Positions 1 through 64,000 of a DNA stretch of 64,000 nt are shown one piece after another. This DNA is from Phyllobates terribilis (lineage: Eukaryota). The stretch covers positions 274,846,001 through 274,910,000 of the forward strand of contig NW_027362763.1 of NCBI RefSeq assembly GCF_046119375.1. Direction: 5' to 3'. Position numbers and translations under genes: made by a program. How positions within the stretch are numbered: the first letter of the stretch is position 1; every line of letters starts with the position of its first letter. The notes beneath the pieces are model-generated. The model searched no databases, was not told where the DNA came from, and was given only the letters and a program-made list of their open reading frames with translations.

Positions 1-2909
1 CAACCTCGCACAACAGAAATGTGATCAAGGTCTGCCTCATCTGATGAGTCTTCCATCAGTCCGTCCTCCACTTCTTCCTGGGCTACGGCACCTTCCTCAC
101 TAGTTTGGCTGCTACCATGCGCCCTGGTAAAACCATCTCCCCCACCCTCACATGCCTGCCGCCTTGGTGCTGCCGACCGTCTGGACCTTGCAGACGTTAG
201 CCCTTCCGCATACAACTACTCCTCCTCTACTTCCTCCACCTCCTCTTGTGCCACCACCTGACTCCGAATTCTGTTTAACATGTGCTCCAGCATGTAAATC
301 ACCGGAATAATCATGCTGATAATGGCATCGCCAGCACTAAACATCTTCGTCGCTATTTCAAAACTGTGCAGAAGGGTGCATAGGTCCCTAATCTGAGACC
401 ACACCTCCAGCGTGATTTGCCCTACCTCTGGATCTCAATGGCCCACGCTATACATCAGAACGTATTGCACCAGGGCTTGTCGGTGCTGCCACAGTTGCTG
501 CAACATGTGCAGAGTTGAATTCCACCGGGTAGGCACATCGCATTTTAGCCGGTGAAGTGGCAGGCCCAACTACTTGTGTAGAGATGTAAGTCGCTGAGCT
601 GCGGGATGCGAACGGCGGAAGTGAGTACACAGCATCCGTGCCCTCTGCAGAAGGCCATCTAGTCCGGGATATTGGGCTAAAAATTGCTGGACAACCAGGT
701 TCAACACGTGAGCCATACAAGGCACGTGTGTGACATTGCCCCGGCGAAGGGCTGCACCCAGGATTGCAGCATTGTCACACACGGCCTTCCCTGGTTTCAG
801 GTCCAGTGGAGACAACCATTCATGAAATTGGGTATCCAGAGCTGACCACAACTCCTCAGCTCTGTGACTCACATTTCCCAGACATTTCAAAGTAAAAACC
901 GCCTGATGACGTTGAGCCCTACTGCCAGCATAGTAAGGAGGTGTGCAGGATCCCTTCTGCGCAGTTAGAAAGCTTGTGGCATGACCAGACAGGCTTTGGG
1001 TGCAGGTGGAGGACCGAGAGGAGGTTGAGGAGGCAGAAGCAGTGGAGGAACTTTGAGATAAAGAGGATTGACGCACAACTCGTGGGGACGGCAAGACTTG
1101 GACAGCAGCCCCTTGTCCTGCTGTCACCATAGTTACCCAATGCCCAGTCAGCGACATGTAATGCCCCTGTCCATGCCTACTCGTCCAAGTGTCGGTGGTG
1201 AAATGCACCCTGTCACACACAGAGTTTCTCAAAGAAGCGATGATGTTGTGTGCGACATGCTGGTTGAGCGCAGGCACACCTTTCTTTGAGAAGTCGTGCC
1301 GACTGGGCATCTGGTACTGGGGCACTGCGACAGACATAAGGTCTCGAAAATCCTCTGTGTCCACCAGGCGGAAAGGCAGCATTTCTGTAGCCAAGAGCTT
1401 GCAGATGGTGAAATTCAACCTCTTAGCTTTCTCATGGCTAGGAGGAAATGGTCTTTTACTTGTCCACATATGAGGGACTGAGGGCTGGCTGTTGTGCTTA
1501 GACGGGGTTGATAAGGGTGTCCCCGGCAAACTGCCGGTCTGTGAAGAAGATACAGACGGACATGTTAGGTTGCCTTGATCCAAAGGTGGTGCTATCAATG
1601 TCGGACAGCGCTCAACACCAGCTGGTGTTACCACCTCCAAAGAAAATGATGACCTGCCAATCACGCTGGCTGTTGCGGGTAAAGAGGTGGCAGGTCTGCG
1701 TCCCAAAACAGGTGTGACTGCTGTCTCCCCAGTCACAGAGGATGAAGAGACCGCGGATGCACAAGATGTGGCAGACGGTGGTTGGCCCGGCCGGCTAGGC
1801 CGCATTGTAGCACAGTGAGCTTCCCACTGCAACTTATGCTTCATGTCCATGTGCCGGTTCATGCATGAAGTACTCAAACTATGTATTTTTTGGCCTCTAC
1901 TTAGCTTTTGCTGACAAATGTTACAGATAACACGAGTTGGGTCATCTTTATCGATCAGAAAAAATGCCCAGGCTATGCAAGGCTTAGCACCCATGCGACC
2001 TGAAGAGCCACCACGACTTGTGGTGAGAGGCAGAGTTGTGTTTGAGAATGCAGTTGTTGACGTGCTTCCAGTACTACGTCTCTGTCCAGGAAGGCGCAGT
2101 CTGACCCCGTCATCACGAGCATTCTCCTCCACCTCCTCTGCTGACCTCATCTCTTGGCTAACTGTGGGTTGACAGTAAGTGGGATCTCCAACCTCATCAT
2201 CATCACCATGTGTGTTATCACACCCGTCGTCCTCAGAGCCAACCTGTTCCTGCCCTGACAAAAAACTAAAGTTGTCGCTCCAATCAGGTATTTGAGTCTC
2301 ATCATCGTCTTCCTCATTGTCTCCACCAACAGGAGTTACAGTTTGGGAATGAGGGTCTACATTATCGTCAGAACCTTCTGCGTCTGGTCCTGGATCCGAC
2401 TCATAAAGATTCTGGGCTTCAGTGCAGATCATTTCCTCGTCTGGATTCACAGAAGCGCTGGAGTCGACCTCTGATTCCCAGGCTATAGTATGAGTAAACA
2501 GCTCTGCAGACTCAACCATCTGTTCTACCTCATACTCAGACGGGCAGCTGGAGATTTGGGAGCTGTGAGGAAGCAAGTGCGATTTGGGTGACACCTTTGA
2601 GGACTGGAGTATTTGTGATGTTGAAGTTGATGTGGAGGAGAGCCCACTTAAAGGAGCACGTGATATCCGTTGAAGCACCTGCTGTTTTTGTGCCTCATCT
2701 GGAATTTGTAGCGATTGGCATGGCCGTAAGAAAGGGATCTTATCACATTGTCCGCTAAAAGAAGTAGACATTTTAGTTTGGCTGGAAGATGGTCTTTCTT
2801 CTGCAGATGTTACTGTTGCTTTAACACCTACCCCATGGACACAACCTTTTTTCCCCTTCCCAACACACCTATTCCCCTTTCCACCAGCAGCAGGCCTTTT
2901 TCCACTCAT
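1..2909 (-). pseudogene. hAT (BED-finger, ZBED-like) transposase, inactivated
   Basis: ORF 570..2909 is nearly identical to the intact 60112..63792 protein (CNIC..RHMDMKH BED finger, FTTDTW, VCDNAA, CMAH). In-frame stops at 570-572 (TCG>TAG), 435-437 (CGA>TGA) and 216-218 (GAG>TAG); the frame is otherwise kept. It has a 21-bp in-frame segment (VKATVTS) that copy B lacks. Confidence 0.93.
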
Positions 2910-3024
2910 TTTGGTGGTTAACTAATTCACAACTCTGGAGTTGTTCGCACAAAAAAACAATGGATAGGAACCGAGCAGAGCTGAGTGGCCAAACTGTGGT
3001 ATTAGGTCAAAACTATTAGCTTGG

Positions 3025-6000
3025 TTAGATGCAGAAAAAAATTATATTCAATTTGCAACCTGATGGAGTTCAGTATAGATGGACTAATAGACCAAGTCCC
3101 ACAAACTGCTAGAAGCCCAAATATTTTTTCAGAGCTAGATGCAGAAAAAATTATATTCAATTTGCAACCTGATGGAGGTCACTATAGATGGACCAATAGA
3201 CCAAGTCCCACACACTTTTAGAAGCCCAAATATTTTTTCAGAGCTAGATGCAGAAAAAAATTATATTCAATTTGCAACCTGATGGAGGTCAGTATAGATG
3301 GACTAATAGACCAAGTCCCAAACACTGCTAGAAGCCCAAATATTTTTTCAAAGCTAGATGCAGATAAAAATTATTTTTAATTTGCAACCTGATGGAGGTC
3401 AGTATAGATGGACTAATAGAACAAGTCCCACACACTGCTAGAAGCTCAAATATTTTTTCAGAGCTAGATGCAGAAAAAAATTATATTCAATTTGCCACCT
3501 GATGGAGGTCAGTATAGATGGACTATTAGAACAAGTCCCACACACTGCTAGATGCCCAAATATTTTTTCAGAGCTAGATGCAGAAAAAAATTATATTCAA
3601 TTTGCAACCTGATGGAGGTCAGTATAGGTGGACTAATAGACCGAGTCCCACACGCTTATAGAACCCCAAATATTTTTTCAGAGCTAGATGCAGAAAAAAA
3701 TGATATTCAATTTGCAACCTGATGGAGGTCAGTATAGATGGACTAATAGACCAAGTCCCACACATTGCTAGAAGCCCAAATATTTTTTCAGAGCTAGATG
3801 CAGAAAAAAATTATATTCAATTTGCAACCTGATGGAGGTCAGTATAGATGGACTAATAGACCAAGTCCCACACACTGCTAGAAGCCCAAATATTTTTTTA
3901 GAGCTAGATGCAGAAAAAAATTATATTCAATTTGCAACCTGATGGAGGTCAGTATAGATGGACTATTAGAACAAGTCCCACACACTGCTAGAAGCCCAAA
4001 TATTTTTTCAGAGCTAGATGGAGACAAAAATTATTTTTAATTTGCAACATGATGAAGGTCAGTATAGATGGACTAACAGACCAAGTCCCACACACTGCTA
4101 GAAGCCCAAATATTTTTTTCAGAGCTAGATGCAGAAAAAAATTATAATGAATTTGCAACCTGATGGAGGTCAGTATAGATGGACTAATAGACCAAGTCCC
4201 ACACACTTCTAGAAGCCCAAAAATTTTTTCAGAGCTAGATGCAGAAAAAAATTATATTCAATTTGCAACCTGGTGGAGGTCAGTATATATGGACTAATAG
4301 ACCAAGTCCCACAAACTGCTAGAAGCCCAAATATTTTTTCAGAGCTAGATGCAGAAAAAAATATATTCAATTTGCAACCTGATGGAGGTCAGTATAGATG
4401 GACTATTAGAACAAGTCCCACACACTGCTAGAAGCCCAAATATTTTTTCAGAGCTAGATGCAGAAAAAAATTATATTCAATTTGCAACCTGATGGAGGTC
4501 AGTACAGATGGACTAATAGAACAAGTCACACACACTGCTTGCAGCCCAAATATTTTTTCAGAGCTAGATGCAGAAAAAAATTATATTCAATTTGCAACCT
4601 GATGGAGGTCAGTATAGATGGACTAATAGACCAAGTCCCACACACTGCTAGGAGCCCAAATATTTTTTCAGAGCTAGATGCAGATAAAAATTATTTTTTA
4701 TTTGCAACCTGATGGAGGTCAGTATAGATGGACTAACAGACCAAGTCCCACACACTGCTAGAAGCTCAAATATTTTTTCAGAGCTAGATGCAGAAAAAAA
4801 TTATATTCAATTTGCAACCTGATTTAGGTCAGTATAGATGGACTATTAGAACAAGTCCCACACACTGCTAGAAGCCCAAATATTTTTTCAGAGCTAGATG
4901 CAGATAAAAATTATATTCAATTTGCAACCTGATGGAGGTCAATATAGATGGACTAATAGGACAAGTCCCACACACTGCTTGAAGCCCAAATATTTTTTCA
5001 GAGCTAGATGCAGAAAAAAATTATATTCAATTTGCAACCTGATGGAGGTCAGTATAGATGGACTAATAGAACAAGTCACACACACTGCTGGAAGCCCAAA
5101 TATTTTTTCAGAGCTAGATGCAAAAAAAAATTATATTCAATTTGCAACCTGATGGAGGTCAGTATAGATGGACTAATAGACCAAGTCCCACACACTGTTA
5201 GGAGCCCAAATATTTTTTCAGAGCTAGATGCAGATAAAAATTATTTTTAATTTGCAACATAATGGAGGTCAGTATAGATGGACTAATAGACCAAGTCCCA
5301 CACACTGCTAGAAGCCCAAATATTTTTTCAGAGCTAGATGCAGAAAAAAATTATATTCAATTTTCAACCTGATGGAGGTCAGTATAGATGGACTATTAGA
5401 ACAAGTCCCACACACTGCTTGAGGCCCAAATATTTTTTCAGAGCTAGATGCAGAAAAAAATTATATTCAATTTGCAACCTGATGGAGGTCAGTATAGATG
5501 GACTAATAGAACAAGTCACACACACTGCTGGAAGCCCAAATATTTTTTCAGAGCTAGATGCAAAAAAAAAATATATTCAATTTGCAACCTGATGGAGGTC
5601 AGTATAGATGGACTAATAGACCAAGTCCCACACACTGTTAGGAGCCCAAATATTTTTTCAGAGCTAGATGCAGATAAAAATTATTTTTAATTTGCAACAT
5701 AGTGGAGGTCAGTATAGATGGACTAATAGACCAAGTCCCACACACTGCTAGAAGCCCAAATATTTTTTCAGAGCTAGATGCAGAAAAAAATTATATTGAA
5801 TTTGCAACCTGATGGAGGTCAGTATAGATGGACTAATAGACGCAGTCTCACACACTGCTAGAAGCCCAAATATTTTTTCAGAGCTAGATGCAGATAAAAA
5901 TTATTTTTAATTTGCAACGTAATACAGGTCAGTATAGATGGACTAATAGACAAAGTCCCACACACTGCTAGAAGCCCAAATATTTTTTCAGAGCTAGATG

Positions 6001-9000
6001 CAGAAAAAAATTATATTCAATTTGCAACCTGATGGAGGTCAGTATAGATGGACTAATAGACCAAGTCCCACACACTTCTAGAAGCCCAAATATTTTTTCA
6101 GAGCTAGATGCAGAAAAAAATTATATTCAATTTGCAACCTGGTGGAGGTCAGTATATATGGACTAATAGACCAAGTCCCACAAACTGCTAGAATCCCAAA
6201 TATTTTTTTCAGAGCTAGATGCAGAAAAAATTATATTCAATTTGAACCTGATGGAGGTCAGTATAGATGGACCAATAGACCAAGTCCCACACACTTCTAG
6301 AAGCCCAAATATTTTTTCAGAGCTAGATGCAGAAAAAAATTATATTCAATTTGCAACCTGATGGAGGTCAGTATAGATGGACCAATAGACCAAGTCCCAC
6401 ACACTGCTAGGAGCCCAAATATTTTTTCAGAGCTAGATGCAGATAAAAATTATTTTTTATTTGCAACCTGATGGAGGTCAGTATAGATGGACTAACAGAC
6501 CAAGTCCCACACACTGCTAGAAGCTCAAATATTTTTTCAGAGCTAGATGCAGAAAAAAATTATATTCAATTTGCAACCTGATGGAGGTCAGTATAGATGG
6601 ATTAATAGACCAAGTCCCACACACTTCTAGAAGCCCAAATATTTTTTCAGAGCTAGATGCAGAAAAAAATTATATTCAATTTGCAACCTGGTGGAGGTCA
6701 GTATATATGGACTAATAGACCAAGTCCCACAAACTGCTAGAATCCCAAATATTTTTTTCAGAGCTAGATGCAGAAAAAATTATATTCAATTTGAACCTGA
6801 TGGAGGTCAGTATAGATGGACCAATAGACCAAGTCCCACACACTTCTAGAAGCCCAAATATTTTTTCAGAGCTAGATGCAGAAAAAAATTATATTCAATT
6901 TGCAACCTGATGGAGGTCAGTATAGATGGACCAATAGACCAAGTCCCACACACTGCTAGGAGCCCAAATATTTTTTCAGAGCTAGATGCAGATAAAAATT
7001 ATTTTTTATTTGCAACCTGATGGAGGTCAGTATAGATGGACTAACAGACCAAGTCCCACACACTGCTAGAAGCTCAAATATTTTTTCAGAGCTAGATGCA
7101 GAAAAAAATTATATTCAATTTGCAACCTGATGGAGGTCAGTATAGATGGACTAATAGACCAAGTCCCACACACTGCTAGAAGCCCAAATATTTTTTTAGA
7201 GCTAGATGCAAAAAAAAATTATATTCAATTTGCAACCTGATGGAGGTCAGTATAGATGGACTATTAGAACAAGTCCCACACACTGTTTGAAGCCCAAATA
7301 TTTTTTCAGAGCTAGATGCAGAAAAAAATTATATTCAATTTGCAACCTGATGGAGGTCAGTATAGATGGACTAATAGAACAAGTCACACACACTGCTGGA
7401 AGCCCAAATATTTTTTCAGAGCTAGATGCAAAAAAAAAATTATATTCAATTTGCAACCTGATGGAGGTCAGTATAGATGGACTAATAGACCAAGTCCCAC
7501 ACACTGTTAAGAGCCCAAATATTTTTTCAGAGCTAGATGCAGATAAAAATTATTTTTAATTTGCAACATAGTGGAGGTCAGTATAGATGGACTAATAGAC
7601 CAAGTCCCACACACTGCTAGAAGCCCAAATATTTTTTCAGAGCTAGATGCAGAAAAAAATTATATTGAATTTGCAACCTGATGGAGGTCAGTATAGATGG
7701 ACTAATAGACCCAGTCCCACACACTGCAAGAAGCCCAAATATTTTTTCAGAGCTAGATGCAGATAAAAATTATTTTTAATTTACAACATAATTGAGGTCA
7801 GTATAGATGGACTAATAGACCAAGTCCCACACACTGCTAGAAGCCCAAATATTTTTTCAGAGCTAGATGCAGAAAAAAATTATATTCAATTTGCAACCTG
7901 ATGGAGGTCAGTATAGATGGACTAATAGACCAAGTCCCAAACACTGCTAGAAGCCCAAGTATTTTTTCAAAGCTAGATGCAGATAAAAATTATTTTTAAT
8001 TTGCAACCTGATGGAGGTCAGTATAGATGGACTAATAGAACAAGTCCCACACACTGCTAGAAGCTCAAATATTTTTTCAGAGCTAGATGCAGAAAAAAAT
8101 TATATTCAATTTGCCACCTGATGGAGGTCAGTATAGATGGACTATTAGAACAAGTCCCACACACTGCTAGATGCCCAAATATTTTTTCAGAGCTAGATGC
8201 AGAAAAAAATTATATTCAATTTGCAACCTGATGGAGGTCAGTATAGGTGGACTAATAGACCAAGTCCCACACGCTTATAGAACCCCAAATATTTTTTCAG
8301 AGCTAGATGCAGAAAAAAATGATATTCAATTTGCAACCTGATGGAGGTCAGTATAGATGGACTAATAGACCAAGTCCCACACATTGCTAGAAGCCCAAAT
8401 ATTTTTTCAGAGCTAGATGCAGAAAAAAATTATATTCAATTTGCAACCTGATGGAGGTCAGTATAGATGGACTAATAGACCAAGTCCCACACACTGCTAG
8501 GAGCCCAAATATTTTTTCAGAGCTAGATGGAGATAAAAATTATTTTTAATTTGCAACATGATGAAGGTCAGTATAGATGGACTAACAGACCAAGTCCCAC
8601 ACACTGCTAGAAGCCCAAATATTTTTTTCAGAGCTAGATGCAGAAAAAAATTATAATGAATTTGCAACCTGATGGAGGTCAGTATAGATGGACTAATAGA
8701 CCAAGTCCCACACACTTCTAGAAGCCCAAATATTTTTTCAGAGCTAGATGCAGAAAAAAATTATATTCAATTTGCAACCTGGTGGAGGTCAGTATATATG
8801 GACTAATAGACCAAGTCCCACAAACTGCTAGAAGCCCAAATATTTTTTCAGAGCTAGATGCAGAAAAAATTATATTCAATTTGCAACCTGATGGAGGTCA
8901 CTATAGATGGACCAATAGACCAAGTCCCACACACTTTTAGAAGCCCAAATATTTTTTCAGAGCTAGATGCAGAAAAAAATTATATTCAATTTGCAACCTG

Positions 9001-12000
9001 ATGGAGGTCAGTATAGATGGACTAATAGACCAAGTCCCACACACTGCTAGAAGCCCAAATATTTTTTTAGAGCTAGATGCAGAAAAAAATTATATTCAAT
9101 TTGCAACCTGATGGAGGTCAGTATAGATGGACTATTAGAACAAGTCCCACACACTGCTAGAAGCCCAAATATTTTTTCAGAGCTAGATGCAGAAAAAAAT
9201 TATATTCAATTTGCAACCTGATGGAGGTCAGTACAGATGGACTAATAGAACAAGTCACACACACTGCTTGCAGCCCAAATATTTTTTCAGAGCTAGATGC
9301 AGAAAAAAATTATATTCAATTTGCAACCTGATGGAGGTCAGTATAGATGGACTAATAGACCAAGTCCCACACACTGCTAGGAGCCCAAATATTTTTTCAG
9401 AGCTAGATGCAGATAAAAATTATTTTTTATTTGCAACCTGATGGAGGTCAGTATAGATGGACTAACAGACCAAGTCCCACACACTGCTAGAAGCTCAAAT
9501 ATTTTTTCAGAGCTAGATGCAGAAAAAAATTATATTCAATTTGCAACCTGATTTAGGTCAGTATAGATGGACTATTAGAACAAGTCCCACACACTGCTAG
9601 AAGCCCAAATATTTTTTCAGAGCTAGATGCAGATAAAAATTATATTCAATTTGCAACCTGATGGAGGTCAATATAGATGGACTAATAGGACAAGTCCAAC
9701 ACACTGCTAGAAGCCCAAATATTTTTTCAGAGCTAGATGCAGAAAAAAATTATATTCAGTTTGCAACCTGATGGAGGTCAGTATAGATGGACTAATAGAC
9801 CAAGTCCCACACACTGCTAGAAGCCCAAATATTTTTTCAGAGCTAGATGCAGAAAAAAATTATATTCAATTTGCAACCTGATGGAGGTCAGTATAGATGG
9901 ACTATTAGAACAAGTCCCACACACTGCTTGAAGCCCAAATATTTTTTCAGAGCTAGATGCAGAAAAAAATTATATTCAATTTGCAACCTGATGGAGGTCA
10001 GTATAGATGGACTAATAGAACAAGTCACACACACTGCTGGAAGCCGAAATATTTTTTCAGAGCTAGATGCAAAAAAAAATTATATTCAATTTGCAACCTG
10101 ATGGAGGTCAGTATAGATGGACTAATAGACCAAGTCCCACACACTGTTAGGAGCCCAAATATTTTTTCAGAGCTAGATGCAGATAAAAATTATTTTTAAT
10201 TTGCAACATAATGGAGGTCAGTATAGATGGACTAATAGACCAAGTCCCACACACTGCTAGAAGCCCAAATATTTTTTCAGAGCTAGATGCAGAAAAAAAT
10301 TATATTCAATTTGCAACCTGATGGAGGTCAGTATAGATGGACTATTAGAACAAGTCCCACACACTGCTTGAGGCCCAAATATTTTTTCAGAGCTAGATGC
10401 AGAAAAAAATTATATTCAATTTGCAACCTGATGGAGGTCAGTATAGATGGACTAATAGAACAAGTCACACACACTGCTGGAAGCCCAAATATTTTTTCAG
10501 AGCTAGATGCAAAAAAAAATTATATTCAATTTGCAACCTGATGGAGGTCAGTATAGATGGACTAATAGACCAAGTCCCACACACTGTTAGGAGCCCAAAT
10601 ATTTTTTCAGAGCTAGATGCAGATAAAAATTATTTTTAATTTGCAACATAGTGGAGGTCAGTATAGATGGACTAATAGACCAAGTCCCACACACTGCTAG
10701 AAGCCCAAATATTTTTTCAGAGCTAGATGCAGAAAAAAATTATATTGAATTTGCAACCTGATGGAGGTCAGTATAGATGGACTAATAGACGCAGTCTCAC
10801 ACACTGCTAGAAGCCCAAATATTTTTTCAGAGCTAGATGCAGATAAAAATTATTTTTAATTTGCAACATAATACAGGTCAGTATAGATGGACTAATAGAC
10901 AAAGTCCCACACACTGCTAGAAGCCCAAATATTTTTTCAGAGCTAGATGCAGAAAAAAATAATATTCAATTTGCAACCTGATGGAGGTCAGTATAGATGG
11001 ACTAATAGACCAAGTCCCACACACTTCTAGAAGCCCAAATATTTTTTCAGAGCTAGATGCAGAAAAAAATTATATTCAATTTGCAACCTGGTGGAGGTCA
11101 GTATATATGGACTAATAGACCAAGTCCCACACACTTCTAGAAGCCCAAATATTTTTTCAGAGCTAGATGCAGAAAAAAATTATATTCAATTTGCAACCTG
11201 ATGGAGGTCATTATAGATGGACCAATAGACCAAGTCCCACACACTGCTAGGAGCCAAAATATTTTTTCAGAGCTAGATGCAGATAAAAATTATTTTTTAT
11301 TTGCAACCTGATGGAGGTCAGTATAGATGGACTAACAGACCAAGTCCCACACACTGCTAGAAGCTCAAATATTTTTCAAGAGATAGATGCAGAAAAAAAT
11401 TATATTCAATTTGCAACCTGATGGAGGTCAGTATAGATGGACTAATAGACCAAGTCCCACACACTTCTAGAAGCCCAAATATTTTTTCAGAGCTAGATGC
11501 AGAAAAAAATTATATTCAATTTGCAACCTGGTGGAGGTCAGTATATATGGACTAATAGACCAAGTCCCACAAACTGCTAGAATCCCAAATATTTTTTTCA
11601 GAGCTAGATGCAGAAAAAATTATATTCAATTTGAACCTGATGGAGGTCAGTATAGATGGACCAATAGACCAAGTCCCACACACTTCTAGAAGCCCAAATA
11701 TTTTTTCAGAGCTAGATGCAGAAAAAAATTATATTCAATTTGCAACCTGATGGAGGTCAGTATAGATGGACCAATAGACCAAGTCCCACACACTGCTAGG
11801 AGCCCAAATATTTTTTCAGAGCTAGATGCAGATAAAAATTATTTTTTATTTGCAACCTGATGGAGGTCAGTATAGATGGACTAACAGACCAAGTCCCACA
11901 CACTGCTAGAAGCTCAAATATTTTTCCAGAGCTAGATGCAGAAAAAAATTATATTCAATTTGCAACCTGATGGAGGTCAGTATAGATGGACTAATAGACC

Positions 12001-15000
12001 AAGTCCCACACACTGCTAGAAGCCCAAATATTTTTTTAGAGCTAGATGCAAAAAAAAATTATATTCAATTTGCAACCTGATGGAGGTCAGTATAGATGGA
12101 CTATTAGAACAAGTCCCACACACTGTTTGAAGCCCAAATATTTTTTCAGAGCTAGATGCAGAAAAAAATTATATTCAATTTGCAACCTGATGGAGGTCAG
12201 TATAGATGGACTAATAGAACAAGTCACACACACTGCTGGAAGCCCAAATATTTTTTCAGAGCTAGATGCAAAAAAAAAATTATATTCAATTTGCAACCTG
12301 ATGGAGGTCAGTATAGATGGACTAATAGACCAAGTCCCACACACTGTTAAGAGCCCAAATATTTTTTCAGAGCTAGATGCAGATAAAAATTATTTTTAAT
12401 TTGCAACATAGTGGAGGTCAGTATAGATGGACTAATAGACCAAGTCCCACACACTGCTAGAAGCCCAAATATTTTTTCAGAGCTAGATGCAGAAAAAAAT
12501 TATATTGAATTTGCAACCTGATGGAGGTCAGTATAGATGGACTAATAGACCCAGTCCCACACACTGCTAGAAGCCCAAATATTTTTTCAGAGCTAGATGC
12601 AGATAAAAATTATTTTTAATTTACAACATAATTGAGGTCAGTATAGATGGACTAATAGACCAAGTCCCACACACTGCTAGAAGCCCAAATATTTTTTCAG
12701 AGCTAGATGCAGAAAAAAATTATATTCAATTTGCAACCTGATGGAGGTCAGTATAGATGGAATAATAGACCAAGTCCCACACACTGCTAGAAGCCCAAAT
12801 ATTTTTTCAGAGCTAGATGCAGAAAAAAATTATATTCAATTTGCAACCTGATGGAGGTCAGTATAGATGGACTAATAGACCAAGTCCCACACACTGCTAG
12901 GAGCCCAAATATTTTTTCAGAGCTAGATGGAGATAAAAATTATTTTTAATTTGCAACATGATGGAGGTCAGTATAGATGGACTTATAGACCAAGTCCCAC
13001 ACACTGCTAGAAGCCCAAATATTTTTTTAGAGCTAGATGCAAAAAAAAATTATATTCAATTTGCAACCTGATGGAGGTCAGTATAGATGGACTATTAGAA
13101 CAAGTCCCACACACTGCTAGAAGCCCAAATATTTTTTCAGAGCTAGATGCAGAAAAAAATTATATTCAATTTGTAACCTGATGGAGGTCAGTACAGATGG
13201 ACTAATAGAACAAGTCACACACACTGCTTGCAGCCCAAATATTTTTTCAGAGCTAGATGCAGAAAAAAATTATATTCAATTTGCAACCTGATGGAGGTCA
13301 GTATAGATGGACTAATAGACCAAGTCCCACACACTGCTAGGAGCCCAAATATTTTTTCAGAGCTAGATGCAGATAAAAATTATTTTTTATTTGCAACCTG
13401 ATGGAGGTCAGTATAGATGGACTAACAGACCAAGTCCCACACACTGCTAGAAGCTCAAATATTTTTTCAGAGATAGATGCAGAAAAAAATTATATTCAAT
13501 TTGCAACCTGATGGAGGTCAGTATAGATGGACTATTAGAACAAGTCCCACACACTGCTAGAAGCCCAAATATTTTTTCAGAGCTAGATGCAGATAAAAAT
13601 TATATTCAATTTGCAACCTGATGGAGGTCAGTATAGATGGACTAATAGGACAAGTCCAACACACTGCTAGAAGCCCAAATATTTTTTCAGAGCTAGATGC
13701 AGAAAAAAATTATATTCAGTTTGCAACCTGATGGAGGTCAGTATAGATGGACTAATAGACCAAGTCCCACACACTGCTAGAAGCCCAAATATTTTTTCAG
13801 AGCTAGATGCAGAAAAAAATTATATTCAATTTGCAACCTGATGGAGGTCAGTATAGATGGACTATTAGAACAAGTCCCACACACTGCTTGAAGCCCAAAT
13901 ATTTTTTCAGAGCTAGATGCAGAAAAAAATTATATTCAATTTGCAACCTGATGGAGGTCAGTATAGATGGACTAATAGAACAAGTCACACACACTGCTGG
14001 AAGCCCAAATATTTTTTCAGAGCTAGATGCAAAAAAAAATTATATTCAATTTGCAACCTGATGGAGGTCAGTATAGATGGACTAATAGACCAAGTCCCAC
14101 ACACTGTTAGGAGCCCAAATATTTTTTCAGAGCTAGATGCAGATAAAAATTATTTTTAATTTGCAACATAATGGAGGTCAGTATAGATGGACTAATAGAC
14201 CAAGTCCCACACACTGCTAGAAGCCCAAATATTTTTTCAGAGCTAGATGCAGAAAAAAATTATATTCAATTTGCAACCTGATGGAGGTCAGTATAGATGG
14301 ACTATTAGAACAAGTCCCACACACTGCTTGAAGCCCAAATATTTTTTCAGAGCTAGATGCAGAAAAAAATTATATTCAATTTGCAACCTGATGGAGGTCA
14401 GTATAGATGGACTAATAGAACAAGTCACACACACTGCTGGAAGCCCAAATATTTTTTCAGAGCTAGATGCAAAAAAAAATTATATTCAATTTGCAACCTG
14501 ATGGAGGTCAGTATAGATGGACTAATAGACCAAGTCCCACACACTGTTAGGAGCCCAAATATTTTTTCAGAGCTAGATGCAGATAAAAATTATTTTTAAT
14601 TTGCAACATAGTGGAGGTCAGTATAGATGGACTAATAGAACAAGTCCCACACACTGCTAGAAGCCCAAATATTTTTTCAAAGCTAGATGCAGAAAAAAAT
14701 TATATTGAATTTGCAACGTGATGGAGGTCAGTATAGATGGACTAATAGACCCAGTCCCACACACTGCTAGAAGCCCAAATATTTTTTCAGAGCTAGATGC
14801 AGATAAAAATTATTTTTAATTTGCAACATAATGGAGGTCAGTATAGATGGACTAATAGACCAAGTCCCACACACTGCTAGAAGCCCAAATATTTTTTCAG
14901 AGCTAGATGCAGAAAAAAATTATATTCAATTTGCAACCTGATGGAGGTCAGTATAGATGGACTAATAGACCAAGTCCCACACACTGTTAGGAGCCCATAT

Positions 15001-17940
15001 ATTTTTTCAGAGCTAGATGCAGATAAAAATTATTTTTAATTTGCAACATAATGGAGGTCAGTATAGATGGACTAATAGACCAAGTCCCACACACTGCTAG
15101 AAGCCCAAATATTTTTTCAGAGCTAGATGCAGAAAAAAATTATATTCAATTTGCAACCTGATGGAGGTCAGTATAGATGGAATAATAGACCAAGTCCCAC
15201 ACACTGCTAGAAGCCCAAATATTTTTTCAGAGCTAGATGCAGAAAAAAATTATATTCAATTTGCAACCTGATGGAGGTCAGTATAGATGGACTAATAGAC
15301 CAAGTCCCACACACTGCTAGGAGCCCAAATATTTTTTCAGAGCTAGATGGAGATAAAAATTATTTTTAATTTGAAACATGATTGAGGTCAGTATAGATGG
15401 ACTTATAGACCAAGTCCCACACACTGCTAGAAGCCCAAATATTTTTTTCAGAGCTAGATGCAGAAAAAAATTATATTGAATTTGCAACCTGATGGAGGTC
15501 AGTATAGATGGACTAATAGACCAAGTCCCACAAACTGCTAGAAGCCCAAATATTTTTTTCAGAGCTAGATGCAGAAAAAATTATATTCAATTTGAACCTG
15601 ATGGAGGTCAGTATAGATGGACCAATAGACCAAGTCCCACACACTTCTAGAAGCCCAAATATTTTTTCAGAGCTAGATGCAGAAAAAAATTATATTCAAT
15701 TTGCAACCTGATGGAGGTCAGTATAGATGGACTAATAGACCAAGTCCCACACACTGCTAGAAGCCCAAATATTTTTTTAGAGCTAGATGCAAAAAAAAAT
15801 TATATTCAATTTGCAACCTGATGGAGGTCAGTATAGATGGACTATTAGAACAAGTCCCACACACTGCTAGAAGCCCAAATATTTTTTCAGAGCTAGATGC
15901 AGAAAAAAATTATATTCAATTTGCAACCTGATGGAGGTCAGTACAGATGGACTAATAGAACAAGTCACACACACTGCTTGCAGCCCAAATATTTTTTTAG
16001 AGCTAGATGCAGAAAAAAATTATATTCAATTTGCAACCTGATGGAGGTCAGTATAGATGGACTAATAGACCAAGTCCCACAAACTGCTAGGAGCCCAAAT
16101 ATTTTTTCAGAGCTAGATGCAGATAAAAAATATTTTTTATTTGCAACCTGATGGAGGTCAGTATAGATGGACTAACAGACCAAGTCCCACACACTGCTAG
16201 AAGCTCAAATATTTTTTCAGAGATAGATGCAGAAAAAAATTATATTCAATTTGCAACCTGATGGAGGTCAGTATAGATGGACTATTAGAACAAGTCCCAC
16301 ACACTGCTAGAAGCCCAAATATTTTTTCAGAGCTAGATGCATATAAAAATTATATTCAATTTGCAACCTGATGGAGGTCAGTATAGATGGACTAATAGGA
16401 CAAGTCCAACACACTGCTAGAAGCCCAAATATTTTTTCAGAGCTAGATGCAGAAAAAAATTATATTCAGTTTGCAACCTGATGGAGGTCAGTATAGATGG
16501 ACTAATAGGACAAGTCCAACACACTGCTAGAAGCCCAAATATTTTTTCAGAGCTAGATGCAGAAAAAAATTATATTCAGTTTGCAACCTGATGGAGGTCA
16601 GTATAGATGGACTAATAGACCAAGTCCCACACACTGCTAGAAGCCCAAATATTTTTTCAGAGCTAGATGCAGAAAAAAATTATATTCAATTTGCAACCTG
16701 ATGGAGGTCAGTATAGATGGACTATTAGAACAAGTCACACACACTGCTTGAAGCCCAAATATTTTTTCAGAGCTAGATGCAGAAAAAAATTATATTCAAT
16801 TTGCAACCTGATGGAGGTCAGTATAGATGGACTAATAGAACAAGTCACACACACTGCTGGAAGCCCAAATATTTTTTCAGAGCTAGATGCAAAAAAAAAT
16901 TATATTCAATTTGCAACCTGATGGAGGTCAGTATAGATGGACTAATAGACCAAGTCCCACACACTGTTAGGAGCCCAAATATTTTTTCAGAGCTAGATGC
17001 AGATAAAAATTATTTTTAATTTGCAACATAATGGAGGTCAGTATAGATGGACTAATAGACCAAGTCCCACACACTGCTAGAAGCCCAAATATTTTTTCAG
17101 AGCTAGATGCAGAAAAAAATTATATTCAATTTGCAACCTGATGGAGGTCAGTATAGATGGACTATTAGAACAAGTCCCACACACTGCTTGAAGCCCAAAT
17201 ATTTTTTCAGAGCTAGATGCAGAAAAAAACTATATTCAATTTGCAACCTGATGGAGGTCAGTATAGATGGACTAATAGAACAAGTCACACACACTGCTGG
17301 AAGCCCAAATATTTTTTCAGAGCTAGATGCAAAAAAAAATTATATTCAATTTGCAACCTGATGGAGGTCAGTATAGATGGACTAATAGACCAAGTCCCAC
17401 ACACTGTTAGGAGCCCAAATATTTTTTCAGAGCTAGATGCAGATAAAAATTATTTTTAATTTGCAACATAATGGAGGTCAGTATAGATGGACTAATAGAC
17501 CAAGTCCCACACATTGCTAGAAGCCCAAATATTTTTTCAGAGCTAGATGCAGAAAAAAATTATATTGAATTTGCAACCTGATGGAGGTCAGTATAGATGG
17601 ACTAATAGACCCAGTCCCACACACTGCTAGAAGCCCAAATATTTTTTCAGAGCTAGATGCAGATAAAAATTATTTTTAATTTGCAACATAATGGAGGTCA
17701 GTATAGATGGACTAATATACCAAGTCCCACACACTGCTAGAAGCCCAAATATTTTTTCAGAGCTAGATGCAGAAAAAAATTATATTCAATTTGCAACCTG
17801 ATGGAGGTCAGTATAGATGGACTAATAGAACAAGTCCCACACACTGCTAGAAGCCCAAATATTTTTTCAGAGCTAGATGCAGAAAAAAATTATATTCAAT
17901 TTGCAACCTGATGGAGGTCAGTATAGATGGATTAATAGAA
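3025..17940. repeat. 110-bp tandem satellite array (~135 units) with higher-order repeats
   Basis: Unit GAGCTAGATGCAGAAAAAAATTATATTCAATTTGCAACCTGATGGAGGTCAGTATAGATGGACTAATAGACCAAGTCCCACACACTGCTAGAAGCCCAAATATTTTTTCA. Period 110 (e.g. starts 3241, 3351, 3461). Variant patterns recur at 440 bp and at multi-kb spacings. Confidence 0.98.
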
Positions 17941-18852
17941 TGCTATGTCCAAAATGTTTTACTTCACTGGGTGCAGTAAAAAAATTGGTATTCTATACAC
18001 AGGTGGTGTAGCTTTCAACACAGATAGGCTACTCCACTGACTAACACACTCTGCAATAGGCCAAAAAGGATTAGTTTTGCTAGATTTAGCCAAATGCTGT
18101 GAAAAAAACTTGCACAGCACTGGCACAGACCTGCCTGGCAAAAACTGATAGGAACTGATGTAACTTAGTCCTGAAAAGGACAGCAATTACAATTAGTCTT
18201 TACTCCCAACCTATCTATTTAAGAGCACAGACCTGCCTGATAAAAGTCGTAGGAAATGCTGTAACCTAGTCCTTAAAAGGACTGCAATCACAACTATTCC
18301 CTACTCCCAAGCTATCTGTAGATTTGTGCGAAAATTGGCTTGAAATTAACACGGTATAGCGCACACAGTAACAGCGGTACCGTCTAACATGCAGCTGCAG
18401 CAGTGAGAAAATGGTGGCGACGGGGAAAATGGCTGGGTCTTATAGGGCAAGGACATGAGACATACACTGCCAATGAGACATGCCCTTGCTTGTGTGAAAA
18501 AAAACACTTCGCTCCGTGTGTGCGCTGCTGACAGGCTGACAGATTGCACCTCCCCACTGTAAATGCGGGAAAGAGAAAAAAAATTGGAGATCTTCATTAA
18601 TCCTGCAGAGATCCATCCCCTGCCCCTCCCCCCGCCCCGCTGTACACTCAAACTGCGTATTAACATTAATTTTCATCATTACTGAGAAAAAATCCAGCTA
18701 TGATTTTGGTGCACGAACAGTTATTGAACATAACCTCGAACAGCCGAATTTTTTTTCAAATCGTTCGTGTTCGCCGAACGGCTCGAACACCGCTCAAAAC
18801 AGCTTGAATTTGAGATTGGCGAACAGTTTGAGTCGAACAACGCTCATCTCTA
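17941..18852. other. 5' subterminal region and TIR of hAT copy A
   Basis: Contains a ~102-bp duplicated block (about 18122 and 18224, GCACAGACCTGCCTG...), a GC-box-like CCCCGCCCCGC near 18630, clustered CGAAC/GTTCG motifs at 18715-18840 and the TIR at 18842-18852. Confidence 0.75.
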
Positions 18853-19361
18853 TCCAGGACTCACCATATCCACAGAATTTTCATCATGGATTGTTTCATC
18901 AAATGTTCACACATGTTGAACTTGTAAAACACATTATGAGAGCTGCCTATTTATTTATTCTCCACATGTTGTATTCATATATTATACTATTCATTAATTC
19001 TGTGTTTTATGCTAAGAACTATTGACAACCAAGTATGTAGATCTTGGCCTATAAACTGTCATCTCTGGTGTTTGACATTTTTATATTGCCTTTTTGACAG
19101 TTGTCTTTTTTATGAATTGATCTTTTTCTAATTGTGCATTGTTAGCAAGTTACAACGTCTAGTAGCTTCCTTTCTTGTAGTTATGCTTTATGTGGGGCAT
19201 TGCCTTTAATCAGTTGCCATTGACATACAAATATCTCAAATATTTTTCTATATGTTTTATATTAGTGAATATTCCACTAGCACAGGGTGCGCAGATCTGT
19301 ATAGTTAGTTAGTTAGTTATAGCTAGCAGTCTGATTAGTATTGCTTTCTTTATATTATATA

Positions 19362-20903
19362 CACTGCTCAAAAAAATAAAGAGAACACTTAAACAACAGA
19401 ATATAACCCCAAGTAAATCAAACTGTCTACTTAGGAAGCAACACTGATTGACAATCAATTTCACATGCTGTTGTACAAATGGAATAGGCAATAGATGGAA
19501 ATTATTGTAAATTATCAAGGCACTCTCAATAAAGGAGTGGTTCTGCAGGTGGGGACCACAGACCACATCTCAGTACCAATGCTTTCTGGCTGATGTTTTG
19601 GTCACTTTTGAATGTTGGTTGTGCTTTCACACTCGTGGCAGAATGAGACGGACTCTACAACCCACAGAAGTTGCTCAGGAACTGCATCTCATCCAGGATG
19701 GCACATCAATGTGAGCTGTGGCAAGAAGGTTTGCTGTGTCTGTCAGCGTAGTGTCCAGAGGCTGGAGGAACTACCAGGAGACAGGCCAGTACACCAGGAG
19801 ACGTGGAGGGGGCCATAGGAGGGTAACAATCCAGCAGCAGGACCGCTAACTCCACCTTTGTGCAAGGAGAAACAAGAGGACTGCCAGTGACCTGCAAAAT
19901 GACCTCCAGCAGGCAACAAATATGCATGTGTCTGTACAAACGGTGGTATGAGGGCCCGACTTTCACAGATGGGGGTTGTGCTCACAGCCCAACACTGTGC
20001 AGGATGCTTGGCATTTGCCACAGAACACCAGAATTGGCAAAGTCGCCACTGGCTCCCTGTGCTCTTCACAGATAAAAGCAGGTTCACACTGAGCACATGT
20101 GATAGACGTGACAGAGTCTGGAGATGCCGTGCAAAGCAATATGCAGCCTGCAACATCCTTCAGCATGACAGGTTTGGCAGTGAGTCAGTAATGGTGTGGG
20201 GTGGCTTTTCTTTGGAGGGCCACACAGCCCTCCATGTGCTCGCCAGAGTTAGCCTGACTGCCATTAGGTACTGACATGAGATCCTCAGACCCCTTTTGAG
20301 ACCATATGCTGGTGCGGTTGGCCCTGGGTTCCTCCTAATGTAGGACAATGCCAGACCTCATGGGGCTGTAGTGTGTCAGTAGTTCCTGTAAGATGAAGGC
20401 ATTGAAGCTATGGACTGGCCCGCCCGTTCCCCAGACCTGAATCCGATTGAGCACATCTGGGACATCATGTCTCGCTCCATTCAACACCAATGTCACATTG
20501 CACCATAGACTGTCCAGGTGTTGGCGGATGCTTTAATCCAGATCTAGGAGGAGATCCCACAGGAGACCATCCGCAACCTCATCAGGAGCATGCCCAGGCA
20601 TTGTAGAGAGGTCATACAGGCACATGGAGGCCACACACAATACTGAGCCTCATTTTGACTTGTTTTAAGGACATTACATCAAAGTTGGATCAGCCATTAG
20701 TGTGTTTTTCCCCTTTAATTTTGGGGGTGTCTCCAAATCCTGGCCTCCATTGGTTAATAAATTTTATTTCCATTGATGATTTTTGTGTGATTTTGTTGTC
20801 AGCACATTCAACTTAGTACAGAACAAAGTATTCAATGACAATATTTCATTCATTCAGATCTAGGTTGTGTTATTTGAGTGTTCCCTTTGGTTTCTGAGCA
20901 GTG
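19362..20903 (+). mobile_element. Tc1/mariner DNA transposon, full length, decayed
   Basis: Ends TA|CACTGCTCAAAAAAATAAA and TTTCTGAGCAGTG|TA form TIRs with a TA TSD and enclose a Tc1 transposase relic. Confidence 0.92.
19643..20646 (+). pseudogene. Tc1 DD34E transposase pseudogene
   Basis: Starts [26 protein letters not shown] (HTH). Motifs VLFTDKSRF, VMVWGG, DNARPH and WPARSPDLNPIEHIWD are present, with multiple stops and frameshifts. Confidence 0.9.
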
Positions 20904-21767
20904 TATTTAGGTGGGATGGTGTAGTTACTGTTCAAATTGTAATAATATAAATAATAATAATACATTTATTTTTATTATTATTACTATTATAAATACTAAA
21001 TTGCACACTACTCTCAAATTCAGTGTTGGCCACAACATTCTCCACTGATCTTTCATCCCAGTCGTGTACCCTATTAACCTTACTATAAAATAAAAATGCT
21101 AAAAAAAATTTGCAAGTAAAATTGTTATTTTCTTATATAAAGATCTACTCTTGACATTTAAATATAATTAAAAAAGGACTGAATGGATTTTAGAATTTAG
21201 TGTTCTGCTGAAAGTGAATTAGCATTTTGTTCTATCCTGTTTCAAAAATAAATTTGGCAATGTGAGCCTATTACTTTAATATGGTTATATTTAATTTGAC
21301 AGATGTATTGCCTTTTAGCATTGTACACACTAGGAAAGTTAAGTCAAGGATAAAAAAAATCCGAAACAAAACTTAGGTAAACATGAAAAATACAGAATTT
21401 CTAAAGCAAATAAATATACAGCTACTGGAATAAAAAATGAGCAACTTGCATCATATATTCTAAGAATTCTGTAGTTTCTCCAATGCCTTTATCTCTTTCA
21501 TATGTGTTGGAGCATTTATGTTTATCAGTGTTGAAGAGAGGAAATGCACAGAAATAATAGGATGCAATAGAAAATAATGGTTTTGCAGCCTTATCTGTAA
21601 ACATTTTTATTCTATTCCTAAGTTAAACTTCAACATATATCTTATCTGATTTAAAAGATTTCACATTTAGTAAGAAATGAAGTAAATCATGAGGAAAGTA
21701 ATGGTTGTCTTGGTTATAAAAACCTAATACTGTACCCCAGGATGACTCTTTAATAATATGTGACCAT

Positions 21768-22311
21768 TAGAGATGAGCGGATCAGGCAAAACTTGAATTT
21801 GCCCTTCGCACAGTTTTTCCAGGGTAATTTGATTTGTGGAGAAGTTATTCTCGGCAAATTCAATTTCCCATAATATGCTATGTGGTCTCTCTAGACCCAA
21901 AGCATGTAAACTGTAAGATGTAAAAAATAAAAAAATCTTTGTACTCACTTTTACTGCTCACTTCTCTAGCCCCTTTGCACTTCACCATCACCATTATTAT
22001 CTTCAGCATATGATCAGTTCACCGCCACTCATGCTGAATTCCCCAAGCTGGGACTTCCAGCTTTGATGTGGTCCAAGATGTCATGATGCTGTTATGTTGC
22101 AAAAACCAGACAGGTGATATAATGTAGCAGTAAAAGTGTGTATAAGGATTTTATTTTATTAACATTTGAATGTCCTATCTGGTTTAGAAAAATGGTGGCC
22201 ATCGAGAGCCACTGAGTTTTATCTACGTGAAAGCAAATTACTGAAAAAATGCATATTTTTGTAAAATTCAAATAGAAATCAATTCCACTTTAATGTATTC
22301 ACTCATCTATA
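21768..22311. mobile_element. Non-autonomous hAT MITE
   Basis: TIRs TAGAGATGAGCG and CACTCATCTATA; flanks GTGACCAT and GTGACCAC match 7/8 as an 8-bp TSD. Confidence 0.8.
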
Positions 22312-22879
22312 GTGACCACATAAAATTAACCACATAAGCAGGTAAAGAGAAAGTAAATTGGAACTGTCAGGAATATGTCTTAAAATGTACTAAAAAATTA
22401 ATATCCAGTGTCACACTGCATTAGCCACTCTACTTAGCACATCCTTATTTTCACTTTTTCACCCATATATGTTTTTTTTAGCTGGGGTCTTTAAGTTCTA
22501 TACAAGGAGCTGCTGGCCAATTGAGGGTGGTGAGGAAATACATAGACGATTAGAATCAGACAAACTAGGGAAAAATTAGAACAATATGTATATATTATGT
22601 TTGCCTTAGTTGTTGCATTTCTTGTTTCTTGTAAGATTTAGGTTGTGTTTGATAAGTATTGGGATGAACATGATCATTTTAGTTTCTGCAGCTTTTTATT
22701 ATTGTTTTATGTAATATTTTTCCACATTCATAAATTATTAAAATACTATTTTATTAAAATTAAAATACCCATAACACACTACTTTATTATTTAAAAATTT
22801 ATAATAAAAGAAATAAAAATAAAGAAAAAATATATGCTCTAACTAAGAGACAAGAAGGCAGCACAAAGATTCAAGCAAT

Positions 22880-24322
22880 GATAAGAAAGCTAAGTACACC
22901 CTCTTTGAATTCTATAGTTTCACATATCAAGACATAATAAAAAAATCTGGTCCCTAGAATATCTTAAATAAAGTAAATACAATCTCAGATGAATAAAACA
23001 CATGTGAAATTACATTATATAAAAAAATAAGTATACCCTTACTGGTTCCATACAAATTAGAGGGTATATAGCAGCCACATGCTGCTTATCAAATGTCATT
23101 TACTAATTGTTTATCAGCAAGTGTGACCACCTCTATAAAAGCAGATGTTTTGGTATTTTGATAGAATGGAGCATTCAAACATGTTTTAACACATTGCTAA
23201 TGAGTAAAGACATCAGTAAAGATCATAGAGCAGCAATCGGAACAATCGAGAAAGTGTATAACGCTAATTCAAATGAATATGGAGTCCACCATTCTACAGC
23301 AAGAATAATTATTCACAAATGGAAACATTCAACACAGTTGACAATTTTCCCAGGAGTGTATGTTCCAATAAATTCACCCGAAAATTATCCTGTGAAAAGT
23401 GATATTGAAAAAAGCTAAGAGCTACAGCTTAGACTTTAAAGGCTAATTAGTATGTGAAATGTTAAAGTTCATGACAGTACAATTAGAAAAAAATTCTAAT
23501 CAATTATGGCCTGTTTAGAAGCTGTTGCCAGGACAAAGTATCCTCTTTCTAAAAAGAACATGGGAGCATAGCTAAAGTCTACAAATCTGCTTCCGAACGA
23601 ACCACAAGATATCTGGAACAATGTCCTTGGGGAATTTGACAAAGTGGGCATGTCAGCACATACACCATATAAAAAACTGTCAGGCAAAGTGCTGGAGGTG
23701 TGATGATTTGGGTTTGTTTTGCAGGAATAGGACCTGGGCACCTTGCAGTCATTGAGTTGACTATCAACTTCTCTGTATACTCAAGTTTTCTAAAGTTAAA
23801 TATCCACAAGCTAAAGCTTGTATAAAATTGGGTAAAAAGACAAGGATCCCAAGCACACCTGCAAATCTACATCAGAATGACTTAAAAAGAAAAGAATCAA
23901 AGTGTTGCAATGGCCCAGTTAAAGTCCAGACCTCAACCAAATTGAAATGCTGTGGCAGGACCTTAAGTGAGCTTTACATAGATAAATGCCCAAAAACCTC
24001 AGTGATCTTTAACAACGTTATAAAGGAGAGTGGGTCAACATTACTCTACAATGATGCGAGAGACTGATATGGTCTTAGAGAAAACTATTGCTTCAAGTTA
24101 TTGCTGCTCAAGATGAATCTACAAACTACTTGCTTTTTTCACACACTGCTTCTGAATTTTGGCCTAGTTTTTGTTAAATATTGACATGATGAAATCTGTC
24201 ATGTGATATTGTTAATCTGAGGCAATAATTACCTAATTTTAAGACCATCTAAAATCTGATGTTTTTTTATTATGTCCACTCTTCTTCCACTTAGAGAATT
24301 TGAAGAGCATACATTTTTTCAC
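22880..24322 (+). mobile_element. Old Tc1-like element with degenerate transposase
   Basis: Transposase remnants MSKDISKD..YGVHHSTARIIIHKWK, GGVMIWVCFAG, DKDPKH and WPS*SPDLNQIEMLWQDLK. The left end AGTACACCCTCTTTGAATTC loosely matches the right end GAATTTGAAGAGCATAC in reverse complement. Confidence 0.75.
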
Positions 24323-25424
24323 GTTATTTTTTTTAATTTTGTACTATAGTTTTTATGTGCAGATGATATAGCACAGAAGCATGCATGAATTACCAAATCT
24401 GGTTTCAATAAATAAGTAAGCAATGTAAAGTTTTGACATTGGAGGCTGAACAATATGGAATAAACTTTCAGTTGAGAACAAATGGAGAAAAAAACATTGG
24501 GGTCTCTCACCAACTGAATAAAGCATGCTTTATTGAATACAACCCACATAAAAGCAAGGATCTACTGTACATAGAGGATTCAGCAGAATGCATTTCATTT
24601 CATAACTCTCCAAAGTTTATAATTTTAGTTGTTTAATTGTATAATCAATCAGTTTAGCCTTTAGTCACTTACAGCCCTAACTTAGTATTTATGTCCATAG
24701 CCAAGTCAGAGCAGATTGCAACAACCTTCTGCTTTTCCAGGACCCAGAAATAAGACCATATCTCTGATACCCCCTGCCTGCACTCCCCTTTAATTAGTGT
24801 AAGTATTTGGTGCACACCAGATAAAGGGGCTTAAAATATAATACAGTTGCCTGTTTGCTTCTTAAATTATTAGCTGACTGTAGCAAGTCTAGCTTTTCTG
24901 TAACCCTCAGTGGAATCTAATGTGGCAGCCTTGTTAGAAGGACTTTTCTGAATTTTACCAGATTTAGCAAAGAGTGAGAAATGTCCTAAATAAAAGAAAT
25001 AGCCTTAACTTAACATGTTGAGTCACCATCTCTTCAGATGTCATGATCAGTCCTGCAGCAATAATCCATGTGACAGCTGCAACCAATTCTTAGCTTCAGA
25101 TGTGACATTTGTGTATACAGAATGTGAGTGATGGCACTACTGATTGGCCACAGTGATTATGTGAGGGATTGATTTGGTGTTACCAGTGCAGGACCAGAGG
25201 GGACCGCTGGCACCATTTCCCGCACTGCTTAAGCATCAGAGAGCAGGTAAACATCATTTTATTTTGCCGCACATGCTTCCCCATAATTCCCTGCAGCTAT
25301 CACATCTTATAGATTTTTATACTTTTAACACTGGTGGTCAGTTACAGGGCATTCAGAGATCGATAATTCCCAGTGGGGCACAGTTGCTTTTTTATCTCCA
25401 GAGTCACTAAGTTTATCTTTTCAG

Positions 25425-25592
25425 AAGAGTATAAGCTCTTATGGGCAACAGAGTCCTCTCTCCCATAGAGTCGAAGCTCTTATGATCAGTGGGGCTCTTT
25501 CTCCTGTAGAGTGGAAGCTCTTAGGGCCAGCAGGGTCCTATCTCTCTCACCAATAAAGTGTAAGCTCTTATGGTCGGCGAGGTTCTCTCTCC
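25425..25592. repeat. Degenerate ~41-bp minisatellite (4 units)
   Basis: The AAGCTCTTA core recurs at about 25432, 25475, 25515 and 25562 within units like AGAGTATAAGCTCTTATGG..TCCTCTCTCC. Confidence 0.6.
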
Positions 25593-27733
25593 TCTCTTCC
25601 TTGTTTTGTATTTTATCAGAAATTACAAGCTTTCCAGTGTTCAAATCCATGCAAAATTATTTGCTGCATATCAAATTTTTTGAGAAAATTTGGTGAAGTT
25701 GGTGAATTAGAATTTCAAAAGAACTGCTATTCTCTAACATGCCATCAATTAAAACTTACAGAACATAACTTTATGACGTGTATATGCCATAATAAGACAA
25801 AGGATATGGGTTTTTCATTGCAAGTAAACCTCTTTTACTTTCTCATATATAAGCACACTCATCTATTGGGTCATGAGTTAGAAATGGGCTTTATTAATCA
25901 GTATGAAGAGTATAAGCTAATTTTTAACTGGCAGGGAACATTCCATAAATGATTATCTGTTACATCAGTGAAAAAAATATTTAAGGCTCAATAAGTTTTA
26001 TTCGATTCAAAAGTCATCACTTTATATGTTTGAACATTAATTCTGTAAAAACAAGTATCTCTGATGAGATGTGATTTTCCAGTATCTGTAATACATCAGA
26101 ATGCACGGGACAGAACAACTGTAATTTCCAATTTATTTACAGACAAAATGTGGTACTGTTGGTCACCATGCAATTTACTATTTAATTTTCTTCAAATGGC
26201 TTTCACAGTGACCTTTGGATGGATGGTATAAGCTTTTTTATACTTCATAGCTTTTTCTTTCCTCTGTTGTTTAAAATTTGTTATATAGTTTAAAGATATA
26301 TATTGTATAATCCATGGTAAACTGCTCTATTGCTGACAGATATACATGAATACCATTTCTTCTAAGGCAAACTTTGTTCACCATTTAAAGAATAAGTTAA
26401 GTTGTTAAAAAAAATTCACTTAAAATAGCCTTATTGAATCTTTAGCATCTCAGCAGATTGATGCTACTGAATAAAGGAAATAAAACAGAACTACTATGTG
26501 TTCTTAAGAGACATGGCTGGGCACCAGTGGTAATTTGTGGGTTTCCTATAATCCCTTAGAGATGCAGCCATAATTTTTTTAAATTATTTATTAAAATAGA
26601 TGTATGAGGACATGATTTTACTGATGAGATGAGTTGATGCTTTAAATGACAGACTTCACTTTAACATGTAATATGCTAAAAAGTTCTGTTTTATTACATT
26701 TACTTCATTGTACAAGATGACATGCTGTTTTTTATGCATGTCAGTATGAATATGGAAATGTCAAATTAATGAAATTTAAAAATTGGCTTGTGACATCATA
26801 TTCTACAGCAAAAGCAATTTTATTTAAATCAAACATCGAGAGGAAGTCAGAGAGCAGCCTTAGCCCTGACTTCCTGTTGATGTTCAATACATCCGAAGGC
26901 GGAAACAGTGAAGCCAGCGATGGTTGAGTGCAGGGCTTCTGTGACGTCAAAACCCCACATGAGCCCCGGAAATGCTGGAACGCGCCGGCACTGGAAGTGA
27001 GCAAACAAGTACGAAAATGTCACCTAGGTGGCAAACATGATTTTAAATAAGAATCAGGTAAATATATTTATAATTTTTAATGCTTTTAAGATTTGTTTAA
27101 AACATGCTTATCACTTTGAGTGACTTTTCATAATTAAACATTTTATGTGTACGTCAGGGATAACACTATTTCTGGCAAGTAAATCACTTATATCCTGGAT
27201 TTTTCATCACTTTTCCTATTTGTACTCTCTTTGTCTAACTTTCAGCTGCAGACTAGCTGCATTGATGTCTCCCATAGACATGAGAAAACCCGTGAATGTT
27301 CGGGTTCATCAAACATACAGTAAAAAGTTTGTTACGGGTTTGAAATTGACCTTGAACTTGACCACAGTTCTGAACCCAATAGAAGTCAATGGGGAATTGA
27401 ACTTCAATGTTTTAAAATGGCTGTAAAATGGTTATAGTCAGGGCTAGAGGGCTGCAAATGAAAGCTAAATGGGGGTAAGAGCAGGACAATTGGCCTGCAA
27501 ACAAATGTGGATAGGAAAATGACTTTGACGAGTTCTTTCACCATAGCAATCATGGTAAAATAGGAAGTAAATGAATGACATAAAAATTTTAACAGTGCCC
27601 TCACAGAGACTGAGGCTTGCTACTTCCAGTGCAGTTAAACATTTCACCCAGAAAACATGGGGCACAATGGCCATACATTAGAAGCTTACAAATTTCACCC
27701 ACATAGCATGTCACAAAGTACCCCTACATTAAT

Positions 27734-28994
27734 AGTGACGCGCCCCCTGGGGCCGTGGAGTACTCGGCACTGGGCCGGTCGGTTCTTTTAGGATAGTCAT
27801 GGTGGCGTGACCCATTCTGTGGCCCCGGGCGGTCAATAACAGAGGGGAATAAAGTTTTGGGGATTTATTTTGTGACACAACACATGGTATGTGGCTATAG
27901 GTGGCCGCCGCTGCTGTTCAGATCCACTGGGGATTTGGTGACGCAGCAGAGATGGTTCAGCTCTAAATGGGTATAGCTAGGCCCCAGGGCAGTTAAATAG
28001 GTAGCTTTGTTGTTGGTGTAGTTTAAGGCAGGTGACGCAGCAATTAAGTCAAGGACACAGCGGGGTGCAGTCTTCAAGTTTTTACTCACAGTTCTTATGA
28101 TGTTCCAGGTTACAACCACCAGCAGGTTATAACAGCCCACCGAGTCCTGTGTCCTCTGGGGAAGTGATCCAGCCAACTCTCAGATAACTTGGGTTCATTT
28201 GATCGGGACCCCATTCTTGTTTACCTTTCCCGGGTCGTCTCTCTGTGCTGGCTCTCGCCCTCCTGCCCTGCGCCTCACACACTGTGTCCAGAGCCAGTGA
28301 CCGTGGGCCTTGTGGGGCGACATCCTCTGTGTCCCCTTGGTCTTATATGGCCACCTTTTCAGTGAATGTGTGTAGTTTTGGCTACGGCACTTAGAGATTC
28401 TGCAGCCTCCGGTTTGCTAGCTGAGTCTTGCAGTCCTCCACTATTCTGGGGCCGGTCCCCTACTTTGACCTGATCCCTTCTCCTGACGATAATCGGTGTG
28501 AATTTGGGCGCACGGGTGGACTCCGCATTTCCCGTGCCCCTAGGATCCCTTCTCTGTCTCCCTCGCTCCTCTCGTTCTCTCTCCTACTGGGCCCCTCTGA
28601 CTGGGCCCTCTCTCTGTCTGCACCCTACTCTTCAATGGTTCTCACTTACTGGGTGCTTCTAGATGTTTCTCCCTGTCTTTTTATACTGCCTGTCATGTGA
28701 CCCACGTCACTAACTGTCACTCTACGTGGTCCCCTCTACCTTCAGTCCTTCCTTGAGTGCTCCCCTAAACTACTTCCTCCACCCATCGCCTCTACCTAGT
28801 TCCCTCCTCCAGACAGGGACAGGGACTGTGCTCTCCCTCAGGAGCAATCTCGCCCTTCCTTACTGGAGTGATGTGGTGTTGGATGTGGGTGTGTGGGTCC
28901 CGGGTAGTGCTCCCTCCTTACCCGAGAGTGGGGTACCACACCTCTGACAGAGATACAGTACCTCTGTGGAGACTGGACCCGCAGGGGTGCCTCA
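27734..28994 (-). mobile_element. Solo LTR (Gypsy-like), same family as 56680-57890
   Basis: Ends AGTGACGCGCCCCCTGG and GGGGTGCCTCA are homologous in reverse complement to the ends of 56680-57890. A TATA-like TATAAAAAG lies on the minus strand near 28680. It splits one host repeat unit (CTACATTA|ACAGCTTAC); the TSD is degenerate. Confidence 0.75.
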
Positions 28995-29616
28995 ACAGCT
29001 TACAAATTTAACCCACAGAGCATCAGTCACAGTACCCCTACATCAGTAGCTTACACATTTCACCCACAGAGCAGTTTCCACATTTACCACATTTACCCAA
29101 CAGGAGATTATAACAAATTTCACCCACGGAGCATGCTTCCACATTTCTCCCACAGAAGCTGATACAGAGCATTTGGCACAGCACCCCTACATTAGCAGCT
29201 TACAAATCTCACCCACAGAGCATGGGCCAGAATACCCCTACATTATCAGCTTACAACTTTCACCTATAGAGCATGTTTCCAAATTTATCCCACAGAAACA
29301 AATTTCAACCACAGAGCATTTTACCACTTATATCCCACAGAGGGTGATAACAAATTTCATCCAAAAAGCATGTTTATACATTTCACCCACAGAAGAGGAT
29401 AACAAATTTCACCCACAGAGCATGTTTCCACAATCATCCCACCGAAGCAGATAACTGTTATGCACTGTGCAGAGGGACCCAGCAAGACCAACACAAACCC
29501 AGCAAAGGCGCAGCCACAGATGTACTTTGCACAAGCTGCCCAGCTAGGCAAACCCTTGAGGTCTGAAAATACTCTTCACCCAGCTCCCAGTAAAAGGAAG
29601 GCGGACTTTAGCAGAA

Positions 29617-29925
29617 CCTCTTAATCATCCCTAGATAGTCACTCCCTGCATGTTTGAACAGCAGAATGGACAACATCCCACCATTGCATAGTGCCAGACT
29701 CAGCACCTTAATGCATTGCCTGGCAACCAGGGAAATCAGTGAGAGACACGGCATCCCACATCCTCACACATCCTACAACCCCAGAGCACGATGTTCCATA
29801 AGATTGGGACAGTCTCCGTGCACACATAGTAGCTCTGCCTCCAGGGTCAGGACCATGACGGTGCCTGCAACTGGAGTAGCGTAGCCCCAGACCTGCTCCA
29901 TTTCCAGGTGGGATCACAGAGCCAT
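29617..29925 (-). mobile_element. Fragment of a dispersed repeat, probably LINE (L1/Tx1-like) ORF2
   Basis: Clear reverse-complement homology to 36865-37205. Translation includes ..GDCPNLMEH..GCGMPCLSL, which loosely resembles the post-RT GGxGxP motif of L1/Tx1 ORF2. Confidence 0.35.
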
Positions 29926-30697
29926 GTCACCTAACAATAACAAATTTCTCTCACAGAGAATAGGGCACAGTACCCCTAAATTAGCAGCTTTCAAATTTAA
30001 CTCACAAAGCATAGGGCAGAGTATCCCTACATTAGCAGCTTACAAATCTCACCCACAGAGCATGTTTCCACATTCATCTGGCAGAATATAATAACAAATT
30101 TCACCCACATAGCATGTGTACACATTTCCCCCATAAAAGCTGATAAAAAATTCCACTCACAGAGCGTTTTCCCATTTTTCTGAGAAAGATTATGAAAAAT
30201 TTCACACCCAGACAATGAGGCACAGAACCCCCAACTGCTCAAAAATGTCTGCACCAATAACGTATGTTACAAATGCCGCCAATGAAAAGCTGGTAGAATG
30301 ATCTTGGATTAAGTTGGTGGTACAAAGCGAGGCTTGATACCTCTAGTTAAAAATTTGACCCAAATTGCATATTTAAACATTTCCCTCTTAGAAGCTGATA
30401 AGTAAATTTCACCCACAGAGCATGTTTTCACATATCCCTGAGAAAGCTGATTAAAAATTTCACAACCAGACAATGGGGCACAGCTCAAAAATGTCTACTC
30501 CAGTACAAATGCCACCAATGAACAGCTGGTAGCATGATCTTGGATCCAGCTGGCGATCCGCAGCAAGGATTGCTTCTGGCAGTCCATTTAAAAATTTCAC
30601 CCACATAGCATGGTCTAGGGTACCCCGCACAGAATCTTTTTAAAAATTTCACCCATAGAGAATATTTTCACATTTCCCCACAGCTCCAAAATGTTAC

Positions 30698-30983
30698 CTT
30701 CAATAGTGTACAAGCAGCCACAGATAAAAAGCTCATAATTTGATTCTGTATACAGCTGGCCGTTCCCTGCAAGGCTTGCTATTGCCAGTTCCAGCCCCTT
30801 TGCCTTGGGACAACTCCCAATGGCCTTGTCTCAGGGTCCCGGGGGGCCTGAGGTGTTTCCCTTGAAAAAAATAGAGTTCAAAGCAGGCAACCAAGCCTAA
30901 ATACTTCAGCTAGGGATAATGGAATTGTACCCTGCTTCTATTTTATTGTTTGTTCGAACTGTTGCCATGATTAAGAAGGGACC
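30698..30983 (+). pseudogene. Degenerate 18S rRNA fragment (conserved flank + V4 + downstream helix) inside hAT-C
   Basis: CAGATAAAAAGCTCATAATTTGATTC, TTGAAAAAAATAGAGTTCAAAGCAGG, ATACTTCAGCTAGGGATAATGGAAT, TTCTATTTTATTG..TTCGAACTG and GCCATGATTAAGAAGGGAC match vertebrate 18S colinearly (GCAGTTAAAAAGCTCGTAGTTGGATC..TTGAAAAAATTAGAGTGTTCAAAGCAGG..GCTAGGAATAATGGAAT..GCCATGATTAAGAGGGAC). Confidence 0.85.
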
Positions 30984-31734
30984 TGGTGGAACGCAAAGTG
31001 AAGGAACTAGAAGAAGGAACTCAATCATTCAATCTCAAAGCACCCACAGGTGGGGATGCAAAGTACACACATGTAACAGAGAATCAAGTTTCTAATCTGG
31101 AGAGGCAACCTGATAAACATATACCACACCTAAAGGCACCGACACACTAATAGAAAGGTAGCAGTCAAGCAAATTAACCGCTTCTCAACTGAGTCAGCAG
31201 CTCATATTGTGAGACTGAATAGCCATCCATGACAATTTAGAGGCTCAGTAATTGGCCAACAATGTAGAGTAAAATTATTTTTTAGGCACACTACTTGTAC
31301 AGACAAGGCTGCCAAGTACACAGAGAATTTTGGGCACAGTACCCCCACAAAAGCGAATAACAAATTTCACCTACAGAGCATGTTTTCACATTTATCCCAC
31401 AGAAGTTGATAAATTTTACCCACAGAGAATGTGGCAGAGCACCCTCTCAGAAGCAGCTTGCAAATTTCACCCACAGACCATGGGGCACAGTACTCCCTCA
31501 GATGCATCTTACAAGTTTCACCCACAGATCAGGGGGCACAATATCCCCACAGCTTCAAAATGTCTACTCTCGTAGCATATGTTCCAAATGCCGCCGAACA
31601 AAAGATTGTAGTATCATCTTGGAGTAGAGTTAAAAATTGCACCCACAGAGAATGTTTACACATTTCCCCCACAGAATCTGATAACAAATTTCACACCCAG
31701 ACAATGAACGACAGTACCCCCACAGGCAGGATCA

Positions 31735-34700
31735 GATGGTGGTGTCAGATGTTGTGGCATAATCATAAAGTTTTGCCATATTTTGGTCATGCTAACTTTG
31801 CCTTCGGAGATGCTGGTGGTGCCCCAGCTGCGTTGGCGACTTCCTCCTCTGCCTCTGACTTATTGTTGCACTGAGCCTCCACAGTCAGGTGGGAAAGCCA
31901 TTAGTAGTTTTTCTGCTAGTGTGTGCCTGTATTAAAACATTTTGTGATCCCTCTCCAGTGATGGAAGTAATAATGGTACATTATTATTGAAGTGAGGATC
32001 CATCAGGATGGCCATCCAGTAATCTGCACTGGTAACAATTCGGGCAACTCGGCGGTGATTCCGCAGGCACAGCAGCATATATTGGCTCATGTGTGCAAGG
32101 CTTCCCAAAGATATCGTCTGGGTACTCTGTATCCACCCAACCATGCTCCAGTGATGCCCGTGAGCTGATCTGAGTGCCACTCTGCTGTGAAAATGGATTT
32201 TCCTTCCCTGCCTCCGCCTCCTCCTCATCATCATGCTCCCATACTGTCCCTTGCTTGTTCAGTTGGGTTCCTGGCTGATGTTGGGACACTAACCCACCCT
32301 CCAAGCAATGTGTGGACAACAGGCCTGATAAATGTGTGAATTGGCTTTTGTTCTCTACCTCCTTTGCCACCACCTTATCCATCATGGCCTGAATTGATTT
32401 TTTCAGCAGGCATATAAATAATATAGTAACGCTGATGATGGCATCATCAGCGCTGGCCATATTGGTGGAATATTCAAAGCAGTGCAACTAGGCAAACACA
32501 ACCCACATGGAGACCCAGTCATTGGCGGTGAAGTGGTGTTGTTCTGCAGTGCGACTCAGCCATGCATGCTATAGATGAAACTCCACTATTGCCTGCTGCT
32601 GCTCACACAGTCTCTCTAGCATATGCAATGTGGAATTCTACCTTGTTGGTAAGTCTCATATCAGCCAGTGAGCGGGAAGCCAGAATTGACAGTGCAGCAC
32701 AGACAGGCGAACAGCAGGGTGAGTGGGCCAAAAGTACACACACACTGCCCACACTTTCAACAGCAGTTCCAACATATGTGGGTAGTTTTTCAGGAAGCTC
32801 TGAACCACCAAGTGGAGCACAAGCGCTTTGCAAGGCATGTGCATCAAACCGGCTAGGCCATAGCTGCTATGAGATTTCACCTGTTATCGCACACAACCAG
32901 ACAGACAAGAGGTTCACTGGCAGCAATGACTCATTTGTCTGCTGTTTGATTCCAGTCCACAACTCCTGCGCGTTATGGGATTTGTCCACCAAGCAGAGTA
33001 GTTTAACCCTGCTGTTCTGTTCGGGTCCATATGACCTGAAATGAAATTTGAGACCCTGCAGATTATTTATTATGTGGATCTGAAACTTGTAATTAATTGA
33101 CTTTTCCTCATTTGAGGGGTTCTTACTATGAGTGTTATTTTTTTTTTTTGTTTATTTTCTGCTTCACGCTGATTGTTACACTTGTACTGTTCGGGTCAAT
33201 ATTAGCCAATAACATTTTATACTGTTCAATAGGTCAGTAAATATTTCTGCCTGCAAAATGTATTTGTTTTCCTGTATACTTCATCTCATTATTCAAAAGG
33301 GTGGAGGTTTCACTGTTCTTATCAGTGAGCAAGTACTCATCCAGTCATTTCTCTTTCAATTCTGTGAGAGAGGACACTGAGCTGTGAATACACATCTTTA
33401 CAGGTATGTAGCATATAAGCTATGCTTTTCTTCTCAAATTATTCAATTCTGTTCTTTAGATTGCATATTGTAAACCCATTTTTTGATTACTGTGCCATGA
33501 TGTAAGCTAATGTGTGCCCATCTAAAGGTACCCTTAGGCTTGTGTAGACTGAACGTTTGTCTAGGAGGGGGTGTACTCTCACTGATGTGATATATTGATT
33601 GCATGGATGAGCATTGAGTACAGATTTGAACAAGGTCTGTTTTAGGGCCCCATCACACACACACAGATACACCCTATGATTGCGATCTTGCAACGTCACA
33701 AGCACGAGGCTCCAGCATTGTAAGCGTAGCGGTCACACTGCACTTTCTTCATCGCTGGGAGAACGATGGGGCCCTTACTGTAGTATATAAGCTCTTTTTG
33801 TTGGGAAACTAGTTATAGATTTTTTTCTCTTTTATTGTTATTTATTTATATAGTTCATTTTTTTCATTATTTTTCATTTGTTGTTTTATAAAATGTTAAC
33901 AAAAAGTTATATTTAGTTAGATTTCATGTTATAGTAATAGAAATCTAAAGCATGTTTGTTATTTGTGTGCAGAATGCTGTAAAGTGAACATAATTGCAAA
34001 CAGCCCGGGTAACCTTTTTCTGAAAAAAATAAATAAAAATAAAGTTTTAATTTCATTTTTCATTTGTTTATGATCAAGCATGTTCACATACAGTTTACTA
34101 ATGAAATAGGTATTCAAATAAAACACTTACAGTAGCTAAAAATCAACATTTTTATAGGTTGGGTCATATTGACCCAAAACAGTACAAGTGTATAATAAAT
34201 GCGATCAGAACAGCAGAATTAAGAATAGCCTGCTGTAGTTTCCTCACGGCTGTGCTTAAGTTGGTGGTTCAGGTATTCCTGTGACTGAATGAGGAGGCAG
34301 TGGAGGATGAAGAGTAAGAGGAGGAAATCTGTACAGATAAACGTCCAGCAATACTAGGTGGTGGTAGGACATGAAGTCGAATGCCTTTCTCCTCTGCCCC
34401 AGCCGCCACTACATTTACGCAGTGGGCAGTTATGGAGAAGTAATGTCCTTTGCTATGCTTACTGGTGCATGTATCGGTGGTTATGTGGACCTTGTCACTG
34501 ATAGCATTGTGTAATTCACACTTGATTTAGTCCACAATATGTTTGTGCAGGGCAGGGATGTCCCACCTGGAAAAATAGTGGCGGCAGGGAACAATGTACT
34601 GCGGGACAGGCACTGACATCATTTTTTTTAAACTGCCAGTCTCCACCAGCCAGAGTGGCAGCATTTCAAAGGCCAGTAATTTTGAAATGCTATCATTCAG

Positions 34701-35947
34701 GACCATGGCTCATGGGTGGCTAGGTTGTAATCTCCTCTTTCTCTTTAGGATTTGGGGGATGGAAAGCTGAACACTTCCATGGGTAGGTGTGGAGATGCTC
34801 GGTGACACTGGTGGTGTTAGTGGTGATGCTGTCACATCCCCTAAATGTGGGTAAGCAGGTGGCCCTGTTGATCATGAGCTGGAATAAGAGACTGAGACCA
34901 TAGCAAAAGAGGGAACAGGAGGAGACTCATATCTGTCAAGGCTTTTAAGATGTGTACTCTACTGCACCTCCTGCTAGGAATTCCGGTGCCTCACCATACA
35001 GGTGGTTCTCAGCTTCAGAACATTAATGCCTTGCTTCAGCTCCTGAGGGCACAGAGTGAAAACCACCTGTCACTTCTCGGAAGAATATTCTCTGAAGAAA
35101 AGCAACGCCAAGAAGCACTTTTGAGTTGTCTTTGGTGTGCTTATATCAGCAATGGGCAGTAGCAGCCGATGTACTAACTAAGGGCTGCCCGCTGTGCCTT
35201 TTCACCAAGCTTCCTCTTTTGCTGTGCTCTTGTGGCAGCATGGCCACCCCCTCTTCCTCCAAACTGTGCATGTCACTAGGATGTGCTCCAGTCTATGTGG
35301 GGTCTAGGACCTCATAATCCCCTGCATCATCTTTCACCAACTCCTCAATCCTGCAACCGTAATGACGACTCCCCAGTTGGCCACTGAGTTTCATCATCAT
35401 CTGACATGTGCTGTTGAGGTCCACTCACTGTGTGCACTAGTTCTCCCACATACTCATCTTCCCACCTAACAAGTGGTTGGGAATTAGTGCACTCCATCTC
35501 TTCCACTTCTGGAGCAGGGGCAGGTGGATGGGCTATGGAACCCAAGTCAGTAGAGTCATCAAAAAGCAGAAGAGACTGGTGCATAACTTGGGGCTCAGAT
35601 TTCTTGGCTGATTTGCAAGGGGGTGAGGTGTAAGCTGGATGACCATGGTCCTCAGGTGCCAACTGTGCAGTTTCTGCACTGGACAGTGTGGAAGATAATG
35701 CAAAGGAACTGGAGACACTCTCAGCCATCCACTCTAACACCTTTTCAACATCTTGTGGCCTCAAGATTTGTGCAGCTGTATTCAGGACTACGAAAGGACG
35801 TAAAACGTCCTGTCGCCTGCGTGCACCAGAGAAAGGTGTTGTAATTGTGCATGTAGCAGGTTCAGAATGACCACGTTCTCTTCCTGCATCAGCTATACCA
35901 CCACCATCAGCAGCTACTGCTACCACGGCCACATCCACGTCCCTCAT
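31735..35947 (-). pseudogene. hAT transposase pseudogene (subfamily C), C-terminus missing, split by a TTAA element
   Basis: Relics of the N-terminus (ORF 35345..35947), the BED region near 35000-35120, KVHITTDTCTSKH, RLICDVEFH-region/HMLELL and SADYWMAILMDP. Many stops and frameshifts; no hATC domain left of about 31735. Confidence 0.85.
33007..34218. mobile_element. Non-autonomous piggyBac-like element with TTAA TSD
   Basis: Ends TTAA|CCCTGCTGTTCTG and CAGAACAGCAGAA|TTAA. Internal inverted repeat TACACTTGTACTGTTCGGGTCAATAT (~33178) / ATATTGACCCAAAACAGTACAAGTGTA (~34168). Removing the element rejoins the hAT frame (TTNLSTAVRKLQQAILKLLCLVDKSH). Confidence 0.85.
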
Positions 35948-35989
35948 TTGATGCTCTCCTCACTTTTGGAACTTGATTTTTTAAACACT

Positions 35990-36590
35990 ACTCGTTAAAA
36001 TCTGACGGAAGAGTACATTTATTTTTTTGCAACTGAACTAGAAAAGACACAGCGATCCTAAAAACGTATGTCTTTGGCCTAGAAATGGCAATTAGATGGC
36101 TGATGCCAATTCTTTATTTCTCAGACTAATAAAAAACACACATCAGCCCTGAAAAATTTGTTTTGGTGACTAGAAATGGCAGCGAAACAGATGAGGCGGT
36201 ATATTGATTTTCAAAAGTACTAGAAAACAAACACCAGGCCAGAAAAAATATTTTGGGGCCTAGAAATAGCAATGAGAAGGCTGATTTGATATATTGATTT
36301 GCAAAAGAAGTGCTAGAAAACCCACACCAGGCCTAAAAAAATTTTGAGGCTTAAAATGGCAACGAGAAATCTGATATGATGATTTGCAAAAGTAGTAGCA
36401 AACACATACCAGGCTTGAAAAATTATTTTTGGGGTCTAGAAATGGGAACAAGAAGTCTGATGTGATATATTGATTTGCAAAACTACTTGAAAACAGACGC
36501 CAGGCCTGAAAAATTATTTTATGGGCCTAGAAATGGCAACAAGAAGGCTGATGTGATATATTAATTTGCAAAAGTACTAGGTCTAAGGGG
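35990..36590. repeat. Degenerate ~60/120-bp 5' subterminal repeats of hAT-C
   Basis: CTAGAAATGGCAA..GCTGATGTGATATATTGATTTGCAAAA and CCAGGCCTGAAAAAT recur upstream of the transposase start. Confidence 0.75.
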
Positions 36591-36805
36591 TAACGTTTCT
36601 CCTTATGGAGAGTGACACACCAGCTCTGGCACGTCAAGGTAAGGAGGCTTATTCGCCGTGCAATGCTCCTCTGGGAAATTTAATATGCAAATTGCCTCTT
36701 CAGAGAATAAGAGGACTTGTACTCTATAGCACAACCTATTGGAAGCAGCAATCCTACAAGTCACTCTCAACCCTTTAACGAGTCGTGCAATATGACTTAG
36801 GATCC
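36591..36805. repeat. Fragment of another dispersed repeat (possibly Penelope-like), truncating hAT-C
   Basis: Abrupt junction with the hAT repeats at about 36590. The family call rests only on recalled resemblance to anuran repeats and is unverified. Confidence 0.25.
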
Positions 36806-36864
36806 TAAGCAGCTTAAGGGCACAGTACTCCCACAGGTGGAGGGGGAAGATGTTAAGAATCATG

Positions 36865-37205
36865 GTTCTGTGCTTCCACCTGGGAATGTATGAGGTCCGG
36901 TGATATGCTACTCCAGTCGCAAGCACCGCCATTGTCTTGACCCCGGAGGTGGAGTTACCATTTGTGCAGGGAAACTGTCCCAATCTTGTGGAGCATTGCG
37001 TTCTGTTGTGGGAGGAGTGAGGACGCGGGATGCCGTGTCTATCACTGATTACTCTGCCCAGGGAAGATGGGATGCTGTCTTCCCTGGTTGCCAGGTAACA
37101 CAGGATGCTGTTTTGTATGGTACTAAGCTAAGCAATGGTGGGATTTTGTACAGTCTTCTGTTGAAGCAAGCATAGAGTGGCTGTTTGGGGATGATTGAGA
37201 GGTAA
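36865..37205 (+). mobile_element. Fragment of a dispersed repeat, probably LINE (L1/Tx1-like) ORF2
   Basis: Inverted homolog of 29617-29925; translates to ..VQGNCPNLVEHCVLLWEE*GRGMPCLSL. Confidence 0.35.
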
Positions 37206-37998
37206 TCAACAACTGATTATTAAACGGGCTATATAATTCTGCTCCGTGCTCAGTTCTTTGCTGTATTGAAGTTCCTTATGTGCTTGGTGGGGAGTTGTGC
37301 TAGCATTAGTCTTGCTATCTTTGCAGGTGTTTTCTCATTTTCTGTTCTGGTTTTAATTCATGGGGTCCTTGCAGAAGTTCTCACCTGGTTCTTGACTAGG
37401 TACCAGCCGCGTCACCAGACGCCAGTTGTCCGACGACAGTGGAGATAGGAAGGGCTCTGGCAAAGTCCCCCTTCCATTTACCCCTTTTGAATATAACAAA
37501 CCCTCTAGATATCTGACTCTGAACCTCTTGACTACCCAGCCTCACAACTTGTCCGTGAGCAGTGACTAGCATCACATATGTCTGTTTAACTCTGCCACTC
37601 CCTCCTCCTCCTAGCTATCTCTCCAATTTTCAAAACAATTGTAATACTTCATGTCTGTTTTCAAGGATTGCACTAGTTATTCTTAAGGTTTACATATGGT
37701 GTGTTGTTCTCCAATAACTTTTATTACAGTTTTTCAGAAGAGCCTAGAGGGTGGTGATCAACAATAAATAATTCACTTTTTGGTAACTGTGATGAATTAG
37801 AGGATATAATAGTACAGGTTTACCCCCTAAGTCACGCACCAAGAATGTGTTACCTGCACCATCAAATCCCTATGGTATAGGTACATGTTTAGCACTATAA
37901 TTGAGAAAAAAGTCATTCGTGGTGTTATGTAAATAGTGACAAAAATGTGCTACTACTACATATTCATCTAACATAAATTTATGATAACTACAGGTACT

Positions 37999-38714
37999 TG
38001 TCATGGCTTGGTTTGGGGATTCGATCCACTAACCTGTTAATCTGTAGTCAGTTCCCCTGACTGCTGAGCTATAGCCTTTTCTTAATGTCCAAATGCTGAC
38101 GGTTTCAATTGTCTTTGTTCCCCCTTCTTAGTTTGCTCCTCTCCAGGTGTTTTCCTTTTTCTCATTTTGTTCTGCCCTCTCACATTGCCTGTAGGGTTTT
38201 TTATGTTCATTTTTCACTGCACTTCCTTGCTGGTTATATCTCTAGGTGGACTAAAGTTTAGGAGTTCTATACCTTCAGCTAAGGGGTTTACCTTTCATGG
38301 TAAACACTAGTTGAATTCTTGCACTGAGTCTGTTTGTTTCCTTCCCAGTTCCTCTGCATTTCACTTCTTTAGGTTTTTGATAGGTTATACTTGTTCTGTT
38401 TTGACTCTCCTTTGCTTTCCCCCTATAGTTTATATGAATGTGTTTTAATTTGCTCACTTTAAGTTTTCGTATCTTCCTGTAAATTTTTCTCTTGTTGGCA
38501 GTGCGTTGTGGCCTCCCCGTGGTTCCTCAGTAGGTAATAAAAAAATCCTCCATGGCCATTAAGGGAGCCAGGTTCAAAGTGGTGTTTTTGAGTTGTTTGG
38601 CTGGGGTCTTTCTAGTCTGTACAGGGACCAATTGTGTGTGGATGAGGTGTCTCCCTGTACTAGATCGTCCTTTTTTCCATTACCCGTGAGTGAGTGTATG
38701 TTACGTTCATAACA
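37999..38714. mobile_element. Solo LTR
   Basis: TGTCATG...CATAACA termini; flanks GTACT and GCACT match 4/5 as a 5-bp TSD. Confidence 0.6.
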
Positions 38715-38749
38715 GCACTTTGTTTCAGAGAGATGCATATAAGACTTAC

Positions 38750-39648
38750 GCTAACACACACACATTCTGAATAGTCAGGTCAAGTCATACCTAGACTGTG
38801 TTCTTACCTTATGTCCCAATTCCATGGATTTCTGGTCAAATTGGATAAGTGGCTAGTAGTGGCACAGTTTGCTAAGAGAATATAGTTATTTCCAGCTTCC
38901 AGTGTCACGTCAGACACAGACACTCAGTGCAGGTGGTGGATTTGTCATACCAAAACTGACCAGCTTATCTTCTGCAAGCATGGAAGACCTAATATTTGTC
39001 AAAATGAATCACACATTAATCAGTGGGGACATTCATGCACTATCGGCTGATGCTAATAATTAAATTGGCCATACCATTGTCTTCTACACTATTCAGCTAC
39101 AGCCAGTGAAGTACACTTGTTTTATCTCCCTTTTAAAGGGATAATTTTTGGACACCTTATTAAAAAGCTATTGTTCTTCATTTAGCAAAGCTCTTTATAA
39201 CTCCCAAACAGGAATAATTCAAGCACCCAACTGTGTGAAAATGGTATTTATTTTTCCATTTGCAAAAACTGTCTATAAACCACAACACTGCATACATCGC
39301 ACCCACCCCTCAAAAATGTGATAATTTTTAGACATTTTATACAATTGATGTAGCCTAAAAAGTCTTATATTGCAGTGTTTTATGAAATACTCTGTTGCCC
39401 ACTGTTTTTCCCTATCTAGATCGGTAGAAGTCATTTGCTCATTAAAACTACTATGTTTTCATAACAGAGCTCAAAACATGAGCAATTGACTCCAAGGGGA
39501 ACTCACAGTGTTCTGCACATATTTTTCTGGCTATCAAAGGCTTTTTTAATTAAGTGATTTCGGCAAATTTATTTGCCGCAAATCAAAATTTAGGGGGAAA
39601 TTTGGCAAAGTCGGCGAATTCTATTTTCAAAAGATACGCTTATCTCTA
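38750..39648 (+). mobile_element. 3' end fragment of a fourth hAT element (hATC domain + TIR)
   Basis: About 38790-39063 translates to relics SMDFW..LDKW..FPASSV..SAGGGFVIPKLTSLSSASMEDLIFVKMNH (hAT dimerisation domain). The fragment ends CGCTTATCTCTA at 39648. Confidence 0.8.
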
Positions 39649-40047
39649 CTATTAACTGTAACCACAAAAAAAAGTTTCACTTACATTTATACATTGAATG
39701 TTTAAAAATATAGTCACTTTCACTTTCAGGTTGGAGGGTATCTTTTGTTTTCTGCTGTGATATATTTCCCCTGATGCAACCTGTCTTGTTCCAGAAATAT
39801 AACAGAACAAATTATTTCAGAAGCAGCAATGATAAATCAATTGATACTGGTTCCAGGCTTCATACTGCAGATTTTTATTATAAAGTAGTGTTCAATGGAA
39901 GTGTACTGATAAGGTAGTGTTCCTAAGTCTATCTTATTTTCTTAAAGTTGTCTGGTAACAATGCTCATGATCACGCCATTGATATGTAATGGACTCAAAA
40001 AGGTACAGTACAAGTAAAAATATTGTAAAATACTGTGTAATATATCA

Positions 40048-41000
40048 TCTACTATATAATCGGCTTATCCCATCTGTCTGTCCATCCAGGAAATCCCGCA
40101 TCGCTGATGGGTCCAGCCGCGGCCAGTCAGTCAGCAGGGCTGACTCCGTCCATGTGGTCATGTGACTCACCAACTGCCCATGACGTACTGAACATGTTTT
40201 GTCAGTCACAGTGTGTGATGTACTTCTGTCACGTTTACTGAACACGTTCTGCCAGTCACAGCGCGCTGAACACATACTTCTTTACTGCACATTATCAAGA
40301 ATTACACTTCCTGTCTTCCAATGGGTCGTAAGTGAATATACGCCACTGAGGATGACAGAAAAGCAGCAAGGAAATGACAACGATGAGAGCAACAGACACC
40401 ACAACAAACTGCTGCCACACAAGCCCAGAATGCGGAATCTAACAGAAAACGTCGGCAACAGGAGACACCACAACACACTGCTGTACAAAACCAGAATGGG
40501 GGGGCCATACAAGCCAGGATGAGGAGGCCATGCAAGCCAGGATGAGGGGCCATAAAAGCCAAAATAAGGGGGCCATACAAACCAGGATTAGGGGAATGAC
40601 GGAGCATTAAAATATGGAAATTTAACAGTAGCTGCTGCATTTCCCACCATAGGCTCATACTCAAGTCAATAAATTTTCCCAGTTTTTTGTTGTAAAATTA
40701 GGGGTCTTGGCTTATACTAGGGTCACCGCAAACAGGCAGCAAGTGACCCCCGGCTGGAGCTGGCTCTTGCTTCCGCTTATGTCATGACTATTTGTGGCTG
40801 CAGCCAAGGGATCTCCTGTTTTGCGTTCCACGGTGAGTGATGGGCTGTGGGCGGGGTTATCCCCATCCCGTCACACCCAGCATCCACCGCACGCGCATTC
40901 ATTGACAGAGCACGCGGTGGATGCTGGGTGTGACATGATGGGGGATAACCCTGCCCACAGCCCGTCATTCACCGTGGTACACGGAACAGAAGACCCCTTG
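40048..41000. mobile_element. Probable non-autonomous rolling-circle/MITE-type element with a 22-bp minisatellite and central palindrome
   Basis: Starts A|TCTACTATATAA (Helitron-like 5' end). Has ~22-bp repeats at 40490-40590 and a long hairpin at 40805-41000, and is cut at 41000 by the LTR element. Confidence 0.35.
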
Positions 41001-43209
41001 TGTTATGCACACGCCCGGGCTGAGCGGCGTGTGCGTGTGATTGTAGTGATTCCACTGGACCGTGCCGGAGAGTGAATGCCTGGAGGGGCTTAACTAGGTA
41101 TTCACCCGATCCGACCTGGGTCGCACGACGGCATACGACGGCAGTGCACCAAGGAGGAACCGAGCAAAGGGACCAGGTGCTACTCCAGGACAGACCCCGG
41201 ACACGGCTGTTGACCCACACAGGGGAATACAGGAACAGACTGGTAGGCTGGCACACAGACTGGTGGGTATAGGCAGGCACGACTGGTATGCAGGCAGGCG
41301 GGTAAGCAGGCAGGGGGGTACAGGCAAGCACAGCTAGAGTGCAGACAGGGAGGCACTAGCAGGTAGGAACACAGGCGGGATAGGACCCAGTACACACTGG
41401 GACTCAGGACTAATACAGGCAGGGGGGTACAGGCAAGCACAGCTAGAGTGCAGACAGGGAGGCACTAGCAGGTAGGAACACAGGCGGGATAGGATCCAGT
41501 ACACACTGGGACTCAGGAACAATACAGGCAGAGGGGTACAGGCAAGCACAGCTAGAGTGCAGACAGGGAGGCACTAGCAGGTAGGGACACTGGCGGGATA
41601 GGACCCAGTACAGACTGGGACTCAGGAACAGAGCCACAGATGTGGCGGACAAACACAGCAGAGTGAGGCCGCCCAGAGAGGTGAGAGAGAACAGGGCAGG
41701 ACAAGGCCGCCTGGAGCGGTGAGCAAGAGTAGAGCAGGACAAGTCCGCCAGGAGCGGTGAACAAAGGATCAAAGCTGAGCGAGACTGCTGGAGCAGTGAG
41801 CAAGAGTAAAGCAGGACGAGGCCGCCTGGAGCGGTGAGCAAGAGTGGAGCGAGACTGCCGGAGCAGCGAGCAAAAGGGTCAGAGCGGAGCAAGGCTGCCG
41901 GAGCAGCGAGCAAAGGAGTCAGAGCAGGCTAGAACCGCCGGAGCGGTAAGCAAAGGAGTCAGAGCAGACTAGAACCGCCGGAGCGGTGAGCAAAGGAGTC
42001 AGAGCAGACTAGAACCGCCGCAGCGGTGAGCAAAGGAGTCAGAGCAGACTAGAACCGCCGGAGCGGTGAGCAAAGGAGTCAGAGCAGACTAGAACCGCCG
42101 GAGCGGTGAGCAAAGGAGTCAGAGCAGGCTAGAACCGCCGGAGCAGTGAGCAAAGGAGTCAGAGCAGGCAAGGCTGAGTAGGGGGGACAGGGCTCTGTTA
42201 ACACGGAACAGACAGGAAGGGAAAGGCAGAGCCAGACACCCACAGGGTACTTGCAGTGAAGTAGCGAGTGGACCACAAACTCACAAACGGGAGTACAGAG
42301 ACAACAGGCAGGAGTCAGGTACGAGTTCAGACTCTGCAGAAAAAGGAAAGGAACGGACATAGAGAAAAGACAGATGAAAGATAGGAGAGAGTACAGACTG
42401 GAACTGAGTGTACGGACGAGACCAACACAGGAGTGGGACACAAGAGCGGATCTGGGAATACGGCCCCCAGAGAGGCGGGACAAACAGGCAAGGAGCGTGT
42501 TCAGACAGGACAGACAAGATACAGGAACGGATCTAGGTAATCGGCCCCTAGAAGGAGGGAGGAACAGGCTAGGAGCGTGTTCAGACAGGACAGACAAGAT
42601 ACAGGAACGGATCTAGGTAATCGGCCCCTAGAAGGCGGGAGGAACAGGCTAGGAGCATGTTCAGACAGAACAGACAAGATACAGGAGCAGGTCTGGGTAA
42701 TCGGCCCCCAGAGAGGCGGGACGAACAGGCAAGGAGCGTGTTCAGACAGGCCTGGAAATACAGCCTCCAGGAAAGGCAGCAGGCAAGAGTACACAGACAG
42801 GACTCAGTTCAGACACGGGAACTGATACCGCAAGGCAGGAGACATAGACAGGACTCAGTTCAGACACGGGAACTGATACCGCAAGACAGGAGACAAAGAA
42901 CGGGACCTGGCATCTTCAGAGTGAAGGCACACACTGAATGAAACACTATGCTCAGGCAGGGATAGATGGGAGCAGCTGAGGTATATACCAGGTGACAGAC
43001 AGCAATAGGCTGAGGACGCACAAGGGGTGTGACCCACAGCAGGTACAAAAAGCAGGAAGTGATCGGGCGCCGCCCTTAAGCAGCAGAAACAGACACAAAC
43101 AGACAGCATGGAGGGAAGCCAGAGAGACATTCTGGACTGGAGATCAAGTGCGCGCTCTTGCACAGTGGGAGATGGACCACCATGCAAGGACGCCGCCAGG
43201 TATGTTACA
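41001..43209 (-). repeat. 3' LTR (2209 bp) containing 109-, 40-, 80- and 51-bp tandem arrays
   Basis: On the minus strand it begins TGTAACA right after the PPT and ends CATAACA; direct repeat of 45390-47404. Confidence 0.9.
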
Positions 43210-45251
43210 GTACCCCCCCCCTTTCGCCCCCTCTTCTTCAGGCCTGCCAGAATCTTCCGCAGGGAATTCGAGGACCAGTCGTTCACTTCAAGGAGATCAC
43301 TTCCACTGTCCACAGGAAAAACTGATCTCATCTGGTTAGCTAGGATGCTACCTCCTATCCAGCCATCCTCAGCAACAGACGAAACGGGTGGAGTACCAGG
43401 AACAGCACACAAGGAAGTCTCTCTCCACATATTTTCAGGTGGCACCCCAGAGGGTACAGGAGACAACTGGAAGTCCTTCACCGGGTTGGAGGGGGACAGA
43501 GACTTGGGGGTAATCTCTGCTTCGAGGTACATCTTGTCAAGCTCACGGGAAGAAATAGACGGGTTATCAGGTACATAATGAGGAAAAGTCACTGTCTCTT
43601 TGTTATCTGGTGGTACCCCGGAGGATTCAGGAAACAACTGGAGGTCCTCCGCCGGGTCAGAAGAGTGCAGAGGCTCAGAGAAAACATCTGCTTCAGAGTA
43701 CACTAGGTCGGACTCACTGGACGAAGCAGGCGAGGTATCGGGTACCGAGTATAGGAAAGTCTCTGTCCATTCACCACCAGGTGGCACCCCGAAGGGTTCT
43801 GGAGTCAACTGGCGGTCCTCCGCCTGGTCAGAGGGGTGTAGAGACTCACGGGTAACCTCTGCTTCAGAGTACACTAGGTCGGACTCACTGGACGAAGCAA
43901 GCGAGGTATCAGATCTAGGATATAGGAGAGTCTCTGTCCATTCACCACCAGGTGGCACCCAGAAGGGTTCTGGAGACAACTGGAGGTCCTCCGCCTGGTC
44001 GGAGGGGTGTAGAGACTCGGGAGTAACCACTGCTTCGGAGTACACTAGGTTGGACTCAGTGGACGAAGCGAGCGAGGTATCAGGTACAGAGTATAGGAGA
44101 GTCTCTGTCCTTTCGCTACCAGGTAGCACCCCGAAGGGTTCTGGGGACAACTGGAGGTCCTCCGCCTGGTCGGAGGGGTGTAGAGACTCGGGAGTAACCA
44201 CTGCTTCGGGGTACACTAGGTTGGACTCAGTGGACGAAGCGAGCGAGGTATCAGGTACAGAGTATAGGAGAGTCTCTGTCCTTTCGCTACCAGGTAGCAC
44301 CCCGAAGGGTTCAGGAGACAACTGGAGGTCCTCCGCCTGGTCGGAGGGGTGTAGAGACTCGGGGGTAACTACCACTTTGGGGTACCCATTGTCAGGCTCA
44401 CAGGACGAAGCGGACAAAGCATCGAGTACCAGGTGTAGAGAAGTCTCTCTCCATTTGTCATCGAGTGGTATCCCGGAGGATTCAGGAGGCAACAGGGGGT
44501 CCTCCACCAGGTAGTAGAGGTGCACAGACTCTGAGGTAACCACAGCTTTGGAGCATCCTTGGACATGCACACCGGTTAAAGTGGGTGAAGCATCTGATGC
44601 CGGGTGCAGGAAGTTCTCCTGTGTGGAGTCTGGATGGGCAGAAGTCTCTTTGGGCAGGAGAACTGGTGCACTACCCACGCACATTAACCGTTGGGGCTTC
44701 TCCGGGATACAGGGAGATGAAGCTTCAGTAGGGACTTCAAGGTTGGGGTCAGGAGGTCTCAGGGAGGACAGACCCTGGCGTGACGGCTTGCCTCTACGTC
44801 TAGCACGTCTGGACTGCCTCTTGAGGTTGGGAGAAGTATTCCGGAAAGCGTAGTCACCCTGTGAGGATTCTGGGTGGGCAGTAGTCTCATTGGGCTGGAG
44901 GACTATTGCGCTACCCACACACATTACCCGTCGGGGCTGCTCCGGGATATTGGGAAGTGAAGCTTCAGCAGGGGCTTCAGGGTTAGGGTCCTCGAAGACC
45001 ATAGGAAAGGCCACCAGGAAGGCCTGCAGGTCAAGGACGACAGGATCCCATGCTTCCCATAGGGGGGTGACCCATTTCAAGGCATCACCCGCTAGGTAGT
45101 CAATCATAAAGGCCACTTTAGCCCAATCGGAAGGAAAATAGAGAGGGTAGGCCTTAAAGTGTAGCATGCATTGCTCCACAAATGCACGACACTGTCTTGG
45201 ATCCCCATAGTAACGAGGCGGATCCGCAGGAACGAGAGCTGATAGATCCAT
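42855..45251 (-). CDS. Gag-derived protein: DUF4939 (RTL1/PEG10/LDOC1-like) N-terminus plus seven 57-aa Pro/Glu/Ser-rich repeats; reads into the 3' LTR
   Basis: PPRYYGDPRQCRAFVEQCMLHF..FPSDWAKVAFMIDYLAGDALKWVTPLWE..LQAFL..F..VFEDP is the sushi/RTL Gag motif. The 171-bp repeat period is visible (43981 vs 44152). 798 codons without a stop. Confidence 0.85.
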   Translation of the reverse strand: MDLSALVPADPPRYYGDPRQCRAFVEQCMLHFKAYPLYFPSDWAKVAFMIDYLAGDALKWVTPLWEAWDPVVLDLQAFLVAFPMVFEDPNPEAPAEASLPNIPEQPRRVMCVGSAIVLQPNETTAHPESSQGDYAFRNTSPNLKRQSRRARRRGKPSRQGLSSLRPPDPNLEVPTEASSPCIPEKPQRLMCVGSAPVLLPKETSAHPDSTQENFLHPASDASPTLTGVHVQGCSKAVVTSESVHLYYLVEDPLLPPESSGIPLDDKWRETSLHLVLDALSASSCEPDNGYPKVVVTPESLHPSDQAEDLQLSPEPFGVLPGSERTETLLYSVPDTSLASSTESNLVYPEAVVTPESLHPSDQAEDLQLSPEPFGVLPGSERTETLLYSVPDTSLASSTESNLVYSEAVVTPESLHPSDQAEDLQLSPEPFWVPPGGEWTETLLYPRSDTSLASSSESDLVYSEAEVTRESLHPSDQAEDRQLTPEPFGVPPGGEWTETFLYSVPDTSPASSSESDLVYSEADVFSEPLHSSDPAEDLQLFPESSGVPPDNKETVTFPHYVPDNPSISSRELDKMYLEAEITPKSLSPSNPVKDFQLSPVPSGVPPENMWRETSLCAVPGTPPVSSVAEDGWIGGSILANQMRSVFPVDSGSDLLEVNDWSSNSLRKILAGLKKRGRKGGGTVTYLAASLHGGPSPTVQERALDLQSRMSLWLPSMLSVCVCFCCLRAAPDHFLLFVPAVGHTPCASSAYCCLSPGIYLSCSHLSLPEHSVSFSVCLHSEDARSRSLSPVLRYQFPCLN
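43213..43230 (-). promoter_or_regulatory. Polypurine tract
   Basis: GGGGCGAAAGGGGGGGGG lies 3 nt before the TG of the 3' LTR on the minus strand. Confidence 0.85.
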
Positions 45252-45377
45252 CTGGACGGTGCGTAATTCGCCTGGAACTCAGCTAAGGAAAAAAAAAATT
45301 ATTTATTTATTTTAATGCATGTATTCGCTGGAAAACTTCTCAGAGAGCGAAGGCCGTGGGGCACAACGGGAACCATG

Positions 45378-45387
45378 GCCTGAGCAT
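45378..45387 (-). promoter_or_regulatory. Self-priming PBS candidate (ATGCTCAGGC)
   Basis: Located 2 nt inside the 5' LTR boundary. No TGG tRNA-type PBS is present. It is the exact reverse complement of GCCTGAGCAT, which starts 30 nt downstream of the LTR TATA box. Confidence 0.75.
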
Positions 45388-45389
45388 GC

Positions 45390-47404
45390 TGTTATGCACA
45401 CGCCCGGGCTGAGCGGCGTGTGCGTGTGATTGTAGTGATTCCACTGGACCGTGCCGGAGAGTGAATGCCTGGAGGGGCTTAACTAGGTATTCACCCGATC
45501 CGACAAGGGTCGCACGACGGCATACGACGCCAGTGCACCAAGGAGGAACCGAGCAAATGGACCAGATGCTACTCCAGGACAGACCCCGGACACGGCTGTT
45601 GACCCACACAGGGGAATACAGGAACAGACTGGTAGGCTGGCACACAGACTGGTGGGTATAGGCAGGCACGACTGGTATGCAGGCAGGCGGGTAAGCAGGC
45701 AGGGGGGTACAGGCAAGCACAGCTAGAGTGCAGACAGGGAGGCACTAGCAGGTAGGAACACAGGCGGGATAGGACCCAGTACACACTGGGACTCAGGAAT
45801 AATACAGGCAGAGGGGTACAGGCAAGCACAGCTAGAGTGCAGACAGGGAGGCACTAGCAGGTAGGGACACTGGCGGGATAGGACCCAGTACACACTGGGA
45901 CTCAGGAACAGAGCCTCAGATGTGGCGGACAAACACAGCAGAGTGAGGCCGCCCAGAGAGGTGAGCGAGAACAGGGCAGGACAAGGCCGCCTGGAGCGGT
46001 GAGCAAGAGTAGAGCAGGACAAGGCCGCCAGGAGCGGTGAACAAAGGATCAAAGCTGAGCGAGACTGCTGGAGCAGTGAGCAAGAGTAAAGCAGGACGAG
46101 GCCGCCTGGAGCGGTGAGCAAGAGTGGAGCGAGACTGCCGGAGCAGCGAGCAAAAGGGTCAGAGCGGAGCAAGGCTGCCGGAGCAGCGAGCAAAGGAGTC
46201 AGAGCAGGCTAGAACCGCCGGAGCGGTAAGCAAAGGAGTCAGAGCAGACTAGAACCGCCGGTGCGGTGAGCAAAGGAGTCAGAGCAGACTAGAACCGCCG
46301 GAGCGGTGAGCAAAGGAGTCAGAGCAGACTAGAACCGCCGGAGCGGTGAGCAAAGGAGTCAGAGCAGACTAGAACCGCCGGAGCGGTGAGCAAAGGAGTC
46401 AGAGAAGACTAGAACCGCCGGAGCGGTGAGCAAAGGAGTCAGAGCAGACTAGAACCGCCGGAGCGGTGAGCAAAGGAGTCAGAGCAGGCTAGAACCGCCG
46501 GAGCAGTGAGCAAAGGAGTCAGAGCAGGCAAGGCTGAGTAGGGGGGACAGGGCTCTGTTCACATGGAACAGACAGGAAGGGAAAGGCAGAGCCAGACACC
46601 CACAGGGTACTTGCAGTGAAGTAGCGAGTGGACCACAAACTCACAAACGGGAGTATAGAGACAACAGGCAGGAGTCAGGTACGAGTTCAAACTCTGCAGA
46701 AAAAGGAAAGGAACGGACATAGAGAAAAGACAGATGAAAGATAGGAGAGAGTACAGACTGGAACTGAGTGTACGGACGAGACCAACACAGGAGTGGGACA
46801 CAGGAGCGGGTCTGGGAATACGGCCCCCAGAGAGGCGGGACAAACAGGCAAGGAGCGTGTTCAGACAGGACAGACAAGATACAGGAACGGATCTAGGTAA
46901 TCGGCCCCTAGAAGGCGGGAGGAACAGGCTAGGAGCATGTTCAGACAGAACAGACAAGATACAGGAGCAGGTCTGGGTAATCGGCCCCCAGAGAGGCGGG
47001 ACGAACAGGCAAGGAGCGTGTTCAGACAGGCCTGGAAATACAGCCTCCAGGAAAGGCAGCAGGCAAGAGTACACAGACAGGACTCAGTTCAGACACGGGA
47101 ACTGATACCGCAAGACAGGAGACAAAGAACGGGACCTGGCATCTTCAGAGTGCAGGCACACACTGAATGAAACACTATGCTCAGGCAGGGATAGATGGGA
47201 GCAGCTGAGCTATATACCAGGTGACAGACAGCAATAGGCTGAGGACGCACAAGGGGTGTGACCCACAGCAGGTACAAAAAGCAGGAAGTGATCGGGCGCC
47301 GCCCTTAAGCAGCAGAAACAGACACAAACAGACAGCATGGAGGGAAGCCAGAGAGACATTCTGGACTGGAGATCAAGTGCGCGCTCTTGCACAGTGGGAG
47401 ATGG
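45390..47404 (-). repeat. 5' LTR, truncated at its outer end
   Basis: Direct repeat of 41001-43175; identity stops after GAGATGG at 47404. Confidence 0.9.
47177..47216 (-). promoter_or_regulatory. LTR core promoter: TATATA (47211-47216) and predicted start (~47186)
   Basis: The minus strand reads CCTGGTATATAG..(30 nt)..GCCTGAGCAT; the same arrangement is at 42948-42987 in the other LTR. Confidence 0.6.
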
Positions 47405-50047
47405 CTGCCATGAATATTGGCCCCCACCCAGGCTAGAAACACCAGCCGTCAGCCGCCCCAGAAATGGCGCATCCATAGTATGAGCCAATTCTTGCACTTA
47501 GCCTCGCTCTTCCCACTGCCCTGTTGCGGTGGCAGTGGGGTAATAGGGCTGGGGTTGATGTCAGCTTATAATGCCAGCTGACATCAAGCCCAGGTTAGTA
47601 ATGGAGAGGCGTCTTTAAGACACCCCCATTACTAACTCCATAGTCAAAGTTAAAAAAAAGCACAAACACCCAGAATGAAGTCCTTTAATTGAAATAAACA
47701 CACAATTCTTTAATGTTCTAAATTAAACCATACTTACCATCACGCCCATTCCAGCTGAAGCCAATGTCTTCTGCAATAAAAGTAAAATAATAAACCAACC
47801 TCATCCTTACCTTTCCATGGTTCCCAGGATGGCTTCAGCTCTGCTACATTCACATGACAGGCTGGATCGCAGCCGAAAGCTGCCATCCAGCTTGCCATGC
47901 CGCAGACACTGAGAAGCGCAGGCATGTTTGCTCTCCTCAGTGTCTGGCTGTGTCTCCTGCACATGCGGTGTGTGTGAGAGAATTCTCCTGCGCTAACTGA
48001 AAGCGCAGGAGATTTCTCCCACACTGTCAGTGATGTGAATTAGGTGAGCTGAGTTCATTGGGCATGAACTCGGCTCATCAGGATGCCATCACAGCCAGAC
48101 ACTAAGGAGCGCAAGCATGCCTGCGCTTCTCAGTGTCTGCGGTATGGCAAGCTGGATGGCAGCTTTCGGCTGCGATCCAGCCTGTCATGTGAGTGTAGCA
48201 GAGCTGAAGCTGTCCTGGGAACCATGGAATAGTAAGGATGAGGTTGCTTTATTATTTTACTTTTATTGCAGAAGACATTGGCTTCAGCTGGAATGGTCAT
48301 GATGGTAAGTATGGTTTAATTTAATTATTAAAAAATTGTGTGTTTATTTCAATTAAAGGACTTTATTCTGGGTGTTTTTTTTTTAAATACTTTACTAGAA
48401 ATTCATGGCGGTCATGTCTAATATTGGCATGACCCCATGAATTTCAAGCTTAGAGCCAGCTGAGAATACCAAGCTGGCCCTAACCCCTTTATTAACCAGT
48501 GAGCAACCGCACCAGGGCCCTAGATGAGTTGGGTACAGCGCCAGAAGTTGGCGCTTCTATTAACGCGCCATTTTCTGGGGTGGCTGCGGACTGCAATTTG
48601 CAGCGGTTGGGGGCCCAGAAAGCTTGGGTCTCCCTGCGCTGCAGATTCCAGCCCCCAGCTGCCTAGTTGTACCTGGCTGGACACAAAAGTCGGGCGAAGC
48701 CCCACATATAATTTTTTAAAATATTTCATGAAATTCATGAAATAATAAAAAAAAAGGGCTTCCCTATATTGTTTTGTTCGGCCAGGTACAAATATGCCAC
48801 TGGTGGTGGGGGCAGCTCGTTCCTGCCTGCTGCACCTGGCTGGACACAAAAATAGGGCGAAGCCCCACATCAATTTTTTTTTAATTATTTCATGAAATTC
48901 ATGAAATGGAATTATAAGCTGACATCAACCCCAGCCCTATTACCCCACTGCCACTGCTACAGGGCAGTGGGAAGAGTGAGGCTAAGTGCCAAAATTGGTG
49001 CATCCTATGGATGTGCCATTCCTGGGGCGGCTGACTGCTGGTGTTTCTAGCCTGGGAGGGGACCAATATTCATGGCACCCTTCCTGGGCTGTTAATATCA
49101 GCCCCCAGCTGTCCGCCTAGCCTTTGCTAGCTACTAAAATAGGAGGGACCCCACGTAATTTTTTTTTTTTGAGTCCCCCATTTTAATTGCTAGTAAAGGC
49201 TAGGTATTCAGCTGGGGGCTGATATTAGTAGCCTGGGAAGCTCTGTGGGTATTACCCCCTTCCTAGGCTTCAAACATCTCCCTCAGCCGTCTGCTTAACC
49301 TCCGCTAGAGACTAAAATTACAGGGAACCCCACGCCAATTTTTTTTTAAATAAATCCTTTATTTTAACACTAAATGACAAGTACAGTAATCAACACTATC
49401 ACTGTACTTATTATATATGTGACTGACATGTTTCTATGTTTCTAATCTATGTGTGATGCTCTATTCTTTCTGTTCTAAATTGTCTGGTACCGGAGTATGC
49501 TGCTGATGAATTGCCGGCTGGCTTTTTTAAAGAGACAAAAACACTATATATTTTTTTTTTTAAATCCTTTATTTTAACACTAAATAACAAGTACAGTAAC
49601 CAACACTGTCACTGTACTTATCATATATGTGACTGACATGTTTCTATCTATCTAATCTATGTGTGATGTTCTATACTTTCTGTTCTAAATTGTCGGGTAC
49701 CGGTGTATGCCGCTGATGAATTGCCGGCTGGCTTTTATAAAGAGACGGGTGCATGAAAATCAGAGGGCACTGGTGTGTTCCAAGTGCCCTGCTATGTTTT
49801 TCATGCACCCTCCTATATACCCTGTCTGCCTTTATATTCTGCCTGCCTGACGTTTAATTGAGCACCGTTCCCATCGATTTGGGCAATTTTTGACCTTCTG
49901 CTGACCGCCGGGGGGGACCACCAGAAAAATGCTTGAGTTTCCCATAGACTTACATTGGGCTCGTTGCTTGGGTCGAGCACCCAAGTATTCCAATGTGCTC
50001 GACCCGAGCTTCGAGCACCCGAGCATTTTAGTGCTTGCTCATCACTA
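47405..50047. mobile_element. Left-truncated non-autonomous hAT element with a large internal palindrome
   Basis: Right end CGAGCACCCGAGCATTTTAGTGCTTGCTCATCACTA (rc TAGTGATGAGC). Inverted arms at 47655-47952/48090-48385 and 47405-47572/48912-49078. Confidence 0.75.
49345..49745. repeat. ~210-bp tandem duplication
   Basis: AAATCCTTTATTTTAACACTAAAT...GAATTGCCGGCTGGCTTTT..AAAGAGAC occurs at about 49352 and 49562. Confidence 0.85.
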
Positions 50048-50450
50048 ATAATTATAAATGCTTGTTTCAATTTTTACTAAAAAACCCTTCCACGATTCAT
50101 GATTTCATCATTCATTATATCCTATCACTAAAATCTGTCTTGAAAGACAAAATGGACTGCCAGGTCACAAAGAGATCAGATAGGTATTGTCTATTTTTGT
50201 TTTTTCAGGGCTGTGGAAGAGGTTAAGGAGTTGGAAACAGCTGCAAACACACACAGTGATGATGATGCTACGCTTAAGTGTTTTATTTCAACCCAGTACA
50301 GGGTTCACATCTACATTGTTCAGTACTGTGATATAATGAACTTTATATTGCTACTATTGCATGAGAAAAGACAATAATGTAAGACTTGTAACTCCTTTAA
50401 AATGTTGTCAAGGTCTTTAAATGAACATATATCAGATGTCATGTGATCCG

Positions 50451-51066
50451 CCATGGGCATAAATAGAAACCATGGGGCCCCATGGCAAAAATTCTAATTG
50501 GGCACACCCCTTAAAAAATATTTATTATTCGACAGGATCACAAAAGAGGATATATCGCACAACTTTGTAGCCCTTACAAAGTAATTTTCCTCCTATTGTA
50601 GCCCCTGGATTCCCCTTTCATTGAACCTATATGTAAGATAAATGTAGGGTAATTTACCCCCATAGTCCTCCATACAATATTATGGCCACCACAATGAACT
50701 TACTGATTTAAAATGTAATAAATAAATACAATACTCACCTCTCCTCCTTATTTCCCTGCTGTTCCAGTCTCTCCAGCAAGCATCCTGAAGCATTCCCTTC
50801 ACTGCTTGGCACAGAGAGCACCATGTAGTAACATCATTGCACCCCCTGCACTGAGACATCAGGCGCCGAGGGAAGATGATGAAGGAAGGAACGGAAATCC
50901 ATCTTCCATGATTGCTTTAAACTGTGTTGGCATCGAGGATGCTGATACAGTTACCGTGCGATGATGGGTGGGTGAGGCCATGGTACTGGTGTTGGCATCG
51001 GGCCCCCCAGACTCCCAAGCTCCATAGCAGCTGCATGGCCAGCTACTACTGGAGGTATGTCACTGT
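50451..51066. mobile_element. Degenerate MITE, possibly Harbinger-like
   Basis: Ends CCATGGGCATAAATAG..GGGGCCCC and GGGCCCCC..GGTATGTCACTG resemble GGCGTAAC/GGGCCC-type TIRs; the match is poor. Confidence 0.35.
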
Positions 51067-51489
51067 GATCCGTTGCACAGCTATATTGATTTTTTGAGCT
51101 GAAATACCTTCTAAAATGAGCAAAATGGCTTCTACTACTGTTTTTCAGGCGCCATAACAGATAGAATGGAGTCACTAATCTGTTCTTGCAGTGGTGAAAT
51201 CTTGGGTTCAAATCTGAAAACATGAGGAAAATGTCAGCTTGGGATTTGTATGTTTTCACTGTGTCTGTATAGCTTTTCTGGATACAATATAATTTCCTAC
51301 CATACTCCAAACACATACTAGTAGGCAAATTGTAGTCTTATAAAATGTACCCTAATGTATGTATATTTATGAGATTGGAACATTTGATTGTGAGATTCTT
51401 TTAATGATATGGACATTTTAGAGTGATAACAATCTTGTGCAGCAATGAAAAATATGTTTGTATAAGCAATAAAATAATAATATAAATAA

Positions 51490-52199
51490 TAGAGATGAGT
51501 AAATAGATTCAATGTGATTCGAATTTGTGTTAAATTTTATTATATTCACTAGAGATTATTGGATATATACTGTATGAGTGGAATCCAATCCTCATCAACT
51601 ATTACAAACATCTGCATTTGCAAAAATGTTGATTTTTTTGTAATTTTTAAAAGCTCTGACTCAGAAAAATGGCAGCCACTGGCAGCTATTTTCAGCACCA
51701 TAAGGAGTCTTCAAAATGCTTAGAAAAAAAAGGTTCTTATACTCACCTCACTGCTCACCTCTCCAGCCCCTCTGCACCTCACTATCACCCATCTGATCCT
51801 GTTATTATCGCCACCTCAATCACTGAAATCCCCAATTCTGTGCATGTGTAAACAATGTCATGGTGCAGTTCATGATGTGACTTTACGCTTAGTTATGCAG
51901 AATATTTGCAGGCTTCATCTGAGCCACATGACCAGTTATAGTGTGTGGAGGTGCAGTGATTCAGAGCTTGTCACAGTTATAAGAAGATACAGCGAGAACT
52001 GATTGGATGATGATGACAAGCAGATTGGATGGAGAAGTGAGCAGTAAGATGAGTATAAATATTTACAAATAGAGGCACCCAAAAAGCATGACAAAGGATA
52101 TTAAATTAACTGAGAATAACTACTTTGCAAGTTCAAATTTCCTGGGGAAAATACAGGTGACAAAGCAAATTTGAATTTTGCCTGACACACTCATCCATA
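51490..52199. mobile_element. Old hAT MITE
   Basis: Ends TAGAGATGAGT and CACTCATCCATA; the TSD is not preserved. Confidence 0.5.
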
Positions 52200-53269
52200 A
52201 TAATCAGAGTTCATGGAGAATTCAAACAATTTGAGATTTTATTTATGTGAATCGATAAAAGATGGCTCACGTGTCCTCAGGTTTGAATGCGCAAGCTTCT
52301 CGATAATGCATTGGAGCTATCACATTGCATGGTGTATAGCGCTGCCAATTAGAATGAAGAATCGTATACTGTATACAATTCAAGGAAGGGAATGGAGCAG
52401 CTATTTTAGGGTGATTTAGGTAAGTGAGAGGATGTCAGAGCTCTGAGTTAAACAATATAGATAGGAAGAGAGAGTCCTAAAGCATTTTACCAGTACTCCA
52501 GAAGATAATGAAAATTGATAGGGAGGAGAGAGATAGGAGAGGTGTCAGCAGCTGAGTCTGTTTCTGTGTTATTAATCAGTAATATGATGTACCTGGCATT
52601 TGTCCTGCTGCATTTAAAATGCAATACACATATTTCCTTTATTCTTAATGCAATAGAAAGCAGCAGCAAAGCAGCACAATATTTTTTTTTAAAAAACTGA
52701 AATTATTGTCATTAATAGATAGTGTTCTTGCTAGTCACAAGTGGCTGTACTGAGTTTTTCCATTTCTTGCATAAACCTTTTTTGTTAAGGGGACATAATT
52801 ATTTTTTAAAAATGCAAAAGAAAATTCACCAACAACCAGACAATTAATTGCAACATCAGAGTATGCATGTTACAAGCAATTTTATTTTTTGCACATCTGT
52901 TTTACTATTCAAATTTTATATCTATTTACATCTCACCAATACAACACTCTGTAGCAAGTGCCGGCTGTCTAGATGTGTACCTACCTTGTATTTTAATAAG
53001 GCCCTTTTTTGGGAAGTTGCATTAAATGTTGTTAGAAAAAATAGAAACAAACTAAAAGAAAGATCTAGATATATACCTGCTCAAGTCTATTTTTGCAAAC
53101 CTGTTTAATTCACCTGGTGTACAACCCTTCATGCCTCACGTATATTGTCAGTCAAAACTCTAGATAAACCTGCTTGTGCAATGGTTTTTCTTGTCCTTAT
53201 TGGATTGTGCACATTGTAGATTCAGACTAAAGGCAGCTTAACCACGAAGGAACAAGCAGGAAACAAGGA

Positions 53270-53560
53270 GTAAAGAAACATAAGTGAAACAAATCAAAAT
53301 ATGTGTTAAACTTTAAATACCTCTAAGTTCCCCCCTTTTGCTCTGGTGATGGCTTTACACCACCTTTACATTCTCTCAACCAGCTTGATCAATTAGTCAT
53401 CAGGGACAGCTTTCAATTAATAAATTAATTGAAAGTTAAGAGTTCATTTGTGAAATCACCAGTACTCAAAAAGTGTTTGTGATTATTAGTTATGTTTATT
53501 CAGATGCATTGTTGGTATATAATCCTATATAGTCATCAGCTCTGTTAAATTTACCTATGA
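53270..53560. mobile_element. Short Tc1-like terminal remnant
   Basis: CATTCTCTCAACCAGCTT..AGTCATC..TTTCAATTAA resembles the untranslated region of common fish/amphibian Tc1 elements (recalled similarity, not searched). Confidence 0.3.
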
Positions 53561-56135
53561 AATACCAACAACAATACATTTTAGCAAAGCAACTACCAAG
53601 AAAAAGAAAGATGACTGAGGAAAGCAAGTATTACAGTATAAAATGCTGTGCAGTTTATAACATTCAATTTATTTACTGCATAAAGCAATACAACAATCTA
53701 TATTTTGTCAGCTTTTAACAAGTTCTCAGGGCATAGATAACATGCCTAAAAAGTGAGCAGTTGAAGAAACAAAAATTACTATGAAAGGGAAAAAAGTTTC
53801 AATTACTGTGCTTAATTTAGTAAATATTTGACAGAAATCTCTTCCCTTCCCCTTTCCCGATTTAGTGTTAGATATGCACATTGAATTTGGCTGAGAGTGT
53901 ATTTGATCTGGAACAGGAGGGGAGAATAAACCACTGCCATACAGTTTTAATCTCCAATGAAAAAGTAATGAATTCCCCCAAAATCTGCCAAAATAATGTG
54001 AGTGAACAAATTATGGCTTCATAAGAATGTACGTATTATAGCTCTATATTGACTCTAACTTTTACAGAGCTGTAATATGGCACACATAAATGACAACCAT
54101 AGAGTCCCATAATATACCTGTACCTGATTTTAACAAACAACATTTAGTAAATAATTCTGTCAGAATAAAACAGAAATCAACTGAAAAAAGAGGCATTCTA
54201 GGTCTGGTACTGTCCTATGAAGATAAACTTACCTAAAATCATAAATTTTAAACATTATTAAATGTGTTATACAGTGTCTAAGGCAGCGTATAACTGTGCA
54301 AAGAGTGCTTATGACTCCCTAGTACTATGCCATAGGGCTCATGTGTTCTGCCATAAGTCTTAACCCATCCAATTTTTGCTGCATTCTTGGTAAGAGTTTC
54401 AACAACTGCAACAAAAAAAACATAGCTAAAGTAACACATGAAAAATAGTCTTCCATTATTTGAGTTTACCTTTCAGTGTGTGTGTAAAACAAAGTGTTTT
54501 CGTTTAGCAACTGCAAATTTAATTTTTACCATAGATAGTGAATGCACAAAATAAATAAAAAAAAAAACAAAAGCTAACATACTCTTGCACCTCTGTCTGT
54601 AAATAGAAATCCAAAAAACATTTGAATTCAGATTTTTCTTTGAATTTTAAAAAATGACTTCAAGTCAAAAAACATAACTCAGAACAATGGTAAAAAAATT
54701 ATGAAGGGCCCTGTGATAGCTTTTTGTCATTATAATTTTACATATGTTTGCAAATTTTTCCAATACTTTTGGCTAAAGTGAGTAGGATTTAGGTGGCAGA
54801 GGTGGGACTGTCACGCTGTAACAAATTTAATATAAATCACATGTGAACCTGGCACAATAATTAACTGAAATTTGGTTTTTTTGGCACATAGTTTGCTTGA
54901 TGTTCTAAACTAAATTTTCCCCACTATTTTTCATATACCCAGAGTTTGGTATCTTGCACATGGTGTGATGACAACTCAGTCACCATATCTCCACCTCAAA
55001 GGTGTAGTTTGGCAGGGTAAATTACAGGCCACAGAGTTTATCTGTCTTTGTGTTGGATGCAAGAAGTCATCTAGTCTGGAGCTTCAGTGGGAGCTGAAGT
55101 TTAATGTATCCTGAGCAGGCAAATTCGCTGGCATAAGGACTTGCTATAAGTTATCTTTTGTTTTCCTGTTATGCCAGAAAGGCCCTTTTTTATTTGTTGA
55201 ACCTGCAGTGGTTTATGCCATGTTGAAATAAACCAGCAGAAGAAAACGGTCCTGTGTCACACATATCCACACTCCATACTGCCAGACAGAATGGCACTAT
55301 AGATCCCAGACACCCAAATCTAAGTGGCTTGAGAGAGTCCATGCCATCCAGAGCTTCTGGTTCCAATGTCATCTGCTATCACCAGCACTGCCTGCAGAAT
55401 GAATACTGCAGTGCCTGGCTACAAATGCAGATGTCACAGGAGCGGATCCTGGTGAAGATGTGAAAGATCGACAGTCCAAAGTTTGACATGCCATATCTTT
55501 ATCTCCCTCAACATCCTCTGTCAGGTGAGAGTCAGGATGGCCCAATATACATTATAGACTGTGCTGAGCATTAAGTTACTTTGTTAAATGAAATGTATCC
55601 AGTATGTAATTAAAAAATCAAATTGACTGATCTCTAATAGTGTTGAGCCACCCCCGTAGTGTTCGAGTTCGGTTCGGTTCGTCGAACACCCGTGTGTTCG
55701 CCGAACTGTTCGTCGAACTGTTCGTCGAACACCTTCGAACACCGTTAAAACCAATGGCAGGCAAACAAAAACACATAGAAACACATAGAAAACACCTTCA
55801 AAGGTGTCCAAAAGCTGACAAACTGCTCAGAAGACATAACTAACACATGGAAAAGTGACAAGTACATATAGTCATGCGAAAAGAAAAGAGGTGGAGGAAT
55901 AAAAGGAGGGGGAGACACAGATATAGGCATGTCATGCCCTTCTAAAATCCAAAAAGTGAGAAGCCGAGACGGCCAGTCCGGTCCTGCCCGTGCCACCTCC
56001 GTGTCGCCGGGTTTGTGCCAGAGCCGCGGTGAACCCTGACGGCCAGCCCCCCTCTCCCAATACTGGTGCCTGTCCGCTGGTGGGTCGAGAGAGCCCCCCT
56101 GTGGTGGAGGCAGCTCTAAGCTTTTTAATTTAAAT

Positions 56136-56408
56136 TGTCCCTCTAATTTGAATGAATACACTTTAAATCCATTTACAAGGATCTATTGGAGGGCAAGTCT
56201 CATGCCAGCAGCCGCGTAATTCCAGCTCCAGTAGCGTCCACTAAAGCTGCTGCAGTTAAAAAGCTTTTATAAGGATCGAGCTCGGCTGTCCACCGCAAGG
56301 CATCCTAGTGCCAGTCCCAGCCCCTATGCCTTGGGGTGCCTCCTGATGCTCTTCACTGAGTATCCCGTGGTCCCGAAGCATTTCCTTTGAAAAAATTAAG
56401 TGTCCAAA
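56136..56408 (+). pseudogene. 18S rRNA gene fragment inside hAT copy B
   Basis: TAATTTGAATGAATACACTTTAAATCC..GGATCTATTGGAGGGCAAGTCT, the 530-loop ATGCCAGCAGCCGCGTAATTCCAGCTCC, GCTGCAGTTAAAAAGCT, V4 GGATCGAGCT..GTCCCAGCCCCT..GATGCTCTT and CCCGAAGCATTTCCTTTGAAAAAATT all match vertebrate 18S colinearly. Confidence 0.93.
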
Positions 56409-56519
56409 CTACAGGTGGTGTAGCTTGCTTAACAGCCGGGATAATCCGCTGACTAGCAGACACTGCTACTAGGCACAAAGTATTTCCTGGGCTAGATGCA
56501 GTTAAAAATTTGTAAGTAG

Positions 56520-58340
56520 ATACTCTCGTTGGATGCTGAGAAAGCATTCCATAGAGTCTCCTGGCACGCCATATATGATTCTCTTAAAAAGCTTGGGGTA
56601 GGGGTCTAGGGGACCCTTTTATAGCCAAAATCACGGCCCTGTATCACAATACGTCACCTAGGCTGAAGATAAATGGAACTGTAGCACCGAGGGCTCGGTT
56701 GCTACAGACGTATTGCACCTCACCCAGAGGTGTGATATCTCACTCTCAGATAAGGATGGAGTGTGGATCAGGACCCGACACCTGCATGCATTACACCACA
56801 TTGCCGTGGGGCAGGGCAACCAATATGCCCCTGAGATGGGCACGACAGTCCCTGTCCCTGGCTGGAGTGGGGGGAGGGAACACTGAGGAAGGGGAACCCT
56901 GCAGTGCAGGAGCAGGGAGGAAGCAGTTCCTGGGTGCATTGAGAAGGGAGTATAAAAGGTGGGCACCATCTTAGTTCAGTGCAGAGAAGTCTGAGCAGAA
57001 GTGGCAGGGATCAGGGGCTCTGCATGAGCTCTGCTCCGGAGGCGGGCCTAGTAACAGAGGCCCACGCCTGCAAGAGGGAGAAGGAAGGAAGAGGAGCAGA
57101 GAAGGCTCCAGGAACGAGGAATGAAGGGATCCCAGGGGTGCGGACGGGCGAGTCGCCACCGCACGCCCGAATCCACCTGCGTGGAGGGGTCAGGCCAAAG
57201 GGGGAGACCAGTCCCCGAACTAGTGGAGGCAGGAAACGACCCTCAGCTAGAAACCGGAGGCTCTGACATTTTATGTGGCGCAGCCCCTTGCTCCACCCGC
57301 TAGGAAGGCACCACATAGGGTCAGGGAAACTGGCGCCAAGTTTACCAAGAGGAGGCCCGAGGCAGCCGGACAGAAGTGTTGGTAAGAAAGGCCAGACAAA
57401 GGACACACAAAGGGGGTCCTGTGAAGCGCTCCAAAGTTATCTGGGAGTTGTCTGAGCCCCTCACCTGGTGAGCACAGTACGACGTGGGCAGCCGTTACCT
57501 GCAGACGTGGTCTGGATATTAAGAACTGTGAGTAAAGGCCCTGAACTGCATCACTGACTCCGTGTCGTTACTGCTGCTGCCCTGCACCATCACCCCCATC
57601 CTCCGCATACACTGCCCTGAGGCTATACTCCTCCCGTGGGGAGTTATGCTACGCTCTGCTGCACCCACAACACCAGCCTTAGCGGTCTGCCCTGTAGCGG
57701 CGGTTCACTCTGACCGCAATCCACGGGTGGCGTAGTCGGACATTTAAACATCAAAACCACATAAATAGTTCCGCCACTGGTTTGACCGCCCTGAGCCACG
57801 GAACCGGATCGCCGCCACGAAGACTACAACCACCAGCATCCACCAAAAAGGGTCCGGCTCCGGGTGTCCCAAGGCCCAGGGGGTGCGTCAGAACATTTTC
57901 ATCACCTTTCACAATCACCAATGGGACAAGGCAGGGATGTCCTCTGTCCCCTCTCTTATACATCCTAGTGACGGAGCAGGTGCTCTCATCAATTCGCCAT
58001 AACCCCAATATTAGGTGGATTGAGGTGGGAGGCACCGAGTACAAGTGCTCTCTATTTGCTGATGATGTCCTAGTATATATCACTCAATCACATATATCCA
58101 TCCCTGCTGTTATGGCTGAAATAGATCACTTTGTTACATGGTAAAATTTTAAAATCAATGCAGCGAAGTCTGAGGCCCTCGATGTCTCCCTCCCTAAATC
58201 CATATAGGATTCCATCCAGTCCAACTTTCCCTTTGCCTGGCCCTCACAGGGTATCAAATACTTAGGAATTCCTATTCATAGAGACCTCTCCCATCTATGT
58301 TATCTTAATTTTGGGCCCTTTATTGAACAATTCCATACAG
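56520..58340 (+). pseudogene. L1-clade ORF2 reverse transcriptase fragment split by a solo LTR
   Basis: ILSLDAEKAFHRVSW..LKINGT|FSSPFTITNGTRQGCPLSPLLY..LFADDVLVY..KINAAKSE..IKYLGI; the frame rejoins when 56680-57890 and one TSD copy are removed. Confidence 0.92.
56680..57890 (+). mobile_element. Solo LTR with perfect 4-bp TSD
   Basis: GAAC|TGTAGCACC...GGGTGCGTCA|GAAC, with TATAAAA near 56950; same family as 27734-28994. Confidence 0.92.
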
Positions 58341-58412
58341 ACCACGGTTGCCAAGTTAGAACTGTAAGATTCACTACGTGAACCACTGGTGTTTTGTGGA
58401 AAAGCACATGTA

Positions 58413-59780
58413 CACCGCGTTCCAAATTATTATGCAAAAAGTGTTTAGGAGTGATAAGGGAAGAATTTGTTTGTTTGTCAGTTAAACTCATTGATGGTGA
58501 TGTGTGTCAGGGCTCTTTATATCACTGTAAGCAATTGCAGACACCTGTGCTAATTAGTTTGGCAGGTGTGTCCAATGAAAGGCAAGACTACTTAAGAACG
58601 CTCTCTCACATTATTAAGCAGCCTACATTTTCTGCCAAAATGGGAAAGAAAAAGGATGTGTCGGCTGCTGAGAAGCAACAAATTGTGGAGTGTTTAGGTC
58701 AAGGCATGACTACAATCAACATTGTGCGATGATCAGGATGAAGTGTCTTGGCAATCAAGAAGTATGTAGCTGATTCACAGTACACACGTGTGCGTGCTGA
58801 TAAGGGCAAATTGAGGACTCTTTCCTACAGGCAATTACGTCAGGTTGAAAGAGCAGCGGCAAAAAAGCCTTGTCATAGCAGCAGACAAGTTTTTGAAGCT
58901 GCTTGTGCCTCCAACGTCCCCCGAACAACAAGATGCAGGGTCCTTCAGAGGTTTACAGCTGTGCATACGCCATCCTGTCGACCTCCTCTATCCACTTCAC
59001 ACAAGCAGAAACGGCTCCAGTGGGCCAAACATTACATGAAGACTGATTTCAAAACTGTTTTGTTCACGGATGAGTGCCGTGCAGCGCTCGATGGTCCAGA
59101 TGAATGGAGTGGAGGATGGTTGGTTGATGGACACCCCACACAAACACGGCTACAGCGCCAACAAGGAGGAGGTGGAGTAATGTTTTGGGCTGGAATCATG
59201 GGGAGAGAGATTGTCGGCCCCTTTAGGATCCCTGAAGGCGCTAAAGATGAACTCCATAATGTATGTGGATTTTCTCAAACAGCACTTCCTGCCATGGTTC
59301 AAGAAGAAGAACCGTGTATTTCACAGCAAGATCATTTTTCTGCATGATAATGCACCATCTCATGCTGCACATAAAACATCTGCATCTCTGGCTGATATGG
59401 GCATAAAAGGGGACAAACTTATGGTGTGACCCCCATGCTCCCCTGACCTCTACCCCATTCAGAACCTTTGGAGCATCATTAAAAGGAGTGTCTATGATGG
59501 CGGGAGGCAGTTCACATCTAAGCAACAGCTCTGGGAGGGTATTCTGTCCTCATGCAAAACAATTGAAGCAGAAACCATCCAAAACCTGACAAATTCAATG
59601 GACGAGAGAGTTCAGAAGCTCCTTTCGAACATGGGGTCCTATGTGAAAATGTAACATCACCTAGAATAAAGTTTTGAGTTGAAAACTGTTTGATTTCAGT
59701 TTCTAACAACCTGCTAATGCTTATAATTTCAAAAATGACCATTTTTTTGGTCTTTATTAAAATGAAAAGGTTGATCGAAA
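58413..59780 (+). mobile_element. Tc1/mariner element, right TIR lost
   Basis: TA|CACCGCGTTCCAAATTATTATGC left TIR followed by a transposase relic; no matching right TIR. Confidence 0.88.
58640..59654 (+). pseudogene. Tc1 transposase pseudogene
   Basis: MGKKKDVSAAEKQQIV.., VLFTDEC, GGGVMFWAG, LHDNAPSH and PDLYPIQNLW. Broken by a 35-bp inversion (58721-58755), a frameshift near 59240 and a stop at 59427-59429. Confidence 0.9.
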
Positions 59781-59902
59781 AGTTTGGGGGATCTAAGAGT
59801 GTGGCAACCCAGTAGTCATGATTACTTCGAATTCTGACAATATGAGGGTCATGCTGCAGGTAGTGCAGCAAGAAGGCACTTATGTGTCTTGCGCATCTCG
59901 GA

Positions 59903-60060
59903 GCCCCAAAATTATTTTCCGGGCTAGATGCAGCTAAAAATTATTTTTAATTTTAAATTTGGTGAAGCTTATTATAGATGGCCTAATAGGATCAGTGCTG
60001 CACACTGCTACAAAGCCCAAATTATTTTCCAGTCAAGATACAGATAAACATGATTAGTAA
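59903..60060. repeat. Diverged copies of the 110-bp satellite unit downstream of the transposase
   Basis: CCCAAAATTATTTTCCGGGCTAGATGCAGCTAAAAAATTATTTTTAATTT..TATAGATGGCCTAATAGG..CACACTGCTAC resembles the array unit. Confidence 0.75.
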
Positions 60061-60111
60061 TTTGAAAGCTTAAAACGGTTGGTAGGGTGATATTAACCAA
60101 TCATCAAGCTT

Positions 60112-63100
60112 TTACTCTCCCCAGGATGACACAGGGGTAGAAAAGTCGTTTCGGATCCATGATTTGTTCATCTTTATGAACGTGAGTCTGTCTACATTAT
60201 CAGTGGAGAGCCGCGTGCGCTTATCTGTCAGCACACCACCAGCAGCGCTGAACACACGTTCAGACAGAACGCTGGCTGCGGGGCATGACAAGATCTCCAA
60301 GGCGTAAGTGGCTAGCTCCGGCCATTTATCCAGATTGGAAGCCCAAAAAGAGCAAGGGTCCAGTGACACAGTCGTGGCTTCAATGTTTACTTGGAGATAC
60401 TCCTGTACCATCGTCTCTAGGCGTTGACTATGTGTCAGACTTCTTGTCTCCTGTGGCCTTGCAAAGGATGGGCTAAAAAAGTGGTGAAATGATTCCGCAA
60501 AATTGATGTTACCAGCAGATACTGTGGTTCTGTTACGGTTTGAGTGCTGAACACTTGACGGTCCCACGGATGGCAAGTTGGAACTGTGAGATTCACTACG
60601 TGCACCACTGGTATTTTGTGGAAAAGCACATGTAAGATTCTGCAACAGTCTCTGCTGATACTCCTGCATGCGTGCATCCCTTTCTATGGCAGGAATAATT
60701 TCTGCAAATTTACTTTTGTACCGGGGATCTAACAGTGTGGCAACCCAGTAGTCAGGATTATTTCTAATTCTCACAATTCGAGGGTCATGTTGCAGGTAGT
60801 GCAGCAAGAAGGCACTCATGTGTGTTGCGCATCCAGGAGCACCAAGTCCCTGTTGTGTTGGTGGCGAGGTAACAATCATGCTTCCTTCCTCTGTCCTCTC
60901 CCCCCAACCTCGCACAACAGAAATGTGATCAAGGTCTCCCTCATCTGATGAGTCTTCCATCAGTTCGTCCTCCACTTCTTCCTGGGCTCCTGCACCTTCC
61001 TCACTAGTTTGGCTGCTACCATGCGCCCTGGTAAAATCATCTCCCCCACCCTCACATGCCTGCCGCCTTGGTGCTGCCGACCGTCTGGACCTTGCAGATG
61101 TTAGCCCTTCCGCATACAACTCCTCCTCCTCTACTTCCTCCACCTCCTCTTGTGCCACCACCTGACTCCGAATTCTGTTTAACATGTGCTCCAGCATGTA
61201 AATCACCGGAATAGTCATGCTGATAATGGCATCATCAGCACTAAACATCTTCGTCGCCATTTCAAAACTGTGCAGAAGGGTGCATAGGTCCCTGATCTGA
61301 GACCACTCCTCCAGCGTGATTTGCCCCACCTCTGAATCTCGTTGGCCCAGGCTATACGTCAGAACGTATTGCACCAGGGCTTGTCGGTGCTGCCACAGTC
61401 GCTGCAACATGTGCAGAGTTGAATTCCACCGGGTAGGCACATCGCATTTTAGCCGGTGAAGTGGCAGGCCCAACGACTTCTGTAGAGATGTAAGTCGCTG
61501 AGCTGCGGAATGCGAACGGCGGAAGTGAGCACACAGCGACCGTGCCCTCTGCAGAAGGCCATCTAGTCTGGGATAGTGGGCTAAAAATTGCTGGACAACC
61601 AGGTTCAACACGTGAGCCATACAAGGCACGTGTGTGACATTGCCCCGGCGAAGGGCCGCACCCAGGTTTGCAGCATTGTCGCACACGGCCTTCCCTGGTT
61701 TCAGGTCCAGTGGAGACAACCATTCATGAAATTGGTTCTCCAGAGCTGACCACAACTCCTCAGCTGTGTGACTCACATTTCCCAGACATTTCAATGTAAA
61801 AACCGCCTGATGACGTTGAGCCCTACTGCCAGCATAGTAAGGAGGTGTGCAGGATCCCTTCTGCGCAGTTAGAAAGCTTGTGGCATGACCAGACAGGCTT
61901 TGGGTGCAGGTGGAAGACCGAGAGGAGGTTGAGGAGGCAGAAGCAGTGGAGGAACTTTGACATAAAGAGGATTGACGCACAACTCGTGGGGACGGCAAGA
62001 CTTGGACAGCAGCCCCTTGTCTTGCTGTCACCATAGTTACCCAGTGCCCAGTCAGCGACATGTAACGCCCCTGTCCATGCCTACTCGTCCAAGTGTCTGT
62101 GGTGAAATGCACCCTGTCACACACAGAGTTTCTCAAAGAAGCGGTGTGGTTGTGTGCGACATGCTGGTGGAGCGCAGGCACATCTTTCTTTGAGAAGTAG
62201 TGCCGACTGGGCATCTGGTACTGGGGCACTGCGACGGACATAAGGTCTCGAAAATCCTCTGTGTCCACCAGGCGGAAAGGCAGCATTTCTGTAGCCAAGA
62301 GCTTGCAGATGGTGAAATTCAACCTCTTAGCTTTCTCATGGCTAGGAGGAAATGGTCTTTTACTTGTCCACATCTGAGCGACCGAGGGCTGGCTATTGTG
62401 CTTAGACGGGGTTGATAAGGGTGTCCCCGGCAAACTGCCGGTCTGTGAGGAAGATGCAGGCGGACATGTTAGGTTGCCTTGATCCAAAGGTGGTGCTATC
62501 GATGTCGGACAGCGCTCAAGACCAGCTGGTGTTACCACCTCCAAAGAAAATGATGACCTGCCAATCACACTGGCTGTTGCGGGTAAAGAGGTGGCAGGTC
62601 TGCGCCCCAAAACAGGTGTGACTGCTGTCCCCCCAGTCACAGAGGATGAAGAGGCCGCGGATGCACAAGATATGGCAGACGGTGGTTGGCCCAGCCGGCT
62701 AGGCCGCATTGTAGCACACTGAGCTTCCCACTGCAACTTATGCTTCATGTCCATGTGCCGGTTCATGCATGAAGTACTCAAACTATGTATTTTTTGGCCT
62801 CTACTTAGCTTTTGCTGACAAATGTTACAGATAACACGAGTTGGGTCATCTTTATTGATCTGAAAAAATGCCCAGGCTATGCAAGGCTTAGCACCCATGC
62901 GACCTGAAGAGCCACCACGACTTGTGGTGAGAGGCAGAGTTGTGTTTGAGGATGCAGTTGTTGACGTGCTTCCAGTACTACGTCTCTGTCCAGGAAGGCG
63001 CAACCTGACCTCGTCGTCACTAGCATCTTCCTCCACCTCCTCTGCTGACCTCATCTCTTGGCTGACTGTGGGTTGACAGTAAGTGGGATCTCCGACCTCA

Positions 63101-63792
63101 TCATCATCACCCTGTGCGTTATCACACCCGTCGTCCTCAGAGCCAACCTGTTCCTGCCCTGACAAAAAACTAAAGTTGTCGCTCCAATCAGGTATTTGAG
63201 TCTTATCATCGTCTTCCTCATTGTCTCCACCAACAGGAGTTACAGTTTGGGAATGAGGGTCTACATTACGGTCAGAACCTTCTGCGTCTGGTCCTGGATC
63301 CGACTCATAAAGATTCTGGGCATCAGTGCAGATCATTTCCTCGTCTGGATTCACAGAAGCGCTGGAGTCGACCTCTGATTCCCAGGCTATAGTATGAGTA
63401 AACAGCTCTGCAGACTCAACCATCTGTTCTACCTCATACTCAGACGGGCAGCTGGAGATTTGGGAGCTGTGAGGAAGCAAGTTAGATTTGGGTGACACCT
63501 TTGAGGACTGGAGTATTTGTGATGTTGAAGTTGATGTGGAGGAGAGCCCACTTAAAGGAGCACTTGATATCCGTTGAAGCACCTGCTGTTTTTGTGCCTC
63601 ATCTGGAATTTGTAGCGATTGGCGTGGCCGTAAGAAAGGGATCTTATCACATTGTCCGCTAAAAGAAGTAGACATTTTAGTTTGGCTGGAAGATGGTCTT
63701 TCTTCTGCACCTACCCCACGGACACAACCTTTTTTCCCCTTCCCAACACGCCTATTCCCCTTTCCACCAGCAGCAGGCCTTTTTCCACTCAT
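60112..63792 (-). CDS. Intact hAT transposase (BED zinc finger, DDE core, hATC dimerisation domain), 1226 aa
   Basis: Uninterrupted ORF with BED CNIC..RHMDMKH, catalytic FTTDTW and VCDNAAN, CxxH (CMAH), TRWNS, and SCPAASVLSERVFSAAGG..LTFIKMN. Confidence 0.95.
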   Translation of the reverse strand: MSGKRPAAGGKGNRRVGKGKKGCVRGVGAEERPSSSQTKMSTSFSGQCDKIPFLRPRQSLQIPDEAQKQQVLQRISSAPLSGLSSTSTSTSQILQSSKVSPKSNLLPHSSQISSCPSEYEVEQMVESAELFTHTIAWESEVDSSASVNPDEEMICTDAQNLYESDPGPDAEGSDRNVDPHSQTVTPVGGDNEEDDDKTQIPDWSDNFSFLSGQEQVGSEDDGCDNAQGDDDEVGDPTYCQPTVSQEMRSAEEVEEDASDDEVRLRLPGQRRSTGSTSTTASSNTTLPLTTSRGGSSGRMGAKPCIAWAFFQINKDDPTRVICNICQQKLSRGQKIHSLSTSCMNRHMDMKHKLQWEAQCATMRPSRLGQPPSAISCASAASSSSVTGGTAVTPVLGRRPATSLPATASVIGRSSFSLEVVTPAGLERCPTSIAPPLDQGNLTCPPASSSQTGSLPGTPLSTPSKHNSQPSVAQMWTSKRPFPPSHEKAKRLNFTICKLLATEMLPFRLVDTEDFRDLMSVAVPQYQMPSRHYFSKKDVPALHQHVAHNHTASLRNSVCDRVHFTTDTWTSRHGQGRYMSLTGHWVTMVTARQGAAVQVLPSPRVVRQSSLCQSSSTASASSTSSRSSTCTQSLSGHATSFLTAQKGSCTPPYYAGSRAQRHQAVFTLKCLGNVSHTAEELWSALENQFHEWLSPLDLKPGKAVCDNAANLGAALRRGNVTHVPCMAHVLNLVVQQFLAHYPRLDGLLQRARSLCAHFRRSHSAAQRLTSLQKSLGLPLHRLKCDVPTRWNSTLHMLQRLWQHRQALVQYVLTYSLGQRDSEVGQITLEEWSQIRDLCTLLHSFEMATKMFSADDAIISMTIPVIYMLEHMLNRIRSQVVAQEEVEEVEEEELYAEGLTSARSRRSAAPRRQACEGGGDDFTRAHGSSQTSEEGAGAQEEVEDELMEDSSDEGDLDHISVVRGWGERTEEGSMIVTSPPTQQGLGAPGCATHMSAFLLHYLQHDPRIVRIRNNPDYWVATLLDPRYKSKFAEIIPAIERDARMQEYQQRLLQNLTCAFPQNTSGARSESHSSNLPSVGPSSVQHSNRNRTTVSAGNINFAESFHHFFSPSFARPQETRSLTHSQRLETMVQEYLQVNIEATTVSLDPCSFWASNLDKWPELATYALEILSCPAASVLSERVFSAAGGVLTDKRTRLSTDNVDRLTFIKMNKSWIRNDFSTPVSSWGE

Positions 63793-63905
63793 TTTGGTGG
63801 TTAACTAATTCACAACTCTGGAGTTGTTTGCACAAAAAAACAATGGATGGTAACCGAGCAGAGCTGAGTGGCCAAACTGTGGTATTAGGCCAAAACTATT
63901 GGCTG

Positions 63906-64000
63906 GGTTAGATGCAGAAAAAAATTATTTTTAATTTGCAACCTGATGGAGGTCAGTATAGATGGACTAATAGACCAAGTCCCACACACCGCTAGAAGCC
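63906..64000. repeat. Start of the 110-bp satellite array of copy B
   Basis: Same unit, at the same position (~113 bp) upstream of the transposase ATG as in copy A. Confidence 0.92.

Follow-up and report, generated by a model that had tools for sequence, protein, structure and literature searches.

In the window, a stretch of 64,000 nucleotides of Phyllobates terribilis DNA (contig NW_027362763.1), we found that the reverse strand carries an element of ~6.4 kb that is a non-autonomous LTR retrotransposon, a derivative of a Ty3/Gypsy chromovirus. Its 5' LTR (45390..47404) lacks the outer ~34 bp, where an inverted-repeat element starts, and it differs from the 3' LTR by 20 substitutions in 1935 aligned bases. 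We placed the leader (45252..45389) by the position of the primer site and by alignment to the leader of the parental copy L140; here the parent's Gag start codon (at 45376) opens a 25-codon upstream ORF, and an A/T tract is followed by a candidate splice-acceptor-like T-run and AG ~31 nt upstream of the main ATG. A single open ORF of 798 aa (42855..45251) then reads from 45251 to 42855. It begins with a capsid N-terminal lobe (DUF4939; aa 9-88, 44988..45227), recognized by profile, sequence and predicted-structure matches, and continues into two diverged PNxE..MCVGSA blocks, a 240-nt duplication with an Arg-rich patch in between (44544..44987), about seven 171-bp (57-aa) acidic Pro/Ser-rich repeats (43401..44553; by TRF and unit alignment), and a chromodomain relic with the parental pol end (..GLKKRGRKGG; 43215..43400), identified by alignment to autonomous copies. 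The polypurine tract (PPT; 43210..43239) is the same tract as in autonomous copies and has a G-run of variable length, with 9 G in the window copy. The 3' LTR (41001..43209; 2.2 kb, TG..CA) contains tandem arrays with periods of 109, 40, 80, 51 and 16 bp, and its first 355 bases hold an incidental tail of the ORF. By profile and sequence comparison we found no RT, RNase H, integrase or active protease in the element, so the original prediction that pol is missing holds for the enzymes, but aa 618-679 are a chromodomain relic.

The subfamily of the window copy is young and recently copied, with 40 or more dispersed copies that are 99% identical and LTRs that are 0.2-1% apart. Both LTRs are whole in all 12 sister copies, and the 5-bp target duplication is exact in 10 of the 12 and has 1-2 mismatches in the other two. 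In contrast, the window copy, with its clipped 5' LTR, has no readable target duplication; the earlier description of the element as still mobile fits the subfamily but not this copy. A first look gave 48,717 candidates of an older type and 3,102 and 1,578 of two young types, which are candidates and not copy numbers. Copies were chosen as best DNA matches. Three of 30 older loci were dropped for want of a PPT and three more of other length were omitted, so that 24 were aligned; L040 and L047 were dropped as they had no element head. We sampled six subfamilies, with at most 12 copies in each alignment, and excluded the S33 subfamily from the chromodomain tally because most of that region is absent. 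Individual older copies decay (the ORF is open in 2 of 27), and 12 of 38 diverse units have an open ORF. One subfamily that is young and amplified has lost most of its chromodomain relic to an in-frame deletion. Decayed forms that share a 4-residue deletion are found in proteins assigned by their sources to two other frog genera.

The ORF of the older subfamilies is collinear with frog Gag-Pol over aa 9-414 (30%, E 3e-41). On this alignment it is a collinear, eroded Gag-protease-chromodomain fusion in which the capsid C-terminal part and zinc knuckle are eroded and the protease no longer has its DSG motif; the ORF ends like an autonomous pol, its stop lying at LTR nt 3-5. The PNxE..MCVGSA blocks, which start at aa 89 and aa 169 with 80 codons between, are by sequence what erosion has left of the C-terminal part of the Gag capsid. 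The protease relic shares 28-33% identity with autonomous copies, a comparison in which silent sites are nearly saturated, and the chromodomain relic (aa 618-679) is 43% identical to L131 (E 3.6e-6). The autonomous frog chromoviruses L130-L143 and P0001/P0011, which we take to be Sushi-like, resemble the element in Gag start context, capsid lobe (51-59%), PPT, pol end and stop position; unlike the element, they encode a full capsid, DSG protease, RT, RNase H, integrase and chromodomain, and the Gag ORF of L131 has 321 codons. Their LTRs match over ~110 bp at 76% and start with TGTAACA rather than TGTAGCA, and the LTR body is unrelated among the 14 of 114 Gag matches examined. These alignments show the element to be a deletion derivative of an autonomous Ty3/Gypsy chromovirus family that also occurs in this genome; at silent sites, divergence from the nearest such family we found is close to saturated, and the common features are the PPT, leader, pol end and ~110 bp of LTR. 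Word-based searches, which show no absence, returned no homologue for aa 1-700 of the window protein or for the middle region of the older ORF, and a profile-free HMMER scan did recover relatives that they had missed.

The half-capsid Gag domain of the original prediction was borne out: a Pfam search with aa 1-100 alone gave DUF4939 30.8 bits, above the cut-off of 29, whereas with the whole protein the match (aa 11-86) reached 25.3 bits, below it. The lobe matches Gag-Pol P0001 at 50% identity (E 1e-26), and its predicted structure is helical with a pLDDT of 87. Structural comparison of the predicted lobe gave Z 8.9 to dArc1 46-122 and Z 7.9 to Ty3 CA 37-108; because C-lobes tie with these scores, we take the N-lobe identity from sequence collinearity. 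The Retrotrans_gag and Ty3_capsid profiles gave no match in the ORF, though both match the autonomous Gags, a PDB sequence search gave nothing under E 0.35, and Foldseek gave nothing at E<=0.001, although its top rows were nevertheless capsid lobes.

To measure selection on the lobe, we compared shared with private variants and found a dN/dS of 0.32 for shared as compared to 1.04 for private variants (p 0.0008); the synonymous excess among shared variants also stands out against other regions (p 0.0006). Between subfamilies the lobe dN/dS is 0.52 (binomial p 0.004); in the same subfamily analysis it is not significantly below that of private variants (Fisher p 0.085) or of non-capsid regions (p 0.17), and the value for the two youngest subfamilies, 0.67, is not significant. 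In comparisons with autonomous copies, the lobe has a dN of 0.31-0.41 and the protease region one of 0.77-0.87 (pS ~0.7 in both), while two autonomous copies compared with each other are about equally diverged in lobe and protease (dN 0.10 and 0.13). The protease-bearing stretch has a dN/dS of 0.63 between two older subfamilies (p 0.07). These data suggest that the capsid N-lobe is under moderate purifying selection, with dN/dS of 0.3-0.5. Part of this conservation may date from before autonomy was lost, since the nearest autonomous family is distant and shares little. In a tree, the six subfamily lobes form a group (support 100) that excludes each of the 14 autonomous lobes sampled, and therefore recombination import from those 14 copies is not the cause.

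The predicted in-frame 57-aa repeats, seven in number, and the two PNxE..MCVGSA blocks are real. TRF found a period of 171 in 6.5 copies (43436-44553); six units at aa 294-579 are spaced exactly 57 codons and are 57-97% identical, and a seventh runs from ~aa 237. The repeat region is free of stops in the ORF frame, whereas every one of the other five frames has 4-30, and is composed of 18% D+E, 13% P and 16% S. Repeat dN/dS is 1.02 among window units, 1.03 for variants common to at least 3 elements and 0.99 between two young subfamilies, and the number of units per element varies from 1 to 8. On these ratios, the repeats are neutral at the protein level. Pooled repeat units contain 2 shared stops, which may be recurrent changes. 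An origin of the 171-bp unit in the integrase C-terminus, which inspection by eye had suggested, is not supported: the best nhmmer hit (E 0.23) covers ~40 bp in the integrase-chromodomain linker, with a score within those of 300 shuffles.

Stops make up none of the 288 between-subfamily changes (~8 expected), in contrast to 17 of 594 private changes (Fisher p 0.0014). The modal ATG-to-PPT lengths of the six subfamilies range from 1259 to 2015 nt in one common frame, and a stop is the commonest codon of a column in none of the six. These counts support the view that selection has kept the frame open along the amplifying lineages. The ORF does enter the 3' LTR in the window copy, for 118 codons, as had been noted; among 29 open copies the tails in the LTR are 1, 21, 76 or 118 codons long. 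The length of the G-run in the PPT sets the frame into the LTR, and we rejected read-through as a conserved feature because that length is polymorphic and one private change adds to it. The 118-codon run is incidental, the parent's pol stopping at the same place, and the eye-catching repeats and the LTR read-through are by-products. Judged by these comparisons, selection acts only on the open frame and, moderately, on the capsid N-lobe. The original prediction had read the intact frame as selection for a protein and named dN/dS as the check; this is right for the open frame and the Gag lobe (0.32 for shared variants, 0.52 between subfamilies) but not for the repeats (~1.0, with 1-8 units). The 35 leaders that were read have 1-5 upstream ATGs, and a loose acceptor-like motif is present in 35 of 37 leaders, a count with no null model behind it.

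Taken together, we give about an even chance to a reading in which the single ORF of this non-autonomous element acts in cis, its N-lobe recruiting the Gag of an intact relative to the element's own RNA. As the RNA is translated, the lobe would fold first and stay tethered to it via the ribosome during ~400-600 more codons; by binding the Gag of an intact relative, it would bring its own RNA into that relative's particle, and the helper would provide capsid, protease, RT and integrase. Any stop-free sequence could serve as the tail, the end of the ORF at the LTR might also spare the RNA nonsense-mediated decay, and the repeats would be tolerated duplications, passing only as multiples of three. 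Were the protein available in trans to thousands of copies, selection on it within any single lineage would probably be weak. Splicing of the mRNA would break the simple cis model, because spliced RNA is without the primer site and cannot be the packaged RNA. More tentatively, a long-lived lineage of parasitic frog retrotransposons, present in several genera, may have cut Gag-Pol down to a 'hook on a leash', a conserved, helper-docking half-capsid with an arbitrary tail that would serve only to remain in frame and keep the hook on the RNA being translated, which would be a mobile, selfish counterpart of RTL8/LDOC1.

It is possible, though on balance doubtful, that the frame is kept open only for RNA stability (escape from nonsense-mediated decay, export), the protein doing little and the lobe conservation being old or weak. 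The post-lobe sequence is near dN/dS 1 yet stop-free, the capsid versus non-capsid difference among subfamilies is not significant, and, in the accessible part of one report, early-stop Ty1 RNA is unstable without Gag (PMC4974528). However, the shared variants of the lobe are rich in synonymous changes by both tests above, the lobe has diverged from the parent half as much as the protease, and the tree contradicts its import from the 14 sampled autonomous copies. We find it unlikely that the protein acts in trans to hold back the helper, in the manner of RTL8 or Ty1 p22, whether as a capsid decoy or as a brake and possibly from a spliced RNA. The half-capsid architecture is as in RTL8/LDOC1, in the accessible text of PMC11011659 and PMC11684626, and an acceptor-like motif lies upstream of the ATG; however, this helper-dependent element has amplified massively (by the candidates given above, not copy numbers), selection is seen along amplifying element lineages and not at a fixed host locus, and single copies decay. 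The restriction factor against the helper that had been suggested is hard to reconcile with candidates in the thousands and with repeated bursts in recent times. That the ORF is a recent relic too young to decay, its openness arising from youth and copy choice, is improbable: copies were indeed taken as best DNA matches and most older ones are broken, but the protease relic is highly diverged with near-saturated silent sites, yet the commonest codons are stop-free, and decayed forms with the same 4-residue deletion are assigned to two other genera. The subfamily stop counts and the divergence from autonomous copies largely refute this explanation. It is very improbable that selection maintains the acidic Pro-rich repeats as a disordered scaffold that has its own function: the frame is intact across divergent units, the related protein P0003 has by eye a different short repeat at a similar place, and selection on the length or charge of a disordered linker is compatible with dN/dS near 1, but the repeats have a dN/dS of 0.99-1.03 and vary in number, and the LTR is equally prone to tandem arrays, with periods (109, 40, 80 and 16) not divisible by three.

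Within this one ORF, selection for an open frame is separable from selection on protein sequence, with thousands of natural replicates, and the family makes it possible to test how non-autonomous LTR elements get themselves packaged by their helpers. Should the cis model be true, the half-capsid form of protein has arisen selfishly, separately from its domestication in mammals; if the 'hook on a leash' is true, it shows how genes of the RTL8/LDOC1 type can arise before domestication. The family may also add to the size of these frog genomes.

We found no description of this frog family in the literature searched, in which few subscription papers were within reach, and a repeat-library entry may exist. 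The accessible text on mouse IAP 1Δ1 (PMC6466679) describes a helper-dependent, highly successful element in which, as in the frog element, an internal deletion created one in-frame gag-pol fusion ORF, and the fusion protein is reported to be cis-acting. In contrast to that simple deletion of a retrovirus, the frog element derives from a Ty3/Gypsy chromovirus, its cis action is putative, and it keeps only the capsid N-lobe, the rest having drifted to ~30% identity and gained repeats. TR-GAG (PMC4350172) and wheat RLG_Quinta/Sabrina (PMC11302176, PMC9744471), as far as the accessible parts of these reports go, are likewise non-autonomous LTR elements that lack enzymes and whose one ORF carries Gag, the Quinta ORF consisting of Gag and an unknown domain, with PPT and LTR ends in common with its helper. 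Those plant elements are proposed to supply Gag, whereas the frog element is from a vertebrate and has half a capsid, which alone would not be expected to build particles. In the same accessible text, TR-GAG elements are under 4 kb and their ORF is a packaging-capable Gag precursor; the frog element, at ~6.4 kb, is outside that limit, and its ORF has no Retrotrans_gag or Ty3_capsid match and an eroded C-terminal part and zinc knuckle. Mammalian RTL8 and LDOC1, as portrayed in the available portions of PMC11011659 and PMC11684626, also have a capsid reduced to the N-lobe, with diversified or disordered sequence after it, and RTL8 inhibits rather than aids particle release (PMC11684626), which counts against a helpful lobe. 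Unlike these fixed, domesticated and immobile host genes, the frog family is multi-copy, mobile and LTR-bearing, with no single copy showing conservation at the host level. The element adds to the known gag-keeping non-autonomous LTR elements, and its half-capsid form is a new variant.

In the window, we found that an open ORF of 798 codons (45251–42855, minus strand) is headed by a DUF4939 domain, contains two PNxE..MCVGSA blocks spaced 80 codons apart and about seven 57-codon repeats, and continues for 118 codons inside the 3' LTR. The element carrying it, also on the minus strand, comprises a 3' LTR (41001–43209), an internal region (43210–45389) and a clipped 5' LTR (45390–47404) that differs from the 3' LTR at 20 of 1935 bases and is short by about 34 bp, cut at an inverted-repeat element. 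This nested element (47400–49240; arms of 177, 234 and 58 bp) adjoins the clipped end, and its relatives (89–95%) flank other loci, e.g. L053, L057 and L066. Elsewhere in the window, an open hAT transposase ORF of 1226 aa with a BED finger and a dimerisation domain lies at 60112–63792 (minus strand). A second hAT copy at the window's left end (570–2909, minus strand; 96% identical over 3 kb) has an ORF that stops at 779 aa and is directly adjoined by a 110-bp satellite (3026–17939; 135.6 copies, 93% matches). At 29686–37128, a 200-aa ORF (35345–35947) that by eye resembles a hAT protein N-terminus lies between long inverted arms separated by about 7 kb; this structure is probably a decayed DNA transposon.

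In the 10.6-Gb Phyllobates terribilis genome, the internal region of the window's subfamily is present in at least 40 copies at 99% identity (40 of 40 scored, of 3,102 candidates). Among 12 sister copies examined, LTR pairs are 0.2–0.9% apart and 5-bp target duplications are exact in 10, and therefore integrase-driven movement of this subfamily is recent. Other subfamilies related to it, with identity down to 80%, have 1–8 repeat units each, and several related loci hold tandem LTR-internal-LTR-internal arrays. An older-subfamily protein query returned 48,717 first-look candidates, a candidate number rather than a copy number.

We found that one frame is common to six subfamilies (modal lengths 1259–2015 nt), and in none of the six is a stop the commonest codon at any column. 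Stops make up 0 of 288 between-subfamily changes versus 17 of 594 private changes (p = 0.0014), which bears out the original reading that the frame is kept open by selection. Private changes in 24 older copies are neutral (dN/dS 0.94, 25 stops). Most older copies have lost the intact frame, with 2 of 27 still open; three middle-aged subfamilies have 5/10, 4/10 and 3/10 open copies, and another young one 10/10. In lineages that amplified, the frame never closed.

Within the capsid N-terminal lobe, dN/dS is 0.32 for variants in at least 3 of 48 copies versus 1.04 for private changes (p = 0.0008). Between the six subfamilies it is 0.52 (binomial p = 0.004; Fisher versus private p = 0.085), stable on dropping any one subfamily. 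Outside the lobe, values are 0.6–1.6 between subfamilies and 0.6–2.5 for shared variants, and no region is significantly under the private baseline in either analysis; the contrast between lobe and rest reaches significance in one of the two (p = 0.0006) but not in the other (p = 0.17). The repeats, proposed to be selected as protein, have a dN/dS of 0.99–1.03 and vary from 1 to 8 units per element, which speaks against that proposal. On the deepest time scale compared, relative to autonomous copies, dN is 0.31–0.41 in the lobe and 0.77–0.87 in the protease region, with similar silent divergence. The lobe's predicted fold (pLDDT 87) resembles Arc, Ty3 and Ty1 capsid lobes (Z 7.9–8.9, modest for a helical bundle).

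Older subfamilies have a longer unique stretch where part of the repeats stands in the window's subfamily. Their ORF is collinear with frog Gag-Pol over aa 9–414 (E = 3e-41), covering the capsid N-lobe, an eroded C-lobe and zinc knuckle, a protease without the DSG motif and the RT leader; the window's subfamily has additionally lost the protease relic. At the end of the older ORF, 67 residues align with the chromodomain and pol terminus of autonomous chromoviruses from the same genome (50%, E = 2e-12), with which the older subfamily has its PPT and Gag start context in common. For the greater part of the 171-bp unit, we could trace no source in the parent. The older ORF and autonomous pol share the terminus GLKKRGRKGGVL and both stop at LTR nt 3–5; therefore the absence of a stop before the PPT, correctly observed in the window ORF, is inherited. 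Two database proteins, assigned by their sources to Dendrobates tinctorius and Ranitomeya imitator, carry the same decayed protease and the same deletion of 4 residues. They cluster with this family at support 100, although the long branches call for caution, so the non-autonomous lineage probably predates Phyllobates terribilis as a species. Four frog database proteins (P0001, P0003, P0006 and P0011) join these retroelement ORFs to host EGF, SPRY or dehydrogenase domains and are probably gene-model artefacts.

Among young copies, 29 of 30 are open as far as the PPT. In these 29, G-run length fixes the tail beyond the LTR start: 1 codon (10 copies), 21 (2), 76 (16) or 118 (window only), and the window's additional 42 codons come from one codon, which is a stop at locus L071. 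We therefore rejected the LTR tail as a genuine feature; the run into the 3' LTR is a by-product. At another locus, L044, there are copies (oriented 6325 and 8022) in which the ORF leaves the capsid lobe and enters a short tandem array of LTR type, whose 13-residue repeats stay open for 401 and 659 codons. This is either one more in-frame tail of arbitrary sequence or the result of a local rearrangement.

Any explanation has to account for a 90-residue lobe under constraint and, after it, 400–600 codons that need to be open, with their residues indifferent, all within an element for which fitness means its own copying. A cis-acting protein is the best-fitting reading of this combination; the fusion protein of mouse IAP 1Δ1 is reported as cis-acting (PMC6466679). 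The RNA would be translated, the lobe would bind helper capsid, for which binding of PEG10 by RTL8, an N-lobe-only protein, is a model (PMC11684626), and the unfinished chain would tether the lobe to its own RNA. A frame open up to the LTR would also shield the RNA, and the main rival is that RNA stability alone explains the open frame; a Ty1 RNA with an early stop is reported to be unstable when Gag is absent (PMC4974528). The leader's upstream ATGs and acceptor-like motif may be compatible with more than one initiation route. A trans role of the protein would be favored by a spliced template.

Our literature search, which also covered 10.1101/2023.11.06.565769, found no account of this frog family. 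Gag-keeping non-autonomous LTR elements are already known, including TR-GAG (PMC4350172), Quinta and Sabrina (PMC11302176, PMC9744471; overview in PMC13570524), as are half-capsid host genes (PMC11011659). The frog element differs from TR-GAG in length and in lacking a full Gag, and, unlike RTL8 and LDOC1, it is not a fixed host gene. Taken together, the frog element is a variant form of the known gag-keeping non-autonomous LTR elements.

Follow-up and report, generated by a model that had tools for sequence, protein, structure and literature searches.

A high-copy LTR element without pol in Phyllobates terribilis carries a signature of Tf1/sushi-type self-priming

The window, i.e. the whole 64-kb stretch of DNA that was analyzed, contains an LTR element on its minus strand, the features of which are listed in Table 1. 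The two LTRs are identical at 1915 of 1935 aligned nucleotides (99.0%), and the R-U5 of the 5' LTR is filled with VNTR units of 80, 40 and 109 nt. Because the first ~34 nt of the 5' LTR are missing at its border with a palindromic element, the window copy has no TSD that could be checked. Nested palindromic MITE-like elements with arms of 177 and 234 nt occupy positions 47400-49083, and the outer one borders the 5' LTR and cuts it short. Elsewhere in the window, a satellite array of ~136 copies of a 110-bp unit (93% matches) extends from 3026 to 17939. The leader of the element includes an AT-rich stretch (45283-45311, minus strand) where the single AATAAA detected in the element precedes a T-run and an AG; some subfamilies lack the AATAAA but keep the T-run/AG. 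The ATG in the leader arm of the U5-leader helix is out of frame with the main 798-aa ORF.

Table 1. Features of the LTR element in the window (positions count from the first letter of the window)
Feature	Position	Strand	Remarks
5' LTR	45390..47404	-	short U3, then ~1.8 kb of VNTR-filled R-U5
3' LTR	41001..43209	-	2,209 bp with TG...CA ends and no AATAAA-type hexamer; holds the other copy of the 10-mer (42948-42957)
TATA box	47211..47216	-	TATATA starting at 47216
Predicted self-primer	47177..47186	-	first 10 nt of the RNA, from an inferred TSS
PBS	45378..45387	-	complements the self-primer; 2 nt (GC) past the LTR end CA at 45390
Polypurine tract (PPT)	43213..43239	-	just upstream of the 3' LTR
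798-aa ORF	42855..45251	-	N-terminal half of Gag capsid plus repeats; extends into the 3' LTR
U5 terminal hairpin	45396..45423	-	predicted; 45423-45415 with 45404-45396
U5 arm of the U5-leader helix	45436..45442	-	predicted partner is 45375-45369
Leader arm of the U5-leader helix	45369..45376	-	predicted; includes an ATG that is homologous to family D's Gag start
Conserved mid-LTR island	46639..46705	-	splice-acceptor-like and GTGAGT donor-like motifs, ~49 nt apart; putative

A sequence-only reading of this DNA had described an LTR element without pol, in which the 5' LTR is followed by no TGG-type tRNA PBS and instead by a PBS exactly complementary to a 10-mer downstream of TATATA in both LTRs. 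These observations were confirmed. No pol-like match was found within the 64-kb window, and the CA at the LTR end is followed by GC and then directly by the PBS. The 10-mer GCCTGAGCAT has three exact matches in the window, at 47177-47186 and 42948-42957 (both on the minus strand) and as its complement at 45378-45387, compared with 0.17 occurrences expected in shuffled sequence. In both LTRs it lies 30 nt after TATATA, and the primer-to-PBS distance in the window copy is 1,799 nt. The LTR was also simulated 3,000 times under a Markov model; a 10-nt complement to the PBS region was present anywhere in the simulated LTR in 47 cases and within TATA+25..45 in none.

The 10.6-Gb assembly contains 8,772 exact LTR-end/PBS junctions, a number that includes some haplotype duplicates (e.g. 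L051 and L052, which have common flanks). At 5.9 kb per copy, the family DNA was estimated at ~50 Mb, or ~0.5% of the assembly, ignoring haplotype duplicates and solo LTRs. Two sets of copies were analyzed. Set 1 comprised 37 loci from a DNA similarity search, which together with the window copy gave 38. Set 2 comprised 40 loci chosen by the PBS alone among the ~50 junctions listed first for contig 1, after removal of nine loci already met in a Gag search and one tandem neighbor. Both LTRs were located in 32 of the 40 set 2 copies, with a median LTR identity of 99.8%, and 30 of these 32 complete copies had 5-bp TSDs. Across the family, the LTRs are 1.4-2.2 kb long and the primer-to-PBS span is 1,116-1,980 nt. 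The internal regions of 35 located copies (1.4-2.9 kb) were all devoid of pol, matches to which occurred solely in flanking DNA, and the ORF was open up to the 3' LTR in 24 of 31 set 2 copies. The family is thus a non-autonomous LTR retrotransposon with intact cis signals and no pol that has multiplied recently. The chromovirus RT/IN with chromodomain, one of the traits of the Tf1/sushi group, is absent from the element itself; because it has no pol, it was filed as a non-autonomous derivative of that group. Tandem LTR-internal-LTR-internal arrays with a common LTR were also encountered (L033, L035, L038, L045, L050-L052, L054, L055 and L183); they make up ~1 in 40 of the PBS-picked sample and are commoner in the similarity-picked set.

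The PBS and the 10-mer at TATA+30 co-vary among copies, a point that the earlier reading had proposed to check. In set 1 including the window copy, 35 of 38 copies were evaluable and 27 were perfectly complementary, and a TATA-like hexamer preceded the primer by 30 nt in all 35 located set 1 copies. Position 10 of the primer and position 1 of the PBS formed T:A in 25 copies, A:T in nine and a mismatch in one (n = 35), although this co-variation reflects few independent events, such that its Fisher P overstates the support. In the divergent subfamily, the last primer base and the first PBS base are both switched. The 24-nt spacer between TATA and primer deviated from the commonest letter of its column in 248 of 840 cells (~30%), in contrast to 1 of 315 cells for primer positions 1-9. 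Of the set 2 copies, 36 carried the exact primer and two a one-base mismatch, and in two the promoter was not located. An LTR pattern blind to the PBS gave 8,284 matches, and the exact primer was present in 94 of the first 100 listed.

Four copies carried a mismatched primer in both LTRs and, for this reason, were likely made with it. Such copies fit the idea that daughters take the 10-mer from the 3' LTR of the parent, and also fit relaxed pairing.

The PBS is predicted to be enclosed by a U5 hairpin and a helix between U5 and leader, in an arrangement known as a "pretzel". Over 35 distinct copies, 97.9% of the helix cells were paired, but support from within the family is weak: one pair only showed a double change, and the helix co-variation score was reached by 7 of 500 shuffles and was flagged as not significant. 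When the pol-less family is compared with the Pol-bearing family D (see below), two positions of the U5-leader helix are inverted and pairing is retained. Folding of the whole leader of the window copy gave primer-PBS pair probabilities of 0.90-0.999. Leader folding was dropped as a line of evidence, since it brought primer and PBS together in 8 of 10 natural leaders and likewise in 27 of 38 interior-shuffled controls.

Searches that used PF16297, a Gag homologue and the C-terminus of an integrase revealed four Pol-bearing families, A to D. The sample comprised 41 loci, of which nine without a clean LTR or promoter were dropped. Among the 32 evaluable copies, 27 were perfectly complementary, three had G-U pairs only as deviations, and two were mismatched. 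Together with two pairs of the pol-less family, families A-D yielded eight complementary primer/PBS pairs that differ at six of ten positions (3, 4, 6, 8, 9 and 10), all with the same geometry, the PBS lying 2 nt after CA and the primer 30 nt after a TA-rich hexamer; the primers of A-C were located by searching for the PBS complement and hence are not independent evidence. The primer-to-PBS distance is 416 nt in C, ~667 nt in A (251 nt in one deleted copy), ~710-744 nt in B, and 633-1,014 nt, filled with VNTRs, in D. One family D copy (L247), in which it is just 60 nt, represents the short extreme.

Family D, with 18,774 exact junctions, has several features in common with the window element. 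Its Pol contains RT, RNase H, integrase, SH3 and chromodomain. Its Gag is 48-54% identical to the Gag N-terminus of the window element, its U5 is 72-87% identical over ~105-170 nt, and the PPT/LTR start is 80-90% identical over ~50 nt. The start of the leader and the last integrase codons are also common to both. Among the matches listed, the window element had DNA homology to D and none to A-C. In a tree of the Gag N-terminus, the pol-less family was monophyletic (100/99) and near D, while its placement inside D was not firm (91/75). One young pol-less copy with a TSD (L150) is inserted straight into an element of family D, with 97% identity to D Pol in the DNA next to its 3' LTR. Based on the homologies, the abundant chromovirus family D is likely to be both the parent and the helper of the pol-less family.

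The main D primers differ from that of the pol-less family; an older D lineage has the primer/PBS of the divergent subfamily, and the five copies examined were all degraded. The PBS variant of the divergent subfamily was found at 592 D-type junctions, 30 of which were read and 27 of which were evaluable; 20 of these 27 had an uncompensated C-A mismatch and three were fully compensated. With 592 compared with 18,774 junctions, the uncompensated C-A probably results from CpG decay after insertion. A Pol-encoding element with the same LTR ends and 10-mer, which the sequence-only reading had proposed to look for, did not turn up: two PPT-anchored pattern searches for a Pol element with the LTR of the pol-less family returned only family members and D-type elements. 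The related proposal that RT is borrowed from an autonomous partner is supported in that a Pol-bearing relative is present in the genome, and qualified in that the main 10-mers of this relative differ. Because priming would be in cis, a helper need not have the same 10-mer.

The 798-aa ORF begins with an N-terminal part of Gag that resembles DUF4939 (E 9.5e-6, which does not reach the Pfam cut-off), continues with ~600 aa of Ser/Pro/Glu-rich 57-aa repeats, and ends with C-terminal codons common with the integrase of family D. Its Gag part aligns to D residues 77-165, which represent the first half of the Ty3-capsid match of D; the C-terminal half of the capsid and the zinc knuckle are absent. 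For 28 stop-free copies, leaving out eight with stops or frameshifts, the uncorrected pN/pS between young and divergent copies was 0.39, and the N/S of shared variants was 1.3 compared with 3.5 expected from site counts. Because of these values, the truncated protein seems to be maintained under purifying selection. A HMMER search for homologues gave 1,442 matches, and the top matches with a name came from frogs and a caecilian. A word-index search gave no match, and a metagenome scan gave one weak match of 20 aa. The Gag N-terminus of the window element alone had no match in PDB; a profile of 76 relatives matched PEG10 and Ty3 Gag, partly via regions that the window protein may lack. A single-sequence fold of the window protein was unusable (pLDDT 38.7).

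[quoted passage not shown] The three-duplex pretzel and self-priming are described as common to the Tf1/sushi group, including vertebrates (10.1101/2022.12.06.519325, PMC6317226). By analogy with Tf1, transcription of the window element would start at about 47186. The 5' end of the RNA would fold onto the PBS, held between the U5 hairpin and the U5-leader helix, and the RNase H of the helper would cut after about nt 10, freeing a 3' OH. Minus-strand DNA would then be copied through U5/R, followed by transfer. The element RNA would prime itself in cis inside a helper particle, with helper identity and packaging as suppositions of the model, and the specificity for a helper would depend on packaging, the LTR ends and the PPT. 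The spacing of 1.1-2.0 kb would represent VNTR growth tolerated by the mechanism. From the geometry and the co-variation among copies, which support the signature claimed in the earlier reading, self-priming of the Tf1/sushi type is very likely. With considerable confidence, we conclude that this high-copy pol-less element likely derives from a chromovirus family of the same genome, that it likely primes itself with the 10 nt at the start of its RNA, and that this relative likely supplies RT, RNase H, integrase and the full capsid.

The most serious alternative concerns the unusually long strong-stop DNA that the earlier reading supposed. The ~1.8 kb of VNTR-filled R-U5 proposed in the earlier reading is matched by the primer-to-PBS distance in the window, but it is not specific to the parasite, as Pol-bearing relatives have 0.63-1.0 kb; the span of 1.1-2.0 kb is about a doubling of the repeat-filled leader of D. 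Neither AATAAA nor ATTAAA occurs in the R-U5 of 36 of 36 sampled copies, and a canonical poly(A) hexamer is also absent from the five D and three A-C LTRs examined, unlike the Sushi LTR model, which has AATAAA near the 3' end (PMC3601003). Because a canonical poly(A) signal is absent, R may extend over most of the LTR, and a long R could allow an early first strand transfer. Self-priming could thus be real and the long strong-stop not, with transcripts ending near or beyond the LTR end, a long R, and early transfer within the repeats. The VNTR length was the same in both LTRs in only 14 of 32 copies, which fits slippage, although the differences could equally date from after insertion. We rate this alternative as quite possible, at somewhat below an even chance.

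The mid-LTR island with its acceptor- and donor-like motifs was kept in 35 of 36 sampled copies, and an acceptor-like site (~45283 in the window) preceded the ATG in 31 of 36. As a weak lead, the two could shorten by splicing a leader that contains eight upstream ATGs. The presence of only one GTRAG per LTR was discarded as a sign of splicing, because the count (37 observed, 32 expected) was not below chance.

A further alternative holds that the pairing was inherited as a relic, or serves as a promoter or translation structure, and that the family spreads by trans-priming with cleaved helper primers or by recombination into helper cDNA. The copies with primer mismatches in both LTRs are in line with this, as are the primer of family A, which could pair with the PBS of the pol-less family with one G-U, and the Gag sequences, which look mosaic between subfamilies. 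However, the primer was held while the adjoining spacer diverged by about 30%, and the mismatched primers are scattered single elements, as expected if the 10-mer comes from the 3' LTR of the parent; we therefore consider this explanation improbable. That the PBS binds the end or a fragment of a host tRNA, with the LTR 10-mer being incidental, is the least probable: the tRNA comparison, which covered tRNA-Lys(TTT) genes and two doubtful calls only, leaves room for internal tRNA fragments, but the best match was 6 nt, no CCA end can pair because TGG is absent after the LTR in the window and among the family and relative copies listed, and each of the eight PBS sequences is tracked by its own LTR 10-mer at TATA+30. 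The genome has large tRNA gene arrays (C1:817.17-817.91 Mb and C11:574.07-575.77 Mb), and those read encode tRNA-Lys(TTT).

Self-priming in cis, the preferred reading, places the element beside known systems. As in Tf1, Tf2, Tj1 and the vertebrate V-clade (Sushi-ichi, Amn-ichi/ni/san), the PBS beside the 5' LTR complements the predicted 5' end of the RNA. The TG...CA ends, 5-bp TSDs and sushi-like Gag are likewise shared with the Tf1/sushi group, as the predicted pretzel helices would be, and the presumed parent family D has a chromodomain integrase and separate gag and pol frames. Unlike Tf1, the pol-less family has a duplex of 10 nt instead of 11 nt and no pol. Its LTRs of 1.4-2.2 kb compare with 244 bp reported for Tj1 (PMC4600332) and with a mean of 572 bp for Sushi LTRs in a set dominated by zebrafish (PMC3601003). 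Among amphibians, Amn-san chromoviruses are reported as the most abundant LTR elements of Silurana (PMC4131045). The Xenopus elements 1a11, xretpos(L) and lambda-olt 2-1 are described as LTR elements that lack pol and carry a long ORF, which in 1a11 is Gag-like (PMC4585706), a layout also found here; according to the same source, they have tens to hundreds of copies and are thought to be immobile, whereas the present family has thousands of young copies. The ORF resembles mammalian RTL8 and LDOC1 (Mart, sushi-derived) in being a Gag with only the DUF4939-like N-terminal part of the capsid, but these are single-locus host genes, whereas here the ORF belongs to a mobile family and has a repeat tail of ~600 aa.

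The earlier description of a distinctive parasite of sushi-type elements holds in part. A Tf1/sushi derivative is expected to self-prime, and the core mechanism is not new; distinctive are the pol-less, very high-copy form, the roughly doubled leader and the retained half-capsid ORF. Among the papers listed by the literature searches, none was on a non-autonomous self-priming family, and an earlier description may exist, for instance in Repbase or Dfam. RTL8 is reported to enter PEG10 particles and to bind the N-terminal domain of the PEG10 capsid (PMC11684626), and a similar role of the truncated Gag in helper particles can be put forward as a hypothesis only. A broader scenario, which we regard as unlikely, would be a self-priming parasite that is freed from the need to match a host or helper primer, that loops its RNA over up to 2 kb, and that has a protein of capsid N-terminus and acidic repeats, possibly made from spliced mRNA without the PBS, which enters helper particles, i.e. 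a still-mobile counterpart of RTL8/PEG10.

Self-priming is presented in one source as experimentally established for yeast Tf1 and as only inferred for its vertebrate relatives (PMC4600332). The eight co-varying primer/PBS pairs add comparative support for self-priming in the latter, and the signature persists across 1.1-2.0 kb and even where pol has been lost. The thousands of young copies would allow a direct reading of natural RNA and cDNA ends, and the truncated capsid, with its sign of purifying selection, may be relevant to the origin of RTL8/LDOC1-like genes.
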